DNA of 64,000 bases, taken from positions 87,008 through 151,007 of the forward strand of contig JALNYL010000001.1 of NCBI GenBank assembly GCA_023229865.1. The letters run 5' to 3'. Source of the stretch: Minisyncoccota bacterium. GTDB taxonomy: Bacteria; Patescibacteriota; Minisyncoccia; Phycocordibacterales; UBA1550. The notes beneath the pieces were generated by a model. That model had not been told where the DNA came from. It made no database searches and was given only the letters and a program-made list of their open reading frames with translations. This document shows positions 1 through 64,000 of this stretch, one piece after another (the stretch's first letter is position 1; every line of letters starts with the position of its first letter). The position numbers and the translations under genes are program-made.

Positions 1-2
1 AA

Positions 3-413
3 GACATTCTCCTTCGAGAACAAAAATACGGACTCGGAATACTCTTTAACGACTGGCGCGTCTTTCAAGCGCTGATGCCTGAGCAGAAAAAGTACCGCGA
101 CCTCGACGGCCCTTACTGGTATCAATACCCCCAAGGCGAGTCGATTCCTGACGTACAACTAAGGATGCGGATTTTCGCGCTCGACACACTCGCAAAATAC
201 GCAGGGCGAAACGTTCTCATCATCTCGCACCACAGGACGATCCTCTCTTATGTCGCAAACCAGAAAAATCTGTCTCCTGAACAAGTTCTTGCGCTCGACA
301 AAAAAGAACGCCCAGCGAACTGCGGCGTGACGACTTTAATCGGCGACAACTATTTCGGGGACTGCAAGGGGCTCAAACTTGAGTACTACAACAGATGCTT
401 CTGGAAAGATTGA
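3..413 (+). CDS. Histidine-phosphatase (phosphoglycerate-mutase-like) family protein, 5' end cut by the window edge
   Basis: The reading frame is open from position 3; the listed ORF 75..413 is its in-frame tail. The C-terminal half has an HP-family-like segment (..RNVLIISHHRTILSYV.., GESIPDV). The N-terminal RHG catalytic motif is not in the window. Confidence 0.4.
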   Translation, partial: DILLREQKYGLGILFNDWRVFQALMPEQKKYRDLDGPYWYQYPQGESIPDVQLRMRIFALDTLAKYAGRNVLIISHHRTILSYVANQKNLSPEQVLALDKKERPANCGVTTLIGDNYFGDCKGLKLEYYNRCFWKD

Positions 414-540
414 TGCAAAATTACAGCCCGCGACGGTTACGTCGCGGGCTGATTTTTTACTCTTTTTCTACTTGACAATAATATTGCATCGTGGGAAAAT
501 AGTATCAGAACATTCATTAATCAACTACGCGGAGGTTGCC

Positions 541-714
541 ATGTTTTGCGCATACTGCAAAAAAGAAATCCGTGGCCCATACATTACAGTAATTGTGGAC
601 GCCGCGAAGAAAGATTTCTGCAACGAAGAACACTCATATAAATACTTCAAGGAGCAAGATCGCATCATTCTTGAAGAGTTTGCACAATCTCAGAAAACTC
701 CTGAGCAAAAGTAA
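541..714 (+). CDS. Small zinc-ribbon protein with a TRASH/YHS-like Cys pattern
   Basis: Internal ATG of ORF 379..714. Encodes MFCAYCKKEIRGPYITVIVDAAKKDFCNEEH.., i.e. C-x2-C-x20-C-x3-H. About 58 aa and followed by a hairpin terminator. Confidence 0.35.
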   Translation: MFCAYCKKEIRGPYITVIVDAAKKDFCNEEHSYKYFKEQDRIILEEFAQSQKTPEQK

Positions 715-720
715 GAAAAC

Positions 721-757
721 AAAAAGGCCATCCTCGGATGGCCTTTAATTTTTTTAC
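721..757. terminator. Bidirectional intrinsic terminator between convergent genes
   Basis: aaaaaGGCCATCCtcGGATGGCCtttaattttttt: a GC-rich 8-bp stem flanked by an A-run and a T-run. It lies between the stop of 541..714 (+) and the stop of 761..1552 (-). Confidence 0.6.
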
Positions 758-760
758 TTT

Positions 761-1552
761 TTACGAAATTTTCACCTCGACGTTAATCGGCCGACGAAGA
801 ACTTCCATCATCAGCTTCCGACGGGCGTGATTCACCTTCTGGGCGCGCTTGTTCTTACTGCTTCCGTCCCAGATAGCGTCCGCAAAACCCCATTCGACTG
901 CTTCATCCGCTGAGAACCAAACGTCGATATGCTTGCGGATCAAACTGTCGAGCTTTTTCCGAATCCACTTCGGCGGCTTCGAGCGGTATTTCCCCTGCTC
1001 CTTGAGCCGCGCAACATAGATACGAAACATGAGCTCGCGCGACTTCCGACGTTCAATGTCATTCGTTTGGGCTTCTTGGTCAAGCCCATAGGTCGCATAC
1101 TGTCCATGATGGTACATATATTGTGCCGGAGGGCGAATATAGAACCGATCTGCAGCAAGCGGAATGATTGACGTCATCGAACGCGCCCATTTCGTAGCAA
1201 TCACTGTCGTTGGGTTTGGACAAGTAAGGAGTGCCCCAAACATCTGCAGTCCTGCTTCCATATCACCACCACAACTCGACATTACTACCACGAGCGGACG
1301 TTTCGGGTCGATACTGCTCAGAAGATGTAGGTTCGCTTCGAACCTGTTCGCCATCATGTACTCAACCCCTGGTTCGCCGAGTTCGAGGTCCGAGTGACTC
1401 TCTAGGTGACCAGGATCGCCCCCGACGTAGATGATGAAGTCACTACGATTGACGCGGAAGTTGTGCACGTCCTCGGTGAGTTTGTCCCCCAGGAGGGCCT
1501 CCGTGTGCTTCTTCTGCAACTTACGATCAACCTTATCCTTTTTTGCTGACAT
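761..1552 (-). CDS. ClpP-family (peptidase S14-like) serine peptidase homolog with a lysine/arginine-rich C-terminal extension
   Basis: ClpP-like blocks appear in order: VVVMSSCGGDMEAGLQMFGAL (compare ClpP INSPGGxxxAGxxIYD), a ..ARSMTS.. Ser region, MYHHGQ (compare MIHQP), and WFSADEAVEWGFADAI (compare FLSAxEAxEYGLVDxI). It is far diverged from housekeeping ClpP. Confidence 0.55.
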   Translation of the reverse strand: MSAKKDKVDRKLQKKHTEALLGDKLTEDVHNFRVNRSDFIIYVGGDPGHLESHSDLELGEPGVEYMMANRFEANLHLLSSIDPKRPLVVVMSSCGGDMEAGLQMFGALLTCPNPTTVIATKWARSMTSIIPLAADRFYIRPPAQYMYHHGQYATYGLDQEAQTNDIERRKSRELMFRIYVARLKEQGKYRSKPPKWIRKKLDSLIRKHIDVWFSADEAVEWGFADAIWDGSSKNKRAQKVNHARRKLMMEVLRRPINVEVKIS

Positions 1553-1737
1553 GACTTTCCCCTTTCGAGTGAGAAATGTGTTTTAAAAGAGTACTTCTGT
1601 TCCAGACAAAATCCTACCTTATTGTGGGAGAAAATGGAAGCACAGGAGCTTGCTCTAATTTTCGCAATAAGAAACTATCGCTTCTTGTTGCGAAAATAGG
1701 GGTCAAAGAAAAACACTCCGTTTTTGCAAACTGAGTG

Positions 1738-1941
1738 TTAAGGTTCTTCTGGTGATATATACACCTGTTTGAGTGGTGGGCAGACGATATGAGTGTATCT
1801 GGTCGTACCAGTCGGGACATCATAACTTTTTTGATATGCATCAGTGCGGATATTGATTTCCTGACAACACTTCTCGCAGAGATGATATTCAAAAATATTT
1901 GTCCTGATGCGCAATTTTTTCGGATTCTCTTGATTAGTCAT
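1738..1941 (-). CDS. Small Cys/His protein, paralog 3 of a tandem trio (zinc-ribbon-like, unknown function)
   Basis: Internal start of ORF 1738..2250: MTNQENPKKLRIRTNIFEYHLCEKCCQ..GTTRYTHIVCPP. It carries the same EYHxCxKCxQ ... TT(R)Y(x)H(x)xCP motif pair as the gene at 2251..2418. A GGGGGA sits 5 nt upstream of the ATG, and the start overlaps the stop of the upstream gene by 8 nt. Confidence 0.4.
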   Translation of the reverse strand: MTNQENPKKLRIRTNIFEYHLCEKCCQEINIRTDAYQKSYDVPTGTTRYTHIVCPPLKQVYISPEEP

Positions 1942-2131
1942 TCTGTCCCCCGTAATCAATCTTCGGATAGCCATGGATACTGGCCACGAGCTCGGGCGCT
2001 TCAAAGAGACAACCGAGATGGTAGTACTTCGGGTGACTCTCAACTTCATCAATGATTGCGATCGGCGCATTGGGTGCAATATCTTGAAGACAGAGCCCGC
2101 AAAAATCGGGGTGATAGTCGTATTCAGCCAT
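1934..2131 (-). CDS. Small Cys/His protein, paralog 2 of the tandem trio
   Basis: Strong RBS (ttGGGAGGAGaacatcATG). Encodes MAEYDYHPDFCGLC..KYYHLGCLFE, a related YHPxxCxxC ... YxHxxC pattern. Confidence 0.5.
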   Translation of the reverse strand: MAEYDYHPDFCGLCLQDIAPNAPIAIIDEVESHPKYYHLGCLFEAPELVASIHGYPKIDYGGQND

Positions 2132-2250
2132 GATGTTCTCCTCCCAATATTAAAGTTCAAGGACTCCTTCAATACTACCCCACCGCCAGAAGAGAGTAAA
2201 GGGACAAAAGAGAGAGCGCCACACCCCTCTGGGGTGTGGCGCTTTTTCAA

Positions 2251-2418
2251 TCACTTCTTCTTTTGTGGACACTTTACGTGCTCGTAGGTAGTACGCCCAC
2301 GGAGTTCCTTCTTCACCAGATTGGGGTCCGTAGCAGGAGCCATCTGCCGGCACTTACTACACGGGTGATACTCGGTGTGAAGCGCTGCCCCACCCCTTCC
2401 TACCTGAACGATGCGCAT
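2251..2418 (-). CDS. Small Cys/His protein, paralog 1 of the tandem trio
   Basis: Internal ATG with an excellent RBS (aAAGAGGAGattcaagATG). Encodes MRIVQVGRGGAALHTEYHPCSKCRQ..GRTTYEHVKCPQKKK, whose motif pair aligns closely with the 1738..1941 product. Confidence 0.5.
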   Translation of the reverse strand: MRIVQVGRGGAALHTEYHPCSKCRQMAPATDPNLVKKELRGRTTYEHVKCPQKKK

Positions 2419-2545
2419 CTTGAATCTCCTCTTTGTAAGTTTCAATACTAAAAAATCTCAAGCAGAGCAAGAAAAACTCTAGCGCAACAATACTACTATT
2501 CTCTATACCAGTCAATCCATCGTATTGATTCTTCATATCTAAATC

Positions 2546-2599
2546 ATTTACCTAGGACCGTCCTCGGCAGGCGCCTGCCGAGGACGGTCCTAGGTAAAT
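2546..2599. repeat. 54-bp perfect palindrome (inverted repeat without a spacer) in the divergent intergenic region
   Basis: atttaCCTAGGACCGTCCTCGGCAGGC|GCCTGCCGAGGACGGTCCTAGGtaaat. Every base pairs with its mirror partner around a centre at 2572/2573. It lies between the 2251..2418 (-) start and the 2755..3813 (+) start. Confidence 0.9.
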
Positions 2600-2754
2600 T
2601 TTACTGTTGCTCTTATTATTTTTTGTGCTAAACTTCGAGTAATTAGGTTCGTACTTTTTGTTGCTTGGGGAAAGTTGAGATTTCTTTCGCGAGCAATCTC
2701 CCCTCTCCCCAGTCAATGAGGCTGGATTTGTCCTTTCACAACCAGGAGGTCATT

Positions 2755-3813
2755 ATGACTACCAAGAAAGCAGTCGGAAGCATGACAGAGCAACCCCCTG
2801 CGAGAAAGCAAACCAGCAGAGACAAGGAAATTCAAATCGTGTCTCTCAGGGGTGAGCTTCAATCGCTCAGGCGCAATTACAACGGAGCTCTCCATGAGCT
2901 GCAACAACTTCGCAGGGAGCAAGACGCTTTTCTGAGCATTGCCAATCGTGAAAAAACCACGCATATCATCGAGCCCTACCGTGCCGAAGGAAAATCTGAA
3001 GCAACGGCAATCGTGCTCGCGAGTGACTGGCACGTCGAAGAAGAAGTGAAGAAAGCCAAAACATCCGGCCTGAATCGCTACAACCTCGACATCGCGAAGG
3101 CACGCGCAGATCAGTTCTTCTCGCGCGCGGTCAAAATGATTCAAAAAGAGCAGCAGGACATCCCCATCAGGGAAATGGTTCTGTTCTTAGGCGGAGACTT
3201 CATCACGGGCAACATCCACGAAGAACTCCCCACGAACTGCCTGCTCGAACCCATGGATGCAATCGACTACGCCGAAGAGCTCATCGCAAGTGGCGTGGAA
3301 TTTATCCTCGCCCACACGAAACTCAAGGTAACGGTTGTTTGTTCTGTGGGGAATCACTCGCGCATCACCGAGAAAACATACATATCGGCCGAGCAAGGTC
3401 ACTCGCTCGAAACCTTCATGTATCGCAGTCTCAGGAAGCGCTTCGTCGGCGAAAAACGCATCACGTTTGTCATCGGTGAAGGGTATCACACCTACATCGA
3501 TGTCTACGGTCGCCAACTTCGCTTCCACCACGGGCACGGCATTCGTTACCAGGGTGGCGTCGGCGGTCTCACGATCCCCGTCAACAAAGCGATTGCGCAA
3601 TGGAACAAAGCGGTCCCCGCATTCCTCGACTGCTTTGGTCACTACCACACATCGATGTCGCTCTCGAACTTCGTCTCCAATGGTTCCCTCATTGGTTACA
3701 ATGCGTTTGCCTTGTCCATCAAGGCAGATTTCGAGCGGCCGCAACAATCGATGTTCTTGGTTGATAAGTTGCGTGGCAAAACGGTGTCCATCCCGCTCTT
3801 GTTTGATATCTAA
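2755..3813 (+). CDS. Calcineurin-like metallophosphoesterase with an N-terminal coiled-coil segment
   Basis: Start re-assigned to the ATG with an RBS (ccAGGAGGtcattATG). The MPE motifs occur in order: ASDWH (D-x-H), GGDF (GD), VGNHS (GNH), FHHGHG, GHYH (GHxH). Confidence 0.7.
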   Translation: MTTKKAVGSMTEQPPARKQTSRDKEIQIVSLRGELQSLRRNYNGALHELQQLRREQDAFLSIANREKTTHIIEPYRAEGKSEATAIVLASDWHVEEEVKKAKTSGLNRYNLDIAKARADQFFSRAVKMIQKEQQDIPIREMVLFLGGDFITGNIHEELPTNCLLEPMDAIDYAEELIASGVEFILAHTKLKVTVVCSVGNHSRITEKTYISAEQGHSLETFMYRSLRKRFVGEKRITFVIGEGYHTYIDVYGRQLRFHHGHGIRYQGGVGGLTIPVNKAIAQWNKAVPAFLDCFGHYHTSMSLSNFVSNGSLIGYNAFALSIKADFERPQQSMFLVDKLRGKTVSIPLLFDI

Positions 3814-3886
3814 ACAGAGCGCGTGACCACTCCTGTAGTTCTTTCAAAGCCCCTGATTCTAGGGGCTTTTTATTTTACTGTTTGTA

Positions 3887-3938
3887 TTACCTAGGACCGT
3901 CCTCGGCAGACCCCCGCCGAGGACGGTCCTAGGTAATA
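3887..3938. repeat. Second copy of the same palindromic element, 22-bp arms around an 8-nt centre
   Basis: attaCCTAGGACCGTCCTCGGC agaccccc GCCGAGGACGGTCCTAGGtaat. The arms are identical to those of the 2546..2599 palindrome. It lies about 75 bp downstream of the metallophosphoesterase stop. Confidence 0.85.
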
Positions 3939-3960
3939 CGGCTGGACATTGCGCATGACT

Positions 3961-3990
3961 TGACTTTTTTAGTCAAGTATGCTATCTTTA
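3961..3990 (+). promoter_or_regulatory. Candidate sigma-70-type promoter for the cold-shock gene
   Basis: TTGACT, then 17 nt, then TATCTT, about 100 nt upstream of the csp ATG. A long 5' UTR is typical of csp genes. The -35 lies inside the small inverted repeat cttgacttttttagtcaag. Confidence 0.25.
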
Positions 3991-4091
3991 AGACACAAAA
4001 GTAGGAGGGATTGTAGGAAGAGAACATTTTTCACACGAGACTGTAGCTAATTTTGTATATTATAAAGTTTGTTTAAAGTAAAAAAAGAAAT

Positions 4092-4289
4092 ATGAAAGGA
4101 GTAATCAAGAAGGTAACTGACAAGGGTTTTGGTTTTATCACCGCAGAAGGTATGGAGAAGGATCTCTTCTTCCACGCTAACTCACTCGTAGGCGTATCAT
4201 TTGATGACGTTCGCGAGGGTGATGAAGTAACATTCGAAACTGAGGACTCTCCAAAGGGTATGTCAGCAGTAAACGTAGAGCGCGTATAA
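4092..4289 (+). CDS. Cold-shock protein (CspA family, S1-like cold-shock domain)
   Basis: [36 protein letters not shown]: the RNP1/RNP2 motifs KGFGFI and DLFFH. The product is 65 aa. Confidence 0.9.
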
Positions 4290-4310
4290 ATAACGCAATC
4301 GCGTAAAACA

Positions 4311-4349
4311 AAAATCCCGCCGTCGCAAGACGGCGGGATTTTTGTTTTT
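4311..4349 (+). terminator. Intrinsic terminator after csp
   Basis: aaATCCCGCCGTCgcaaGACGGCGGGATttttgtttttt: a 12-bp GC-rich stem followed by a U-run. Confidence 0.8.
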
Positions 4350-4404
4350 TGCTATCCACAGATATTTACTCCCCTTCACAAAGAAAGCAGTGTATAATAA
4401 GAGT

Positions 4405-7400
4405 AACTATCCTATGTACACTTCAACACACAAAACAAAAATAAAATTATTCGCAATCATTTTCCCTGTTCTCTTCTTTGTTTTGTTAAACGTGCAAACA
4501 ATACACGCACAAGAAGTGGCGACGAGCACAGAAAAAACTTCTGTTCTCTTTCTTGGTAATAAAAATCTTGCTCCCGTAATCTCTCTCAACAGAGAAACTC
4601 CCAATGGGGTAGCGATTGATATCGTTAGAGCAGTTTCTCAATACATCTCTCTTCCTGTGGATATACAAACAGCGGATTGGGCAGAGGCACAAAAGCTCGT
4701 CGCGGAAGGAGGCGCTGATGCGCTTATTCAAATAAACCCCACCGAGGAGAGAAGAAAAATTTATGATTTTTCTGGACCTCTTCTTGAAACCCATATCAGT
4801 GTTTTCACGCGCACAGCACAAGGGGTCCAAAATATTGAGAGTTTGCACAACCTCAGGGTTGGGGTCGAGGCCGGCGGACTCCCCGAGCAACTCCTCAAAG
4901 AACATCCAGGGGTGCTGAATCACTCGGAAATAACTCTCGTCTTTATCGAAAATTTCCTCGATGGATTTAATCTATTAAAAAACGATTCTCTAGATGCTGT
5001 TGTTGTCGATGAGCGTGTGGGTAAATACATTCTTGCAACAAACAACATTCGAGGAATAAAAATATCAGGAGACCCTATTTATTCTTCTTATTCCGCCATT
5101 GCAGTAAAAAAAGGAAATGAATTACTCCTCAATGAAATCAACGAGGGGCTGCAAAAAATAAAAGCCGATGGGACGTATCAAAAAATATTAGACTCTTGGT
5201 CGGCGCAGGATGTTATTTTCCAAACACAAGAAGAAGCAACTCAAGAAATCTATCTCATCACTTCCGTAACATTAGGTGGACTCCTTCTTGTTACTATCAT
5301 TTGGGTAATCGCCATAAAAATACAAATCGGAAAAAGAAGATCTCTAGAAAAGCACGAGGCGGAAATCCAAAAGGAGCTACAAAGAAAAGATGTAAATCTT
5401 CATCAATCAATGGAGACCGCGCGTGATGGTGTCATTGTGATGGGAGCTGATGGTACGGTTACTTTTTGGAACAAAGCAGCTGAACAGATTTTTGGATACA
5501 CAAAAGAAGAAGCTATTGGCAGAGATCTTCATCGTCTCATTGCTTCTCCTGAGGACCAAGCTGTTTTCAAGGAGCGTTTCCATAAGTTCCTCGCCACAGG
5601 AGATGGTCCTATTGTAAATGTCGTACGCGAACTCACTGCAATCCGCAAAAACGGTGAGCAGTTCCCTGTTGAGCTTTCTGTCTCCGCTTCAAAGATTGAC
5701 AGTGGGTGGATCGCGACGGGTATCGTGCGCGATATCTCTGAGCGCAAGAAAGCTGAAAACGAACTTAAGGCTACTACAAAAAACCTCAATGATGCCCAAC
5801 GAGTAGCACGTATCGGAAGCTGGGAGCTTGATATCAAGACTAATAAACTTATTTGGTCCAATGAGATTTTTGAGATTTTTGAGATTGACCAAACAAAATT
5901 TGGAGCAACCTACGAGGCGTTTCTTGATGCTGTTCACCCCGAAGACAAAGATGCGGTGAGTCAGGCATACACAAACTCTCTCAAGACTAAGGAGTCCTAC
6001 TCTATCGACCATCGCCTCCTCATGAAAGACGGGCGCATTAAATATGTGCACGAAGAGTGCACGACACATTACGCAAGCGACGGGACCCCGCTTCGTTCTG
6101 TTGGCACCGTCCAAGACATCACCGAGCGCAAAAAAGCAGAACTTGATATTTCAAAAAAGAGTCGCGCTCTTCGCATGTTGAGCGATACCAACAATGCACT
6201 TATCCACGCCGACAACGAAAAAGAACTCCTTGATCAAGTTTGTGAAATCATGACAAAGGAGGGTGGATATCGTCTTGTGTGGATTGGAGGAATTGAACAC
6301 GACCAAAATATGACTATTCGCCCCATGGCACAAGTCGGATTTGAGGATGGTTACCTCGAATCACTCAACTGGAGCTGGGGAGACACCGATCGCGGGCAAG
6401 GCCCCGAAGGTGTTGCCGCGCGCACCAACGCTCCCATTATTGTTCATAATATTGCAACAGACCCAAAAACATTTCTTTGGCACGAAGATGCAAAAGAACG
6501 AGGATATCAATCTCTTGGGGTTTTCCCTATTGCTGACGACAAGGGCGCTTTTGCTGTCATGGGAATCTACGCAGGAGAACCAACTGCGTTTAGTGAAGAC
6601 GAGATTGAGATTCTTAAAGAAATGACCGATGACCTAGCTTTTGGCATTACCACTCTTCACGAACGAAAAGAACATGAACTAGCTGAAGAAAAATTCACAG
6701 CAACATTCCACGCGTCCCCCGATGCGATGATCATTGTAAGACTTTCAGACAATAAAATCCTCGATGTAAATGAAGCATTTTCGCAAATTCTAGGGTACGC
6801 GCACGATGATGTCGTAGGAGGTTCCACCAATGATTTCCCTGTCTGGGTAGATTCCGCAGATCGCAGCACTTTCGAAAAAACCATTGCCGAAAAGGGAACG
6901 ATTTCTGGTTTTGAAACTCCCATGAGAAAAAAAGATGGTGGCGTCATCGAGTCCCTCGGCTCAGCAAGAACCATTGATATCAATGGAGAAAAGTGTATCT
7001 TGTCGACAATTCACGACATCACGGAACGCAATCGCACAGAAAAACAGCGTCTCGCAAATCTTAAGTTTATCGAAAATACCAATAAGATAAACCAAGTAAT
7101 TCAAAAATCTACCGACTTTGAACAAACGATGAGCTCGGTGCTTGATGCAATGCTCTCTATTTTTGGCAGCGACCGTGCATGGCTTATCACTCCATGCGAT
7201 CCATGGTCCCTCCATTATCGCGTGCCAATGGAAAGATCCAGACCAGAATACCCTGGAGCATCTGTCTCAGGGATGGATGTCCCTGTCGACCCTGATACAA
7301 CGATTCTTTTTCAAAAGACACGTGCGACCGATGGCCCTGTTGTCTTTAACTCAGAAACCGACCCTCCCCTTCCCCCGGAAATCACCAAACATTTCCAGGT

Positions 7401-9588
7401 TCAATCACAAATTGTTATGGACATCTATCCGAGAGTTGGAGAATCTTGGATGATTGGTATGCGCCAGTGTTCTTATGAGCGCGTATGGACAGAAGAAGAA
7501 AAGAGACTTTTCCAAGAAATTGGGCACAGAGTTTCGGACGCACTCACTAGTCTTCTTATTTCTCGCGACTTGAAAAAAAGTGAAGAAAAATACCGCAGAA
7601 TCATTGAGACCTCAAACGAGGGTATCGCAATCCTCGACAAAGACCGCAAACTTACTTTTGTAAATACGCGATTTGCAAAGCTCCTTGGATACGAAGAGAG
7701 GGAGATGCTCGGAGAAAAATTTGATGCTTTTCTTGCCCCTTCTGACCTCGCCGATCACGAACTTCAAATGAAGGCACGCCGTGAAGGAAAGTCGAGTTTT
7801 TACGATCGACAATTTGTTCATAAAAACGGAAATATCATATGGTGTAGTGTATCAGCCACTCCTCTTTTTGATGACAAAGGAGAATTTAATGGCTCTTTCG
7901 GAATGTTTACCGACATCACCGAACGCAAGAAGGCTGAGGAAGGCCTCCAGGAACAAGAACAATATTCGCAATCCCTTCTTCGTTTCTCGCGCAAGGTTGA
8001 GCAGTCACAAATGTATGGCGAAGTACTAAAAGCGGCGCAGGAAGAAATTAAAACCGTCCTTGGATATAACAATGTGTGGGCATACCTTGTAGATGCCGAT
8101 AAAAAATATGCACATTCTATTGCAGCAGTGGGCTCTACGTCTGAAATGGTTATGTCGGAAGAGTTTTCAGCAACCCTTACTATCACAGGAGACCCCATGC
8201 TTGAAGCAATCGCCTCCGCAAAGGAGATCGTGATAGTCGCCGATGCAATGACAGACCCCAACGTGAACAGAGAGATTGTGGAGAAAATGAAGAACAGAAC
8301 AATCGTGAATGTGCCGATTATTCTCTTTGATCGCAATCTCGGGAGTGTTGGGATGGGGACCTTTGGCGACGAGGGGGTACGCGTCCCAACCCCTGACGAG
8401 GAAGATTTCTTGATTGCGATGGCAAGCCATATGGCTGTCGGTTTTGATCGTATTCGTCTCCTCGCAGAGAGAAAGAAGACTGAGGAAATACTACGCAGAA
8501 ATGAGGAGCAACTTGTAGAGGCGCAGCGCGTCGGGCACTTTGGAAGCTTCGAGTGGGACGCAAGAACTGATACTGCTATTTGGTCAAAGGAATTCTATCA
8601 TATCTACGGAGTTGATCCGTCACTCCCCGCTCCTCCTCTCCAAGACTATCTAAAACTATACACCCCAGAGAGCGCAGCTATTATGACGAAGGCCGTAGAA
8701 ACGATAGTAAAAACAGGAGAGGCATACAGCCTGGACCTAGAACAAGTGCGACCGGATGGCGCCAGAAGGTGGATACATCTTCAAGGAGAAGCGAAGTATG
8801 ACGAACAACATAATTTTATTGGGGTACGTGGGACGGCACAGGATATTACAAAAGCAAAAGAGGTAGAGCGAATGCGTGTCGACTTCCTGTCGCTTGCTTC
8901 ACACCAGCTCCGCACACCGCTTTCAGGCACCAAGTGGCTCATTGAAACACTTGAAAAAGAGCTTCCTGGACCACTTACGACAGGACAAAGAGAGTACCTC
9001 GAAGAAATCTACAAGATCAACGAGAGAATGACGCGCTTGGTTTCTGATATGCTCGTCGCGCTCCGCGTCGACAGTAGTGAATCGGTACTTGTCAAAAAAC
9101 CAATCTCTATACCACAGTTGTTTGATGACCTTATGCTGAGTGTAAAAGCGGCAGCGGCAAGCAGAAAGATCACCATCAGGAGTAGGACTTCGGAACATTC
9201 TCTCCCTCAAGTAGAGTCTGATATGAATTTCTTGAGCATTATTCTAGGGGCGCTCATGGCCAACGCCATCAACTACTCCCCAGAGGGCGCGGAAATTGTG
9301 TTTGACGTAAACGAAGAAGAAAATGGTGCAGTGCTCAGTGTGCAGGATTTTGGGATCGGAATTCCTCAAGAAGAACAAGCTCATATATTTGAGCGCTTCT
9401 TCCGTGCTGTTAACGCAAAAATGATACGCCCAGAAGGTACGGGGCTTGGATTATATATCGCCAAAATGATTGCTGAAAAATTGGGCGGCACAGTGACATT
9501 TACCTCAGAACCAGGGAAAGGTTCCACCTTCTCTCTTCATATCCCCAACCATAACGCCACGGTCAAAGCAGAGGCTCCCACACAATAA
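4405..9588 (+). CDS. Giant multi-sensor histidine kinase: signal peptide, periplasmic solute-binding (SBP family 3-like) domain, TM, multiple PAS and GAF domains, HisKA, HATPase_c
   Basis: Start moved to MYTSTHKTKIKLFAIIFPVLFF (signal-peptide-like). A periplasmic amino-acid-binding-like region is followed by a TM helix (IYLITSVTLGGLLLVTIIWVIAI). Repeated PAS/PAC blocks carry DITERKKAE linkers. H-box LASHQLRTPLSGTKWLIETL; G-box GTGLGLYIAKMIAEKLGG..GKGSTF. Confidence 0.85.
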   Translation, partial: NYPMYTSTHKTKIKLFAIIFPVLFFVLLNVQTIHAQEVATSTEKTSVLFLGNKNLAPVISLNRETPNGVAIDIVRAVSQYISLPVDIQTADWAEAQKLVAEGGADALIQINPTEERRKIYDFSGPLLETHISVFTRTAQGVQNIESLHNLRVGVEAGGLPEQLLKEHPGVLNHSEITLVFIENFLDGFNLLKNDSLDAVVVDERVGKYILATNNIRGIKISGDPIYSSYSAIAVKKGNELLLNEINEGLQKIKADGTYQKILDSWSAQDVIFQTQEEATQEIYLITSVTLGGLLLVTIIWVIAIKIQIGKRRSLEKHEAEIQKELQRKDVNLHQSMETARDGVIVMGADGTVTFWNKAAEQIFGYTKEEAIGRDLHRLIASPEDQAVFKERFHKFLATGDGPIVNVVRELTAIRKNGEQFPVELSVSASKIDSGWIATGIVRDISERKKAENELKATTKNLNDAQRVARIGSWELDIKTNKLIWSNEIFEIFEIDQTKFGATYEAFLDAVHPEDKDAVSQAYTNSLKTKESYSIDHRLLMKDGRIKYVHEECTTHYASDGTPLRSVGTVQDITERKKAELDISKKSRALRMLSDTNNALIHADNEKELLDQVCEIMTKEGGYRLVWIGGIEHDQNMTIRPMAQVGFEDGYLESLNWSWGDTDRGQGPEGVAARTNAPIIVHNIATDPKTFLWHEDAKERGYQSLGVFPIADDKGAFAVMGIYAGEPTAFSEDEIEILKEMTDDLAFGITTLHERKEHELAEEKFTATFHASPDAMIIVRLSDNKILDVNEAFSQILGYAHDDVVGGSTNDFPVWVDSADRSTFEKTIAEKGTISGFETPMRKKDGGVIESLGSARTIDINGEKCILSTIHDITERNRTEKQRLANLKFIENTNKINQVIQKSTDFEQTMSSVLDAMLSIFGSDRAWLITPCDPWSLHYRVPMERSRPEYPGASVSGMDVPVDPDTTILFQKTRATDGPVVFNSETDPPLPPEITKHFQVQSQIVMDIYPRVGESWMIGMRQCSYERVWTEEEKRLFQEIGHRVSDALTSLLISRDLKKSEEKYRRIIETSNEGIAILDKDRKLTFVNTRFAKLLGYEEREMLGEKFDAFLAPSDLADHELQMKARREGKSSFYDRQFVHKNGNIIWCSVSATPLFDDKGEFNGSFGMFTDITERKKAEEGLQEQEQYSQSLLRFSRKVEQSQMYGEVLKAAQEEIKTVLGYNNVWAYLVDADKKYAHSIAAVGSTSEMVMSEEFSATLTITGDPMLEAIASAKEIVIVADAMTDPNVNREIVEKMKNRTIVNVPIILFDRNLGSVGMGTFGDEGVRVPTPDEEDFLIAMASHMAVGFDRIRLLAERKKTEEILRRNEEQLVEAQRVGHFGSFEWDARTDTAIWSKEFYHIYGVDPSLPAPPLQDYLKLYTPESAAIMTKAVETIVKTGEAYSLDLEQVRPDGARRWIHLQGEAKYDEQHNFIGVRGTAQDITKAKEVERMRVDFLSLASHQLRTPLSGTKWLIETLEKELPGPLTTGQREYLEEIYKINERMTRLVSDMLVALRVDSSESVLVKKPISIPQLFDDLMLSVKAAAASRKITIRSRTSEHSLPQVESDMNFLSIILGALMANAINYSPEGAEIVFDVNEEENGAVLSVQDFGIGIPQEEQAHIFERFFRAVNAKMIRPEGTGLGLYIAKMIAEKLGGTVTFTSEPGKGSTFSLHIPNHNATVKAEAPTQ

Positions 9589-9596
9589 TCCAAAAC

Positions 9597-11333
9597 ATGA
9601 AAACTTCATATCATAAACTAAAGAACTTTATAAACACACCATTCGGGGTTATCCTCCTTGTGGCGGCGGTTGTGTTTGGGGTTGAAGTTCTTGTTATGGA
9701 GTTTCTCTTTGTCTTTGTCCCCGTGATTCAAGCGAGTGTCCCCCCTATCGCTTTCAACTTTCTCGACGCGGTGATTCTCACCCTCGCCGTCTCCCCTGCT
9801 CTCTATTTCTTGATTTACCAGAGAATCCACGCGGACGCAGAGAAGCTCCGCAAAATCACAGAATCTGCGCAGGATGCAATCATCGTGATGGATAATCACG
9901 GACGTGTGTCCTTCTGGAATGAGGCAGCTGAAACAATTTTTGGTTACACAAAAACCGAAGCAATCGGGAAAGAACTTCATAAACTCATCGCACCCGAAAA
10001 ATCACTCAATGCATTCAATCATAACTTCAAAGGCTTCCAAGAGACTGGTGAGGGCCCAATACTTGAATCAGTGCGTGAGGTTATGGCGCTTCGCAAGGGT
10101 GGCGAGGAATTCCCCGCCGAGCTCGCCGTTTCTGCTCTCCCTATCAATGGAACCTGGCACTCAGTGGGAATTGTGCGCGATATAACAGCACGAAAGAAGC
10201 GAGAGAATCTTCTTCGTGAACGCGAGCGAGAACTCACAGAGGTCAATGAATATCTCCGAAACAAAGAAGCCAAGGAGCAAGCTCTTCTTGCAAGCCTTGG
10301 CGAAGGGATGATTTCAACAGAGATCGGGGGAGAAATAATCACGATAAACCGTGTTGCGGAGGAGATGCTTGGATGGAAAGAAGCAGAGCTTGTGGGGAAA
10401 AAACTTATTGAGGCAATCCCCGCAATATCAGAAACAGGAAACATTATTCCTCCAGAAAATAGAGTCTGTCTCAATGTGACCGCAGGTGCGTGTGTTGGCC
10501 CCCTCACTGACGATACGAGTGCATTTGTAAAAAAGAATGGAGAGTCTGTCCCTGTCGCCATCACCACGACGCCGGTCATTATTGGCGGAAAGTGTAGCGG
10601 CGCTGTTATCATTTTCCGTGATATCACCAACGAGAAAGAGCTCGAGAAAACACGCCGTGACCTCCTCTCTCTCGCCTCTCACCAGCTTCGCACTCCACTC
10701 TCGGGCACCAAGTGGCTTATCGAGACATTGCAGCGCGAAATTCACGGTACCCTTACAGAAAAACAAGGAGAATACTTAACTCAGATTTATAAGATTAATG
10801 AACGAATGACAAACCTTGTTCACGATATGCTCGGCGTGCTTCGTATGGAGGGCGATATCAACCCAGCAAAGATAGAGCCAGTTTCCATACAAACACTCTT
10901 TGGGGTCATCACAGAGACACTTGGGAACGTAGCAAAAGAGAAAAATATTACTCTTGAAATTTCCAAGACCGCAGAGTCTTCGATCGACACCGATTCGCTC
11001 CTCTTGCGCAATATTCTTGAATGCCTCATATCTAACGCAATCAATTACTCAAACGAAGGGGGGGCTGTTTTGGTAGAGACAAAACGAGACGGTGCGGATA
11101 TTGTTTTTTCAGTAAAAGATTCTGGGATTGGTATCCCTGCTGATGAACAGCGACAAATCTTCCAGAGATTTTATCGCGCAACGAACGCAAAAACATTCGA
11201 CACCAAAGGGACGGGGCTCGGGCTCTATATTGCCGCGACGCTCGCAAAGAAAATCGGGGCTAAACTCACCTTTGAATCTGCGGAGGACGCGGGGACTACA
11301 TTCTTCCTACGTCTCCCCGCTTCTGCAAAATAG
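9597..11333 (+). CDS. Membrane sensor histidine kinase (2 TM, 2 PAS, HisKA, HATPase_c), paralogous to the C-terminal half of the upstream kinase
   Basis: The H-box region LASHQLRTPLSGTKWLIETLQRE..YLTQIYKINERMTNLV is about 75% identical to that of 4405..9588. Its first PAS is also paralogous (..VSFWNEAAETIFGYTKTEAIGKELHKLIA..). G-box GTGLGLYIAATLAKKIG. Confidence 0.85.
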   Translation: MKTSYHKLKNFINTPFGVILLVAAVVFGVEVLVMEFLFVFVPVIQASVPPIAFNFLDAVILTLAVSPALYFLIYQRIHADAEKLRKITESAQDAIIVMDNHGRVSFWNEAAETIFGYTKTEAIGKELHKLIAPEKSLNAFNHNFKGFQETGEGPILESVREVMALRKGGEEFPAELAVSALPINGTWHSVGIVRDITARKKRENLLRERERELTEVNEYLRNKEAKEQALLASLGEGMISTEIGGEIITINRVAEEMLGWKEAELVGKKLIEAIPAISETGNIIPPENRVCLNVTAGACVGPLTDDTSAFVKKNGESVPVAITTTPVIIGGKCSGAVIIFRDITNEKELEKTRRDLLSLASHQLRTPLSGTKWLIETLQREIHGTLTEKQGEYLTQIYKINERMTNLVHDMLGVLRMEGDINPAKIEPVSIQTLFGVITETLGNVAKEKNITLEISKTAESSIDTDSLLLRNILECLISNAINYSNEGGAVLVETKRDGADIVFSVKDSGIGIPADEQRQIFQRFYRATNAKTFDTKGTGLGLYIAATLAKKIGAKLTFESAEDAGTTFFLRLPASAK

Positions 11334-11372
11334 GTATTGCCAGAAAAATACGCTCCTGTATAATGAATCTAT

Positions 11373-11765
11373 ATGAACCATGTATTAATTGTAGAAGATG
11401 AAGATTTCCTCGTTCGCGCACTCAAGGATAACCTCGTTTCTGAGGGGCACAGCGTCGCGGTCGCTATGGATGGCGAAGCAGTATTTGATGAGCTTAAAAA
11501 GAAGAAGCCCAATCTTATTTTGCTCGACCTTCTCCTCCCTAAGAAAAATGGGTTTGATGTTTTGAAGGAGATTCGCCAGAGCCCTGAGTGGCAGCTCATC
11601 CCGGTAGTCATCCTCTCAAACCTTGGTGAAGACTCAGAAATAAAAAAAGCTCTTGAACTCGGCGCCAATGACTACTTCGTAAAGTCACAGCATCCTATTC
11701 AGGAAGTTATCGAAAAAGTTCGTGAGTATCTCGAAGGAAAGGGGTCAACAAAGGTAGGGCTGTAA
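11373..11765 (+). CDS. Stand-alone response-regulator receiver domain (CheY-like, no output domain)
   Basis: VLIVEDEDF..LILLDLLLPKKNGFDVL..DYFVK. The Asp pocket, phospho-Asp and Lys positions are conserved, and the product is 130 aa. Confidence 0.85.
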   Translation: MNHVLIVEDEDFLVRALKDNLVSEGHSVAVAMDGEAVFDELKKKKPNLILLDLLLPKKNGFDVLKEIRQSPEWQLIPVVILSNLGEDSEIKKALELGANDYFVKSQHPIQEVIEKVREYLEGKGSTKVGL

Positions 11766-11773
11766 GGAGAACA

Positions 11774-11827
11774 AGAAAGAGGACACGTCGACTTTGTCGA
11801 CGTGTCCTCTTTCTTTTGCCTTTTTTC
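11774..11827 (+). terminator. Strong intrinsic terminator ending the kinase-kinase-receiver operon
   Basis: A 20-bp perfect stem, AAGAAAGAGGACACGTCGAC tttg GTCGACGTGTCCTCTTTCTT, followed by ttgcctttttt. Confidence 0.8.
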
Positions 11828-11946
11828 CCTTGTGCATACAAGCAAATTCACGGTATATAGATTACTACATACCGTCGGCACTCGGACGTTGTGCAAGAGT
11901 AATCTCTTGCACGCGCTCCTCGTTTGACGGTATAATCATCTTATAA

Positions 11947-14900
11947 ATGTCTGTGATTTTCTCAAAGCCTGTAAAAGTATTTTTTATCATAACACTCACA
12001 TTGTTTGCAGTTTTCTTTAGCCAGAATATTGCTCTCGCAGCCGTCGCTCACGACGTTGCGAGCGAGAGTCACGCAGGCACCACAGGCTCAACCAATCAAT
12101 CTTCTTTTTCTTGGACCCACACACCCTCAGGGACCCCGCGTGGCGTACTTGTATTCGTTCATACAGTTAACGACATTAAGAGAGTGACGGGCGTAACCTA
12201 CGGCGGAGTAACAATGACAGAAATAGCAGGCGGCGCAGCAGTAGATGCTAATGGCGAACAAGGCCGCATTGATACATTCTTTCTTGGTACAAGTATCCCC
12301 ACAGGAGCACAGACAATCGTTGTCAGTAGGACAAATAACGGCGATGAGATGTACGCTTCTGCTTCTACACAAACCGCACTTGCCAATACTGAAATCTACA
12401 CCGCAGGAATTGTCCTCCTCCAAGAAAGTGGATCATACACAGTTCAGTCTGTCACGGACGGGAGCACGGGGTCAAATAGTCTTCGCTATGCTTCAGGATA
12501 CTATGGAGGGAATAACGCACTTTCCGCAGGGACAGGAAGCACTGTGCTCAACAGTATCGACTACGGGAGCCAGACAAGCACAACAGCGCGAGAAACAACT
12601 GCTGGGCAAGGAGCACGTAACGTTGGTTTCACTTCAACATCAGATGACCGAGCAGGTGTTCATCTCGCCGTCCGTGAAATCCCCGCTGTCCCCACCGTCA
12701 CCACCCCTACCGCGACTTCCATCACAACATCAGGGGCAACACTCGGCGCCAATGTCACATCGCTTGGCATCCCCGCATCAATCTCTGCACGTGGTACATG
12801 TTGGGGTACATCACCAAGTCCTGTGACTAATTGCTCCGCTGAGGGCGGAACAACAACAGGAGTCTTCACTCACGCACGTACAGGAATGAACTCGAATACA
12901 CTCTACTACTACCGCGGGTATGCGACAAATAGTACAGGGACGGGTTACTCAGCTGACGGGACGTTCACAACACTTGCTATTACGGGATCAGTATCTGCTT
13001 CCCCTTCGACCTGCACCATTTCATCTGGCGCAAGTACATGTACCGTGCCGTTCACATGGAGCATCACCAATGCATCTTCTCCAAATCTCTATAATGCAAC
13101 CACGGCAACAACATACTCGACATCAGCATCAGGGACAGGAGTTTCGTTTGCTATTACCAATGGATCAAACACGGTGCAGGCACGCAACAGCAGTACAATA
13201 CTTGCGTCTACTTCGGTGACGGGTAGTTGTACTCTAGGGACTTCATGGAACGGGAGTATATGTGCAGCAACCCCCGCTGTCCCCACCGTCACCACTCCTA
13301 CCGCAACCTCCATTACTACATCGGGGGCAACACTTGGCGCAAACGTAACTTCCCTCGGTGTCCCTGCGTCAATCTCTGCACGTGGTACATGTTGGGGGAC
13401 ATCACCAAGTCCTACTACGAATTGTGTTGCGGAAGGTGGTACCACGACGGGAGTCTTTACCCACGCACGTACAGGAATGAGCCCTAGTACGCTGTATTAC
13501 TATCGTGGCTACGCAACAAATAGTACAGGAACTGGTTACTCGACTGACGGGACGTTTACCACTGCAGCTCCCCCTGCAAGCGGGACTGTTTCTGCTTCGC
13601 CAACTTCCTGTACTATCTCGTCAGGATCAAGCACCTGCAATATTCCGTTTACTTGGAGTATTTCAAATGCCACTTCTCCCAACCTTTACAATGCGACAAC
13701 CGCAAATCAATACTCAACATCAGCATCAGGAACAAACGTCTCTTTCCCTATAACCAACGGATCAAACACGGTACAAGCGCGTGACAGCAGTACGGTACTT
13801 GCATCTACTTCGGTGACGGGTAGCTGCACTCTAGGGACGTCATGGAACGGAAGTGTGTGTTCTCCAAACCCAGTCACAACGATCGCCGACGGAAGCAATC
13901 CTTCAAATACAACTCTCGCCCCTAGTGGAGCAGTGACAGATCTTGATGTCTTTACCCTCACCACAAGCACGGGGAGCGACACCGTAACCGCGCTCACGGT
14001 GACATTGGTCCCTACCGGTGCATTCAATAACATTGCTCAAGTCGATCTCACTGACAACAGCAATCTCGCACGCTGTACTGCAGTGACAAACCCAGGAAGC
14101 AACACAATTTCTTTTTCATCATGTAACTCAAACGGTGGTGTCACCGTCACAACAAGTGCGACAACGTACAAGGTACGCATCACACCAAAAACTCACGCCA
14201 ACATGCCCGCCCCCGCATCGGGAGCAAGCTATGCGACGACCGGCACCGTGACTTCATTTACAAGCACCAACACGCAAGCAGGGACAGACTCTGGTAGTGC
14301 GACGATAACCATCGACAACCTCTCCCCTGCTAATGTCACGAGCGCAAGCGGGAGCGCAGGAGACGCGCAAGTAACCACAAACTGGACAAATCCCGTTGAT
14401 GCGGATTTTCATAGTACAATCGTCCTCCGCCGCGCAGGGACGGCCGTATCTGATACCCCTACAGAAGGAGCAACGTACACAAATGGAAGCACGATTGGCG
14501 CATCAACCGTCGCCTGCGTAGTTTCTTCTCCGACGGCAACCTGTGTTGATGGTAGTCTTACCAATGGTACTGCCTATCATTACAAGCTTTTTAGTAAAGA
14601 TTCCAACGGCAACTATGCTTCAAGCGGAGCAGTACCAACAGGGTCACCATTTACTCCATCAATCACAACGTTTACCATCACCGCAAGCGCGGGGGCAAAT
14701 GGAACCGTAACACCATCAGGAGCAACCGTTGTCGCGCAAGGGAGCTCGCAGCTTTACAATATCACCCCCAACTCGGGATACAATATCGCAACGCTCGTTG
14801 TTGATGGATCTTCTATTGCAACATCGACCACGTACACGTTTAACAACGTTCAACAAAACCACACCATCAGTGCGACATTCGCTCTCATCCCTGTTATTAC

Positions 14901-16350
14901 CTACACCATCACTTCCTCCGCAGGGGCAAATGGTGCGATCTCTCCTTCTGGTGCGACCGTGGTAAACCAAGGAGCAAACCAGTCATACGACCTTACCCCC
15001 GACTCGGGATACAACGTCGACACCCTTACGGTAGACGGTAGCCCTGCGGCAACCTCGACGCCATACACCTTTACCAACGTACAAGCCGATCACACTATCA
15101 GTGTCACCTTTATTGCTATCGTCGTTCCCCCGGGATCATTCATCATCAACGCTACCGCAGGCGCAGGCGGAACGATCAACCCCCTCGGCTCAACACTCGT
15201 GACGCAGGGGACAAATCAGTTATACACTATCACTCCTGATTCAGGATACAATATCGCGACACTTACCGTTGACTCTGTCTCAGTAGCGACATCAACAAGC
15301 TACACCTTTACTAACGTACAAACGACCCACACTATCGACGCTACGTTCGTCGCCATTCCTCCCCCACCAGGATCATTCAATATCACCGCAAGCACAGGAG
15401 CAAACGGATCGATAACCCCGTCAGGTATCACCGCAGTAACGCAAGGTGCTTCACAAGCCTACACGATTACTCCCGATTCGGGATACGATATCGCAACGCT
15501 CGTGATTGACGGCTCGTCGGTCGCGACATCAACAAGCTACACCTTTACCAACGTACAGGCAGCACATACCATCAGCGCGACATTCGTAGCGATTTCAGGG
15601 ACATCGTCGACTCCGGAGTCAGGAGCTTCTCGCCCAACGACTATTACTTTTTTTGGGAAAGCCTTCGCGGGAGGCAAAGTCTCCATCGCAAACAAACTCT
15701 TGAGCACACAAAGCCTCATAGGACAAGAAGTAACCCCGGGCACTGATGGCTCATTCCGCATTTCATTTGTGGGGATCCTTCAGGGACTTCAAAGTTTTGG
15801 ACTCATTGCAAAAGATAAAAATGGCCACACGTCGCAGACAAAGTTTTTCTTTTTTGACACAACATCAGAAGGATTTGTTGAAAAAGAATTATTGCTCCCC
15901 CCAACGATTGATATCCTTTCTGGGCAAGTAACTCGTGGAAAGAGTGCGACCGTAGTCGGTTTTGCGTCTCCCAACAATAGCGTTGCCCTCTATATAGATG
16001 ATATACTAATACAAGAGGTGCTCGCGGAAAAAGATGGCTCCTATACATTTGGAGCCATCACCGGAGCTCTTAGTTTTGGGCAACACAACGTCAAGGCAAA
16101 ACAAATAAACAAAACTTCAAAAACAGAAAGTGATTTTTCAACAACGCGAACATTCATCGTTTCGCAACTCACCATCACAAAAGCAGACTTCTCGGGGGAC
16201 GGCAAGATAGATATCAAAGACTGGAGCATCTTCCTCTCTCGTTGGATATCAAAAAACCCACTCGAGAGGGAGAGTATCGACATTACGGGGGACGGAAAAG
16301 TCGATATATCAGATTTCAGTATTTTCATTAAAACCATAAGAAAAAAATAA
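11947..16350 (+). CDS. Giant secreted surface protein (1,467 aa): signal peptide, tandem FN3-like/Ig-like modules, four ~83-aa InlB-B-repeat-like beta repeats, C-terminal dockerin (type I-like)
   Basis: Signal peptide MSVIFSKPVKVFFIITLTLFAVFFSQNIALA. A ~200-aa module is duplicated in tandem (PAVPTVTTPTATSITTSGATLGANVTSLG..YYYRGYATNSTGTGYS). Four repeats begin ITASAGANGTVTPSGATVV..YNITP.SGYNIATL.VDG. The C-terminus DFSGDGKIDIKDWSIFLSRWI..DITGDGKVDISDFSIFIKTI forms two calcium-loop dockerin segments. Confidence 0.8.
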   Translation: MSVIFSKPVKVFFIITLTLFAVFFSQNIALAAVAHDVASESHAGTTGSTNQSSFSWTHTPSGTPRGVLVFVHTVNDIKRVTGVTYGGVTMTEIAGGAAVDANGEQGRIDTFFLGTSIPTGAQTIVVSRTNNGDEMYASASTQTALANTEIYTAGIVLLQESGSYTVQSVTDGSTGSNSLRYASGYYGGNNALSAGTGSTVLNSIDYGSQTSTTARETTAGQGARNVGFTSTSDDRAGVHLAVREIPAVPTVTTPTATSITTSGATLGANVTSLGIPASISARGTCWGTSPSPVTNCSAEGGTTTGVFTHARTGMNSNTLYYYRGYATNSTGTGYSADGTFTTLAITGSVSASPSTCTISSGASTCTVPFTWSITNASSPNLYNATTATTYSTSASGTGVSFAITNGSNTVQARNSSTILASTSVTGSCTLGTSWNGSICAATPAVPTVTTPTATSITTSGATLGANVTSLGVPASISARGTCWGTSPSPTTNCVAEGGTTTGVFTHARTGMSPSTLYYYRGYATNSTGTGYSTDGTFTTAAPPASGTVSASPTSCTISSGSSTCNIPFTWSISNATSPNLYNATTANQYSTSASGTNVSFPITNGSNTVQARDSSTVLASTSVTGSCTLGTSWNGSVCSPNPVTTIADGSNPSNTTLAPSGAVTDLDVFTLTTSTGSDTVTALTVTLVPTGAFNNIAQVDLTDNSNLARCTAVTNPGSNTISFSSCNSNGGVTVTTSATTYKVRITPKTHANMPAPASGASYATTGTVTSFTSTNTQAGTDSGSATITIDNLSPANVTSASGSAGDAQVTTNWTNPVDADFHSTIVLRRAGTAVSDTPTEGATYTNGSTIGASTVACVVSSPTATCVDGSLTNGTAYHYKLFSKDSNGNYASSGAVPTGSPFTPSITTFTITASAGANGTVTPSGATVVAQGSSQLYNITPNSGYNIATLVVDGSSIATSTTYTFNNVQQNHTISATFALIPVITYTITSSAGANGAISPSGATVVNQGANQSYDLTPDSGYNVDTLTVDGSPAATSTPYTFTNVQADHTISVTFIAIVVPPGSFIINATAGAGGTINPLGSTLVTQGTNQLYTITPDSGYNIATLTVDSVSVATSTSYTFTNVQTTHTIDATFVAIPPPPGSFNITASTGANGSITPSGITAVTQGASQAYTITPDSGYDIATLVIDGSSVATSTSYTFTNVQAAHTISATFVAISGTSSTPESGASRPTTITFFGKAFAGGKVSIANKLLSTQSLIGQEVTPGTDGSFRISFVGILQGLQSFGLIAKDKNGHTSQTKFFFFDTTSEGFVEKELLLPPTIDILSGQVTRGKSATVVGFASPNNSVALYIDDILIQEVLAEKDGSYTFGAITGALSFGQHNVKAKQINKTSKTESDFSTTRTFIVSQLTITKADFSGDGKIDIKDWSIFLSRWISKNPLERESIDITGDGKVDISDFSIFIKTIRKK

Positions 16351-16351
16351 C

Positions 16352-18028
16352 ATGCTACGCACACTACCCATCAGTATTATCCTTGGAACCATCGCGCTTT
16401 TCGCTCAAACAGCAGAAGCGGCTACCCTCTTCTTCACCCCGGGAAGCGGCGAATTTGGCATCAACAAGGAGATCGTTGTAGATCTCAAAATCGACAGCGA
16501 AGGAGCTGGTATCAATGCAGCACAAGCAACTCTTCGCTTCCCTAAAGACATCCTTGAAGTAAAATCTATCAACAAGACGGATTCGACTTTCAACTTCTGG
16601 CTTGAGGAGCCATCGTTTTCAAATACTGATGGCGTGATTTCATTTGTGGGCGGAACCCCGTACGGTATTTCCGGGGCATCTATCCAGGTACTTCACGTTG
16701 TGTTTACCACAAAGACGGGCGGCACAGCACCCCTCAATATCGTAGACGCGGCGGTGACAGCATCAGACGGTAGTGGTACCAATGTCCTCACCAAGACAAC
16801 CGATGCAACCTTTACGATTTCTCCCGCAAAAACAGCCCCTGCAGTAGTTGTCCCCCCAACACAAATCGTCCGCGAAGCGACACCCGCAGCAGGGCTACCC
16901 ACAACACCAGTATTGAATGTGCCATTCTACGCTGACCCAGCCCTTTGGTATAACCACAGCAATGTCTTTACTGCCTCATGGGAACTCCCTCGCGACGTTA
17001 CGGGAGTTGCAACGACACTCAATAACCAGCCAAATTTCACTCCAAACACAAACGAGGGTCTCTTTGACAACAAGATGTTCCAGCCTCTCGCTGACGGTGT
17101 GTCATATTTGCACGTACGTTTCAAAAACTCAATCGGCTGGGGAGGGACTGCTCATTACCGTATCGCCGTCGACACCAAAGCCCCTGTCCCCTTTGAAATT
17201 ACTTCAAGCGAGGGCGCCACGAGTGACAACCCGGCTCCGACACTCACCTTTGCCTCAAGCGACGCACTCTCAGGGATTCATGAATATCGCATCAAGACAG
17301 ACAACGAAGCATGGATAACTATCCCCTCAAAAGACTTCCAGGGCTCATACAAACTCTCTATTAAAAATCCTGGCACACATCACATTACAATCCAAGCAGT
17401 AGATAACGCGGGGAACAGTATTGAAAACACTCTCAATCACGAAACGCTTGCGCTTGTGTCACCAGTATTTACCTTTACCACAGAAACACTTTTCTCTGAC
17501 GAAACAAAAGGATTAACATTCAAAGGAACAGCGATTCCCTCTACTGAAATTCTCCTCTTAATCAAAAGAGATGGAGCAATTATTGCAAACAGCACTGTCA
17601 ACGTAAGCGCTAATGGGAATTGGGAATTTACTTTTGCAGACCCCCTTCGCAACGGCAAGTACATCGCAACCATTCAAAACAGAGACTCTCGCGGGGCGCT
17701 CTCTCTCGTAGTAACAGCACCAGAAATATCGGTCACAGGTCGTTATACTAACCTGGTTATCGTTCTTCTTCTTGTCCTTATTGTTACCATTATCGCTGGC
17801 TCATGGTTCTATAAGAATCGCCGAGAACGCACTGCGCTGCGTATTCAAATGGCAGAAAGAGACACTGCAAATGTTTTTAAAATGATCCAAGACGATGTCA
17901 AAAAACTCCAAGAGGCCCAAAAGAGCAACACTTCTGTTAATGCTGAGTTTATTGCTGAAAAAATTAACAAGAACGTAGAGAAGATGGGGAAATACATCAA
18001 AGACGAAATCGGTCGCGCAAAGGACTAA
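16352..18028 (+). CDS. Membrane-anchored surface protein with an N-terminal cohesin-like beta-sandwich module, C-terminal TM anchor and cytoplasmic coiled-coil tail
   Basis: A signal peptide is followed by ~135 aa with a cohesin-like pattern (..EIVVDLKIDSEGAGINAAQATLRFPKDILEVKSI..DGVISFVGG..IQVLHVVFTTKTGGTAPLNIV). A TM helix (LVIVLLLVLIVTIIAGSWFY) precedes a charged coiled-coil tail. The start is 2 nt after the dockerin protein's stop. Confidence 0.55.
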   Translation: MLRTLPISIILGTIALFAQTAEAATLFFTPGSGEFGINKEIVVDLKIDSEGAGINAAQATLRFPKDILEVKSINKTDSTFNFWLEEPSFSNTDGVISFVGGTPYGISGASIQVLHVVFTTKTGGTAPLNIVDAAVTASDGSGTNVLTKTTDATFTISPAKTAPAVVVPPTQIVREATPAAGLPTTPVLNVPFYADPALWYNHSNVFTASWELPRDVTGVATTLNNQPNFTPNTNEGLFDNKMFQPLADGVSYLHVRFKNSIGWGGTAHYRIAVDTKAPVPFEITSSEGATSDNPAPTLTFASSDALSGIHEYRIKTDNEAWITIPSKDFQGSYKLSIKNPGTHHITIQAVDNAGNSIENTLNHETLALVSPVFTFTTETLFSDETKGLTFKGTAIPSTEILLLIKRDGAIIANSTVNVSANGNWEFTFADPLRNGKYIATIQNRDSRGALSLVVTAPEISVTGRYTNLVIVLLLVLIVTIIAGSWFYKNRRERTALRIQMAERDTANVFKMIQDDVKKLQEAQKSNTSVNAEFIAEKINKNVEKMGKYIKDEIGRAKD

Positions 18029-18043
18029 CCACACACACAAACA

Positions 18044-18072
18044 ATAATCCCGCCTTGTGGCGGGATTATTAA
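18044..18072. terminator. Hairpin terminator between convergent genes
   Basis: aATAATCCCGCCttgtGGCGGGATTATt, lying between the 16352..18028 (+) stop and the 18079..18501 (-) stop. Confidence 0.6.
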
Positions 18073-18078
18073 TTATAG

Positions 18079-18501
18079 CTATTTTATCTTCTCAGCTTTG
18101 TCTTTACATCCGAGACAACGACAACCATACGGCTTAATATGCTCATCTACATACTCCTTGCCGTAGTCATAGGTAAATTCCTCCCCTGCCGCAATATTCT
18201 TTTTAGCCTGTACAAATACTCGGCCGCCAAAGATTTCTACTTCACAATTAGGCTTGTGAGAGTGATTGATGTAGCGAGCGGTATTTGAGCGCGCACTGCC
18301 ATCAATCATACGAGTCTTACTTGTTTCAAAAAGATAAAGGTTTTCCTTGTATTCTTCTACTTCCTTCTTGCCACTTATAATCTTTCCCACATATTCAATG
18401 ATCCACGTCCCTTTCTTTACAGGTTCTTCGGCAAAAAGCCCGAGCCCCGCACTTGAACGCTTCACTTTATATTTTACATCACCGATTTTTGGAATTGCCA
18501 T
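18079..18501 (-). CDS. SET-domain protein (putative protein-lysine methyltransferase)
   Basis: Carries the SET signatures ARYINHSHKPNCEV (the NHSCxPN motif) and EEFTYDYG (the ELTxDY motif), with a Cys-rich post-SET tail CRCLGCKDK. The product is 140 aa. Confidence 0.75.
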   Translation of the reverse strand: MAIPKIGDVKYKVKRSSAGLGLFAEEPVKKGTWIIEYVGKIISGKKEVEEYKENLYLFETSKTRMIDGSARSNTARYINHSHKPNCEVEIFGGRVFVQAKKNIAAGEEFTYDYGKEYVDEHIKPYGCRCLGCKDKAEKIK

Positions 18502-18656
18502 GATTGATTTTCTTAATGAGTTTACGAATTTTAGAAAATCATCACCCCGTTAAATGATTTTTTACTAAAAATCCCTGCTTTGCAGGATTTAACTAGGGTA
18601 ATATATTTTTTATTTCGATAGTGTGTAGTATACGAGAAATAGTGTAAAATGCAAAG

Positions 18657-19931
18657 ATGAACGAGATCTCAAAAAAAGAACTTTCTTGCGACGTCGCAGT
18701 TGTCGGCGGTGGCCCAGCAGGAATGATGGCGGCTATCCACGCAGCTCAAGAAGGGGCTAGTGTTATTCTCGTTGAGAAAAACAAATCTCTCGGACAAAAA
18801 CTTCTCATTACAGGAGGCGGTCGCTGTAACGTAACCAACGCAACTTTCGACAATCGCGCTCTCGCACAAAAATACGGCCCCAAAGGCAAATTCCTCCTTT
18901 CCCCATTTTCAAAATGGAACGCGCAAGACACCGTAGACTTCTTTGAGTCACACGGCATGCCGACGAAGATTGAGCTCGGGAATCGTGTATTCCCCGTGAG
19001 TGACTCTGCGCAAAGTGTTTGGGGTGTTTTGGTGGCGCTCCTCAAATCTCATCAAGTAAAGATTCTTACCAGCTCCCCTGTTCTCAAAATAAAATCTTCA
19101 AAGGGGCGTATTGTGCATCTCGAAACCGAGGATGCGATCATTTCCGCAAAATCATTTATCATCACCACTGGCGGCACAGCGCGCCCAGAAACAGGATCAT
19201 CGGGCGACGGCTTCAAATGGCTTGCAAAGCTCGGGCACACCATCATTCCGCCCAATGCGGCGCTTGTCCCCGTTAAAACCGCAGAGGAATGGACACACCG
19301 TCTCCAAGGGCTCGCCCTCACCGATACGAAAATTACCCTCATCATAAACAACGTCCGCGCGGTCTCAAAAACAGGGCGAATGCTTTTCACACATTTCGGA
19401 CTTTCGGGGCCACTCGTACTCAACATGAGTCAGTCAATCGGTGAAGCACTTCGTGATGGAGCGACCACCGTACTTGAGCTCGACCTTTTCCCTTCGCTTG
19501 ACCACAAGGCACTCGACGAAAAACTTCGCACGCACCTCGCAAGCGCACAAAACAAAAAATGGACAAACGCACTTTCGGGATTCGTACCACCCCTCCTTGC
19601 CCCTGTCCTTGTTGAGCTTTCAGAGATTGATGGAGAATTACTCGTCAACAAAATCCCCCGCGACGCGCGCCTCGCCTTTATAAAGAAGCTCAAGGCACTC
19701 ACCATAACCCCCATCGGGCTTCTTGGTGCCGACAAGGCGATCGTTTCTTCTGGCGGTGTCGCTCTTACAGAAGTTGATTTCAAGACAATGCGTTCCCAAA
19801 AAGTCGAAAATCTTTACCTCGCGGGCGACATCCTCGACTTTGAGCGCCCCTCAGGCGGCTTCAGTCTTCAGATTTGTTGGACAACAGGGTTTATCGCAGG
19901 AACCGAGACCGCACAACACAAAATGCAATAG
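18657..19931 (+). CDS. HI0933-family (BaiN/aminoacetone-oxidase-like) NAD(P)/FAD-dependent flavoprotein
   Basis: N-terminal Rossmann motif DVAVVGGGPAGMMAAIHAA, followed by ITGGGRCNVTN. The length and the C-terminal ..GGVALTEVDFKTMRSQKVENLYLAGDILDF.. are typical of the family. Confidence 0.8.
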   Translation: MNEISKKELSCDVAVVGGGPAGMMAAIHAAQEGASVILVEKNKSLGQKLLITGGGRCNVTNATFDNRALAQKYGPKGKFLLSPFSKWNAQDTVDFFESHGMPTKIELGNRVFPVSDSAQSVWGVLVALLKSHQVKILTSSPVLKIKSSKGRIVHLETEDAIISAKSFIITTGGTARPETGSSGDGFKWLAKLGHTIIPPNAALVPVKTAEEWTHRLQGLALTDTKITLIINNVRAVSKTGRMLFTHFGLSGPLVLNMSQSIGEALRDGATTVLELDLFPSLDHKALDEKLRTHLASAQNKKWTNALSGFVPPLLAPVLVELSEIDGELLVNKIPRDARLAFIKKLKALTITPIGLLGADKAIVSSGGVALTEVDFKTMRSQKVENLYLAGDILDFERPSGGFSLQICWTTGFIAGTETAQHKMQ

Positions 19932-19984
19932 CCACACACAAAGCGGAGGTGTATAATGAGGATACATCAGTTAAATCAACCCCT

Positions 19985-21196
19985 ATGTACCCCAATCAAA
20001 AAACCAAACCTGTAGGACGTCGCGCGCTTATTGCGATTGCAATCGTTGTTATTATTTTTAGTATCGGAATTTCTTTCTTCTTTGCGCGAGAGAGTGAACG
20101 TTTCTTCTGGGAGGCCCGCACCAAATCAGTAGCCCAAGAAGTCGCCGAGGTAAGCGACCACGTGCTCAAGGAGAATTACATCGCTCGCTGGACCGAAGCA
20201 AGCTCTACTCCCCACCTTCAAGCATTCGCTCAAGGAATAGAGCGCGAGATCCCCACTATTGCGGCGGTAAGAATTTTCACAACCGACGCTGTGGTTGTTT
20301 GGTCTGACATCAGCGATATAAGTATTGGTGATACCGAGGAGGATCTCATCGCCCTAGAACCCGAGCTTCGCAAAAACGGAATTGCCATCGAAGAAGCTGG
20401 TGAGGGAGCAAAGGAAATCCTTGGGAAAAATAACCTGCTTGAAATTTATGCGGTTATCAAAGACCGTAATGGACAAATTATCGGATTTATTGAGTGCTAT
20501 TTTGACAGTAGCGACATTGCCGCCTTCGTCAACAAAACTCACGTCGCAATTATCGGCAGTATCATCACTGGCATTCTCCTTATCGTTTTCTTCTTAAGGG
20601 TTATCCTCCGACGACAAGACGATATTATTGTTCGACAAGCCTACGAACTCTCAAGTCTTGTAGATCAATCCCCCCTTGGTATTTACACCGTAGACATAAA
20701 TGGGAAGATCCTCTCTATTAATCACAAGATGCTAGAGATTCTCGAAGAAACAAGCCCAGAAAATATTTTTGATAAAAAAGTTTGGGACATTAAATCTATT
20801 ATGGCGGCCAACATTGAGGGGCTTTTGCGCGGAGTACTCACGGGAGTTCCTTTCAATAAAGAGATAAAAGTTACTCGTAGAGACGCAAGTGAGTCATACC
20901 TTCACTACCGCGGAACCCCTATTTTGGGAAGCGACGGGAAGACGGTTGAGCAAGCACTTTTTATTGTTGAAGACATCACCGAACACAAAAATCTCGAAAA
21001 AAGAGAAGAGGAGCACACGAAGGAGCTTGAGGAAGGGGTCGCAAAACGCACCAAAGAACTTCAGGATAAAATCGACGAGCTCGAGCAATTCCAAAAACTA
21101 ACGATTGGGCGCGAAATTCGCATGACCGAACTCAAGCAAGAAATGGAAACAATGGAGAAGAAAATCACAGACCTTGAAGCGCGCGCTTCTCAGTAA
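19985..21196 (+). CDS. Kinase-less membrane sensor: TM, ~190-aa periplasmic domain, TM, PAS, C-terminal coiled coil
   Basis: Start placed at MYPNQKTKPVGRRALIAIAIVVIIF, because the listed start overlaps the upstream gene. PAS segment LVDQSPLGIYTVDINGKILSINHKMLEIL. The C-terminus LEQFQKLTIGREIRMTELKQEM resembles the tail of the 41157..41516 PAS protein. Confidence 0.6.
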   Translation: MYPNQKTKPVGRRALIAIAIVVIIFSIGISFFFARESERFFWEARTKSVAQEVAEVSDHVLKENYIARWTEASSTPHLQAFAQGIEREIPTIAAVRIFTTDAVVVWSDISDISIGDTEEDLIALEPELRKNGIAIEEAGEGAKEILGKNNLLEIYAVIKDRNGQIIGFIECYFDSSDIAAFVNKTHVAIIGSIITGILLIVFFLRVILRRQDDIIVRQAYELSSLVDQSPLGIYTVDINGKILSINHKMLEILEETSPENIFDKKVWDIKSIMAANIEGLLRGVLTGVPFNKEIKVTRRDASESYLHYRGTPILGSDGKTVEQALFIVEDITEHKNLEKREEEHTKELEEGVAKRTKELQDKIDELEQFQKLTIGREIRMTELKQEMETMEKKITDLEARASQ

Positions 21197-21206
21197 ACCT
21201 TTCATT

Positions 21207-23081
21207 ATGGACAACGATCGCATTGACTTCAAAAAAGCATTTCGCTTCGAAGCATCACTTGTTGTTCTTTTCCTTGCGACATTCGTATTATATTTTTCAA
21301 AACTACTCCCTCACGAACTCGAGGAGGCGGTGTTTATTATCGTAGGACTTGCAGGGGTTATCCCTGTGGCAAAAAGCGCACTTGAGTCTCTTTTTGAGAA
21401 GAGGATTAACGTTGATCTTCTTGCTGCTATCGCACTCTTCTTCTCTTTTATAAGCGAGGAGTGGGGGTCGATGCTCTTTATCAACCTCATGCTCACTGGG
21501 GCGCGCATGCTTGACCTCTACACCAAGAGGCGTGTCCGCCTCTCTCTCGAGAGTCTTATGAAACTAAAGCCAGTGAAGGCGCGCGTGCTGCGCGAAGGGA
21601 AACCGATTGAAATCCCCCTGAGCGAGGTCCGCATCGGTGACCTTGTCATTGTAAACCTCGGCGAGCAAATCCCTGTTGATGGAGTCGTGTTTGATGGTTC
21701 CGCGACCATAAACCAAGCATCTCTCACGGGAGAATCTTTCCCTGTTTTGAAAGAAGTAAATTCTTCCGTACTTGCAGCGACCGTAGTCGTTTCGGGGAAT
21801 ATCATCATTCGCACAGAACACATCGGCACCGCGACAACATTTGAGCGCATGATCAAGCTCGTCGAAGCATCTCATCAAGCGAAGACAAGGATGAAGACGC
21901 TCGCGGAACGTTTTGCGAGTTGGTATATCGGGATCATGCTTCTCGTCGCAGTCATTCTCTTCTTGGTGACCAACGATACACGCCTCGTCCTCGCTGTCGT
22001 GCTCGTTGTTTGCGCTGACGACATTGCCATTGCTGTTCCCCTCGCCTACATCGTCGCAATAGGCACTGCCGCACGACATGGAATCGTTATCAAGAGTGCT
22101 GATTTTCTTGAGCAAGCATCAAAATTAACCACACTTATTGTCGACAAAACAGGGACCCTCACACTCGGGAAGCTTGCAGTAGCGACCATCCACCGGTTCA
22201 ATAACTACGACGAGTCCACCCTTCTTAAAACCGCGAGTGCCCTCTGTGCCCGTTCAAACCACCCCGTATCAGTAGCTATTCGTGAGCATGCAAAAGAAAA
22301 AGGATTTACCGAAGAGGCTCTTCAGCAATTCAAAGAAATCGAAGGCCGCGGACTTGTGGGCAAAAACAAAAATGGAGAACAAATAATGCTCGGGCGTCTT
22401 GAATTCTTGGACGAAAACGGGATTGGTGTAGATAGCGAAGTGGGGAATATTCTTACTGACGGTATACTCAAAGGAAACAACATGACACTCCTTGCGATCA
22501 ATGATCGCATCGTGGGAATCTTTGCCCTCGAAGATGAAGTTCGAAGCGGGATGCAAAATACAATACAGACGCTCAAAAACCGCGGTATCAAAGAAATCAT
22601 CATGCTCACGGGCGACAACGAGGGCACGGCGAAAAATATCGCCGCAAAACTTGGTATTGATAAATATTATTCAAAGCTAATGCCTGAGCACAAAGTCTTT
22701 GTGCTCAAAGACCATCTTGGTAAAAACAATCGTATTGTAGGGATGGTGGGCGACGGCGTCAACGATGCAGCTGTCCTCGCGCAAGCTGACGTCGGTATCG
22801 CGATGGGAAGAATCGGCACCGACGCGGCAATCGAATCAGCGGATATCGTCCTTATGCAAGATGACTTCGGGAAAATTCTTGAGGTCCGTGAAATTTCAGA
22901 AAAAGTACGTAATATTGTGCGAGGAAACTTCCTTATCTGGGGAGTGGTCAACGCCATCGGCCTCTACTTTGTTTTTATCCACGTCTTTGGCCCATCGCAA
23001 GCAGCGCTCTATAACTTCCTCACCGACTTCATCCCTATCGCCAACTCACTCCGTATGTTCCAAAGCAAAAAATTGGTATAA
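21207..23081 (+). CDS. P-type ATPase (P1B-like topology, no N-terminal metal-binding domain, atypical TM6 motif)
   Basis: Has DKTGTLT, the TGES-like LTGESFP, and GDGVNDAAVLAQADVGIAMG. At the usual TM6 CPx position it reads VVCADDIAIAVPLAY, i.e. CAD instead of CPC. Confidence 0.8.
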   Translation: MDNDRIDFKKAFRFEASLVVLFLATFVLYFSKLLPHELEEAVFIIVGLAGVIPVAKSALESLFEKRINVDLLAAIALFFSFISEEWGSMLFINLMLTGARMLDLYTKRRVRLSLESLMKLKPVKARVLREGKPIEIPLSEVRIGDLVIVNLGEQIPVDGVVFDGSATINQASLTGESFPVLKEVNSSVLAATVVVSGNIIIRTEHIGTATTFERMIKLVEASHQAKTRMKTLAERFASWYIGIMLLVAVILFLVTNDTRLVLAVVLVVCADDIAIAVPLAYIVAIGTAARHGIVIKSADFLEQASKLTTLIVDKTGTLTLGKLAVATIHRFNNYDESTLLKTASALCARSNHPVSVAIREHAKEKGFTEEALQQFKEIEGRGLVGKNKNGEQIMLGRLEFLDENGIGVDSEVGNILTDGILKGNNMTLLAINDRIVGIFALEDEVRSGMQNTIQTLKNRGIKEIIMLTGDNEGTAKNIAAKLGIDKYYSKLMPEHKVFVLKDHLGKNNRIVGMVGDGVNDAAVLAQADVGIAMGRIGTDAAIESADIVLMQDDFGKILEVREISEKVRNIVRGNFLIWGVVNAIGLYFVFIHVFGPSQAALYNFLTDFIPIANSLRMFQSKKLV

Positions 23082-23088
23082 TAAACTT

Positions 23089-24594
23089 ATGCAGCTATCT
23101 AAAAAACATTTTATTATTGGCGGAGTTGTGGGAGCGATTATCATCGGCGGATTTATTATTACCAACAAAAAAGAAACTACGTTACCAGGCACAACAGTTG
23201 TAAAATATGGCAACATTGTTCAAGAAGTCAGTGTTACTGGTCGTGTAAAATCAACTACTACGGTTGATCTTGGTTTTGAAAAAAGTGGTCGTGTTGCGGG
23301 AGTTTATACTGCTGTCGGAAAGCACATAGAAGCGGGGAAAATTCTTGCCGAGATAGAATCTTCAAGTGCGGAAGGAAGTCTCCGTGAAGCAGAAGCGCGC
23401 CTTGCCGAACTCAAGCGCGGATCTCGCCCCGAAGAGCTCGCGGTCAAAAAAGCCGAACTTGCAAAATACACCCAAGACCTCACGAGTGCGTACGAAGGCG
23501 CCACGGATGTCTTGAGCGATGCTTTTACTAAAGCGGATGATGCCCTTCATGGCAAAACATCAGCAATCCTTTCTGGTGGAAAAACCTCATCATACAAATA
23601 CACATTTTCAATTTGTGACAGCCAGCTCACCACCGATGGTGAGTGGCTCCGCTACACAAGCGAAGTCGATCTCGACATATGGCGCAAAGAAAACCTCGCC
23701 TTCCCCACCACCCCATCTCATGAAGATTTGATACAGGCACTTGATCGCACAAAAGCACACCTCGAAAAAATCCTCGCGTTCCTTGAATCAGCGGGACACG
23801 CACTCTCTCTTGATTGCACCGTCTCCAACACCACACTCGACGCTCATCGCACCAATATCAACACCGCGCGCACAAATGTAAATACCGCACTTTCAAGCGT
23901 AAATACAAAAGCACAGTCAATTGCGGCACTTGTTCTTACGGTGCAAAAAGTAAAAAATGAGCTCTCACTTCTCGAAGCAGGCACTGCAAGCGAGGTCATT
24001 GCTGCACAAGAAGCGCGTGTCCTTAGCGCACGCGGAGAACTTGCAAAATATCGCATTGTCGCGCCAATCTCGGGGGTGGTAACGAAAGCAGGGATCGAAG
24101 TTGGAGAAGGTTCGACAATGGGCACCACGGTATTTTCAATTATCTCAGACACATCATTCAAAGCCGAATCACATGTGCCTGAGGCAGACATCGCAAAAAT
24201 AAAACTTGGCGACATGGCAAAGGTAACGCTCGACGCGTACGGCCCCGATGTTGTTTTTGAAGCACGTGTTACCGAAATAGAACCAGCGGAAACCATCGTC
24301 GACAACGTCCCTACCTACAAAACAACATTCCACTTTACTCAAAACGATCCACGCATCAAGTCAGGGATGACCGCCAATATCGACGTAAGGACCGCCTCGC
24401 GCGAAAACGCACTCTATGTTCCTGAGCGCGCGATTATCAACAAAAATGGTGAAAAGTTCATCCGCGTGGTCGCGAGCGACAATACGACAACCGACGTGGT
24501 CGTAACCACGGGGCTCAAAGGTTCTGATGGCTCTATTGAGGTCCTTACGGGCGTCAAACAAGGCGATACCATCATTATGGCACCCAAGGACTAA
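23089..24594 (+). CDS. Periplasmic adaptor (HlyD/MacA-type membrane fusion protein) of a tripartite ABC efflux system
   Basis: N-terminal TM anchor, a long coiled-coil/alpha-hairpin region, and C-terminal beta-barrel/MP domains (..VTLDAYGPDVVFEARVTEIEP..). It lies directly upstream of MacB-like ABC genes. Confidence 0.75.
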   Translation: MQLSKKHFIIGGVVGAIIIGGFIITNKKETTLPGTTVVKYGNIVQEVSVTGRVKSTTTVDLGFEKSGRVAGVYTAVGKHIEAGKILAEIESSSAEGSLREAEARLAELKRGSRPEELAVKKAELAKYTQDLTSAYEGATDVLSDAFTKADDALHGKTSAILSGGKTSSYKYTFSICDSQLTTDGEWLRYTSEVDLDIWRKENLAFPTTPSHEDLIQALDRTKAHLEKILAFLESAGHALSLDCTVSNTTLDAHRTNINTARTNVNTALSSVNTKAQSIAALVLTVQKVKNELSLLEAGTASEVIAAQEARVLSARGELAKYRIVAPISGVVTKAGIEVGEGSTMGTTVFSIISDTSFKAESHVPEADIAKIKLGDMAKVTLDAYGPDVVFEARVTEIEPAETIVDNVPTYKTTFHFTQNDPRIKSGMTANIDVRTASRENALYVPERAIINKNGEKFIRVVASDNTTTDVVVTTGLKGSDGSIEVLTGVKQGDTIIMAPKD

Positions 24595-24625
24595 TTTACC
24601 CCTATCCCCTTTCCTAGCTCAAAAT

Positions 24626-25348
24626 ATGCCTCTTCTTGAAGTAAAAAATCTAATCAAAATCTACAAAAACGACGAGGTAGAAACTCCCGTTCTTCATGGT
24701 GTTTCTTTTTCAATCAACCGCGGGGAGTTCGTGGCAATCATGGGGCCATCTGGCTCTGGGAAATCCACCCTTCTCCACGTCCTCGGGTTTCTCGACGGCT
24801 ACACCGATGGTTCATATCGATTTGAAGACCAAGAAGCAAGCACTTACACAGGCGACGATACTGCGCATATCCGCAACAAAAAGCTTGGGTTCGTGTTTCA
24901 GTCGTTCAATCTCCTCCCGCACGCAACCGTATTCGAAAACGTACGCCTCCCCCTCTTTTATTCAGACATTCCAGAAGCTGAGTGGGACAAACGCACAAAA
25001 GAATCCATCGATCTTGTTGGGCTTTCTCATCGCACAGATTTCGACGTCACACGCCTTTCGGGCGGAGAGAAACAACGCGTCGCCATCGCGCGCGCACTCG
25101 TATGTAATCCTGATGTGATTTTTGCCGACGAGCCCACGGGTAACCTTGATTCAAAATCAGGGGGCAGCGTAATGCAGACACTCCAGGATCTCAACGAAAA
25201 ACACGGTCACACCATCATTCTCATTACTCACGAGACATACACCGCGGAGCACGCGAAACGCATTATTCGTATCAAGGACGGGCTGATTGAAAGTGATACT
25301 GAGGTCGCAGAACGTCGTCACACAAACGGAGGGGTCCTCATGAAATAA
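24626..25348 (+). CDS. ABC transporter ATP-binding protein, MacB/LolD-like
   Basis: Walker [10 protein letters not shown], signature [15 protein letters not shown], Walker [13 protein letters not shown]. Confidence 0.85.
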
Positions 25349-25349
25349 T

Positions 25350-26585
25350 ATGAAACTCAAACATAGTCTAAAAACTGCATACCGAGGCCTCGAGCAAAAT
25401 CGCGCGCGTTCGATTCTCACCATTTTGGGTATCGTGATTGGTGTCACTGCGATTATTCTCGTTATGTCACTCGGCCAGGGGGCACAAAATCTCATCCTTG
25501 ATCAAGTGGAGGGGATGGGTACCCGCACGATTATCGTGGGTGCAGGTCGCGAGCCGACAGGACCATCAGATGCAGGGCAAATATTTAGTGATTCTCTTAA
25601 AAGAAAAGATCTTGAGCTTCTTGAGCGCCGAGAAAACACGCCAAGCTTGAGATATGTCGTCCCTATCGTGTTTGGGGTATCAGATGCGTCTTACCTGAGT
25701 GATACCTTTAATCTCACTATCTTTGGTACCGACCCAACAATGGAAGAAATCTTTGATATGCCCCTCAAGGCGGGTTCATTCTTTACTGAGGAGGATGTGC
25801 GTGCGCGTGCAAAATACGTAGTTATCGGCAACAAGGTAAAGACAGAGCTCTTTGGTGCGGACGATGCCTTAGGAAAGATTATCAAGATGAAGGGTCACAA
25901 CTTCCGCGTCGTAGGTATCATCGCTGAGCGCGGGCAGGATATTTTCAACTTTGACGAAGCGGCTATTATCCCCTACACCACAGCCCAAGACTACATCCTC
26001 GGTATCAAATATTTCAATCGTTTCCTCACACAAGCACAGAGCGAAGAACTCATCACGGAGGCGGCAGAGGAAATAAAACTTACCCTTCGCGAATCTCATG
26101 ACCTCACCCGCGACGACAAGGATGACTTTTTTGTGGTTACGCAAGTAGACCTCGCGGGGCGTCTTTCAGCGATTACCTCAGTGCTTACTATTTTCCTTGC
26201 TGCTGTTGCCGCAATATCGCTCATCGTGGGAGGAATCGGCATTATGAATATTATGCTCGTTTCGGTCACTGAGCGCACAAAAGAAATAGGCCTTCGCAAG
26301 GCCCTCGGCGCAACTTACAAAAATATTCTTACACAGTTTTTGCTTGAGGCAGTAATCCTCACCGGGATGGGTGGTATCGTGGGTATCCTTTTGGGAGCAT
26401 TCCTCTCGTGGGCAATATCCGCTGGGATAGCGCAATTCACTACAATTGCTTGGACGTTTAGTTTCCCTGTTTCTGCGGCACTCCTCGGACTTGGAGTTTC
26501 GGGAATCATTGGCCTTGTATTCGGCCTCTACCCTGCTCGCGCCGCAGCCCGCAAGAGCCCTATCGACGCACTGAGATACGAGTAA
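25350..26585 (+). CDS. ABC transporter permease, FtsX/MacB family (four TM helices plus a large periplasmic domain)
   Basis: N-terminal TM anchor (ILTILGIVIGVTAIILVMSLG), a long periplasmic domain, and a C-terminal FtsX-like three-TM bundle (..MNIMLVSVTERTKEIGLRKALGA..). Confidence 0.85.
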   Translation: MKLKHSLKTAYRGLEQNRARSILTILGIVIGVTAIILVMSLGQGAQNLILDQVEGMGTRTIIVGAGREPTGPSDAGQIFSDSLKRKDLELLERRENTPSLRYVVPIVFGVSDASYLSDTFNLTIFGTDPTMEEIFDMPLKAGSFFTEEDVRARAKYVVIGNKVKTELFGADDALGKIIKMKGHNFRVVGIIAERGQDIFNFDEAAIIPYTTAQDYILGIKYFNRFLTQAQSEELITEAAEEIKLTLRESHDLTRDDKDDFFVVTQVDLAGRLSAITSVLTIFLAAVAAISLIVGGIGIMNIMLVSVTERTKEIGLRKALGATYKNILTQFLLEAVILTGMGGIVGILLGAFLSWAISAGIAQFTTIAWTFSFPVSAALLGLGVSGIIGLVFGLYPARAAARKSPIDALRYE

Positions 26586-27116
26586 CTAGTTTACTACCTC
26601 GCTCCATGCGGTATTGGTAATTGCGCCATCAGCGTCGAGGGTTACCACGACTTGAAGTGTGCGCGTACTTGATTTCATAATACCTTTTGAGGTGATGGTT
26701 TTTAATGTATCGTTTCCTGTCACCTGCACCTTTGCACAGTCGTTTAAAAGCGTACATCCCTGTGTACTAAAATCAATCTGATAGCAATCAGTGGTTGCAC
26801 AGAGATAAGTATTGTTGCGGGCGATTTTAATAAGCGCATCACGAGCACCAGATTCAGCATAAAAATGCGCGCGCGAAGACTGTGCGCTCCCCTGAGAAAT
26901 AAAGAGTTCAGTAAAAGAAAGCGTGGTGACGCTCACAGCGACGATGAGCATGAGGACGCCAAGCACCATCACCGTGGGGAGAGTGGCGACACCGCGAGAG
27001 GAACATGTGACATGTGACATGTGACATGTGACGGCAGATTTCCGCGAAGCGAAAATCTGCAAATCACCTATTCGCGAGATAGTCTCTTGAAACGATTGTT
27101 TTTCTTGTGTTTGCAT
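26586..27116 (-). CDS. Hypothetical membrane-anchored secreted protein at the distal end of the pilus operon, with a heptanucleotide tandem repeat in its 5' region
   Basis: Hydrophobic segment LPTVMVLGVLMLIVAVSVTTL, but no canonical G/FTLxE prepilin motif. (acatgtg)x4 lies in the 5' coding part. The true start is uncertain. Confidence 0.35.
   Translation of the reverse strand: MQTQEKQSFQETISRIGDLQIFASRKSAVTCHMSHVTCSSRGVATLPTVMVLGVLMLIVAVSVTTLSFTELFISQGSAQSSRAHFYAESGARDALIKIARNNTYLCATTDCYQIDFSTQGCTLLNDCAKVQVTGNDTLKTITSKGIMKSSTRTLQVVVTLDADGAITNTAWSEVVN
27003..27032. repeat. (ACATGTG)x4 heptanucleotide tandem repeat within the 5' end of ORF 26586..27116
   Basis: Seen directly: acatgtg acatgtg acatgtg acatgtg ac. 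Confidence 0.9.
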
Positions 27117-27233
27117 TCTTGTTAATTATACATGAACCGTGAACTAATTTACCAATCTTTATCCACGCAGTCCTGCGCCCAAGGCGTGAACTTACTAGTT
27201 CAGAAGCGGTGTCAGTTGTCAATTGTCTTCAAA

Positions 27234-27767
27234 TTATCTTAGCGTTGCCGTCGTGCGAAGCGTGTCCGAGTACACCCAGTCAGTGCTTGAGGAATTGTAA
27301 CGCATCGTCATCACGACCTGCACCGCGGTGGTTGTCGCGTTCAATACCCCGTTATAATTCTCAAAGCGCGTAAATGTCGGCGCGTCCACGGTGACAAAAT
27401 TACCCGTGACGGCTTCAGGGGTGCCCGCGACTCCGACCTTGCGACGCAAAACTCCATTCAACATATCATAGTAAACAGTATCGGCTCCGACCGTGAGCGT
27501 GAGTGCGCTCCCTGGGGCACCAAGGGCTGGTGCGGAAACCGCAGAAGCATTTTTTACATCACGGCTAATAACATCAGCTGCGAAGCGTATTGCACTATTG
27601 ACCTCACTGCGTGCCTCAGACTGTCCGCGACCCTTAGAGAGCGCAATAAACGCATCCGAAACAATCACCATAAGTCCCGAAAGAATGGCGATGTAAATCA
27701 AAAGCTCCAAGAGACTAACTCCAGAATTTTGAATGTTGAATTTTGAATGTTGAATTCGATTTTCCAT
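27234..27767 (-). CDS. Prepilin-type minor pilin/pseudopilin
   Basis: Leader MENRIQHSKFNIQNSG|VSLLELLIYIAILSGL (Gly at -1, Glu at +5, hydrophobic helix). The leader region contains a 14-nt direct repeat, (attttgaatgttga)x2. Confidence 0.7.
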   Translation of the reverse strand: MENRIQHSKFNIQNSGVSLLELLIYIAILSGLMVIVSDAFIALSKGRGQSEARSEVNSAIRFAADVISRDVKNASAVSAPALGAPGSALTLTVGADTVYYDMLNGVLRRKVGVAGTPEAVTGNFVTVDAPTFTRFENYNGVLNATTTAVQVVMTMRYNSSSTDWVYSDTLRTTATLR

Positions 27768-27789
27768 ATTCTAACTTCTATATTCTACC

Positions 27790-28650
27790 CTATGGCGCCC
27801 AGTTCACTACCACATCTTGTACGGTCGGCGTGTATGTTCCCGATATTATACAATCACTCGAGCAAATACGAATTTTATAACGAAAATATTGATTATTATT
27901 AAATGGCGTAGCGCAAGAAACTGGTACAAGGAGTTCAATAGGAGTACCAGGAGCAACAGGCTCAAACCAATCCCCCTCTCCGCCAACACAAGATGGTCCA
28001 ACAAATGTCCACGGACCACCTACGTTCCCCGATGATGCAAATTGAAATTTTACATGACCCTCATTTGTTCCCGGTCCACCAAGTGCCCCCTTCCAAAGCA
28101 CTGAGTTATACCCAGCGCCATCAGCAACCCCTGTCGAATCAAACACAGCGGAGATAAGATCACCAAACGGAGGCAGACCTCCACACGCCGGTGGCGCGTA
28201 ACGATGCGATTCTGTCATTTTGATTCCAAGTCCATACACCGTCACTCCCGACGGATTGAAATTAAGCGAGTAAGAATAGGAACCAGCAGATGCAGGATTG
28301 ATTTTCCCTGAATCATCCTTGTATTCGATTTCAAAAGGCGTTGGCGTTGTTCCTGCGTTGGGGAGTGTGTATGTTTTTGATGTAGCAGCGTCGCCGTCGA
28401 TCATAAAGGTAATCGTGCCATTCCCCGTGTAAACCCCCGATGCGGTGAAATGGAGTGATTTGAGAGGATTAATAACTCCTGCGAGGTTGTCACCAACATA
28501 GAGCGCAAATGGGTATGATTGGTTTGAAGAAATGGCGATGTCGGAGTCGGCAATGATTGTCTCTGTAGTTTTCATCTGGTCAGCAGCAAAAACCATGTAT
28601 GCCATAGAGGTAAGGCCGATCATAAAAAATATTACGCGAAGAATTTTCAT
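27790..28650 (-). CDS. Secreted hypothetical protein with a Cys-rich C-terminus, in the minor-pilin operon
   Basis: Start moved to MKILRVIFFMIGLTSMAYMVFAA (signal peptide). The listed longer ORF overlaps the upstream gene. No recognisable domain. Confidence 0.45.
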   Translation of the reverse strand: MKILRVIFFMIGLTSMAYMVFAADQMKTTETIIADSDIAISSNQSYPFALYVGDNLAGVINPLKSLHFTASGVYTGNGTITFMIDGDAATSKTYTLPNAGTTPTPFEIEYKDDSGKINPASAGSYSYSLNFNPSGVTVYGLGIKMTESHRYAPPACGGLPPFGDLISAVFDSTGVADGAGYNSVLWKGALGGPGTNEGHVKFQFASSGNVGGPWTFVGPSCVGGEGDWFEPVAPGTPIELLVPVSCATPFNNNQYFRYKIRICSSDCIISGTYTPTVQDVVVNWAP

Positions 28651-28670
28651 TAAAAATATAAAGAGGGACG

Positions 28671-29330
28671 CTATCGAACAGGCACAGACACTGTCCCCAC
28701 AGAGCTCGACACTGCATAGCCCCACTTTTTACCATCTTTATTATAGTAAAAGTTAAGACCAGAAATCGTTACGTCAGCAAACTGCGGAAGCCCACGAAAG
28801 GCCTTTATTGCTTCCCCTGCGTCATACCACCTCTCAGGAACATCATATCCATAAACAGACGATATTGTCTCCCCCTCAGAAGCAACGAGACTATTTACCA
28901 CAGAAACAACATACCCCTTCTTTTTCTCCTTGGAGCCGAATGCGACCTCCCACCCACTTGATACACCCTCGATGGTAACAGTGCCTAATGAACGGATATA
29001 AACAAGCTTTGCATCAGAAGCCCAAACAGACGCCACGGGGAAAGCAATGGCATATGCTTCTTTGAGAGTTTTTCCACCTTCTATGATTAAGTGCTCACCA
29101 CTCGAGAGAGCAACACTCTCCCCTGTTGATACTGCTTTTCGGCCGTCATTTAATGAAATATTCGTTACAGTACGAGGGGCTGGTGTTTCTACAATTGAAC
29201 GTTCGTTGTCAAAAATCGCACGCTTTGCCCTCTGGGGTCCTCCATAATAAATAACCACCACAAGGATAAGAGCGAGTCCCCCTGCCATTATCAAAACAAA
29301 ACGTTTATTGTTGTTAAAAATTTCTTTCAT
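28671..29330 (-). CDS. Membrane-anchored hypothetical protein in the minor-pilin operon
   Basis: N-terminal TM (FVLIMAGGLALILVVVIYY). It follows the giant adhesin with a 5-nt gap. Confidence 0.45.
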   Translation of the reverse strand: MKEIFNNNKRFVLIMAGGLALILVVVIYYGGPQRAKRAIFDNERSIVETPAPRTVTNISLNDGRKAVSTGESVALSSGEHLIIEGGKTLKEAYAIAFPVASVWASDAKLVYIRSLGTVTIEGVSSGWEVAFGSKEKKKGYVVSVVNSLVASEGETISSVYGYDVPERWYDAGEAIKAFRGLPQFADVTISGLNFYYNKDGKKWGYAVSSSVGTVSVPVR

Positions 29331-29334
29331 ATTG

Positions 29335-32300
29335 TTAAGGTGTGTAAGAATACGTCATTACAAGATCAGCAGAGTTGATATAAAGCGTCGTGTTCACATC
29401 AGGAGTTACCGTGAGCGTGCTAGGCGTTGCGGTGTTTACCGCATTTACCCTACGCACAAGTTTAAAGAGTCCTCGGTATGTGCCCGATGGCGCTCCAGGG
29501 AGAACATAATTCCCCACCGTCTCGGCTTCATACTGCACGGCGATTTGAGAGTTTAAAGGAGATGCTGTCTCATAAATTCCCGTGAGCACAATGAAAGCGC
29601 TCTTGAGCGAGATATCAGCTTCAGTCGTGGTTGCACTGAACCCATATGACCCTGGGGCACCATTGGTGACAACCCCCGTATCACCAGCAATATGGAACTT
29701 GGTCGTTTTTGCAGGAGAAAGTGTACTTGATGTAGTGAAGGTGGAATTAGCGCTTATCGATTCATTCCCAGCCGCGTCCCTCGAGCGGACGCGGTAGTAA
29801 TACGTAGTCCCTGAGTTAATATTTGAGAGTCCAACGCTATGGGAATTAACAAGAGTTAAGTTGATAGTCGTACAGTCTCCTGCACACGCACCAAAAGTCC
29901 CCGTTGTGTTGTATTGGACCTGGGAAGTCGACACTTCTCCTGAGGTGTTCCATGTGATTGTTGCACTGTTGGTTCCCACACCACTTGAAGCGACGTTTGT
30001 TATGGCGGGAGGTGTGGTGTCTATCTGAAAATCAGTCGACGTCTCTGGATTTACTTCGTCATAAGAAACCCATGGGCCATAATAATTACCAAGACCAGAA
30101 TCAAAGTGCGCACGAGCCTGCCAATGATACACTCCATCAGTAGGGGTTATTGATATTGCACAAGCATTACCAACAACACCACAATCAATGGGACCAGGAG
30201 CAGCCCCAGCAGCAGGGCCAGAAACCGCGTCCACACAGGCGACGTTTGGGGTAACACAAGTAAACGCAGTGCCGATTGGTTTATATTCTATCTCGGGATA
30301 GAGGGTCCCCCCTGAGTTTGCCGTATTTTCTACTATCATGGTGAGATAAATAGGAGTCGAACTTGCTGCTCCTCCCACAGCAATCAATTGCGTAAGACCC
30401 GCGTCTCTCCATTGTTTCAAATTCGTAGGGGCATTTGGTCTCAAAGAGTTCACTGTGAAGAATGCTAGATTTGAAGAAAGGTTATTTGAGGTTATAACCA
30501 CGTCACCACTCACTGAGTTTGTAGGGACCGCTGTTGCGATAGCTGTCGCCGACCAACTCGTAAATACTGTTGCAGTTTTGTTGTTTGTGAATGTCACAAA
30601 ATTACTTGCATCAAAAGCCGCCGGGCAACCAGCCTGACAAAAGTGGTTACCATTTATTGTCATTGCGCCTCCCTCAGATGCATTTGAGGGAGTAAAACCG
30701 GTGATACGGGGAAGGATGCTGATTTGATTACCGTAGGTATGCGACTTGCTATTCGTTCCCGTCCCTTGTGTCATAGTGATACTTCCGCTATTTGTTGCAT
30801 CATTAATAGCCGTTGGAACCTGAACCTGGATAGCAGTGTTTGTCCAAGAAGCCACTGTTGCAGCTTGCCCAATAATGGTTACACTCCCTGTTCCTTGGGG
30901 GCTCCCAAAGCGTGTACCATTGAGCGTAATCACCCCATCTGTATCCCCTGCGCTATATTCACGAGCTTGATCGGCCCCAAGTCCTACGGGTTGAGTTACT
31001 GTAGTAATTTGTGGAAATACGTAAAAATTGAGTGCAGTACTACCTACGCCTCCTGCGGTTATCACGAGCGCACTCGCCCCACCAAACTCTGCTCCCCAAT
31101 CGGTATCAGTGTCTCCCACAACAGAAGAATCTGTCTCAATAACTATTGTTGTTGGTGACCAAGAGAACACATTGGCGTCCGCAATTTGATGTGCGCCTAT
31201 TTTAATATTATTTGTCGCATCTGAACGATTCCCCACACCAGGATCAGCGCCAAAACCAGCACCAGAAATAGTGATTGTTTGCTTAAATCCAGCCCCACCA
31301 CCAATGCGTGCACCACAAGTGGTACAAGCGAGGGCATAACTGAGGACAGGCTCGGTGTCATTCGTATAGCTCGTCAACGTAAGAGGAATTGCTGGGGTAA
31401 ATGGCGACCCAGTAGGCACTGTCCCCAAATCGTAGTTACCACGCAAGTCTTTTGTAAAAATCTCATAATGGTATGCAGTACCATTAACAAGCCCCGAATC
31501 AAGACATGTTGCAGTAGGGTCAAGAACGACACAAGCGACCGTCGCCGTGCCGATAGTATTACCCACAATGTACGTCGCCCCTTCGACAGGACTGTCAGTG
31601 ACAGCACTCCCTGCGCGACGAAGAATGACCACACTATGATAGTCAGCATTCCCCGGGTTGGTCCAGTTGAGAGTCACCTCTCCGTTCCCCACCGTTCCAC
31701 TTGTCCCCGAGACGCTTCCCGAAGAAAGGTTGTCGATGGTGAGCGTAGAGCTTCCCGTATCAACACCTTCATGGATATTAGTACTTGTGAAGGCACTGAT
31801 TGTTGCTGTTGTTGGATAGTCACCACCAAGAGGAGCGGGCATCGCAGCGTGCGAAATCGGGGTTATTTTTATTTTAAATTGCGTATTTGTACTCGTGACG
31901 GGGATTGTACAGCCCGTGAGTGTCGCAGTATCTGCCACAGGGGCCGCACTACAATATGTCACCGTATCGCCATCATTTACAATAGCGACCGTATTGACAT
32001 ATGTCCCAATCCCCGCCGACAAAGGGATGGTAACCCCCGTCACGGTATCGGTACCATAATTAGTAGCGAGCCCAAACGAATCCACGAGTCCCGACGCTCC
32101 AGGAGCCACCGAGGAGCTCCCTGGTTCTCCTGTAACAAAGTTTGAAATAGTCGTGACCGGCTCAGGGCGAATAGCGAGAGCTACTGCAGCCCATGAATCA
32201 GACGTCGACGTCGTCCATCCTGTCCACGCAGCAGCATCTTCTGCTCCTGCCCCACTCCAAGCCTTCGAAGCAATCCCAACAGTCGATGCATTCCCTGGGT

Positions 32301-33081
32301 CAACACTGATGTCGGCCTTATTTATATATCCCGTTGGCTGCGTTACTGTTGTATCAACAGCAGCACCAGTGCCCAAACCAAGAGACAGGACTATTGCCCC
32401 CTGAGTGACGGGAGTTATAATAGGGCTATTGGGCACAGCTGAGTTGGTTGCAACCGCAGTCGTAGAAGTAACATCAAGTGGTGTCGTCTTGTGAGTATTG
32501 CGCCAAACATGCACCTCACACACAGCACCGTTTGTAGCGGACCCACTTCCAAGACAATTTACAAGAGTATCTGGAGTAGCAGGCATGAGCTTCCAGTTCA
32601 CAGAAAAATTGGCATCACGGGTGTCGTTCGCATAAAGATCCGCGACCTCGGTGTACCCAGCTGTCCCCACTCCAGGGTTTCCGTTTGCCGTTGAGACGAA
32701 ACCAGTAGCAACAACAACCAAGTCTCCGGCCTGCGCGGCGCCACCCGAGCCTCCCGTGAGCGCAGTAAGAGACACATTGTACGCAGCACTGTTCCCGCTC
32801 GCCTCAGCAGCACCAACATACTGAAGAGCAGCTGCATGAGCCTCATGAATACGGGCCTTCTCAACAACGTGACGATATGAAGCAAATTTATCAACGACAT
32901 TGTTATCCTGCAACAAGTGCCATGCTTTATCGACAATATTATTTGCCGCAATATAGGAATCAAGAAGTTTCGTTAAAGTATAAAAAGGAATATTCGAAAA
33001 AGAAATACTCAAAATAGCCAGGAACAAAACGCTGTTACGAAAAACTTTGAGTGTCTTTTTTAAGATAGAATTATTCTTCAT
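29335..33081 (-). CDS. Giant secreted adhesin-like protein (1,248 aa) with FN3/Ig-like modules, encoded among minor pilins
   Basis: N-terminal signal/anchor. One FN3-like module (..SATITWNTSGEVSTSQVQYNTTG..YYYRVRSRDAAGNES) and one module paralogous to a domain of the 11947..16350 protein (..LTIDNLSSGSV..NWTNPGNADYHSVVILRRAG..NGTAYHYEIFTKD..). Confidence 0.8.
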   Translation of the reverse strand: MKNNSILKKTLKVFRNSVLFLAILSISFSNIPFYTLTKLLDSYIAANNIVDKAWHLLQDNNVVDKFASYRHVVEKARIHEAHAAALQYVGAAEASGNSAAYNVSLTALTGGSGGAAQAGDLVVVATGFVSTANGNPGVGTAGYTEVADLYANDTRDANFSVNWKLMPATPDTLVNCLGSGSATNGAVCEVHVWRNTHKTTPLDVTSTTAVATNSAVPNSPIITPVTQGAIVLSLGLGTGAAVDTTVTQPTGYINKADISVDPGNASTVGIASKAWSGAGAEDAAAWTGWTTSTSDSWAAVALAIRPEPVTTISNFVTGEPGSSSVAPGASGLVDSFGLATNYGTDTVTGVTIPLSAGIGTYVNTVAIVNDGDTVTYCSAAPVADTATLTGCTIPVTSTNTQFKIKITPISHAAMPAPLGGDYPTTATISAFTSTNIHEGVDTGSSTLTIDNLSSGSVSGTSGTVGNGEVTLNWTNPGNADYHSVVILRRAGSAVTDSPVEGATYIVGNTIGTATVACVVLDPTATCLDSGLVNGTAYHYEIFTKDLRGNYDLGTVPTGSPFTPAIPLTLTSYTNDTEPVLSYALACTTCGARIGGGAGFKQTITISGAGFGADPGVGNRSDATNNIKIGAHQIADANVFSWSPTTIVIETDSSVVGDTDTDWGAEFGGASALVITAGGVGSTALNFYVFPQITTVTQPVGLGADQAREYSAGDTDGVITLNGTRFGSPQGTGSVTIIGQAATVASWTNTAIQVQVPTAINDATNSGSITMTQGTGTNSKSHTYGNQISILPRITGFTPSNASEGGAMTINGNHFCQAGCPAAFDASNFVTFTNNKTATVFTSWSATAIATAVPTNSVSGDVVITSNNLSSNLAFFTVNSLRPNAPTNLKQWRDAGLTQLIAVGGAASSTPIYLTMIVENTANSGGTLYPEIEYKPIGTAFTCVTPNVACVDAVSGPAAGAAPGPIDCGVVGNACAISITPTDGVYHWQARAHFDSGLGNYYGPWVSYDEVNPETSTDFQIDTTPPAITNVASSGVGTNSATITWNTSGEVSTSQVQYNTTGTFGACAGDCTTINLTLVNSHSVGLSNINSGTTYYYRVRSRDAAGNESISANSTFTTSSTLSPAKTTKFHIAGDTGVVTNGAPGSYGFSATTTEADISLKSAFIVLTGIYETASPLNSQIAVQYEAETVGNYVLPGAPSGTYRGLFKLVRRVNAVNTATPSTLTVTPDVNTTLYINSADLVMTYSYTP

Positions 33082-34021
33082 AGTCCCTTACGTAATTATA
33101 CGCTTTTTTTGAAATATCAGCCATCATTTTTTGCGCGGTTTCCAAATTCTTATTTTTTGTCATAACGGTAAGCAAATACGGTCGACCTGGTGCATATATA
33201 ATACCAGAATCTAGATACACTCTTCTCTCGTCGTCCACACCGATCTTGTGAGAAAACGGAATCCCCTCAGGTATCCCCCGTTGAATATAATCTTTAAAAG
33301 GAGATTGTGAAAGATATTTTAGGAGCTTCTGAGAGTTCTCTTCACTAAGATACGAGGAAGAATAGAGTGCTCTCATCATTACTGAGTATTTTTTTGCACT
33401 CAAACTTCCCTCCGTCTTTAAAAATCCCTCAAGACCCATATGCTCATAAACGTCTTCCATTTCGTTCATCTCTAGGTTACGAACAAGAATAAAGTGCGCC
33501 GAGTTATCAGAGTCTGCTAATGAACGGCGCACGAGGTCATCAATAGTAAACGTTGAATTGGAAGGCTCTTTATAAAGGGTGCCAAATTTATTATCCTTGT
33601 CGGTCGGCATAAGAACAAGCTCGTTGGTCCATTTCCACTCACCCAGCTCAATCTTCTTTGCTACTGCCATAGCAACAGGAACCTTGAGTAGTGACGCGGG
33701 GTAAAACTCTGCATCCTTATTAATAGAGATATTTGCTCCTGTTGGTAAATATTCAAAATAAATCGAAATATCCTTATCGTTTTCGTATTTACTATTGAGA
33801 GCATCGCGAAGGGGTTGAACATTAATAATGAGATCTTTTTGATTAATGAGTCCGCGAGCAGGGTCAAGAAGCGAAAACTGCGATAAAACGCTAAGGTTAT
33901 TTTTTTGCATGCCGAGCACGTAGGCAGCAACGATACTCAAAACAACAACTCCAAAAAGTAGCCAGCTTTTGATTCTCTGCCTAAAAATAATTTCCGTATT
34001 GTTTCCTTGTTTCTTTTTCAT
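33071..34021 (-). CDS. Class-A beta-lactamase-like / PBP-family serine hydrolase, membrane-anchored
   Basis: N-terminal TM helix. S-x-x-K at ..PASLLKVPVA.., SDN at ..LADSDNSA.., and a K[ST]G-like KIG at ..SHKIGVD.. Confidence 0.55.
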   Translation of the reverse strand: MKKKQGNNTEIIFRQRIKSWLLFGVVVLSIVAAYVLGMQKNNLSVLSQFSLLDPARGLINQKDLIINVQPLRDALNSKYENDKDISIYFEYLPTGANISINKDAEFYPASLLKVPVAMAVAKKIELGEWKWTNELVLMPTDKDNKFGTLYKEPSNSTFTIDDLVRRSLADSDNSAHFILVRNLEMNEMEDVYEHMGLEGFLKTEGSLSAKKYSVMMRALYSSSYLSEENSQKLLKYLSQSPFKDYIQRGIPEGIPFSHKIGVDDERRVYLDSGIIYAPGRPYLLTVMTKNKNLETAQKMMADISKKAYNYVRDYEE

Positions 34022-34023
34022 AA

Positions 34024-34650
34024 TTATTGAAGCTTGAGAGTCCCACCTGCTGTATCAACCGCAGCGTCCTTACTCCCATATGTGGTGTCGGGACAATTCT
34101 TCGCGCCGCTTCCTGTTCCCCCCGCCCAATCCGTCTGCTTGCAAATTTTGTTGCGCCAACGAAGGAAGTAGTCGTTCATAGTCACAGGGCTTCCTGAACC
34201 CTGCCACGAGACGGTCACGGCTACACGCTGCGTACTTGGATCATCGTGATCAGCATTATAGATGTTTTCTATTTCTCTTGTAGAAAGATCGCGGCTTACG
34301 TTTTCTATTGTAACATAGCGCGTGTACAGAGCAGTATTGAGCGGGATGGTTTCATCTCCAGAAACAAGCGCCCATTTACCACTCACGCTTGTCGATGTCG
34401 CCACATAGTGTGAGCCCTTAATAACACCGGAAATATTCTGCCACTTCTCATCTGAGATCGCGCGAGTCGCTTCGAGCGTCTCGCTCGCAAGCCCCATCGC
34501 TACGTCGGTCTCGCTCGAAATCTTGCCACTTTGCATACTTACAAAAACCGACTCCGATCCAATCGAAAGAATAATCGCCAAAATAGAAATAGCAACAAGG
34601 AGCTCGAGGAGGAGGGCACCACGTTGAGTAGAATGTTGAATGGTTTTCAT
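34024..34650 (-). CDS. Prepilin-type minor pilin
   Basis: MKTIQHSTQRG|ALLLELLVAISILAIIL: cleavage Gly, Glu at +5, hydrophobic helix. Confidence 0.7.
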   Translation of the reverse strand: MKTIQHSTQRGALLLELLVAISILAIILSIGSESVFVSMQSGKISSETDVAMGLASETLEATRAISDEKWQNISGVIKGSHYVATSTSVSGKWALVSGDETIPLNTALYTRYVTIENVSRDLSTREIENIYNADHDDPSTQRVAVTVSWQGSGSPVTMNDYFLRWRNKICKQTDWAGGTGSGAKNCPDTTYGSKDAAVDTAGGTLKLQ

Positions 34651-34655
34651 ATTGC

Positions 34656-35174
34656 TTAATTTATCGTTCCAATCGATGTGATACTGATTGTCTGCGATGA
34701 CCCCTCAGAGACGAGGCTTGTCGTAGTGGCTGTCGTCGCGCCAGAGATTTTTGTAAAAATAATATCCTTACTCATCCCCGTACTTGGATCAGAAAACGTC
34801 ACCCCAAAAGGGAGCGTGGTCGTCGCGATGACTGTCCCCGCGGCGTAGTTGGTTGCTGTATTAAAAAGCTCGTAGTAGTGCGTATTAGTGCCGGCATTCA
34901 CGAGGTGCACGCCGTACTTCAATCCCCCTTCCCCTATCATCGACTTTGAGCGCATCGAGCGGAAGTCTCCTGCGAGAACTTTTGTTACCGACTGAATCTC
35001 TACACTCTTCATCATATTGCGATAAAAACCAGCCCCCGCCGCCGCAAGTCCTGCCATAATCGCAATGACAATGAGGAGCTCGAGGAGGCTAAAGCCGCGG
35101 GAGTGGGATTTGGGGCAGCGTCCAGGACGTGAATCTGCTGATTCAGGAATTTGGGGATTAAAAGATGAATTCAT
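34656..35174 (-). CDS. Prepilin-type minor pilin with a long leader
   Basis: ..KSHSRG|FSLLELLIVIAIMAGL, the canonical GFxLxE class-III signal. Confidence 0.7.
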   Translation of the reverse strand: MNSSFNPQIPESADSRPGRCPKSHSRGFSLLELLIVIAIMAGLAAAGAGFYRNMMKSVEIQSVTKVLAGDFRSMRSKSMIGEGGLKYGVHLVNAGTNTHYYELFNTATNYAAGTVIATTTLPFGVTFSDPSTGMSKDIIFTKISGATTATTTSLVSEGSSQTISITSIGTIN

Positions 35175-35179
35175 ATATT

Positions 35180-36403
35180 CTACGTGAAATGTCCCACGAG
35201 CTGGTAGATAGGAAGAATGATAGAGAACGCGATAGAGCCAACAAGAAGACCCATGATGAGGAGGAGTACTGGCTCAAGGATTGCCGTCAGATCCTTGAGT
35301 TTATTATCCACATCTTCTTCGTAAAAGTCCGCAAAAGTAATAAGAATTTGAGAGAGGGTCCCTGTGCGCTCTCCCACCACCACAAGACTAAGCAACAAGC
35401 GCGGGAAGAGGTCGGGGAATTTACCCAGCGATTCAGAAATCGAAGTACCATTTTTCACATCCTCAACCACACCAACAATAGCCGTCTCATATTTCTGATT
35501 ACCGATAGAATTTGCTGCGGACTCGAGCGCTCCCACCGCCGTCAAACCACTCGCCATAAGGTTGCCAAGAGTGCGCGCGAAACGTACGAGCGCAACTTTC
35601 TTCACGAGCTCACTTGCGACAGGGATATTTGAAATAACCCAGAAAAAGAATTTCTTGCCTGTCCTCGTCGTACGGAAAAAGAGGAAGAACCAGATTGCAA
35701 AAGCGAGCACCGCAAAATCAAGCAAGAAACTATACGTGAGCATCTCTGAGAGCCCTAGGAAAAACTTGGTTATCCAAGGGAGCTTCACACCACTCGAAGC
35801 AAAGGCCTTGGTGAGGCGTGGAAGCACAAAGATGAGAAGGAGTGTAACCACACCAACCGAAGCGACGAGAAGAATGATGGGGTACGTGAGCGCAGACTTC
35901 ACTTTGGCACGAAGCGCAAACTCTTTTGAAAGATACTGGCCGAGCTCAGCGAGCGTGCGGTCGAGCTGTCCCGACACTTCCCCTGCGCGGAGCATTCCGA
36001 GGAATACCGGAGGAAACGAATTTGAATAGTTTGCAAACCCCATCGAAAGTGACTGGCCGTTTTTTACGAGCGCCTGCACTTCGCGGAGCATGTTCTTCAA
36101 TATTTTTTTCTCCGTGTCGGCAATCAAAATATCGAGTGCTTCTACAACAGAGAGCCCTGCCTTGATTGTCGCAGAGAGATTTCTTGTGAGGAAGAGGATG
36201 TCGACGGGAGTAATCTTTTCAAAAAATGTTAACTCAAGACTGAGGCCCGCCCCCTTGCCACTTCCCTCAAGTGTTTGTACTGAGATAGGATTGATGTCGC
36301 GACGGAGAAGATACGCCACTGCTTCATCGCGTGAACCAGCTTCGTACTCCCCACGCACGAGCGCGCCATCTTTGCTGTACCCTTCGTAAATAAAAATTGC
36401 CAT
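35180..36403 (-). CDS. pilC: Type IV pilus assembly platform protein PilC (GspF family)
   Basis: Two GspF-type repeats with three TM helices (..SALTYPIILLVASVGVVTLLLIFVLP.., ..LEPVLLLIMGLLVGSIAFSIILPIYQL). The product is 407 aa. Confidence 0.9.
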   Translation of the reverse strand: MAIFIYEGYSKDGALVRGEYEAGSRDEAVAYLLRRDINPISVQTLEGSGKGAGLSLELTFFEKITPVDILFLTRNLSATIKAGLSVVEALDILIADTEKKILKNMLREVQALVKNGQSLSMGFANYSNSFPPVFLGMLRAGEVSGQLDRTLAELGQYLSKEFALRAKVKSALTYPIILLVASVGVVTLLLIFVLPRLTKAFASSGVKLPWITKFFLGLSEMLTYSFLLDFAVLAFAIWFFLFFRTTRTGKKFFFWVISNIPVASELVKKVALVRFARTLGNLMASGLTAVGALESAANSIGNQKYETAIVGVVEDVKNGTSISESLGKFPDLFPRLLLSLVVVGERTGTLSQILITFADFYEEDVDNKLKDLTAILEPVLLLIMGLLVGSIAFSIILPIYQLVGHFT

Positions 36404-36411
36404 AAATAATA

Positions 36412-38127
36412 TTATTCCTTTACTACGCGGAGAATTTCCTCAATCGTCGTAACACCGCGTTCTACTTTATTCAAACCATCTTCAAACATCGTCGTCATAC
36501 CATCTTCGATAGCCTTTTTGCGTACTTCGGCTACGGTCGCTTCGCGCAAGATGAGCTCGCGGATAGCATCGGTCACGCGGAAGAGTTCAAAGATACCGAT
36601 CTGCCCCTGGAAGCCAGAGTTGCCGCAGACCTTACAGCCACGACCACGATAGAGCGTGTCCGGCACAGTACTTACCGTATTTCCCGAAAGCTCGATCTGC
36701 GCCTTGATGAGGCGGGTAATCTCTGGGCTCGCAGGATACGACTCAGTACATGAAGCACAGATGCGACGCACGAGACGTTGTGCAATAACGAGGTTGACCG
36801 TCGATGAAAGGAGGAACGCCGGGGCACCCATATCGAGGAGGCGTGGGAGCGCTGAGGTGGCGTCGTTGGTGTGAAGAGAAGAAACCACAAGGTGACCCGT
36901 GAGTGCGGCGTGGATAGCGATTTCTACCGTTTCATTATCACGGATTTCTCCGATCATAATGATGTCAGGATTTTGACGAAGAAGCGCGCGGAGTCCGTTT
37001 GCAAACGTGATGCCCGCCTTAGTGTTTACTTGTGTTTGATTTACACGAGGGAACTCGTACTCAACAGGGTCTTCAATCGTAGTAATGTTGACCGAAGGTG
37101 TGTTGAGGATTTGGAGAATCGCGTAGAGCGTCGTGGTCTTACCGTGACCCGTAGGTCCTGTGACGAGGATCATGCCGTGTGGCTTTTTGATTTCATCTTG
37201 GAGCACCGCTGTCGCCTCTTCAGAGAAGCCGAGGTCCTTGAGTGTGAGGGGACGTGCTGCCCCTTTCAAAATACGCATTTCAACTTTCTCTCCATGGAAA
37301 ACGGGCATGATGTTTACACGCACGTCGATAGCGCCACCGTCTTCCATGTCGAAGTGGAAACGACCGTCTTGTGGCGTGCGGTGTTCGTCGATTTGCATAC
37401 TTGCGAGAATCTTCACACGAGCGACGAGCACAGGGGCAATCGCCTTAGGGAGACTCACGATCTCCTGCATAATACCATCAACACGGAAACGCACGAGGAG
37501 CTCTCGCTCGAGTGGCTCAAAGTGAATGTCTGATGCATTTAAGCTCGCCGCATGATCGATAACGTTGTCGAGAATACTAATAATAGGTACCGCAGCTGCG
37601 CCCTTTGCGATATCGGCATCCCCTGCCACTTCAAGTGACTGCTCGACGTTTTCAGAAATGATTTGATCGAAGTTGATACCAACTTTTTTCTTGTACTGCT
37701 TGAGGCCATAACGAAGGCTGGGGACCGTACTCAGATACACTTCGACCCATACACCAAGCTTGGCACGCACGTACTCGATAGTATCGTAGTCAAAAGGATC
37801 GAGCATCGCGAGCTTTGCAACTCCCTTTTCTTTATCAAAAGCAAAGAGAACGACATTTTTTGATTTCGCATACACCTCAGGGATAAGCTCGAGGACTTCG
37901 TGGCTAATCGTCTCCCCTTCCTTTCTGAGATTTACAATAGGGGCGCCATAGTAAGGGCTGACAAGCTCGGTAAAATAGTCCTCGGGGATTTTCCCTCTAC
38001 CAATGAGAATGTTTGGAATAGACTGCCCCGAGCGACGCGCTTCCTCAGTGGCGGTCACAAAATCCTCCTCGGTCACAAGTCCCGACTCGAGAACAATTTC
38101 TTTTAATTTCTCTTTGGTGATGTGCAT
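36412..38127 (-). CDS. pilB: Type IV pilus assembly ATPase PilB (GspE family)
   Basis: N-terminal GSPII_E_N-like domain, Walker A VTGPTGHGKTTTLYAIL, Asp box, His box, and the tetra-Cys motif CASC..CKVC. Confidence 0.9.
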   Translation of the reverse strand: MHITKEKLKEIVLESGLVTEEDFVTATEEARRSGQSIPNILIGRGKIPEDYFTELVSPYYGAPIVNLRKEGETISHEVLELIPEVYAKSKNVVLFAFDKEKGVAKLAMLDPFDYDTIEYVRAKLGVWVEVYLSTVPSLRYGLKQYKKKVGINFDQIISENVEQSLEVAGDADIAKGAAAVPIISILDNVIDHAASLNASDIHFEPLERELLVRFRVDGIMQEIVSLPKAIAPVLVARVKILASMQIDEHRTPQDGRFHFDMEDGGAIDVRVNIMPVFHGEKVEMRILKGAARPLTLKDLGFSEEATAVLQDEIKKPHGMILVTGPTGHGKTTTLYAILQILNTPSVNITTIEDPVEYEFPRVNQTQVNTKAGITFANGLRALLRQNPDIIMIGEIRDNETVEIAIHAALTGHLVVSSLHTNDATSALPRLLDMGAPAFLLSSTVNLVIAQRLVRRICASCTESYPASPEITRLIKAQIELSGNTVSTVPDTLYRGRGCKVCGNSGFQGQIGIFELFRVTDAIRELILREATVAEVRKKAIEDGMTTMFEDGLNKVERGVTTIEEILRVVKE

Positions 38128-38250
38128 GAGGGGTAGAATTTTGAATATGGAATATGGAATTTAGAAAAAATACCCACAGAACATACCCATTGATATACTT
38201 ATTAGTATATCATATCTCATTTCATATGTGTCACTACACTGTGGATAAAG

Positions 38251-38910
38251 CTAGAGCTTGAGAAGCGGATAGAGTGAGAGGAGGCTGAGAATGGGGATTG
38301 CAAAGACAAAAGCAACAGGGACCGTAAGGAGAAGCGCTACGGGGAGATTTACTTTGTTTGATTTTTTGAGCACGATGCGAATAATGACATAGAGCGCCGC
38401 AAATACTCCTGCGAGCGGAATAAGCACGAGTGAACCATACCAACCTGAAATAAGAAACGCGAGAGCAATGATGGCGATATCCCCTTCTTCAAAAAGCGCA
38501 GGACGATACTTTGCATACACACTAAAGAAAAGCGTAACGAGGCCCACAAGAGCAAGGAGTGCGACTGTGATCAAAAAGAAATGCTGGAACGCATAAAATG
38601 CGAAGTATCCGTGGGCTCCCTCAAACATAGGGCGTGTCCATTCGACAAACCACGCAAAAGGAACTTCTTTAGGGAGCGCTATGTTGACGAGGACCTGCCC
38701 GACAGAGCTTCCACTAAACGCGATGTACTGAAGCCACGTTGCAAAGACTCCGTACAAAAGATGAATACTTATCGCGCTCGTGATGAGGCAACGATAGGAA
38801 ATCTTTTTCAAAAGCTCTGGACGCAAGACGCGCAATGCAACAACCGTGAAAAAGATAATCCACACCGCAAGCACAATTATATTAAAATACGAAAAGAAAA
38901 AATTGGTCAT
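38251..38910 (-). CDS. pilD: Prepilin peptidase (A24 family, peptidase domain only)
   Basis: Polytopic membrane protein with the conserved Asp motif ..FEEGDIAIIALAFLISGW.. (compare GGGDVKL). No N-terminal Zn/methyltransferase extension. Confidence 0.6.
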   Translation of the reverse strand: MTNFFFSYFNIIVLAVWIIFFTVVALRVLRPELLKKISYRCLITSAISIHLLYGVFATWLQYIAFSGSSVGQVLVNIALPKEVPFAWFVEWTRPMFEGAHGYFAFYAFQHFFLITVALLALVGLVTLFFSVYAKYRPALFEEGDIAIIALAFLISGWYGSLVLIPLAGVFAALYVIIRIVLKKSNKVNLPVALLLTVPVAFVFAIPILSLLSLYPLLKL

Positions 38911-38986
38911 AAGGGAAAAGAATGTCGAATAAAAAACTTTACTAGGTTCACAAACTTAAACGTAGGCAAATATTAACAAAAAAACA

Positions 38987-39030
38987 CCCAGCTTGTCCAC
39001 GGACAGGCTGGGTGTTTTTGAGAGAATTTA
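38987..39030. terminator. Hairpin terminator downstream of the first pilin gene (U-run on the minus strand; a plus-strand reading is also possible)
   Basis: caaaaaaACACCCAGCTTGTCCacgGGACAGGCTGGGTGTttttt: about a 15-bp stem with one mismatch, with A/T runs on both sides. Confidence 0.6.
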
Positions 39031-39035
39031 ATTAG

Positions 39036-39785
39036 TTAGAAGGCTCCTGTTGTAGGGAGAAGATTCAAGGTGTTACCTGTTTCGTAGTAACTATCATTGT
39101 CTCCACCGTCGCGAGTCATCTTAAGCTCATCAGTCTTGTATGCCTGGCTTTCAAGTACAGCGTCGATTTCAAATACATATGCTGGTTTCCCCGCTACGTT
39201 TGAACCGTTCTGACAAGCATAACGATATACAAGGTCTGTAGATGCAACCGTTGCACTTACTGTGTTGACAGGGTCAACAGGGAAAGCTGCAATCGGAGTA
39301 CCCCCCGTAAGAGCCTTGAGGTTTACCGGGATCCAACCGGTACCGTCAACCTTACCAGCTGTTGCTGAGTAATAGCCAGTAGTGCCAAATGTCTGAGCAC
39401 CAGCCGCAGTGTCAGCACCCGGAGTAAGAGCTACAGCGAGTGTAGGAACAGAAGGAATACTGTATGAAATTTTTGCTGCAGTGTTGTTAGAAGTTGAACC
39501 AGCCCATGTCGTAGAAGTAAGACAAGTTGAGCTTGCTGCTCCTGCTGCCGCAAAGTTATCGAGGCTTGGGGTTGAAGATGCGGTGAGCATAATGCCGAGC
39601 GCTGTCTTCACTGACTTCAAGTCAGAGATACGCTGTGCGTCACGCGCCTTCTTCAAGGTTTCCGCAGGGTTCAACATGAACACGAGCGCAATAGAGAGGA
39701 TCGCGATAATCGCAATCACGATGAGGAGCTCAAGGAGGGTGAAACCGCCCTCGCGCTTCTCTTTTAGATTAATGAATGAGTTCAT
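39036..39785 (-). CDS. Type IV pilin (candidate major pilin)
   Basis: MNSFINLKEKREGG|FTLLELLIVIAIIAILSIALV. A terminator follows immediately downstream, which is typical for a highly expressed major pilin gene. Confidence 0.8.
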   Translation of the reverse strand: MNSFINLKEKREGGFTLLELLIVIAIIAILSIALVFMLNPAETLKKARDAQRISDLKSVKTALGIMLTASSTPSLDNFAAAGAASSTCLTSTTWAGSTSNNTAAKISYSIPSVPTLAVALTPGADTAAGAQTFGTTGYYSATAGKVDGTGWIPVNLKALTGGTPIAAFPVDPVNTVSATVASTDLVYRYACQNGSNVAGKPAYVFEIDAVLESQAYKTDELKMTRDGGDNDSYYETGNTLNLLPTTGAF

Positions 39786-39810
39786 AATGATTAAGAAAGA
39801 TTAGAGATAA

Positions 39811-40533
39811 TTAGAAATCAAAACTCGTACCAAGAATTCTGAGGTTGGTTCCAACTTCGTAGAAGTTTGAGTTGTTTCCTCCATCGGTTGTACGCTTGTC
39901 GTCTGCACCTGTTGTGTATGCATCACTTTCAAGGATAGCATCGATTTCAAATGCAAGGGGTGACGCAGAACATGCGTAACGATAGAAGGCACTATCACTC
40001 GTAATATCCGAAACAGAGTCATCTCCACCCTGTGTCGTCTTTACATTGAATGTATTTGATGGGTCAACAGGAAGATTTGAGATAGGAGAACCACCTGTCA
40101 ATGTGTCAAAGTTTACAGGGATCCATCCATTGCCATCAGTGAGAGCAGGAACTGCTACGTTTATTGGATCAGGGATACTTGTATTTCCGCCATCAATAGT
40201 TGCATCTGTAATTGTCCCCGCACCAACAAGTGAGTAATAAACGATGTCCCCTGAAACATATGCGCCTGTTGGAGTTGCCTTGCAAGCAGCATTTGTCCCC
40301 CCATCCAAACGTGGTGATGATGTACTCGTCAAATAAAGTCCGAGCGCTGTCTTCATGGTACTCAAGTCAGAAATACGCTGTGCGTCGCGAGACTTCTTGA
40401 GCGCTTCTGCTGGGTTCAAAACGAGCACGAGTGCAACTGACAAAATTGCGATGATCGAGATAACGATCAAGAGCTCGAGGAGGGTGAAACCGCCCTCGCG
40501 CTTGTCTTTCATATTCATTGAAATCATATTCAT
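39811..40533 (-). CDS. Type IV pilin, tandem paralog of the 39036..39785 product
   Basis: ..MKDKREGG|FTLLELLIVISIIAILSVALVLVLNPAEALKKSRDAQRISDL: the first ~60 aa are near-identical to the downstream pilin, then the sequences diverge. Confidence 0.8.
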   Translation of the reverse strand: MNMISMNMKDKREGGFTLLELLIVISIIAILSVALVLVLNPAEALKKSRDAQRISDLSTMKTALGLYLTSTSSPRLDGGTNAACKATPTGAYVSGDIVYYSLVGAGTITDATIDGGNTSIPDPINVAVPALTDGNGWIPVNFDTLTGGSPISNLPVDPSNTFNVKTTQGGDDSVSDITSDSAFYRYACSASPLAFEIDAILESDAYTTGADDKRTTDGGNNSNFYEVGTNLRILGTSFDF

Positions 40534-40668
40534 TAAAAATTAACTAATTAATACGTTATTTATTATAACATTGTATCAACTTTTTTGCATAGTATCTAAA
40601 GAAGACTTATACACAGGGATGGGGGTTTTACAACATTTGACCATTGACCCCGCCTACGCGGACAGGTG

Positions 40669-40709
40669 ACAAGGAACGCCGTTTGCTTACAGCAAACGGC
40701 GTTCCTTGT
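40669..40709. promoter_or_regulatory. 19-bp perfect inverted repeat (3-nt spacer) between the receiver gene and the pilin genes
   Basis: ACAAGGAACGCCGTTTGCT tac AGCAAACGGCGTTCCTTGT. No U-run on either strand, so it is not a classic terminator. It lies upstream of the pilin promoter region. Confidence 0.4.
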
Positions 40710-40750
40710 GGTTAATTGTCAAAAGTCACACGTCAATTGTCCTCGCGTTA

Positions 40751-41128
40751 CTACGCGAGATACCCCTTCACCTTATCCACCACTTCTTGAATCGAGGTGT
40801 TTACCTTTACCAAATATTCCTTGGCACCCAGCGCGAGAGCGCGGTCTTGGTCGCTCTGTTGTCCGAGATTTGAAAGCACAACGACGGGAATCCCTGCTAC
40901 TTCAGGGTTTTTCTTGATTTCTTCGAGTACGACAAAGCCGTCTTTCTTGGGAATCATGAGGTCGAGGAGGATGAGGTTGGGCTTCTCGGCGATAATCTTT
41001 GTGACAGCCTCTTCCCCATCGCGCGCGAGCGATGAGACAATCCCTTCTTTGGCAAGCTTAATCTCGTACACACGAGAAATGTGCTCATCGTCCTCAACAA
41101 TCATTACTTTTTTCTTGTTTTCGTCCAT
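40751..41128 (-). CDS. Stand-alone response-regulator receiver (CheY-like), paralog of the 11373..11765 product
   Basis: VMIVEDDEH..LILLDLMIPKKDGFVVL..EYLVK, about 60% identical to the other orphan receiver. Confidence 0.85.
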   Translation of the reverse strand: MDENKKKVMIVEDDEHISRVYEIKLAKEGIVSSLARDGEEAVTKIIAEKPNLILLDLMIPKKDGFVVLEEIKKNPEVAGIPVVVLSNLGQQSDQDRALALGAKEYLVKVNTSIQEVVDKVKGYLA

Positions 41129-41156
41129 GGTATGCCTTGATTACTATCTTATCACA

Positions 41157-41713
41157 CTATCCCAAGTGCTCACTATTTTTATACTTTGCGAGTTCTTCTT
41201 CGAGTCTCTTGATCTCCGCCTTGAGCTCAATCATTTTCAACTCGCGATCAACGACAAACTTATTCATCTTCTCAAGCTCTGCGAGGTGCTGCCTGTCCTT
41301 CTCTTCAATCTGCTTCTTGCTGTCAATCACCGTGCGGAGTGCTGCATAATTTTTTATCGTACCATCGGCCCCAAAAATAGGGACAATGGTTGCCTCCACC
41401 CAGTAGTAGCTTCCGTCCTTGGCGCGATTCTTTACTTCCCCACGCCAAATCTTGCCGCTCGAAATCGTCTTCCAAAGCTCTACGAAAATCTCTTGCGGTT
41501 GATGTCCTGATTTCAAAATGCGGTGGTTCTGCCCAAGGAGTTCCTCGAGTGAATACTTGAAATCTCGACGAATTTTTCGTTTGCATACACAATATCTCCT
41601 TTTGCGTCTGTCACTGAAAAAATAGCGTTTGCGGAAAGTGCATCAATGATAGCGCGATACACATCAGAGGTTAACTCTAGTTGTTTAAGATTATCGTTGT
41701 TTATTTCTTCCAT
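41157..41713 (-). pseudogene. PAS-domain protein with C-terminal coiled coil, interrupted by a single-base frameshift
   Basis: ORF 41513..41713 encodes the PAS N-half (..IFSVTDAKGDIVYANEKFVEIS) and ORF 41157..41516 encodes the PAC half plus coiled coil. In the other frame the junction reads ..YSLEELLGQNHRILKSGHQP, so one PAS fold is split across a +1/-1 shift near 41520..41535. Confidence 0.5.
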
Positions 41714-41724
41714 AATATTTTAAA

Positions 41725-42423
41725 TTACTTAGACATATACCCAGAGAATTCCTCCGTCCTTACTTGTGTGTCCATTATACCAGAATCAAAAAGAAACTGC
41801 TCTACCTTCTCCACCATGAGCGGTGCGCCGACGATGTACCACATCGCGTTTGGCTGTCTTTCCATCGTAGGAATAAAAATCTCTTTTGTAGGGATGCCGA
41901 GAAATTCTTCAAACGTGAAGTGTGGATTTTGAGAAGCGAGCGCGCGGAGCTCTTGGCGGTAGGCGGTGGTTTCAGCTTTTGCGTTGCAATAAAGGAGTGT
42001 GATTTTTTGTGGAGATCCTGCCTCTGTCGCAAAACGTACCATACTCAAGAGCGGCGTAATACCGATACCCCCCGCTACAAAAATGAGTGGGGTATGAGGG
42101 CTCTCAGGAAGCGTAAGGACTCCTTTGGGTCCGTCGATATTTACCACGCCACCGACGGGGAGCGCAAGGATCGCAGTCTTGAAGATACTCTGCGAAGAGC
42201 GAAAAGATATCGAGATTTCGTTTGGGTTGCTCGGCGACGATGCAATAGAAAAATCATGATATCTATCAGTAACAGAAGCGCCCTCGAGCGACGGCCCTTC
42301 TACTGATACATACTGTCCTGCTTTGAACGCAAAACCAGGGTCATCCACACGAAAGGTCATCTCAGTCGTGTTCTCTGCGATTTCTTTTTTTTGTATAAGG
42401 GTCCCCGTGAAATGACGAATCAT
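41725..42423 (-). CDS. Ferredoxin-NADP reductase-type FAD/NAD(P)-binding oxidoreductase
   Basis: FAD-binding RxYS motif (DRYHDFSIAS) and NAD-binding GGIGITP, with a beta-barrel plus Rossmann layout. The product is 232 aa. Confidence 0.7.
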   Translation of the reverse strand: MIRHFTGTLIQKKEIAENTTEMTFRVDDPGFAFKAGQYVSVEGPSLEGASVTDRYHDFSIASSPSNPNEISISFRSSQSIFKTAILALPVGGVVNIDGPKGVLTLPESPHTPLIFVAGGIGITPLLSMVRFATEAGSPQKITLLYCNAKAETTAYRQELRALASQNPHFTFEEFLGIPTKEIFIPTMERQPNAMWYIVGAPLMVEKVEQFLFDSGIMDTQVRTEEFSGYMSK

Positions 42424-42438
42424 ATGTTAAATAAATAA

Positions 42439-44910
42439 TTAAACTGTTGTAGTAACAGTAACAGGAACCGTAAAGAAGAACGTAGACCCCTTACCCTCTT
42501 CACTTTCAAACCAAACTCTTCCACCCCAAGCCTCTACCAAATCTTTCACAAGAGCCAAACCGAGGCCCGAACCATCAGGCACCTGCATGCGGGCGTTTTC
42601 TGCGCGGAAGAACTTTGAGAAAATACGATTCTTCTGGTGCGCAGGGATGCCGATACCACTGTCGCTGACAGAGTATATAACCTCTTTCCCACCATCACCA
42701 ATTCTCCAAGTGATTTTAATGGTGCCATTTTCGGGAGTATAACGAATCGCATTTGAAACGAGGTTGAGAATCACTTGGCGCAAGATAAGTGGGTCGAGCC
42801 AGACCGCCACAGGCACCGCCTCTGAAGGGTCGACGGCGAGCGTAAGCTTCTTATCATTGATCTGAGAGTTGAGCTCTTTTGTAATATCGCCCGTAAACGA
42901 ACTGAGGTCAATCAAACTTCTGTTCATCTTTACCTTGCCGTTTTCTACACGAGAAATACCAAGAAGGAGGTCAACCGTCTGATAGAGACGTTCTGCTCCG
43001 CCGTGAATCTCTTTCATAAAATCTTTTTGCGAATCATTGAGCGTGCCTGCATCTTCGGACAAAAGCATTTCTGAATACCAACGAATCGAGGTAAGTGGCG
43101 TGCGAAGCTGATGCGAAGCCACTGAGATAAAGCTCGACTTTGCCTCATCAAGCACACGGTCCGAAGTCACATCACGGATAACGATCACCGCCCCCGCAAA
43201 GCGACCATTGATAGGCGCGATCGAGACGGTCACGGGAAGTTGTGTAGAACGACCCTTGGTAAGGATGTAAAGATTATCTTCGAGTGTCGAAGTGATCGCT
43301 TCTTTGGTGCGGAACATTTCTTCTGTTGGCCAATCTTTTGGCTCTACGTATTGCTTCTTTTTGTAGAGCTTCATAATATCGCGCAAATCTTTACTGAGAA
43401 GTTCTTCGCGCGCCATCCCGAGCACTTCAAGTGCCTTGGTGTTTACGAGAATAATTTTATAGTCGAGATCAATAAGGACGAGTGCGTCTCCAATCGACGT
43501 AATAATAGTCTGAAGCTTGTTCCCCTCTTCTTCGAGCTTCTCTTTTGCCTTCCATGAATCCTCGAGGAGGTTCAACGTCGCACGTTTGGATTCCTCAAGA
43601 AATTTTTCTTGTTTTTCGTGTTCACCCAAGTCTCTTTCCAAAAGTGTTGCTTTTTCTTCTACAAGACGGCGTGACTCCTCGAGGTCTTTTTGGTTATTAC
43701 GAATTGCGTCCACCATGGTGTTGAACATAGTAGCGAGACGTCCTGTTTCGTCATTAGTAGAAACTTTAACCTTTACATCAAAGTTGCCGTTCATCACACG
43801 CTCAAGTGCCGCGATAATCTCATTCACGCGACGTAGGGGGGGTCTCACAAAGAATACAATAACCAGCATTCCCCCAAGGAGGAGAAGGGTGCCGGCAACC
43901 GTCGACTCGTACATAAGCGCGGTAAATGGCGCAAAAATCTCATCTTTGTTTACTTCTACAAGGAGCACGAGGCCTTCATCAGGGAGACACATAGAAGCAC
44001 CAAGGACTTGCTCCCCGCGATAATCTTCATATTCGGTAGTTACCTCTTCTATGTCTTCGAAACATTTGCGTACAGGGAATGTGTCTACCTTTTGACGCGT
44101 CTTCACATCCTTCACATAGCGAGTTGGTGTGACCATCAGGTGATCACTGTTTACCAAATATATTTCTGAAGTATCATAACTCGACAAAAGTGCGCGACCA
44201 GTACGCGCCCCGGCCTTGAGTTGAGCTTCTCCACTCAACACATCCGCGATCTCGTCGATACTCAAAAAGTGAATCATGAGCACCGCATCAAGAGGGGCAA
44301 ACTCCCCCGAGCTACTCTGTGTAAAAATTCGTGTCGTGGCGTGCGCCATTGGTTCGGAAGATTCATCTTCTTCAAAAACCACACTTTTCACAAACGCTTC
44401 ACCAAAGGAAGAATTGATGGTTTGAGAAAAGTAAGAAATCTTGTGCTGTCGCTCTTCTTCAGCCTCATCTCTCCCAATGCGCGTAGGGTCTGTCGAAGCA
44501 ACAACTAAACCATTTTTATCGAGGATATCAGCAAAAAGCACCGTCTTGTCATACGGCATCTTTTTCTCTGTCACATAGTCCGCAAATGCTTTTGTCGCGC
44601 GGGTGCGATCAGAAGTCCCCTCTTTTGTGTTTAAAATATTTTCTGCAATGTCTTGAAGAAGTGGATCCGCTGACCAATCCAAGACTCTTCCCTTCATCTT
44701 TCCTAAAAATGTGTAGTACGCTCCTTCGCTCTGCTCCGCAAAAATGCGCACATCGTTGGTCGTCTGCTTTTTGAACGTATCGCCGATCACATACTGACCA
44801 TACGAAGCAACTATCACTGCTGTGACAAAAAATGAGATTCCAAAAAATAAAATTGTTTTTGTGCGGAGCTTCATATAATGAACGCTGTTAGCAATTATTG
44901 TAGCACGCAA
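42439..44910 (-). CDS. Sensor histidine kinase: TM, ~300-aa periplasmic (Cache-like) domain, TM, HAMP, PAS, HisKA, HATPase_c
   Basis: H-box VASHQLRTPLTSIRWYSEMLL; G-boxes DSGIGIP and GSGLGLALVKDLVEAWGG. Two TM helices flank a large extracytoplasmic region, and a HAMP-like segment follows TM2. Confidence 0.85.
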   Translation of the reverse strand: MRATIIANSVHYMKLRTKTILFFGISFFVTAVIVASYGQYVIGDTFKKQTTNDVRIFAEQSEGAYYTFLGKMKGRVLDWSADPLLQDIAENILNTKEGTSDRTRATKAFADYVTEKKMPYDKTVLFADILDKNGLVVASTDPTRIGRDEAEEERQHKISYFSQTINSSFGEAFVKSVVFEEDESSEPMAHATTRIFTQSSSGEFAPLDAVLMIHFLSIDEIADVLSGEAQLKAGARTGRALLSSYDTSEIYLVNSDHLMVTPTRYVKDVKTRQKVDTFPVRKCFEDIEEVTTEYEDYRGEQVLGASMCLPDEGLVLLVEVNKDEIFAPFTALMYESTVAGTLLLLGGMLVIVFFVRPPLRRVNEIIAALERVMNGNFDVKVKVSTNDETGRLATMFNTMVDAIRNNQKDLEESRRLVEEKATLLERDLGEHEKQEKFLEESKRATLNLLEDSWKAKEKLEEEGNKLQTIITSIGDALVLIDLDYKIILVNTKALEVLGMAREELLSKDLRDIMKLYKKKQYVEPKDWPTEEMFRTKEAITSTLEDNLYILTKGRSTQLPVTVSIAPINGRFAGAVIVIRDVTSDRVLDEAKSSFISVASHQLRTPLTSIRWYSEMLLSEDAGTLNDSQKDFMKEIHGGAERLYQTVDLLLGISRVENGKVKMNRSLIDLSSFTGDITKELNSQINDKKLTLAVDPSEAVPVAVWLDPLILRQVILNLVSNAIRYTPENGTIKITWRIGDGGKEVIYSVSDSGIGIPAHQKNRIFSKFFRAENARMQVPDGSGLGLALVKDLVEAWGGRVWFESEEGKGSTFFFTVPVTVTTTV

Positions 44911-44999
44911 ATATTTAAGTTGATATACCCCTGTGTAAAAAGAGGGTGGAAACCCTATGCAAAAAGTAGGTGTGGGGGTATACTATAGAAGACATTATT

Positions 45000-46445
45000 A
45001 TGAACATCTTGAACCTTCTCTCAAAAGAAAAGCGTGTTGCGGGAATAGAGATCAGTGACTCTGTTGTCCGCATCGCTTTTTTCCGTCCCCTCTCCAAGAA
45101 GCGCATGTCCAAGCCCGCAGAAGGCGTAGTAACACCAGAAGACGAGCTCATTCTCATCGAAGAACCTATCGCGTCCAACATTATCGCCGACGGTGTTGTC
45201 GTTGATGGAGAACTTCTTGGAAAAACATTGCGCAATATTTGGACCAAAGCAGAACTCGGCACCGAGTACGCAGTGGTCGCAATCCCTGACGACAAGATTT
45301 ATTCAAGAATCTTTTCATTTCCAAAATCAGTAACTGAAGCACGCGTGACCGAAGCGATGCGTCTCGCTATCGGCTTTCAGCTCCCCATGAAGACCGAGGA
45401 TGTGTATCTCGACTGGGAGCGCACCATAGGCACATCGGGTACGAACGAAATTTTCCTCTCAACGATCCCCCGAGCTGTCGTACAAGGCTATATCTCTGCA
45501 CTCGAAAAAGCAGGTATCAAAACGCTCGCCCTTGAGAGCCATCTATCAGCAATCGCGCGCTCAGTGAAGCTCACCCCAGAGACGACGACACTCTTTTCAA
45601 AAAAGACTCCTGACGGCGCGACTATTTTTGCACTCAAGGATGGCATTATGAGATTTTCGCGCACGCTCCCGCTTCAGTTTGTTCCCGAAAATAAAATCGC
45701 AGAAGAGACACAAAAAGTAAAAGCGTCTTTAGTTGCAGACGGCGACGCAACAGTAGTCGAACAAGATATTCTCGAAGCAGATATCCGCGATGAATACGCA
45801 AGTCGCCCCGAGATTACTAAGCCAGCATCAAAGTGGCTCGTAGCACTCGGCGCCGCCATCCGTGGCAAGATTCCCGAAGGCGAGGATAATCTCGTTTCCC
45901 TCCTCCCTATTGGTACCGAAGAAGCGTACGCATATCAACGCGCCACGACATTTATTGTCTTGATGAGAAATCTCATTATTGGTGTTTCTATCTTTTTCGT
46001 GGTGGCATATCTCGCAACATATCTTTTTATGGCTTCCCTCGCGCGCGAAACTACTGAAAAAATTACGACACTATCAGCAACAGTTCTCCCCCCAGAAGTC
46101 GCCGCAAAAGAACAGCAGATTAATGACGTCAATGCACTTACGGAGACAGGAGCCATGCTTCTCTCACAAACCCCGACATGGAGCCCTATTCTTGCCGAAA
46201 TTGTGGCGCGTACACCAGAAGGAATCACCATCTCGATGTTCTCAGCGCAATCATTTACTACCAGAATTTCCCTCACAGGAACAGCAGTAAGCCGTAGTGT
46301 GCTCAACAACTACAAAGCCGGCCTTCAAGAATCCCCCCTTCTTACAGAAGTAGAACTCCCCCTTGCGAACCTCGAGCAACGAGAGAACATTCCGTTCTCA
46401 ATTTCATTCAGCCTGAAGGACCCAGGTGCGCTATACTATAAATAA
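45000..46445 (+). CDS. PilM-like actin-fold pilus assembly protein fused to a PilN-like TM/periplasmic segment
   Basis: PilM-like N-terminus (RVAGIEISDSVVRIAFF, ..AVVAIPDDKIYSRIFSFP..LDWE), then a TM helix (IIGVSIFFVVAYLATYLFMA) and a ~130-aa periplasmic tail. The start could instead be GTG 44970. Confidence 0.55.
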   Translation: MNILNLLSKEKRVAGIEISDSVVRIAFFRPLSKKRMSKPAEGVVTPEDELILIEEPIASNIIADGVVVDGELLGKTLRNIWTKAELGTEYAVVAIPDDKIYSRIFSFPKSVTEARVTEAMRLAIGFQLPMKTEDVYLDWERTIGTSGTNEIFLSTIPRAVVQGYISALEKAGIKTLALESHLSAIARSVKLTPETTTLFSKKTPDGATIFALKDGIMRFSRTLPLQFVPENKIAEETQKVKASLVADGDATVVEQDILEADIRDEYASRPEITKPASKWLVALGAAIRGKIPEGEDNLVSLLPIGTEEAYAYQRATTFIVLMRNLIIGVSIFFVVAYLATYLFMASLARETTEKITTLSATVLPPEVAAKEQQINDVNALTETGAMLLSQTPTWSPILAEIVARTPEGITISMFSAQSFTTRISLTGTAVSRSVLNNYKAGLQESPLLTEVELPLANLEQRENIPFSISFSLKDPGALYYK

Positions 46446-46452
46446 TAACGCT

Positions 46453-47010
46453 ATGTTCACCACAAAAAATCTTTTCAAAATAGCAGGTAAACACTTCCTT
46501 ATTGCTCTTGGGTTTATTTTTTCTGCCGCCGTCATCGTATTTTTCATCTCGGGACAAATTACCAAAATCTCTAATGGCGCGGCAAAGGATCGCCAGACGG
46601 CAGCAGCACTCAGCGAACGCACCACCCTACTCTCAAATTTAAAATATGAATCGGAGCTCATTGGCGACAATGATAATGTAATTCGTCGCGCATTTATCCC
46701 CACCAATAACATTCTTGAGTTTGTCGCAATCCTCGAAAGCCTCGCCCTCAAAAATGGTGTTACGCAATCCTTTCATTTTTCATCACCAACACCAGACACC
46801 CTCGGTACTCCGTTCCCCATTTCGACAATTACCTACCAAAACACAATTTCTGCAAACGCACCTACCATTATCAATTACCTCAGAGACTTCGAAAAGATTC
46901 CTTATTTCACAAAAATAGACTCTATTACTATCTCTTCAGGCAAGGCGGACTGGCGTGATGTGTCTACAATTTCATTCAGTGCGACCGTAGCAGCACAAGC
47001 AATACAATAA
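46453..47010 (+). CDS. PilO/PilN-family pilus assembly protein (bitopic)
   Basis: Short cytoplasmic N-terminus, a TM helix (FLIALGFIFSAAVIVFFI), a coiled segment, and a periplasmic domain. It follows the PilM-like gene. Confidence 0.45.
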   Translation: MFTTKNLFKIAGKHFLIALGFIFSAAVIVFFISGQITKISNGAAKDRQTAAALSERTTLLSNLKYESELIGDNDNVIRRAFIPTNNILEFVAILESLALKNGVTQSFHFSSPTPDTLGTPFPISTITYQNTISANAPTIINYLRDFEKIPYFTKIDSITISSGKADWRDVSTISFSATVAAQAIQ

Positions 47011-47011
47011 T

Positions 47012-47623
47012 ATGACAGAAACAACACCAAAAACCCTCAAAGAAAGACTTTCTGAGATCAAACCAAAGGACCTCCTATATCCAGGAATTATTCTTTTGTT
47101 TATTATTATTGTTGTCATCATATTCTTCTTAGTAACACGTTTTATAACCAATAACATCAACAAGGCTTTTTCTGGCGACACAGGGGGAGAGTCGCGCACA
47201 CTCAATATCGACAACTACAATCTTGTCGCAAAGAAACTTGGCATTAGTATTACCCCTGTCAAAAGTGAAATCACAAACGAAGTAACCAACGCGACGACAA
47301 CCCAAGAAACAAATGGTTCAGCGCAGGCAACTACAACAACCCTAGACAAGAAGACTCTCACGCTCCAAATTCTCAACAGCACGACCAAAAAGGGAGTTGC
47401 GGGCACCCTTGCAAAGACACTTGAAGGTGCTGGCTTTGCAAAAGCTACAACAGGAAACCAGAGCAAATTAATTCCCGTAACAACTATTTACCTCAAAGAA
47501 AGCGTTGCTTCATTCGGCCCAGAACTCCTTGAAGAAGTTAAAAAATCCTACTCAAGCGCAGTCGCGACGACGACCCAAGAAACCAAAGCGTTCGACATCA
47601 GTATTGTCATCGGAACAAAGTAA
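47012..47623 (+). CDS. Membrane-anchored protein with a LytR_C-like C-terminal domain
   Basis: TM helix (LLYPGIILLFIIIVVIIFFLV), a Thr-rich linker, and a C-terminal ..LTLQILNSTTKKGVAGTLAKTLEGAGF..IYLKE.. resembling the LytR C-terminal domain. Confidence 0.4.
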   Translation: MTETTPKTLKERLSEIKPKDLLYPGIILLFIIIVVIIFFLVTRFITNNINKAFSGDTGGESRTLNIDNYNLVAKKLGISITPVKSEITNEVTNATTTQETNGSAQATTTTLDKKTLTLQILNSTTKKGVAGTLAKTLEGAGFAKATTGNQSKLIPVTTIYLKESVASFGPELLEEVKKSYSSAVATTTQETKAFDISIVIGTK

Positions 47624-47635
47624 GAAACAACGTAA

Positions 47636-47668
47636 AAGAAAAAGCCCTACGAAGGGGCTTTTTCTTTT
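47636..47668 (+). terminator. Intrinsic terminator
   Basis: aaaaAGCCCtacgaaGGGGCTttttctttt. Confidence 0.6.
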
Positions 47669-47768
47669 GTGTCCCCCAAGAACCTGGGGTATAATCTAGG
47701 GATACAGATTCCGTTAGAGGTCTAACAGTTATGTATGTGTCAAAGTATTTATCAATTATTTACTAACT

Positions 47769-49421
47769 ATGGAAAAAAATATTCAGACAGCAAATCTAAT
47801 TCGCAACGCAGGCTTCGAAGGAGAGATACTAGGTGATACACCAAGCCTCATTCATTACGAAAATGATACAAGTATCATAGAGCTTCGCCCAGAGGTCGCG
47901 GTTAAACCAAAAGATGTAGAAGACATAAAAAAGCTTGTTTCTATTGTCGCAAGCAATAAAACCACAGACCCTACTCTATCTTTGACCGCGCGTGCAGCAG
48001 GTACAGGGATGGCAGGAGGCGCCCTCAATGAATCCATCATTGTGGACGTTTCAAATCTCAACAATGTAAAAAGTGTTTCAGCCGAACGCGTAGTCGCGGA
48101 GTCGGGTGTCTACTATCGCGATATGGACGCTGAGACTAGAAAACTCGGCGTCATAATGCCTTCATTCCCTGCTTCGCGCGACCTCTGTGCCGTGGGTGGG
48201 ATGGTGGGGACCAACGCTTCAGGGGAAATGACATTAAGTTTTGGAAGTACGAGAAACTGGGTAAAACGAATTAAAGCTGTCCTCTCAGATGGAAACGAAT
48301 ACGAGTTCAAGCCTCTTTCTATTCCTGAGCTTGAAGAAAAGAAAAAGCTTTCTGGTTTTGAAGGCGACCTCTACCGCCGAATGTACGACCTCCTCGAGAA
48401 CAACTATGACCTCATAAAGAATGCTGAACCAAAAGTTGCAAAAAACTCTACGGGGTACGCCCTTTGGAAGGTGTGGGACCGCAATATGTTTGACCTCACC
48501 CAGCTTTTCACGGGCTCTGAGGGGACGCTCGGGGTTTTTACAGAAATTGAATTTGCACTTATCAAACCAGAAGAGCATCGCAAGTTGATTGTGGTTTTCT
48601 TGCCTGACTTCAGCAAACTTACCGAAGTGGTAGGAAACATTCTTTCTCATAAGCCAGAAACTTTTGAAACGTACGACGACCGCGTAATTCAGTTCACGAT
48701 GCGCTATCTTCCCGAGTTTGTGAAGGTGATGAAAACTGGCTTAATAAAACTTGGTTTGTCATTTATCCCCGAGGCACTTATGGTGCTTCGTGGAGGATTC
48801 CCCAAGCTTGTTCTTCTTGCAGAATTCACAGGGGAAACAGAGGAAGAAGCTCTCCGAAAGGCAAATGAGGCATTTGAGGATTTGAAACAATTCAAACTTC
48901 AGATGGAGATTATGCAGACATCCGCACAGGCTGAGAAGTTCTGGAAAATGCGCCACGACAGCTTCAATATTATGCGTAAACATAGTGGCAAAAACAAAAC
49001 CGCGCCGCTCGTCGACGATATTATCGTTGACACCAAGAAGCTTCCTGAGTTTCTTCCAAAACTTGAGGAAATTATGGCAAAATACAAAATTGTCTACACC
49101 ATCCAGGGGCACATCGGGGACGGCAACTTCCACATATTCCCTCTTATGGATCTCCATGAGGAACGCTACCGCGATATGATTATGGAAATTACCGAGAAGG
49201 TGTTTGATCTTGTATTCGCTTTTGGTGGCTCAATGTCCGCAGAACACAATGATGGCTATATTCGCACACCATACCTTCGCCAAATGTACGGAGATAAAAT
49301 TATAAGTCTCTTCGAAGAAACGAAAAAAATCTTTGATCCACAAAACATCTTTAATCCCGGCAAAAAAGTCCATGGCTACGACCTCAAATGGGTAAAGGAG
49401 CATATTGACAAGGACTACTAG
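47769..49421 (+). CDS. FAD-linked oxidase (FAD_binding_4/PCMH-type; GlcD or D-lactate dehydrogenase family)
   Basis: FAD-binding motif AAGTGMAGGA, a cap domain, and the C-terminal ..HIGDGNFH.. typical of FAD-linked oxidases. Confidence 0.8.
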   Translation: MEKNIQTANLIRNAGFEGEILGDTPSLIHYENDTSIIELRPEVAVKPKDVEDIKKLVSIVASNKTTDPTLSLTARAAGTGMAGGALNESIIVDVSNLNNVKSVSAERVVAESGVYYRDMDAETRKLGVIMPSFPASRDLCAVGGMVGTNASGEMTLSFGSTRNWVKRIKAVLSDGNEYEFKPLSIPELEEKKKLSGFEGDLYRRMYDLLENNYDLIKNAEPKVAKNSTGYALWKVWDRNMFDLTQLFTGSEGTLGVFTEIEFALIKPEEHRKLIVVFLPDFSKLTEVVGNILSHKPETFETYDDRVIQFTMRYLPEFVKVMKTGLIKLGLSFIPEALMVLRGGFPKLVLLAEFTGETEEEALRKANEAFEDLKQFKLQMEIMQTSAQAEKFWKMRHDSFNIMRKHSGKNKTAPLVDDIIVDTKKLPEFLPKLEEIMAKYKIVYTIQGHIGDGNFHIFPLMDLHEERYRDMIMEITEKVFDLVFAFGGSMSAEHNDGYIRTPYLRQMYGDKIISLFEETKKIFDPQNIFNPGKKVHGYDLKWVKEHIDKDY

Positions 49422-49452
49422 CGCGAAGGGTTACAACTGACCAAAATACAGA

Positions 49453-49487
49453 AAACGCCGCTTCCCTTTGAGAAGCGGCGTTTTCTG
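49453..49487. terminator. Bidirectional terminator between convergent genes
   Basis: AAAACGCCGCTTCcctttgagGAAGCGGCGTTTT. Confidence 0.7.
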
Positions 49488-49502
49488 TTAGTTGTTCTTT
49501 CT

Positions 49503-50309
49503 TTATTCTTTTCCTGACTTAATAAATGCCAAACTAAAGAGAAAGATAAGAAGCGCGACCATCACAATAGCACCACCCGACGCGAGGTTGAAATAATACG
49601 ATGCAAAGAGTCCTGCAATAACGGATGTGATCGAAAAAATCACCGACAAGACGAGTGTTGTAAGGAAACCGCGACCGTACTGCATCGCTGAGATAACCGG
49701 GATAACCATGAGCGCTCCAATAAGAAGCACGCCGACAATACGGATAGAGATAGCAACCGCAATAGCAGCAAGCATCACCATCATAAAGTTGATCGCCTTT
49801 ACGGGAAGCCCGCTCGCCTGTGCAAGTTCAGGGTCAAACGATGCAAAGAAAAGTTCTTTATAGAGAAGCACAATGTCCAAAAAAACAACAACTGCGAGCG
49901 CTACGGTCACCCACAAGTCAGTCGTCGAAACAGTGGAAATACTTCCAAACAAGTAGCTAAACAAGTTTGCGTTGAATCCCTTTGAAAGCGAGAGGATAAT
50001 GACCGCGAGCGCGAGCGATCCCGAAAGGAAGAGCGCGAGCACTGACTCTCCAAAAATGCGGCGCGACGAGCGAAGAGCTTCGATCCCAAACGACGCAAGA
50101 ACCGAAAGCCCAATCGCCGTAAAGACGGGGTTCACTTTAAAAAAGAGACCAATAGCAACCCCTGCAAAAGAAACGTGCGCAAGGGTATCCGCCATAAGCG
50201 AGTACCTCCTCACTACGAGAAACATGCCAATGAGCGGCGCAACGATTCCGATTGCGATTCCGGCTTCAAACGCGCGCACCATAAAGTCATATTGAAATAT
50301 TTCGAGCAT
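49503..50309 (-). CDS. znuB: Metal (Zn/Mn) ABC transporter permease, ABC-3 family
   Basis: Eight-TM ABC-3 fold: MLEIFQYDFMVRAFEAGIAIGIVAPLIGMFLVVRRYSLMADTLAHVSFAG. Confidence 0.8.
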   Translation of the reverse strand: MLEIFQYDFMVRAFEAGIAIGIVAPLIGMFLVVRRYSLMADTLAHVSFAGVAIGLFFKVNPVFTAIGLSVLASFGIEALRSSRRIFGESVLALFLSGSLALAVIILSLSKGFNANLFSYLFGSISTVSTTDLWVTVALAVVVFLDIVLLYKELFFASFDPELAQASGLPVKAINFMMVMLAAIAVAISIRIVGVLLIGALMVIPVISAMQYGRGFLTTLVLSVIFSITSVIAGLFASYYFNLASGGAIVMVALLIFLFSLAFIKSGKE

Positions 50310-50313
50310 AGTT

Positions 50314-51072
50314 TTATTTGTGGTTTACGAGGTGTGAATGCTTGCCATACAGACGCTCAAGTACGTGCTCATTGAGGAGGTCGCGAGGAAGACCGTGGCA
50401 CACGAGCGTGTGATTGAGGCAGAGTACCGTCTTCGTCTCCTGAGAGACTGCATCAACATCGTGCGAAATAAAAATGATGGTGAGATTGTGATCGCGGTTG
50501 AGCGAAGCAAGGAATTCATAAAAAGTCTTCTGTGCTCCGATATCGACCCCCACGGTCGGCTCGTCAAGGATGAGCACGTCGGGCTCAGAGGCCAAGGCGC
50601 GCGCAATAAACACACGCTGACGCTCTCCCCCCGAAAGATTGCCTACGAGTGTGTCGCGATAGCGTTCAATCCCCGCAATCTTCATCGCACGCTCTACGAC
50701 CTCAATATCTTTAGCAGTAAACTTTTGGAAAAATCCCAAACGTGGGATGCGGCCCGTGCGTACCACTTCAAACACTGTTGCAGGAAACTCTCTATCTGCC
50801 TGTGTCACGCGCTGAGGCACATAACCAATGCGGTGCTTCTCTTTGAAATCGTGTCGATCCTTTCCAAAGAGCAAGACTGCCCCCTCAGTGGGATGCAGAA
50901 GACCCAAAATAATCTTAATGAGTGTCGTTTTACCACCACCATTGGGGCCAATAATCCCCAAGTACTCCCCTTTTCGCACGGTAAAAGAAAGCTTCTCAAT
51001 AACAGGTGTGTGATCGTATGAAAAGCTTACATTACTAAGCTCAATGTATGGTTCTGCTAATTTGTCGCGCAT
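50314..51072 (-). CDS. znuC: Metal ABC transporter ATP-binding protein
   Basis: Walker A GPNGGGKTT, signature LSGGERQRVFIARAL, Walker B ILILDEPT. Confidence 0.85.
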   Translation of the reverse strand: MRDKLAEPYIELSNVSFSYDHTPVIEKLSFTVRKGEYLGIIGPNGGGKTTLIKIILGLLHPTEGAVLLFGKDRHDFKEKHRIGYVPQRVTQADREFPATVFEVVRTGRIPRLGFFQKFTAKDIEVVERAMKIAGIERYRDTLVGNLSGGERQRVFIARALASEPDVLILDEPTVGVDIGAQKTFYEFLASLNRDHNLTIIFISHDVDAVSQETKTVLCLNHTLVCHGLPRDLLNEHVLERLYGKHSHLVNHK

Positions 51073-52001
51073 GACATTGCTTTTTGGAGGTTATTCAAAT
51101 TCATTTCCATTACAGAAACATAATCTTCTCCTGATTGTACCTCGTCTGGGGTAAGACTTTCAAGGGGGTTGAGAACAAGGGTCGTGCCACCGATTTCACG
51201 CGCAACGAGCTCTGAAAACTTTGGGCTTGCAACCGTTTCAAAAAAGATAGACTTTACACCACGATCACGCGCAAGCGCAACAATGTGTGCGAGATCTTTT
51301 GGAGAAGGTTCTTCGTCGGGAGAAATACCTTCAATAGAAGTAACGGTGATACCATACTGGCGGCCGAGGTAATTAAACGCTTCGTGAAGCACGACAATAT
51401 CATGAAGCGAGCATGAAGCGAGCCCCGTGCGAAAACGCTGATCGAGATCATCAAGAGAAATGAGGGCACGCGTTGCATTCTCGATAAAAATATCTTTGTG
51501 GGCTGGATCAATTTGCGAAAAGATATCACGCATTGCCTCAATCTCACTTTTCATAATAATAGGGTTGAGCCAAAAATGCGGATCGACAGCACCATCGCGC
51601 TCTCCAAGGACAACGCCACGAGCCTTGAGCGTCTGCGCCATATCAATCACCTCCTTTGGGCGCACCGTGGAACCCTCTTGCCACTTCTTCACCCATGGCT
51701 CAAGCGCGGCGCCGTTAAAGACAAGAATGTCTGCTTTTCCAATATCAACAAAATCACGTGGTGATGGTTCAAAATCATGTGGCTCAACACCCGCAGGAAC
51801 AAGGGTGTTCACCAAAACAAGATTCCCTCCTACTTTTTCTGCGGCGTACGAAAGTGGATAGAAACTTGAAACAATGTGGATACGACCATTGGCTGGCTCC
51901 GCCTGACGGCCGCGCGTCAAAACAAGAAACGTCAAAAGAACACCGAGGATGAGCACGGTGACGACGATTACTAATTTGCGATTTGATGTGATTACCAACA
52001 T
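51057..52001 (-). CDS. znuA: Metal ABC transporter substrate-binding protein (TroA/ZnuA cluster 9)
   Basis: Signal anchor. ..IVSSFYPLSYAAEKVGG..GVEPHDFEPSPRD.. and a second half ..LHEAFNYLGRQYG.. give the pattern typical of ZnuA/MntC. Confidence 0.8.
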   Translation of the reverse strand: MLVITSNRKLVIVVTVLILGVLLTFLVLTRGRQAEPANGRIHIVSSFYPLSYAAEKVGGNLVLVNTLVPAGVEPHDFEPSPRDFVDIGKADILVFNGAALEPWVKKWQEGSTVRPKEVIDMAQTLKARGVVLGERDGAVDPHFWLNPIIMKSEIEAMRDIFSQIDPAHKDIFIENATRALISLDDLDQRFRTGLASCSLHDIVVLHEAFNYLGRQYGITVTSIEGISPDEEPSPKDLAHIVALARDRGVKSIFFETVASPKFSELVAREIGGTTLVLNPLESLTPDEVQSGEDYVSVMEMNLNNLQKAMSCATN

Positions 52002-52022
52002 TGATTTGTTTAAAAAATTATT

Positions 52023-52625
52023 CTACTTAATTGCTTGAGTAACAGCTTCCAAAAGCTCTTCTCTTCCCTTGTGGATGCGTGCTGAGTATGGAAACGCTTG
52101 CGCGCCGAGCGCGGCTTCGATTGCCTTCAGGCTCTGAGAACGCTCTGTTTGATTCAAGCGATCAATCTTGTTGGCGACGACCACAAACGGGATATTTTCT
52201 GCGCGAAGAATGTCTGCCATTTCCTTGTCGTAATCCATTGGCTTCACACATGCATCAACAATGAGCATGACGAGGCGTACACGCGCTTCTCCACTACCAA
52301 GGTACCAGAGGATGAGCTTGCGGATCTTCTCGGCGCCTTTTGCCCCCATACGCGCAAAACCGTACCCCGGAAGGTCGACAAAGTAGAACTTTTTGTTGAT
52401 AAGGAAGAAGTTGATCTCACGAGTTTTGCCGGGCATCGAACTCGACTTCACAAGGTCCTTACGCATTACTAAAGAATTGATAACGCTCGATTTACCTACG
52501 TTGGAACGGCCAACAAACGCCACCTGACGACGTGCGTCGCCCAAAATAGGGTCGGAACCAATAATTCCCTTCATAAATTCAGCACTAGAAATAATCATAT
52601 ATTCATTTAACCACACAAGTACCAA
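52023..52625 (-). CDS. engB: Ribosome-biogenesis GTPase EngB/YsxC (YihA)
   Basis: G1 GRSNVGKSS, G3 DLPGYG, G4 NKIDRL, and the fixed ~200-aa size. Confidence 0.9.
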   Translation of the reverse strand: MVLVWLNEYMIISSAEFMKGIIGSDPILGDARRQVAFVGRSNVGKSSVINSLVMRKDLVKSSSMPGKTREINFFLINKKFYFVDLPGYGFARMGAKGAEKIRKLILWYLGSGEARVRLVMLIVDACVKPMDYDKEMADILRAENIPFVVVANKIDRLNQTERSQSLKAIEAALGAQAFPYSARIHKGREELLEAVTQAIK

Positions 52626-52630
52626 AGCTC

Positions 52631-52688
52631 AAAACCCACCATGTACCTATTTTGTACTATGGTACAAAATAGGTACATGGTGGGTTTT
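52631..52688. promoter_or_regulatory. 27-bp-stem perfect palindrome filling the engB / dsbA-like divergent intergenic region
   Basis: AAAACCCACCATGTACCTATTTTGTAC tatg GTACAAAATAGGTACATGGTGGGTTTT. Its right arm ends 10 nt before the dsbA-like ATG, immediately 5' of the AGGAGA RBS. Confidence 0.85.
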
Positions 52689-52698
52689 AGGAGATAAA

Positions 52699-53457
52699 AT
52701 GTTATACTATGCAAACTTACTAGGAATTAATTTATATATTATGGAAGGAGAAAACACACAGCAAACACCAGCAGTAATTGCGCCAGCGCAAAACTATGCA
52801 ATCCCCTTTGCAATCGTTATTGCAGGACTTGCCATTGCAGGAGCAATTTACTTTAGTGGAGAGAAAGGAATAACGCCAGCACAAGAGGTTACCTCGATTC
52901 CACCTGTCACCAAAGCTGATCACATTCTCGGTGACCCTAACGCAAAGATTATTATTGTAGAGTATTCAGATACTGAATGCCCTTATTGCAAAACCTTCCA
53001 CCCAACAATGCAGCGCATTATGAGTGAGTACGGCAAGGATAGCAAAGTTGCGTGGGTATATCGTCAGTTCCCCATCGCATCACTTCACCCAAAGGCACAC
53101 TACGAATCACAAGCAACAGAGTGCGCAGCAAAGCTTGGTGGAAACACGAAGTTCTGGGAGTATCTCGATAAGGTTTTTGAACTCACTCCTGGAAACAATC
53201 GTCTCGATGAAGCTGAACTCCCCAAGATTGCAGAGAGCGTAGGACTTGATGTCCCCGCATTTAATAAATGCCTCACAAGTGGCGAAATGAAAGCCGTAGT
53301 TGACGCTCAAATGGCAGGAGGCTCAAAGGCGGGAGTTACGGGGACCCCTTACCCAATCGTACTTATCGACAAAAAAGTAGCAGGCACCATCGGAGGTGCG
53401 CTCCCCTACGAAGATCTCAAGAGGTCAATCGATGCAACACTAGCAGAGCAAAAGTAG
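52699..53457 (+). CDS. DsbA-family thiol:disulfide oxidoreductase, membrane-anchored
   Basis: RBS AGGAGA 5 nt upstream. N-terminal TM helix, thioredoxin fold with CPYC (..YSDTECPYCKTFHP..), and a helical insertion. Confidence 0.8.
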   Translation: MLYYANLLGINLYIMEGENTQQTPAVIAPAQNYAIPFAIVIAGLAIAGAIYFSGEKGITPAQEVTSIPPVTKADHILGDPNAKIIIVEYSDTECPYCKTFHPTMQRIMSEYGKDSKVAWVYRQFPIASLHPKAHYESQATECAAKLGGNTKFWEYLDKVFELTPGNNRLDEAELPKIAESVGLDVPAFNKCLTSGEMKAVVDAQMAGGSKAGVTGTPYPIVLIDKKVAGTIGGALPYEDLKRSIDATLAEQK

Positions 53458-53470
53458 CAACCACAACAAA

Positions 53471-53504
53471 AGGCCCGTTCGCTTCGCGAACGGGCCTTTT
53501 GTAT
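53471..53504. terminator. Bidirectional terminator between the dsbA-like gene and rpoD
   Basis: AAAAGGCCCGTTCGCttcGCGAACGGGCCTTTT. Confidence 0.75.
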
Positions 53505-53545
53505 TATTCAACATTCAACATTCGATATTCAATATTCCACCCTCC

Positions 53546-54862
53546 TTAGTAATTGCGGAGCTTGTCCACCTTGTCATGAGCGCGAATCTTTTCGATTGCC
53601 TTTGCTTCAATCTGGCGGATACGTTCACGAGTAACCGCAAACTCACGACCCACCTCTTCGAGTGTGTGCACCACACCATCTACGAGTCCGTGACGAAGTT
53701 CGAGAATCTTGCGCTCCTTTTCAGAAAGGTCGCTCAAGATTTCCTTAACTTGATCAGAAAGAATACGCTGTGCTGAGTCCTGTGCTGGGGAAAGAATCTT
53801 GTCGTCGGCAATGAATTCACCGAGTGTTGATTTGTCGTCATCGTCACCAATAGGCTTCTCGAGAGAAACCGTATCTTGGTCAATCTTCTTAATGTTGTAA
53901 ATCTTTTCAACATCGAGACCCATCTCGGTTGCTACTTCTCCTGGAAGTGGCTCGCGGCCGAGGTCCTGTGACAAACGACGTACAACCTGCTTATATTTTG
54001 AAATCGTCTCCACCATGTGCACCGGAATACGAATCGTACGTGACTGATCCGCGAGTGCGCGGGTAATAGCCTGACGAATCCACCATGTTGCATACGTTGA
54101 AAACTTGTAACCCTTTTCCCAGTCAAACTTTTCCACTGCCTTAAAGAGACCGATGTTTCCCTCCTGAATAAGGTCAAGAAGCGTGAGGTCGGCCGAACGA
54201 CCTACGTACTTCTTTGCAATAGAAACCACGAGACGGAGGTTTGCGCGAGCAAGAAGATTCTTTGCCTCTTCGTCACCAAGCGCGATACGCTGAGCGAGGT
54301 CACGTTCATCTCCTGCCGAAAGGAGCGGATACTGACCAATCTCTTTCAAGTACATCTGGATAGAGTCATATGATGAATCACCACTCTTGTAGGTATACTT
54401 CTTATGCGTCAAAACCTCTTCAGGCTCCATATTGAGAAGTCCACCACTCTCAAGAACATCCACACCCGCATCGCCAAGCTTCTCGTAGAGCGTATCAAGA
54501 AACATAACGTCCTGCTCCACATTGGGAAATTCCTTAAGGATTTCGTTGTACGTGATAAAACCACGACCGCGACCCTTGAGAATAAGAAGTTCTGCTTTCT
54601 GCTCCCACCCTTCTGTTGATTTCTTTTTTAGGACAGCCTTTGAAGCTACTTTCTTTGGGGCAACCTTTTTAGGAGCAGCTTTTTTGGCAACCTTTTTAGG
54701 AGCTACTTTCTTGGGTGCAACTTTTTTAGGAGCTACCTTTTTAGGAGCCGCCTTCTTGGGTGCAGCTTTTTTAGGGTCAGCAGAGCCTCGTCTTGGACGT
54801 GAACTTTTCTGGGCAACTTTCTTAGGTGCTACCTTCTTTTTTGTGGTTGTTTTTTTCGGCAT
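53546..54862 (-). CDS. rpoD: Primary RNA polymerase sigma factor (sigma-70 family) with a lysine/alanine/proline-repeat N-terminus
   Basis: Region 2.4 [13 protein letters not shown], region 4.2 ..[23 protein letters not shown]... The start is taken at [10 protein letters not shown], 2 nt after the dnaG stop. The N-terminus reads [45 protein letters not shown]. Confidence 0.9.
54640..54800. repeat. Imperfect ~15-nt tandem DNA repeats encoding the (A/V)PKK(A/V) repeats of the sigma-factor N-terminus
   Basis: Repeated units ctttttaggagc(a/t)(g/a)c / cttcttgggtgcaac are visible on the plus strand. Confidence 0.7.
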
Positions 54863-54864
54863 AA

Positions 54865-56577
54865 TTATAATGTGGTTTTTGTTAGGGTGTGTAATTCTTT
54901 TGAAATCACTTGGCACTCTGCTAAAAGTTTTTCCGCACGCGACACATCTCCTGCGCTCTCTGCTTGTTTAAGCTCTGCCATCTTTGCGGTAAATTTCTCA
55001 CGCAGAATCTCTTCTTCTAACCCCTTCAATAATTCATTCAACTCTTCCTCTACTCTCTCGCTCCCCTGGAGTCGCGCCTCTGCTTCAAAGATGAGCGCAT
55101 CTCTATCCAGTATCTCGGGTGGGCTCTCCATGAGCTTTGCAAATCGCGCACGATATTCAGAGATATTTTTAAGGGTAGCATCCTTCAAACTTTCTTGCCA
55201 CATAAGTATCCCCAGGGTGGTGCGTGCGATGCGATCCTGACGTGAGAGCGGTGTCGCTGTGCGTTCAAGTGTTTCCACTTTTTGAACAATGCTTGCCATC
55301 CCCGCACGCTTCTTGATCTCGTCCCACACAGCCTCTTCTTTGATCCCGAGGAGTTTCGCAATCTCTCCCGCGTAGTGACCTTGATCAATAGAGCTCTTGA
55401 GAAGCGCAACAAACGGGATGATAACTTCGGAGACTTTTGCACGAAGCTCTGTTTTGTCTTTATGAAGCTCGGGCAAAAGTTCGAGATACAAATCAATCAC
55501 TTGCTTTGCATTCTTCACGGCGCTTACCCAGAGTGCAGGGTCTTTACGCGCTACATCTGCAGGGTCCATCCCTTCTGGCAAACGAGCAATGCGCACCGTA
55601 AGGTCGTGCGAAAGTGCGAGCTCTACAGCACGATGAGCCGCAGCAATCCCCGCACTGTCCGCATCAAACGCAAGAATGATGTTTTTCGTAAAACGATTAA
55701 TCATATCGAGGTGCTCTCCCGTGAGGGCTGTCCCCGATGATGCGACAGTATTGGTGACCCCCGCTTGATGCGAAAGGATGAGATCCATCTGTCCTTCCAC
55801 AAGGACGCACGCATCTTCATGACGAATCGCCTCGCGAGCCTGGGAAAATCCAAAGAGTGCGCGCGACTTATGGAATATTTCCGTTTCCGGGCTATTCACA
55901 TATTTCGCACTTGCCGAAGCGCCAAGCGTCTTCCCTGCTTCTTCCTTGAGGATACGCCCCGAGAACGCGATCACGCGTCCCGAGCTATCCGTAATAGGAA
56001 ACATTACACGTCCGCGGAATCTATCGTAGAAACCTTTGGGTGAACGCACAATGAGTCCCGCACGTTCCATTACGCTTTCGGGAATCCCCTTTTTGGTAAG
56101 GAAGTCACCGAGAGAACGCCACTCGTCAGGAGCGAATCCTACGCGGAAACTTTTTATCGTTTCTTGTGTAAGTCCACGACCCGTGAGGTATGAGACTGCA
56201 TCGGGGAATTTCGGAAGTACCGCTTCGTAAAACTTGGTAGCAAGCTCCATCGTCATAAAGATAGCATCACGCTCATCCTTTGCTCCTGGGCGCTCGCGCT
56301 TGAGCTCTACTCCCGCGCGTTCTGCGAGGATCTTGAGTGCCCCCTGAAAATCGAGCCCCTCTACTTCTTCAACGAACGAGATAATATCACCACCTTTATT
56401 GCAACCAAAACAATGATACGTTTGGCGCGCAGGCGAGATAAAGAACGAAGGGGTGCGCTCGTTGTGGAACGGGCAGCACGCCTTGAAATTCCCCCCAGCT
56501 TTTTCGAGCTTGAGGTATCCGGCTGCGATATCAACAATGTTGAGTCGTGATTTTATATCTTCGATGACAGATGACAT
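54865..56577 (-). CDS. dnaG: DNA primase DnaG
   Basis: CHC2 zinc finger [30 protein letters not shown], a TOPRIM domain (..EGQMDLI.., DADSAG), and dnaG-rpoD operon synteny. Confidence 0.9.
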
Positions 56578-56623
56578 TCGATTTTGTGAAGGTTAGACTC
56601 ATCGAACACGGGCACACAGGAAA

Positions 56624-60256
<3,633 letters not shown>

Positions 60257-60274
60257 AATGATTTAGAATTAGGC

Positions 60275-63200
60275 TTATTTATTCTCTCCTTTTTTCAAGA
60301 GTGAGACATCGAGTGAGAGCCCGCGTAGATAATTGAGGAGCACGTTGAATGATTCTGGAATGTTGGTATTGAGAATGTCATTACCCTTCACGATAGAATC
60401 AAATGCTTCTGAACGTCCGGTGATGTCGTCTGACTTGATCGTGAGCATTTCGCGAAGTACGTTTGACGCACCGTAACCTTCGAGAGCCCACACTTCCATT
60501 TCACCGAAACGCTGTCCTCCACCCTGTGCTTTACCTCCGAGAGGCTGCTGGGTAATGAGAGAGTAAGGCCCGATTGAACGCATGTGAATCTTGTCTTCAA
60601 CCATGTGGTTAAGTTTCAAGATGTACATATAGCCCACCGCGATGTCCTGGTCAAAAGCCTCACCGTTGCGTCCGTCAAAGAGTTTCATCTTTCCGTCTGC
60701 ACGGTAGCCTGCGTTTACGAGTTCACCCTTGATCTCATCTACGGTCGCTCCCATAAATGGAGGAACGATAGCCTGATAGCCAAGTGTGTGCGCTGCGAGA
60801 CCCAAGTGGAGCTCGAGAATCTGTCCGAGGTTCATACGTGAAGGCACACCAAGTGGTGTAAGCACTACGTCGATAGGAGTACCGTCTGCCATGTACGGCA
60901 TGTCTTCTTCTGGAAGAATCACTGAGATAACACCCTTGTTACCGTGACGTCCTGCGAGCTTGTCGCCGACAGAGATGTTACGTACCTGAGCAACCTCAAT
61001 GTGAATACGCTTGATGATACCACTGTCGAGCGCATCACCCTTCTCACGTGAGAATACCTTTACGCCGATAACGCGACCGCGCTTGCCGTGGTCCATACGG
61101 AGTGAAGTGTCCTTCACATCGCGTGCCTTGTCTCCGAAAATCGAACGGAGAAGACGCTCTTCTGGAGTGAGTTCTGTCTCACCCTTTGGTGTAATCTTAC
61201 CAACGAGAATATCTCCTGGGTGTACTTCTGCACCGATACGGATGATACCGTCTTCGTCGAGGTCCTTGAGCTTGAGCTCACCAACGTTTGGAATATCGTG
61301 GGTTGTCACCTCGGGTCCGAGTTTGGTATCACGCACGTTTACCACGAATTCATCCATGTGAATCGATGTGAACTTGCTGTTCTTTACGAGACGCTCTGAA
61401 AGAATGATCGCGTCTTCGTAGTTGCTACCTGCCCATGACATAAATGCCACGAGAGCGTTCTGACCGATCGCAATCTGACCCTTGTCTGATGACGAAGTGT
61501 CTGCGAGTACGGCACCCTTCTTTACCTTGTCGCCTACGTTTACGATAGGACGCTGGTGGAATGCGGTGAAGCCGTTGGTACGTGAGAAGGTCACAAGGTT
61601 GAATGTGTGTTCCTTCTTGTCGCCCTTGAGAACAATCTTCTTTGCATCTGAATGTGTGATGGTTCCCTCTTCTGGAGCGATGATAAGACGACCTGTGTCG
61701 CGTGCTGCCATACCTTCCATACCGGTCGCAACAAGCGGAGCCTCAGGCACGATCACAGGGATCGCCTGCTTCTGCATGTTAGAACCCATGAGTGCGCGGT
61801 TCGCGTTGTCGTGCTCAAGGAATGGAATCATCGATGTTGCCACCGAGTACGCCTGGTTTGCGGCGATATCCATGAAGTGCACGTTTGCACGCTCTACGAG
61901 CTCAGGGTGTCCTGCGCGACGTACTTCTACCTTCTCTTCAACGATCTTGTCGCCATCCATCTTGAGCGATGCGTGCGCGATGTTGTACTGCTCTTCTTCG
62001 AGCGCGTCCATGTACACGATTTCCTTGGTGAGCTTGCCATCCTTTACCTTTACGTAAGGAGTTTCGATCATACCGAAATCATTGATACGAGCGTAGCAAG
62101 AAAGACGGAGAATAAGACCGATGTTTGGACCTTCGGGGGTGTGAATAGGACAAAGACGTCCGTAGTGCGATGTGTGCACGTCACGAACTTCGATACCTGC
62201 ACGCTCACGTGTGAGACCTCCTGGTCCGAGTGCTGAGAAAGTACGAAGTGATTCAATTTCTGAAAGCACGTTGTACTGTGTCATGAACTGTGAGAGCTGG
62301 TTTGTCGCAAAGAATTCCTTGAGACGAGCCTGGAGTGGACGTGGAGAGATGAACTGTACCGGGAGGGTCGCATCGGTGTCGATAGTCGACATACGATCCT
62401 GAATGTTACGCTTCATCTGTGTCATACCTACACGGATCTTCTGCTGGAGCATTTCTCCTACAGAACGAATACGACGAGAACCGAGGTGGTCGATGTCGTC
62501 GGGGAGTGAACGAGGGTCAGCGTTGAGCTTTACAATGTGACCAACGATTGCAGCAACGTCGCTTGCGTCGACAGTGCGACGTGCGATTTCTGCCTTGTCG
62601 AGAGACTTTCCGAAACGCTTGTTGAACTTGAAGCGACCCACTTCTGAGAGGTCATACTTCTCCTTGGCGAAGATTGAGTTCACGAAACCACGAGCGTTTT
62701 CAGCTGTTGCGAGATCACCATCGCGGAGCTTCTTGTGGATTTCAATAAATGACTCATCAGGAGTTGTTGCGGTATCCTTGGCGAGAGTTGCCTCGATAAC
62801 CTTCTTTGCAGCTTCATCCTTTGAGAAGAGCTTCAAGATTGCATCATTGTTCTCGGCGCCGAGTGCGCGGAGGAGCACTGACACAGGGAACTTGCGCTTC
62901 TTGTCGATGCGTACGTATACAGCACCGTCTGGATCTGACTCTACTTCTACCCATGCGCCACGGCCTGGGATGATTTTTGCACCGAAGTAGCGCTTACCCT
63001 TGAGCTCGTCCACAGTGAATGACACACCGAAAGAACGTGAGATCTGAGGAACGACAACACGTTCAACCCCGTTCACGATAAAGGTACCGTGCGAGGTCAT
63101 CATTGGGAAATCAGCCATAAAGATTTCCTGCTCTTTCTCACTCTTAAATGTTTTGTTGATAAGCTTTACGCGCGCCTTGAGAGGAGCTTCGTATGAGAGC

Positions 63201-63430
63201 TTATTTTCTTTTGCAAAATACTCGTCGTACTTTGGCGCTGAAAGTTCAATGCCCACGAATTCGAGTGCAAACTTTTTCCCTGAGTAGTCTTCAATCGGAG
63301 AAAATTCTTTAAATGCTTCTTTGAGTCCTGTTTCGAGGAGCCACTTGTAGGACTTCAGGTGTGTCTCTACCAAGTTTGGCATCTCTACCTGCGGCTTCTT
63401 GTACCGCGCAAAAGTTTTCTGTGGTCGCAT
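60275..63430 (-). CDS. rpoB: DNA-directed RNA polymerase beta subunit
   Basis: Rif region ..FFATNQLSQFMTQYNVLSEIESLRTFSALGPGGL.., GEMEVWALEGYGA, and a 1,051-aa product directly upstream of rpoC. Confidence 0.95.
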   Translation of the reverse strand: MRPQKTFARYKKPQVEMPNLVETHLKSYKWLLETGLKEAFKEFSPIEDYSGKKFALEFVGIELSAPKYDEYFAKENKLSYEAPLKARVKLINKTFKSEKEQEIFMADFPMMTSHGTFIVNGVERVVVPQISRSFGVSFTVDELKGKRYFGAKIIPGRGAWVEVESDPDGAVYVRIDKKRKFPVSVLLRALGAENNDAILKLFSKDEAAKKVIEATLAKDTATTPDESFIEIHKKLRDGDLATAENARGFVNSIFAKEKYDLSEVGRFKFNKRFGKSLDKAEIARRTVDASDVAAIVGHIVKLNADPRSLPDDIDHLGSRRIRSVGEMLQQKIRVGMTQMKRNIQDRMSTIDTDATLPVQFISPRPLQARLKEFFATNQLSQFMTQYNVLSEIESLRTFSALGPGGLTRERAGIEVRDVHTSHYGRLCPIHTPEGPNIGLILRLSCYARINDFGMIETPYVKVKDGKLTKEIVYMDALEEEQYNIAHASLKMDGDKIVEEKVEVRRAGHPELVERANVHFMDIAANQAYSVATSMIPFLEHDNANRALMGSNMQKQAIPVIVPEAPLVATGMEGMAARDTGRLIIAPEEGTITHSDAKKIVLKGDKKEHTFNLVTFSRTNGFTAFHQRPIVNVGDKVKKGAVLADTSSSDKGQIAIGQNALVAFMSWAGSNYEDAIILSERLVKNSKFTSIHMDEFVVNVRDTKLGPEVTTHDIPNVGELKLKDLDEDGIIRIGAEVHPGDILVGKITPKGETELTPEERLLRSIFGDKARDVKDTSLRMDHGKRGRVIGVKVFSREKGDALDSGIIKRIHIEVAQVRNISVGDKLAGRHGNKGVISVILPEEDMPYMADGTPIDVVLTPLGVPSRMNLGQILELHLGLAAHTLGYQAIVPPFMGATVDEIKGELVNAGYRADGKMKLFDGRNGEAFDQDIAVGYMYILKLNHMVEDKIHMRSIGPYSLITQQPLGGKAQGGGQRFGEMEVWALEGYGASNVLREMLTIKSDDITGRSEAFDSIVKGNDILNTNIPESFNVLLNYLRGLSLDVSLLKKGENK

Positions 63431-63686
63431 ATGGTGATGTGTAACGCGTTAGAAAAGAATCTTCTACCCTTGGCTAAAATAGCAAAAATCAAAAAGGCAC
63501 GGAATATCCACCTTTTTGACTACAATTGGTATCAGAAACTTAATACCCTTAATAAATTGTGACTCTGTCTATCTACGGCGCCAAGTACGCAATCAAATTA
63601 CCGTTAAAACAAGTATACCACACCCAGAAACGCCGTCAATAGGGATTTTGAGCTTATTTTATAAAGGTAGTACAACAGTCAACGTG

Positions 63687-63998
63687 TTATTTAGAAATGA
63701 TGCCAGAATCAACTAACTCCTCTCTGAATTGTTCCAAAAACTTTTCCAAAAATTGGGTTCTCTTTCTTGCCATTTTTTTTGCCAACTCTGTGTGCATTGT
63801 CTTTTCTACAATAAGGAGTCTTCTGTAAAAAAGATCAATCCCCGACCTAAAATCAGTGTGCCCATTTTCGCAAAATGGGTCTTCGGGGGAATAAAACGGT
63901 CTATTCATTTGGCCACTAGATGCAAAAGTTCGCATAATTGATATCGCTCCTGTAGCCTCCAATCTGTCAGCATCTTGAAGACCCTTTGCTTCAATCAA
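63687..63998 (-). CDS. HD-domain phosphohydrolase (YpgQ-like), 5' end beyond the window
   Basis: C-terminal HD-domain signature ..KGLQDADRLEATGAISIMRTFA... The ORF runs to the window edge. Confidence 0.45.
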   Translation of the reverse strand: MIEAKGLQDADRLEATGAISIMRTFASSGQMNRPFYSPEDPFCENGHTDFRSGIDLFYRRLLIVEKTMHTELAKKMARKRTQFLEKFLEQFREELVDSGIISK

Positions 63999-64000
63999 GT

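Follow-up and report, generated by a model that had tools for sequence, protein, structure and literature searches.

A candidate phage-type nuclease gene, zinc-ribbon-like mini-protein genes and a ClpP-fold protease gene in a conserved chromosomal locus of a Patescibacteria bacterium

Bacteriophage T5 carries a pre-early metallophosphatase, A1 (family PHROG_1745), which is necessary and sufficient for degradation of host DNA and whose expression on its own is toxic (bioRxiv 10.64898/2026.04.02.716235). Another phage metallophosphoesterase (MPE) family, PHROG_284, is labelled 'exonuclease' and includes gp28 of cyanophage S-CBS1 and hypothetical proteins of Phocaeicola phages; no tested activity was found for any of its members. 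Proteases of the ClpP fold include ClpP itself (MEROPS S14) and ClpP-related head-maturation proteases (NF045542). Small zinc-ribbon and treble-clef domains are found in the ClpX N-terminal ZBD, ribosomal zinc-ribbon proteins and zf-FCS/TRASH proteins, and to our knowledge association with a nuclease is not a property of these families.

The window, meaning the whole 64-kb stretch of DNA that was analysed, contains a conserved, compact, non-housekeeping chromosomal cluster of an ultra-small CPR/Patescibacteria bacterium. The DNA belongs to a Candidatus Pacebacteria MAG; P0001, a 100% identical entry, carries that name. All features listed in an earlier sequence-only reading of this DNA were located at the positions given there; that reading did not include the close phage relatives which exist for all three gene types (nuclease-like, mini-protein and ClpP-like). 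The layout is kept between the same flanking genes (histidine phosphatase, zf-FCS protein, CSD and sensor kinase) in about eight sister genomes, and every gene of the locus is under purifying selection (dN/dS 0.04-0.15, with dS >1). The zf-FCS/TRASH-like small protein (57 aa, 541..714, plus strand, CxxC...FC-x3-H) has a weak Pfam zf-FCS match (E 0.013), is syntenic in L004, L005, L131 and L132 at 53-67% identity, and resembles two small Cys proteins of phage contig L042 at the motif level only. It may be regarded as a conserved flank of the locus and possibly as an extra cluster member. A bidirectional terminator-like hairpin (723..746), kept in L004 and L005, lies between this gene and the ClpP-like gene.

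The divergent phosphoesterase gene (MPE352, 352 aa, 2755..3813, plus strand) starts at an ATG with an AGGAGG ribosome-binding site (RBS), not at the TTG at 2665, and its product belongs to PHROG_284 (4e-42). Pfam gave nothing for it at E<=1, and no functional family was returned for either MPE352 or the mini-proteins by PADLOC, Pfam or NCBIfam. All five MPE motifs are present in MPE352, and none of their residues (D91/H93, G147-D148, G199-N200-H201, H258/H259 and G295-H296-x-H298) varies among 31 homologues. In the AF2 model (pLDDT 83), residues 19-64 form a long N-terminal helix, in keeping with the helical N-terminal region that had been read from the sequence. Foldseek matches include PolD DP1 (4e-9), SbcD, Mre11, 5'-nucleotidases and phage MPEs (1e-20), and tblastn shows 32-38% identity to Phocaeicola, Bacteroides, cyanophage and Rheinheimera phages, with matches that include S-CBS1 gp28, a 'DNA repair exonuclease' within a recombination module. 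The most likely activity of MPE352 is that of a Mn2+/Mg2+-dependent DNA (exo)nuclease. The protein has 4016 homologues and a dN/dS of 0.04, and genes of its family stand alone, without mini-proteins, in the Patescibacteria chromosomes L128 and L129.

Upstream of MPE352 lies a promoter and leader region (2606..2754, plus strand) with 83-90% identity in L004, L005, L131, L132 and L039, which holds a hairpin (~2672-2712) and, at 2709-2725, a terminator-like hairpin with a T-run behind it. RNAalifold predicts a fold of -24 kcal/mol with three compensatory pairs from only four sequences, and no Rfam family scores at or above its gathering threshold. The leader is conserved whichever ORF lies behind it, either MPE352 or an A1-like protein, which occupies the MPE slot in L005, L039, L040, L041, L131 and L132; the terminator of the nuclease gene (3846..3869, plus strand) is likewise kept behind the A1-like ORF in L005 and L131. 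The A1-like proteins match PHROG_1745 at 1e-129 to 7e-143 and are about 30% identical to T5-like A1 over 92% of its length. BLASTP detects no pairwise sequence similarity between MPE352 and the A1-like protein, and MPE352 has no PHROG_1745 match, but the shared slot suggests by analogy that the two may have the same function. The ClpP-like slot behaves in a similar way: in L131 and L132 the protein is only 27% identical to that of the window and the upstream region is conserved, and despite this replacement m2 is 76% and CSD 100% identical. Because alternative genes occupy these slots in sister genomes while the promoters, leaders and terminators stay the same, the locus appears to be a hot-spot of phage-derived variants.

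Three mini-protein genes lie on the minus strand, m1 (67 aa, 1738..1941), m2 (65 aa, 1934..2131) and m3 (55 aa, 2251..2418); as the sequence-only reading had described, each has an RBS, of the GGAGG type, and all three are predicted by an independent gene caller. The m1 core reads (Y/F)H-x-CxxC...Y-x-H-x2-CPPLK and that of m2 CxxC...YYHxxC, followed by a probable helix. The m3 gene, which encodes an m1-type paralogue, forms a transcription unit by itself, with a promoter-like site at 2515-2487 and, directly 3', a predicted terminator-like hairpin (2215..2243, minus strand, 13-bp stem and T-run). The motif pair that the three had been said to share holds for C22, C25, Y49, H51 and C54 (m1 numbering), which are invariant across paralogues and orthologues, but not for the first His of 'YH', which is not kept in m2 orthologues. 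The invariant core is CxxC...YxHxxC; m1, m2 and m3 are true paralogues, as had been claimed. The stop codon of m2 and the start codon of m1 overlap (ATGACTAA), so translation of the two genes is probably coupled; natural m2-m1 fusion proteins also exist (P0130, P0133, P0136 and P0137). Orthologues of m1 are found in L005 (65%), L004, L039, L131 and L132, and those of m2 in L004 and L131 (76-78%); L039 carries an m3 orthologue (78%) and is missing m2, and m3 is absent from L004 and L005. The dN/dS values are 0.15 for m1 and 0.08-0.11 for m2.

The AF2 core of m1 (pLDDT 85-88) has four short strands and is zinc-ribbon-like, and the ligand pattern suggests that the mini-proteins bind zinc. A search for a known family gave none for m1 in Pfam, PHROG, NCBIfam or PADLOC, and Foldseek on the mini-protein model returned no significant match (E>=1). 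The family is tiny, with nine matches among 5.8e9 proteins and 17 among 1.8e9 representatives, and wherever a contig is long enough for neighbours to be seen, its genes adjoin a nuclease gene of the MPE352 or the A1-like type. An independent context is provided by the phage contig L042, which has SSB, HNH, lysin and large terminase genes, and in which an MPE 66% identical to MPE352 is followed immediately by m2-like and m1-like genes. Because of this arrangement the nuclease and mini-proteins look like a phage-derived functional pair. Co-occurrence of the mini-proteins with a ClpP-like gene, a check proposed earlier, is found in the syntenic sister genomes but not in phage L042, where no ClpP-like gene is present in the 13 kb examined.

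The ClpP-like gene (263 aa, 761..1552, minus strand) encodes a ClpP-fold serine protease (Pfam CLP_protease, 61.6 bits against a cut-off of 20.2, E 1.2e-16) with an N-terminal extension of about 60 aa and, as reported earlier, a basic C-terminal tail, which is conserved and ends ...KNKRAQKVNHARRKLMMEVLRRPINVEVKIS. The predicted triad consists of S125 (nt 1178-1180), H148 (1109-1111) and D210 (923-925); in an alignment it is intact and in register with solved ClpP structures, and among 28 homologues neither S125 nor H148 varies, with D210 at least 90% conserved. The top NCBIfam model is the ClpP-related head maturation protease NF045542 (55.7 bits, cut-off 120). Identity as a canonical clpP was rejected, with 21 bits against the TIGR00493 cut-off of 308.6 and no adjacent clpX or tig, and this agrees with the earlier view that the cluster is not a housekeeping operon. 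The proposed inspection of other assemblies likewise found neither clpX nor tig beside the gene in any annotated relative, and no AAA+ partner was seen adjoining it there. The window has no capsid, portal or terminase genes, and a prophage head-protease reading was rejected, as it had been before. Members of the family also occur on genuine phage contigs: in L134 the gene sits between a resolvase and TerS/TerL, and because phage L143 carries, besides its family member, a T4-like capsid and its own phrog_207 head protease, the family is not the head protease in these phages and has another role. The dN/dS of the gene is 0.07 (against L004). Its promoter-like 5' region (1553..1641, minus strand) is 75-78% identical to L004, L005 and L131, in the last case despite the different ClpP-like ORF behind it. 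This region falls within the 185-bp gap between the ClpP-like gene and m1 (1553-1737; earlier put at about 190 bp), and in relatives a strong terminator after m1 stands just upstream of it.

Taken together, this Paceibacteria (CPR) chromosomal locus would combine phage-type accessory genes of three kinds, divided among four separately transcribed units. The nuclease would be expressed from the conserved structured leader of about 150 nt; divergent from it, m2 and m1 would be coupled and m3 transcribed alone, and the mini-proteins would most likely be zinc-dependent nuclease partners acting in targeting, regulation or inhibition. The ClpP-fold Ser-His-Asp protease, of a family common to Patescibacteria chromosomes and phages, would be under its own promoter, and phage-derived variants (a T5-A1-like nuclease and a second ClpP-like subfamily) would be swapped with function retained. 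The twin palindromes are REP doublets (REPINs), which are mobilised by a RAYT transposase. The descriptive part of this explanation, which covers the identities of the genes and of the REPINs, the motifs, the synteny, the replacement within slots, the phage homologues and the purifying selection, is held with high confidence, and the whole, comprising a phage-type accessory locus of nuclease, mini-proteins and protease with REPIN insertions, is somewhat favoured. Within it, the partnership of nuclease and mini-proteins has about an even chance of being correct, and the breakdown of foreign or imported DNA, as phage exclusion or nucleotide salvage, is put forward tentatively as a role. The protease is an uncertain member of the pair, and its functional tie to the rest of the locus is doubtful.

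The genes may be mere neighbours, with the ClpP-like gene encoding a lineage-wide cellular protease, only the nuclease and mini-proteins (or none) cooperating, and the 'island' reflecting conserved synteny. The ClpP-like protein has 211 homologues, mostly in Patescibacteria (50-65% identity); its gene lies among unrelated housekeeping genes at loci of Kaiserbacteria and other Patescibacteria, and the window-type gene is solitary, in unrelated surroundings, in ten other Patescibacteria loci. Its separate promoter and terminator and its absence from the examined part of L042 point the same way. However, the in-situ swap to a 27%-identical subfamily behind the same upstream region matches the turnover of the nuclease slot, and the ClpP-like family is itself phage-associated, which leaves this reading unlikely though still to be taken seriously.

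A defence or toxin role for the locus is possible. In its most elaborate form the locus would be a three-component toxin or abortive-infection module, in which the mini-proteins are labile zinc-dependent antitoxins of an MPE toxin and the ClpP-like protease degrades them on a trigger, freeing the nuclease. A1-type nucleases are indeed toxic and enough alone to destroy the chromosome, variant replacement in each slot is typical of conflict loci, and the long, structured, terminator-containing leader suggests tight control. The three components occur together in about six to seven syntenic genomes (that of the window, L004, L005/L008, L039, L131 and L132), although these chromosomal co-occurrences represent one syntenic lineage and are non-independent, the sole independent case being one phage contig. 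Such a module is nevertheless improbable: PADLOC gave no match, toxin and putative antitoxins are divergently transcribed rather than co-transcribed, MPE352 homologues are known as singletons, and the protease, with a promoter of its own and no adjoining AAA+ partner, is solitary in most genomes and phages.

A decaying prophage remnant without present function would account for the phage homologues of every gene type and for the slightly raised GC over the two large genes (0.51-0.55 against ~0.45). This is very improbable, given ORFs that are intact in about eight genomes, dN/dS of 0.04-0.15 at saturated dS, and conserved promoters, leaders and terminators; moreover, ORF, Pfam and PHROG analysis of the window found no integrase, att site, structural or lysis gene.

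The two palindromes previously taken for boundary elements are present. REPIN 1 (2546..2599) is a perfect palindrome of 27+27 nt made of inverted REP units (core CCTAGGACCGTCCTCGG), and REPIN 2 (3884..3939) is an inverted doublet of the same unit (24+8+24 nt); their 50-nt cores are 94% identical, the 17-nt REP core occurs in four arms against 0.08 expected by chance, and folding as ssDNA gives -30 to -32 kcal/mol (z about -10 to -12). Both copies in the 64 kb bracket exactly the promoter, leader, MPE gene and terminator, Y1 transposases act on hairpin ends, and in the related contig L030 the same repeat flanks an IS200-like Y1_Tnp/RAYT-like gene, so that the palindromes might be functional ends of a mobile MPE cassette (an IS200/IS605-like cargo element or recombination sites). 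This too is highly unlikely, since in L004 the corresponding position holds the MPE orthologue (92% aa) but lacks both palindromes, and nucleotide identity there resembles that of the flanks, REP singlets and doublets of the family lie at unrelated intergenic places in other contigs, and the window has no RAYT gene. REPIN 1 is not present in the orthologous intergenic region of L004, L005 or L039, nor REPIN 2 in the orthologous spacer of L004 or L005. A boundary role is not supported: the palindromes are ordinary selfish REPINs, inserted recently in this genome only and outside the mechanism.

The likeness to a RiPP cassette, with the mini-proteins as precursor peptides and the ClpP-like enzyme as leader peptidase, was suggested by several small Cys-containing paralogues beside a peptidase but is unsupported and very improbable, as the flanks hold no modifying enzyme or transporter, conservation (dN/dS 0.08-0.15) spans the folded CxxC...HxxC core rather than a leader/core pattern, two-domain fusion proteins exist, homologues adjoin an MPE in a phage early/replication region, and terminators and promoters separate transcription of mini-proteins and protease.

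Set against known systems, the palindromes share with REP/REPINs a REP unit that makes a short, imperfect hairpin, the joining of two such units, inverted and closely spaced, into a long hairpin, an extragenic position beside terminators, and presence or absence at orthologous sites. The L030 Y1 transposase (HUH 'NHFHLLL', Tyr 'YIHLNP'), flanked on both sides by the repeat, resembles RAYTs; it lies above the Pfam Y1_Tnp cut-off but scores 36.7 against the NCBIfam REP_Tyr_transpos cut-off of 80. Here, however, the host belongs to the Patescibacteria/CPR, a phylum for which no description of REPINs or RAYTs turned up in a literature search; the 64 kb show only two copies, and the RAYT gene belongs to a relative and not to the window. 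The protease shares the CLP_protease domain and triad register with ClpP and has its best profile matches in head proteases, but it scores far under the curated cut-offs of both, adds the N-terminal region and basic tail, and has neither a clpX/tig neighbour nor capsid genes. The mini-proteins resemble small zinc-ribbon and treble-clef domains in size (55-67 aa), in a predicted all-beta core and in having a CxxC knuckle and, 22-26 residues further on, an HxxC knuckle; they differ in having no sequence-family or Foldseek match and in a CCHC ligand set with a possible fifth His. MPE352 and T5 A1 are both phage-type MPE enzymes, and A1-like proteins share its slot in sister genomes, but MPE352 is not A1-like and the analogy is by position only. 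With PHROG_284 it shares a full-length HMM match, an N-terminal helix and MPE domain, all five metal-binding motifs and a PolD-DP1/SbcD/Mre11-like fold; in contrast to its phage members, the window gene is chromosomal in a CPR bacterium, has a conserved host leader and is paired with mini-proteins.

The features named by an earlier sequence-only reading of the DNA (a ClpP-like gene, three mini-genes, a metallophosphoesterase (MPE) gene and two palindromes) are all present in the sequence, and the genes among them belong to a common gene order: His_Phos_1, a zf-FCS mini-gene, the ClpP-like gene, m1, (m2), (m3), the divergent MPE, a cold-shock protein gene and a PAS kinase gene. This layout is seen in the contigs of syntenic relatives L004, L005/L008, L039, L131 and L132, and partially in L040 and L041. 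The set of mini-genes varies within it (m3, m2 and m1 in the window; m2 and m1 in L004, L005, L131 and L132; m3 and m1 in L039; an m2-like gene plus an m2-m1 fusion in L040 and L041). In the nuclease slot, a PHROG_284-type MPE is found in the window and L004 only, and a T5 A1-like protein occupies the slot in L005, L039, L040, L041, L131 and L132. These A1-like proteins match PHROG_1745 at 1e-129 to 7e-143 and are ~30% identical to the A1 of T5-like phages over 92% of their length. Despite the swap of nucleases, a leader of ~150 nt remains 83-90% identical and the terminator is also kept. In the protease slot, at the position orthologous to window 761-1552, the genes of L131 (3162-3932) and L132 (1074-1772) encode members of another ClpP-like subfamily that share just 27% identity with the window's protein, have an N-terminus rich in Pro/Lys and lack the basic tail; the ~85-nt region upstream is conserved in these two contigs, where m2 is 76% and the cold-shock gene 100% identical. 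The comparison establishes slot-wise variant replacement in a conserved locus of phage-type genes.

Four transcription units are predicted. For m3 there are a promoter-like site (2515-2487) and a terminator with a 13-bp stem (2243-2215), and m2 and m1 are a coupled pair. Behind m1 the relatives have a strong terminator, after which comes a conserved promoter-like region ahead of the protease gene. The conserved leader of the nuclease gene contains two hairpins, the second of which (2709-2725) is terminator-like. Rfam models applied to positions 1-5000 gave no more than hairpin matches below threshold, to miRNA and leader models, and no riboswitch or known leader, and the tRNA scan found none, hence no tRNA-linked integration site. 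In A1-type genomes the start context of the window's MPE, ATGACTACC (2755-2763), is retained as a short upstream ORF directly before the A1 RBS, both in L005 (~4690-4735, MTTECIKAPAIRF followed by a stop) and in L132 (~270-340, 19 aa); this ORF may encode a leader peptide or be a remnant of cassette exchange. The window's leader was also sought in viral loci as a source of such exchange, and none was found there. Of the flanking genes, that for a 57-aa zf-FCS/TRASH-like protein with CxxC...FCxxxH (541-714, plus strand) is syntenic across all relatives. Directly 3' of the cold-shock gene lies a PAS/GAF sensor histidine kinase of 1748 aa (4342-9588, plus strand) with SBP_bac_3, many PAS and GAF domains, which is conserved in L004 and far shorter (589 aa) in L005.

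The MPE gene (2755-3813, plus strand) encodes a protein of 352 aa, MPE352, in which all five metal-binding motifs (DxH, GD, GNH(D/E), H, GHxH) are present; D91/H93, G147-D148, G199-N200-H201, H258/H259 and G295-H296-x-H298 are invariant among 31 MPE sequences. Its AF2 model (pLDDT 83, pTM 0.76) has a long N-terminal helix and retrieves by Foldseek the exonuclease subunit DP1 of PolD (4e-9), together with SbcD, Mre11, LpxH and 5'-nucleotidase. Among solved structures the nearest folds are PolD DP1, SbcD and Mre11, and many phage MPEs in BFVD are also near. The profile of PHROG_284, labelled 'exonuclease' as an annotation by name only, is matched over its full length (E 4.1e-42, residues 24-345 on profile positions 60-391 of 398). 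No Pfam family, PF00149 included, matches MPE352 at E<=1, nor does any NCBIfam family; PF00149 is carried by one homologue among the matches listed. Searching the sequences of the PDB with the MPE profile returned nothing, and no solved or assayed member of PHROG_284 was found. MPE352 has no profile match to PHROG_1745, and BLASTP finds no resemblance between it and the A1-like protein from L005. From its motifs and modelled fold, we infer that MPE352 is a metal-dependent DNA exonuclease.

The three mini-genes lie on the minus strand, separated from the ClpP-like ORF by a gap of 185 bp. Each has a GGAGG-type RBS and all were recovered by an independent gene caller: m1 (1738-1941, 67 aa), m2 (1934-2131, 65 aa) and m3 (2251-2418, 55 aa). 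The 'YH' motif ascribed to them earlier holds in part, since C22, C25, Y49, H51 and C54 are invariant among the mini-proteins but the first His is not conserved in m2 orthologues. Two putative metal-binding knuckles are formed by C22, C25, H51 and C54, which are invariant in nine family members and 25 domain copies, and AF2 predicts four short strands with a zinc-ribbon-like core (core pLDDT 85-88). The top Foldseek matches of the model, to ribosomal zinc-ribbon proteins, have E>=1.1, which is not significant, and no family in Pfam, PHROG, NCBIfam or PADLOC was matched. The family is otherwise very rare (9 matches among 5.8e9 proteins; 17 among 1.8e9 representatives), and judged by sequence these predicted zinc-ribbon mini-proteins with CxxC...YxHxxC are a new, very small family. 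In the window the m2 stop overlaps the m1 start (ATGACTAA), and natural m2-m1 fusion proteins exist; both observations argue that m2 and m1 act as one unit.

The ClpP-like ORF (761-1552, minus strand) encodes 263 aa that match Pfam PF00574 (CLP_protease) at 61.6 bits (cut-off 20.2), and its profile matches ~100 solved ClpP chains, with a triad Ser125-His148-Asp210 in register with the Ser/His/Asp of the solved structures. S125 and H148 do not vary among 28 homologues, in which D210 is conserved to at least 90%. The protein is 100% identical to one from a Candidatus Pacebacteria MAG, which places the window in a CPR/Patescibacteria bacterium. The protein belongs to a family of 211 homologues of ~260 aa, mainly from Patescibacteria and 50-65% identical, in which the N-terminal extension and basic tail are conserved. 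The earlier view that it is not a canonical clpP accompanied by clpX and tig is borne out: the canonical model TIGR00493 scores 21.1 against a cut-off of 308.6, the remaining curated ClpP models are likewise far under their cut-offs, and neither AAA+, ClpX nor trigger-factor genes lie beside the gene in the window, L004, L005, L131, L132 or a further contig, L007. Its top NCBIfam match is the ClpP-related head maturation protease NF045542 (55.7 bits, under the cut-off of 120), and PHROG_94 is matched at 2e-20, though PHROG is without curated cut-offs. A search of the literature on ClpP-like proteins of CPR found nothing.

Phage relatives exist for the MPE, the mini-proteins and the ClpP-like protein alike. 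The MPE family is plentiful in phages, with 189 records from isolates and 98 loci in IMG/VR, and in cyanophage S-CBS1 its gene lies within a recombination module. The nearest viral homologue (66%) is found in L042, a phage contig encoding SSB, HNH, lysin and large terminase, where an m2-like gene comes directly after the MPE and precedes two small CxxC proteins and then an m1-like gene. The zf-FCS protein (541-714) shows similarity to the small Cys proteins of L042 at the level of motifs only. The window-type ClpP-like family occurs at 55-58% identity in four real phage contigs (L143:5959-6732, L140:5834-6580, L134:5962-6768 and L141:5929-6735); scans of viral contigs with single-sequence ClpP-like and L131-type ClpP-like patterns gave no matches, and no cultured phage in INPHARED carries the family. 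L143, a contig with a T4-like capsid, encodes a phrog_207 head protease of its own, and its ClpP-like member lies apart from the structural genes; in L134 the gene lies between resolvase and terminase genes, and in L141 it adjoins PhoH and DnaB. By these contexts, the phage members are accessory proteases and not the head protease.

In the proposed mechanism the MPE would degrade DNA as a metal-dependent exonuclease. The mini-proteins may be its partners, dependent on zinc, and may target, regulate or restrain it, a step in which belief and doubt are evenly balanced. It is possible, if somewhat doubtful, that the nuclease/mini-protein pair would degrade foreign or imported DNA, serving phage exclusion or nucleotide salvage. 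T5 A1, the type of protein that fills the nuclease slot of the sister genomes, is both required and enough for the breakdown of host DNA, and it is toxic alone (10.64898/2026.04.02.716235). The protease would be transcribed separately, and a tie between it and the pair would be weak and seems rather unlikely. A defence or toxin role of the cluster is possible.

That the genes are mere neighbours is unlikely, although well short of negligible. MPE352-family genes are also solitary in other Patescibacteria chromosomes, and elsewhere than in the syntenic lineage the window-type ClpP-like gene stands alone amid unrelated housekeeping genes; L042 joins nuclease and mini-proteins independently of chromosomal synteny, the only contig to do so. 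An abortive-infection triad of nuclease, antitoxin and protease is improbable. PADLOC-DB v2 gave no match for the protease, m1-m3, the zf-FCS protein, the A1-like protein or the L007 neighbour, and for the MPE an E of 0.015, which is at chance level. A domesticated phage 'host-takeover' kit is quite improbable as well: here a DNA-degrading MPE nuclease (PHROG_284- or T5-A1-type, interchangeably) would be under the control of the new family of zinc-ribbon partners and of a dedicated non-canonical ClpP-like protease, serving an ultra-small, nucleotide-auxotrophic CPR host as a new three-component anti-phage system or for converting foreign or host DNA to nucleotides. A dead prophage remnant is very improbable despite the phage-type genes. 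Purifying selection is strong on all genes of the locus (dN/dS 0.04-0.15, dS>1). No portal, scaffold or capsid genes lie by the ClpP-like gene in the window or its relatives, which, together with the NF045542 score under its cut-off, upholds the earlier rejection of a prophage head protease.

The two palindromes (2546-2599, 27+0+27 nt; 3884-3939, 24+8+24 nt) are intergenic and near-identical and bracket one and the same cassette; they had been taken for boundary elements. They share a REP repeat, CCTAGGACCGTCCTCGG, whose 25-nt unit folds as ((((((.((((...)))).)))))); the singlet TTTACCTAGGACCGTCCTCGGTAAA is a small imperfect hairpin by itself. Four arms with the 17-nt core were found against a chance expectation of 0.08. 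Besides the two doublets in the 64 kb of the window, singlets and doublets occur in eight other metagenome contigs (L022, L027, L029/L036, L030, L031, L032, L033 and L037), several of them low in GC, with doublets in L030 and L033; lone 17-mer matches in high-GC contigs (L020, L021, L025, L026, L028, L034, L035 and L038), which mostly resemble chance or coding matches, were left unused. L030, retrieved by scanning metagenome contigs with the 17-nt core, is syntenic with the pilC-pilB region of the window and encodes a 229-aa IS200-like Y1 transposase (4937-5626) with the same repeat as a doublet upstream and a singlet downstream. This protein matches Pfam Y1_Tnp (33.6, cut-off 23), has REP_Tyr_transpos ('REP-associated tyrosine transposase') as its top NCBIfam match (36.7, under the cut-off of 80) and contains NHFHLLL as HUH motif and YIHLNP as Tyr motif. 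The RAYT-like gene and its REPs are inserted between pilB and a membrane-protein gene, an order found without the insertion at window 38128-38250; the 64-kb window itself has no RAYT gene. L004 and L005 lack an insertion at either palindrome site, and L039 lacks one at site 1. The palindromes fit the published definition of REPIN/RAYT systems (PMC3337134, PMC3116915), which argues that they are recent selfish insertions and not island boundaries; there is only a slim chance that they are the ends of a mobile MPE cassette.

An integron attC reading of the palindromes was rejected, as they are perfect, have neither extrahelical bases nor a GTTRRRY core, and are missing at orthologous sites. The core had no matches in the viral-contig scan, and nothing was found in the literature on REPINs in CPR. 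In two Kaiserbacteria contigs, RAYT-like IS200-like genes (L011:12136-12909 and L013:14156-14818) 35-37% identical to that of L030 lie a few kb from a ClpP-like gene, and in L011 an A1-like gene lies 6 kb upstream of the latter. An unrelated perfect palindrome (52631-52688, 27+4+27 nt) occupies the divergent intergenic gap of ORFs 52023-52625 (minus) and 52699-53457 (plus). A 15-nt periodic repeat at 54639-54779 (seven overlapping copies, inside ORF 53546-54916 on the minus strand) probably encodes a basic Ala/Pro/Lys-rich low-complexity stretch. Across 11947-16350 and 27678-40533, long internal repeats (~230 and ~590 nt) lie inside a 1467-aa ORF, and a 47-nt motif is found again and again at the ends of small ORFs beside pilB/pilC-like genes, as would fit a type IV pilus cluster with multiple pilin-like N-termini.

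The small peptides beside a peptidase had also suggested a RiPP cassette, a reading that is scarcely credible now that the mini-proteins prove to be conserved as a folded domain that also occurs fused, among neighbours (His_Phos_1, the zf-FCS protein, the cold-shock gene and the PAS/GAF kinase) that include no modifying enzyme or transporter. What stands of the sequence-only interpretation is that the cluster is unconventional and non-housekeeping; its RiPP reading and boundary palindromes are unsupported.

Patescibacteria have tiny genomes and few recognised defence or DNA-processing systems, so that a conserved phage-type cluster kept by purifying selection probably matters to them. Four leads come from the locus: a tractable case in which distant homologues are swapped ORF-precisely in two adjacent slots with promoters unchanged; a mini-protein family tied to phage MPE nucleases in chromosome and phage alike; a ClpP-like family, other than the head protease, common to CPR bacteria and T4-like phages; and evidence that CPR genomes have a REPIN/RAYT system. 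No paradigm is altered by any of these. The components of the locus are of known kinds, and what is new is their combination, the mini-protein family and the replacement of slots in situ.

Follow-up and report, generated by a model that had tools for sequence, protein, structure and literature searches.

In type I dockerins, the near-symmetry of the two segments is the basis of a dual binding mode. The type I pairs of clostridial cellulosomes (C. thermocellum CipA/Xyn10B, 1OHZ; C. cellulolyticum, 2VN5/2VN6; C. acetobutylicum CaCohA2-Doc0917, 6KGC) are those on which the cohesin model of the present locus superposes best, with TM scores of 0.73-0.80. The dockerin found here likewise comprises a duplicated calcium loop plus helix, passes the Dockerin_1 model as an isolated segment and is built of near-symmetrical segments carrying DWSIFL and DFSIFI. 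Compared with clostridial cellulosomes, however, the locus has no enzymes, one cohesin in place of a multi-cohesin scaffoldin, a transmembrane helix with a cytoplasmic tail as anchor instead of SLH domains or sortase, and partner genes joined in one apparent operon. Cohesin and dockerin modules have also been described outside cellulosomes (Peer et al. 2009, FEMS Microbiol Lett 291:1, as cited in PMC9012536), and a dockerin-domain envelope protein, SEML1_0315, is essential in the Saccharibacterium Southlakia epibionticum (PMC10633639).

Here we describe two adjacent genes within a 64-kb window, which is the whole stretch of DNA analysed. They encode a cargo (MCK9344608.1 in NCBI, named 'EF-hand domain-containing protein') and an anchor (MCK9344609.1, 'Ig-like domain-containing protein'); beyond these public names, no description of the cargo-anchor system was found in the searchable literature. 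We consider it likely that they form one operon whose two products dock one-to-one, through cohesin and dockerin, on the surface of an ultra-small bacterium of the Paceibacteria (Parcubacteria, candidate phyla radiation). Both reading frames were as initially annotated, and all features are collected in Table 1.

Table 1. Features of the cargo-anchor locus (positions in the window; aa, residues of the respective protein).
Feature	Position	Strand	Basis or remark
PAS-HisKA-HATPase_c histidine kinase (HK), 578 aa	9597..11333	+	Pfam PAS, HisKA, HATPase_c
Stand-alone receiver-domain response regulator (RR), 130 aa	11373..11765	+	Pfam Response_reg alone, aa 4-108
Terminator-like hairpin, 20-bp stem then T-run	11773..11815	+	Consensus scan only; between RR and cargo
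Candidate -10 box, perfect TATAAT	11931..11936	+	By eye; 10 nt upstream of cargo ATG
Cargo gene	11947..16350	+	ORF; 1,467 aa, secreted, dockerin-terminated surface protein
Cargo signal peptide, aa 1-32 (...NIALA/AVAHD)	11947..12042	+	Hydropathy; AXA read from sequence
Cargo N-terminal head, aa ~33-245	12043..12681	+	Family unrecognisable
Repeat unit of ~590 nt (~197 aa), present twice	12678..13871	+	Repeat search, 76-82% nt identity
Four divergent InlB B-repeat modules	14668..15627	+	Pfam Flg_new_2, 4 stretches, E 7.8e-17
Two Ig-like modules, aa 1229-1407 ('X-X-Doc' with dockerin)	15631..16167	+	Conservation; weak Pfam matches
Type I dockerin, aa 1408-1467	16168..16347	+	Dockerin_1 on isolated segment; PDB profile matches
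Anchor gene	16352..18028	+	ORF; 558-aa type I membrane protein, predicted N-terminal cohesin
Anchor signal peptide, aa 1-23 (...QTAEA/ATLFF)	16352..16420	+	Helix aa 4-17 in model; AXA by eye
Predicted cohesin module, aa 24-157	16421..16822	+	AF2 and Foldseek; orthologues match PF00963
Pro/Thr/Ala-rich linker, aa 158-186	16823..16909	+	Without secondary structure (model)
Stalk, three beta-sandwich (Ig/FN3-like) domains, aa ~187-275, 283-365, 372-462	16910..17737	+	AF2 strands
Single transmembrane helix, aa 465-487	17744..17812	+	Hydropathy segment aa 459-489; model helix from aa 466
Conserved cytoplasmic tail, aa 488-558, two long helices	17813..18025	+	AF2 helices aa 466-523, 529-557
G+C-rich hairpin, 13-bp stem	18042..18071	.	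Consensus scan (reported on minus strand); 14 nt past anchor stop

The type I dockerin called earlier at the cargo C-terminus proved to be genuine. Dockerin_1 gave 22.6 bits on the whole cargo (Pfam cut-off 22.9) and 35.4 bits (E 1.3e-8) on the isolated 62-aa segment, and all 27 orthologous segments matched it. A profile built from these 27 segments retrieved solved dockerins first from the PDB (2y3n_B at 1e-7, 4fl4_A, 2yik, 1daq and 2mte). The calcium loops are DFSGDGKIDIKD (aa 1414-1425, nt 16186-16221) and DITGDGKVDISD (aa 1445-1456, nt 16279-16314), and a (W/F)SIF(L/I) helix comes after each of them. EF-hand models also match 25/27 orthologues, which makes the segment a generic EF-hand-like calcium-binding pair as well. 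Run over all six frames of the window, a strict calcium-loop pattern picked out both dockerin loops; its one other match, within an ORF of 80 aa, is spurious. The family cohesin profile returned the second gene alone, and exactly one cohesin and one dockerin are present. The loop pair is no chance pattern.

Conservation sets in sharply at aa ~1228 among 50 cargo proteins and covers a C-terminal cassette of 240 aa, i.e. two Ig-like modules plus the dockerin. The Ig-like modules, as conserved as the dockerin itself, gave weak Pfam matches (Big_6, E 3.1e-5; Big_7, E 0.011), and their homologues show Big_6 and Big_13. At the other end of the cargo, a hydrophobic segment lies within aa 1-34 (hydropathy; AXA site by eye). 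No family was recognised by Pfam in the head at E<=1; an orthologous head occurs in the related locus L010, and most other loci have unrelated heads. The motif PAVPTVTTPTATSITT recurs at aa 246 and 443, inside the ~197-aa repeat units. The cargo had been described as an FN3/InlB-B-repeat protein, of which the InlB part was borne out, with four Pfam stretches and four direct repeats of ~235 nt each at 14677-15586, and the FN3 part received no Pfam call. In line with the earlier statement that a glycoside hydrolase is absent, Pfam detected none in the cargo, nor any other kind of catalytic domain.

The anchor has more than 500 full-length homologues, which are 550-590 aa long, and its full-chain AF2 model reached a pLDDT of 81.4. 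The initial annotation had proposed a beta-rich, cohesin-like module at 16424..16830. Such a module is indeed found and folds with confidence (pLDDT 81.8, pTM 0.79). Nearly all of its top ~47 Foldseek matches in the PDB are cohesins, type I being best (4ums, TM 0.80, rmsd 2.5 Å, E 1.7e-9), and rank 44 is taken by a CLIPPER adhesin domain. In sequence, the module is only 11-22% identical to solved cohesins. Pfam Cohesin PF00963 was matched by 13/27 orthologues (best E 3.9e-8) and not by the window's own copy, even at E<=1; by sequence, the family profile reached no solved cohesin significantly, its best match (7urp, E 0.23) being a cohesin too. For these two reasons, the module is called a predicted cohesin on its modelled fold and its orthologues. 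Its most conserved residues (N55, A56, Q58; F98, G100, G101; D139, G142, N144) map to strands 3, 5 and 8 of the AF2 model, the dockerin-binding face in solved type I complexes, e.g. PDB 1OHZ.

The linker behind the predicted cohesin falls below pLDDT 50 at aa 159-163 and varies in length across the aligned orthologues. What had been annotated as a second extracellular domain is extracellular by prediction, but it resolves into three beta-sandwiches rather than one. The stalk matches Big_13 (E 1.8e-13), Big_6 and Big_9 in Pfam and an OmpL47-type barrel in NCBIfam (33.9 bits), and its Foldseek matches are strings of Ig/FN3 domains. The single transmembrane helix and the helical cytoplasmic tail were recovered as previously proposed. 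KNRRER directly follows the helix (positive-inside), and the tail may form a coiled coil or a helical hairpin. Among 40 orthologues, M545 and Y548 of the tail are invariant and R490, R497, F509, D515, L519, K544 and K550 are conserved at >=90%.

In 57/57 related loci with upstream sequence, the gene directly ahead of the cohesin gene encodes a protein that ends in a dockerin; this count is inflated by conserved synteny, as loci of relatives are non-independent observations. These loci span Yonath-, Nomura-, Azam-, Magasanik-, Falkow-, Wolfe-, Uhr-, Harrison-, Lloyd- and Giovannonibacteria, and the linkage of the pair outlasts rearrangement of the flanking genes. In the window a single nucleotide separates the two genes (...AAA AAA TAA C ATG...). 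In 49 of 56 pairs the genes lie <=30 nt apart, and 15 pairs overlap, so that the spacing is usually that of translational coupling. Meanwhile, anchor length is steady (~550-580 aa) and cargo length ranges from 403 to >2,270 aa. Cassette identity follows anchor identity (95, 77, 72, 51, 40 and 35% by bin); hence anchor and cassette co-diverge. The cargo heads lose detectable similarity, with 85% of pairs lacking a match at 40-50% anchor identity. All nine other cargo proteins scanned with Pfam end in Dockerin_1 and otherwise carry binding or repeat modules only, and the heads of relatives bear RTX, YDG, TIG, BNR, CBM96 or FN3. With this cargo included, none of the ten has a carbohydrate-active enzyme domain, and each anchor has a single cohesin. 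The two-gene surface display and its non-cellulosomal nature, both proposed from the sequence of this locus, are thus supported.

The two genes are neighbours in all the related genomes examined, so the pair very probably serves as a plug-and-socket display for a fast-changing surface protein and not as a cellulose-degrading machine. Both proteins would be exported via Sec signal peptides, and the anchor would be held in the cytoplasmic membrane by its single C-terminal helix. In this predicted topology the type I-like cohesin would be carried ~440 residues out, on the linker and three Ig/FN3-like domains. The cargo, once freed from the membrane, would plug its C-terminal calcium-binding dockerin into the anchor cohesin, a physical contact that we infer to be calcium-dependent; the two conserved Ig-like modules before the dockerin probably aid docking. 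The docked cargo would be displayed at the stalk tip. The docking unit (anchor plus 240-aa cassette) is constant and its parts co-diverge; the exposed head is swapped or quickly diversified, with InlB-type repeats here and other modules elsewhere. To judge from the domain types, the cargo may be adhesive, its likeliest role being attachment to a partner cell or surface and not polysaccharide breakdown.

The pair might also be the extracellular arm of a signalling device, which would add to the docking model without replacing it; we regard this as unlikely. Contact or a ligand could be sensed and relayed through the anchor transmembrane and cytoplasmic helices to the PAS kinase and receiver protein, or the phosphorylated receiver could bind the anchor tail and alter adhesion from inside. 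A same-strand RR occurs in 37/40 loci, usually ending directly ahead of the cargo gene, and a same-strand HK within 7 kb of the pair in 35/40. Most loci read HK-RR-cargo-anchor, and those of the Magasanik/Falkow type read anchor-HK-RR; the HK/RR linkage thus survives rearrangement. The RR is receiver-only, without a DNA-binding output (Pfam found no output domain here; 124-135 aa in loci L001-L003 and L039). A conserved 70-aa tail with two invariant residues would be unneeded in a passive anchor, and Southlakia shares the order of PAS-HK, receiver and dockerin protein (supplement, PMC10633639). However, the linked kinases are heterogeneous, many being soluble, some having short loops and some ~285-aa extracytoplasmic domains, and a uniform coupling mode is absent; the linkage could also reflect regulation via an unlinked partner, or inherited synteny. 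Moreover, in the window a strong terminator-like hairpin stands between RR and cargo gene, which suggests that cargo and anchor may form their own transcription unit. The TATAAT ahead of the cargo, not reported by the promoter scan, is a weak -10 candidate with a poor -35. Since the downstream hairpin sits between the anchor gene and a convergent SET-domain gene, it is possibly a terminator shared by both.

It seems quite improbable that the complex is a core envelope structure, i.e. a surface layer or fibril coat needed for integrity, instead of a partner adhesin. Its exposed head would then vary under phage or predator pressure, and rapid head turnover does fit surface-exposed phage receptors. 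Near-universal conservation over Parcubacteria lineages and the one copy in the window agree with such a role, as does the essential SEML1_0315, likened here to the cargo by its dockerin domain and gene order. Yet the cargo heads bear binding modules (CBM96, RTX, BNR, TIG, InlB repeats) rather than S-layer domains, there is one cargo to each membrane stalk, and a self-assembly domain was not detected.

We give little credence to the view that both modules are real but not partners, their adjacency being co-regulation only. The dockerin would then bind another receptor, such as a cohesin elsewhere or a cell-wall polymer, and the cohesin-like module something else. Cohesin-like modules with other ligands exist, as the CLIPPER match recalls, and the search for other partners covered 64 kb of the genome. 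This view is opposed by the universal adjacency at coupling distances, by the co-divergence, and by conservation centred on the canonical cohesin binding face and both dockerin helices. Finally, a minimal cellulosome, whose scaffoldin recruits polysaccharide-degrading enzymes, can be practically dismissed: a cellulosome is defined by its cohesin and dockerin modules and one relative's cargo has CBM96, but Pfam found neither glycoside hydrolase nor esterase nor lyase domains in the ten cargo proteins, the anchor has one cohesin and no CBM, and a transmembrane anchor replaces SLH domains or a sortase signal.

The proposed docking pair can be further compared with systems beyond the cellulosome. 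The cohesins of Archaeoglobus fulgidus (2XDH) and the Clostridium perfringens toxin complex (2JH2/2VO8/2W1N), all matched in our fold search (2xdh at TM 0.73), are likewise used outside cellulose degradation, and non-cellulosomal modules are few per genome, as here. Those cases are scattered and lineage-specific, however, and the C. perfringens modules connect glycoside hydrolases, whereas the present operon is conserved and linked to a two-component system. Type II/III X-Doc dyads (C. thermocellum 2B59/5K39; Ruminococcus flavefaciens CttA-ScaE 4IU3) likewise place Ig-like module(s) just ahead of the dockerin and, as predicted here, fasten a large component to a cohesin that is bound to the cell. 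They have one such module rather than two, and our cohesin model lacks the type II/III insertions and matches these cohesins less well (TM 0.53-0.71). ANME archaea (PMC9012536) and Southlakia are obligately partner-associated microbes with surface dockerin proteins of no cellulolytic role. In contrast to our pair, ANME dockerin/cohesin proteins are often multi-cohesin and variable, and a cohesin partner or adjacent anchor gene is not reported for SEML1_0315 (PMC10633639). The TMEM132-type architecture of animal adhesion molecules (PMC6030884) resembles the anchor in combining, within one chain and in the same order, an extracellular cohesin-fold domain, an Ig-like stalk, a single transmembrane helix and a cytoplasmic tail; it is eukaryotic and is not known to have a dockerin partner, and the likeness would be one of architectural analogy and not of demonstrated homology. 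To these systems the present locus adds a single monovalent anchor and a hypervariable cargo, conserved as an operon across much of the super-phylum.

The two open reading frames lie on the same strand at the positions assigned in the initial annotation. Their junction reads AAA AAA TAA C ATG, with one base between the stop codon of the first gene (hereafter the cargo gene) and the start codon of the second (hereafter the anchor gene). Both products are identical to MAG proteins of a Candidatus Paceibacterota genome at NCBI, where they are named "EF-hand domain-containing protein" (cargo) and "Ig-like domain-containing protein" (anchor) and nothing more. Public annotation of the cargo gene is inconsistent, as JGI/IMG calls an 805-aa product on the same contig, clustered with this gene and named "predicted ester cyclase", versus the full-length product at NCBI. 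The cargo is composed of a head region, two repeats of ~197 aa, four InlB B-repeats and a C-terminal cassette of two Ig-like modules and a dockerin. The repeat pair, located by a repeat search, suggests a fairly recent internal duplication within the variable part of the cargo. The periods of the repeats in this gene are beyond the range of Tandem Repeats Finder, which gave none. A perfect TATAAT was also observed in front of the cargo ATG, and no good -35 element was found upstream of it; if this TATAAT is used, the cargo transcript would be nearly leaderless.

Coordinates of the cargo and anchor genes, the parts of their products and neighbouring features (aa, residues of the respective protein; other positions are those of the window)
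Feature	Position	Strand	Remarks
Sensor kinase	4342-9588	+	1,748 aa; extracellular SBP_bac_3, several PAS, two GAF stretches
PAS histidine kinase	9597-11333	+	
Response regulator	11373-11765	+	stand-alone receiver domain
TATAAT	11931-11936		10 nt before cargo ATG
Cargo gene	11947-16350	+	1,467 aa; MCK9344608.1
Cargo, head region	aa ~33-245		no assignable family
Cargo, repeat units	12678-13871		two copies, ~590 nt, 76-82% nucleotide identity
Cargo, cassette start	aa ~1228		sharp; RPTTITF...
Cargo, two Ig-like modules	aa 1229-1407		weak Big_6 and Big_7 matches
Cargo, first Ca loop	aa 1414-1425		DFSGDGKIDIKD
Cargo, second Ca loop	aa 1445-1456		DITGDGKVDISD
Anchor gene	16352-18028	+	558 aa; MCK9344609.1
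Anchor, signal peptide	aa 1-23		
Anchor, cohesin	aa 24-157		
Anchor, linker	aa 158-186		Pro-rich, unstructured, variable length
Anchor, three beta-sandwich domains	aa ~187-275, 283-365, 372-462		Big_13 (E 1.8e-13), Big_6, Big_9, OmpL47-type barrel match
Anchor, TM helix	aa 465-487		one helix, then KNRRER
Anchor, two long cytoplasmic helices	aa 488-558 (17813-18025)		
SET-domain protein	18079-18501	-	140 aa; PF00856, E 3.7e-23
Second large surface-type protein	29335-33081	-	1,248 aa; TIG and FN3 matches

Type I dockerins consist of two segments of ~22 residues placed ~31 residues apart; in each, a helix comes after an EF-hand-like Ca loop with the pattern D-x-[DNS]-x-[DN]-G-x-[IV]-[DN]-x-x-D. 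The cargo C-terminus shows this two-segment arrangement of the type I dockerin (PF00404), with a (W/F)SIF(L/I) helix after each loop. Pfam Dockerin_1 scored 22.6 bits on the full-length cargo, slightly below the cut-off of 22.9, and 35.4 bits (E 1.3e-8) on the isolated 62-aa segment. The same model matched 27/27 orthologous segments, among which the D residues at loop positions 1 and 12 are invariant in both segments, and the residue at position 5 does not vary in the second segment and reaches at least 90% conservation in the first. When a profile of these orthologous segments was searched against the PDB, solved dockerins ranked first (2y3n_B, 4fl4_A, 2yik, 1daq and 2mte; E 1e-7 to 1e-6). 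EF-hand models matched the segments as well, which is expected of the dockerin fold. The dockerin proposed in the initial annotation was thus confirmed. It should be pointed out that one cargo from another locus (L038, upstream of 7001; Patescibacteria) bears an extra, part-duplicated dockerin segment at its C-terminus, with three helix/loop units versus two.

The Pfam check proposed for both proteins succeeded on the dockerin side only, and Pfam Cohesin (PF00963) gave no match to the window anchor even at E <= 1. Similarly, neither the single sequence of the N-terminal module nor its family profile found a significant match among PDB sequences; the best weak one, 7urp, was recognised as a cohesin only through a fold search. 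Because Pfam Cohesin was negative on the window protein, the assignment rests on orthologues and fold. The anchor belongs to an orthologue family with more than 500 full-length matches (550-590 aa, 47-69% identity), and PF00963 matches 13 of 27 orthologous N-terminal modules (53-80% identity) with a best E of 3.9e-8. A precomputed PF00963 match is also present in P0055 and P0078, two homologous proteins. The cohesin fold is a nine-stranded flattened beta-barrel, or jelly-roll, of ~140 residues. The AlphaFold2 model of anchor aa 22-162, built from the orthologue alignment, is confident (pLDDT 81.8, pTM 0.79) and all-beta, and almost all of the ~47 best Foldseek matches in the PDB are cohesins, so the cohesin-like fold suspected by the initial annotation is indeed predicted. 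The best structures are type I cohesins, led by 4ums (TM 0.80, rmsd 2.5 A, E 1.7e-9) and followed by 6kgc, 1g1k and 2vn6, and the non-cellulosomal Archaeoglobus cohesin 2xdh was also returned (TM 0.73). Type II and III cohesins fit less well (TM 0.53-0.71, rmsd 3.9-8.4 A). Hence two independent lines, the orthologues and the predicted fold, settle the question in favour of a predicted cohesin.

The most conserved positions of this module (N55, A56, Q58; F98, G100, G101; D139, G142, N144) map to strands 3, 5 and 8 of the model. The sheet with these strands is the dockerin-binding face in solved type I complexes. The residues that would form the contact show almost no variation. The ~54 cargo-anchor pairs available are not independent of one another.

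The layout of the whole anchor was drawn from a full-length model (pLDDT 81.4), hydropathy and family matches. The region taken at first for a single second extracellular domain turned out to hold three beta-sandwich domains, and Foldseek with the whole model returned strings of Ig/FN3 domains. No SLH domain match was found on the anchor; attachment would be by the C-terminal TM helix and cytoplasmic tail, rather than by SLH domains or sortase. In this tail, M545 and Y548 are invariant among 40 orthologues and several other positions are at least 90% conserved, which is more than a passive membrane anchor would need.

Comparative genomics is the strongest evidence on the pair. The loci compared were drawn from three long contigs, reached via orthologues, and from 54 loci on one-genome-per-species GTDB contigs, covering Yonath-, Nomura-, Azam-, Magasanik-, Falkow-, Wolfe-, Uhr-, Harrison-, Lloyd- and Giovannonibacteria. 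A dockerin-ending gene lies immediately upstream of the cohesin gene in all 57 loci with upstream sequence; at L019, L039 and L032 the strict Ca-loop pattern missed the dockerins, which were recovered by looser patterns and by reading the sequences. Cargo stop and anchor start lie at most 30 nt apart in 49 of 56 pairs, and the genes overlap in 15 pairs. Anchor length is constant across loci; the shortest cargo has 403 aa and the longest more than 2,270 aa. The cassette of 240 aa is common to the cargos (13 proteins were returned by its homologue search), and its identity follows anchor identity over locus pairs, at 95, 77, 72, 51, 40 and 35% by bin. Ahead of the cassette, similarity between cargos is soon lost: BLAST gave no match for 50% of the pairs with an anchor identity of 50-60%, and for 85% of those at 40-50%. 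All nine other cargos scanned terminate in Dockerin_1, and their remaining modules are RTX+FN3, YDG+Big_3_5+TIG, Flg_new_2+Big_13, BNR+FN3, CBM96+FN3 or none recognisable.

An exhaustive profile search over 1.84 billion cluster representatives retrieved 3,697 proteins at E <= 1e-10, of which 263 reached E <= 1e-30. Most top matches have the canonical architecture; relatives with several cohesins are rare. Some of these have two, and share the TM helix and tail of the anchor. P0142, P0147, P0149, P0150 and P0163 are bivalent in this way and contain an additional hydrophobic segment in their interior. A distant scaffoldin-like protein of 2,276 aa (P0207) has nine cohesins and its own C-terminal dockerin. 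In the 489-aa ORF of P0136, a cargo cassette (Ca loop at aa ~147) runs directly into an anchor cohesin (aa 223-361); a naturally fused gene, read-through of a stop and an error in gene calling are all conceivable.

A cellulosome is rejected because enzymes are lacking: no GH, CE or PL domain occurs in the window cargo or in nine cargos at the orthologous position, which bears out the initial view of a non-cellulosomal system without glycoside hydrolase, and a Pfam scan of the nine found no catalytic domain of any kind. Neither does the anchor resemble a multi-cohesin scaffoldin with a CBM, as family scans and the model gave a single cohesin and no CBM. The window as a whole contains one cohesin and one dockerin. 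The evidence fits best with a dedicated pair whose members would dock one to one. Both proteins would be secreted; the anchor would stay in the membrane and present its cohesin on the Ig/FN3 stalk, and the cargo dockerin would plug into this cohesin, probably assisted by the two adjoining Ig-like modules. Judged from its domain types, the cargo may serve in adhesion.

The pair is further accompanied by a two-component system. The response regulator is found with the pair in 37/40 loci and the histidine kinase in 35/40, usually in the order kinase, regulator, cargo, anchor; in Magasanik/Falkow-type loci, the anchor is followed immediately by the kinase. The regulator consists of a receiver domain alone and lacks an output domain, in the window as in other loci, and a strong hairpin lies between it and the cargo gene in the window. 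A uniform class of "intramembrane-sensing" kinases needing an accessory sensor was considered and rejected, as the linked kinases are of mixed architectures; therefore no single coupling mechanism follows.

The strong linkage raises the possibility of docking coupled to signalling, which to our knowledge has not been described for a cohesin-dockerin module pair. Speculatively, and we consider it rather improbable, the four genes (PAS kinase, CheY-like receiver, dockerin cargo, cohesin anchor) might constitute an integrin-like device for contact in ultra-small bacteria with a symbiotic lifestyle: a swappable head would engage a partner cell, and the TM helix and cytoplasmic helices of the anchor would couple this engagement to the kinase-receiver pair, either outside-in or inside-out as adhesion control. 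If true, it would represent the first case of signal transduction wired to a cohesin-dockerin pair. A kinase and a receiver are likewise followed by an essential secreted dockerin-domain protein in Southlakia epibionticum, a cultured Saccharibacterium (PMC10633639 and supplement). There, SEML1_0315-0318 comprise a PAS kinase, a 130-aa response regulator, tRNA-Glu and the 927-aa dockerin-containing protein, with no adjoining cohesin gene listed (PMC10633639 supplement). Compared by description, the gene order kinase, receiver, dockerin protein is the same as in the window, and the integrin-like set may correspond to this essential protein beside its kinase-receiver pair.

Several neighbours deserve mention. 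The SET-domain gene is convergent to the anchor gene and also lies near the pair in two other loci (L001 and L002); a bacterial SET-domain methyltransferase is unusual in a reduced genome. The sensor kinase directly upstream of the PAS histidine kinase is very large for a small-genome bacterium. The second large surface-type protein has no dockerin motif, hence not every large repeat protein of the window uses the cohesin anchor.

Parcubacteria and their relatives represent a large share of uncultured bacterial diversity. A life attached to other cells is presumed for them, mediated by proteins of which few have been identified. The pair is a concrete candidate for a surface apparatus over many lineages, with the cohesin stalk as a constant socket and a plug-in whose head changes fast. 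Such a pattern would be expected from recognition of a host or partner, or from escape from phages. Public names that stop at "EF-hand" and "Ig-like" leave an annotation gap here. With this pair, the known cohesin-dockerin systems gain a deep-branching clade that is monovalent, anchored in the membrane and equipped with a conserved double Ig-dockerin cassette; orthogonal docking pairs might be sourced from it.

The use of cohesins and dockerins outside cellulosomes is established (Archaeoglobus, C. perfringens and ANME; Peer et al. 2009, as cited in PMC9012536). A literature search on dockerins and cohesins in CPR bacteria, Parcubacteria or Patescibacteria yielded no account of this cargo-anchor pair. 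Compared with type II and III systems, where an Ig-like X module stands N-terminal to the dockerin in an X-Doc dyad, the window cargo has two conserved modules, and its putative partner cohesin, modelled closer to type I, is set apart from type II and III cohesins with their insertions (extra helix, beta-flaps). Four features set the pair apart from the described non-cellulosomal cases: its operon is conserved across a super-phylum, its TM anchor is monovalent and has a cytoplasmic tail under conservation, its cargo ends in a double Ig-dockerin cassette, and a two-component system is linked to it.
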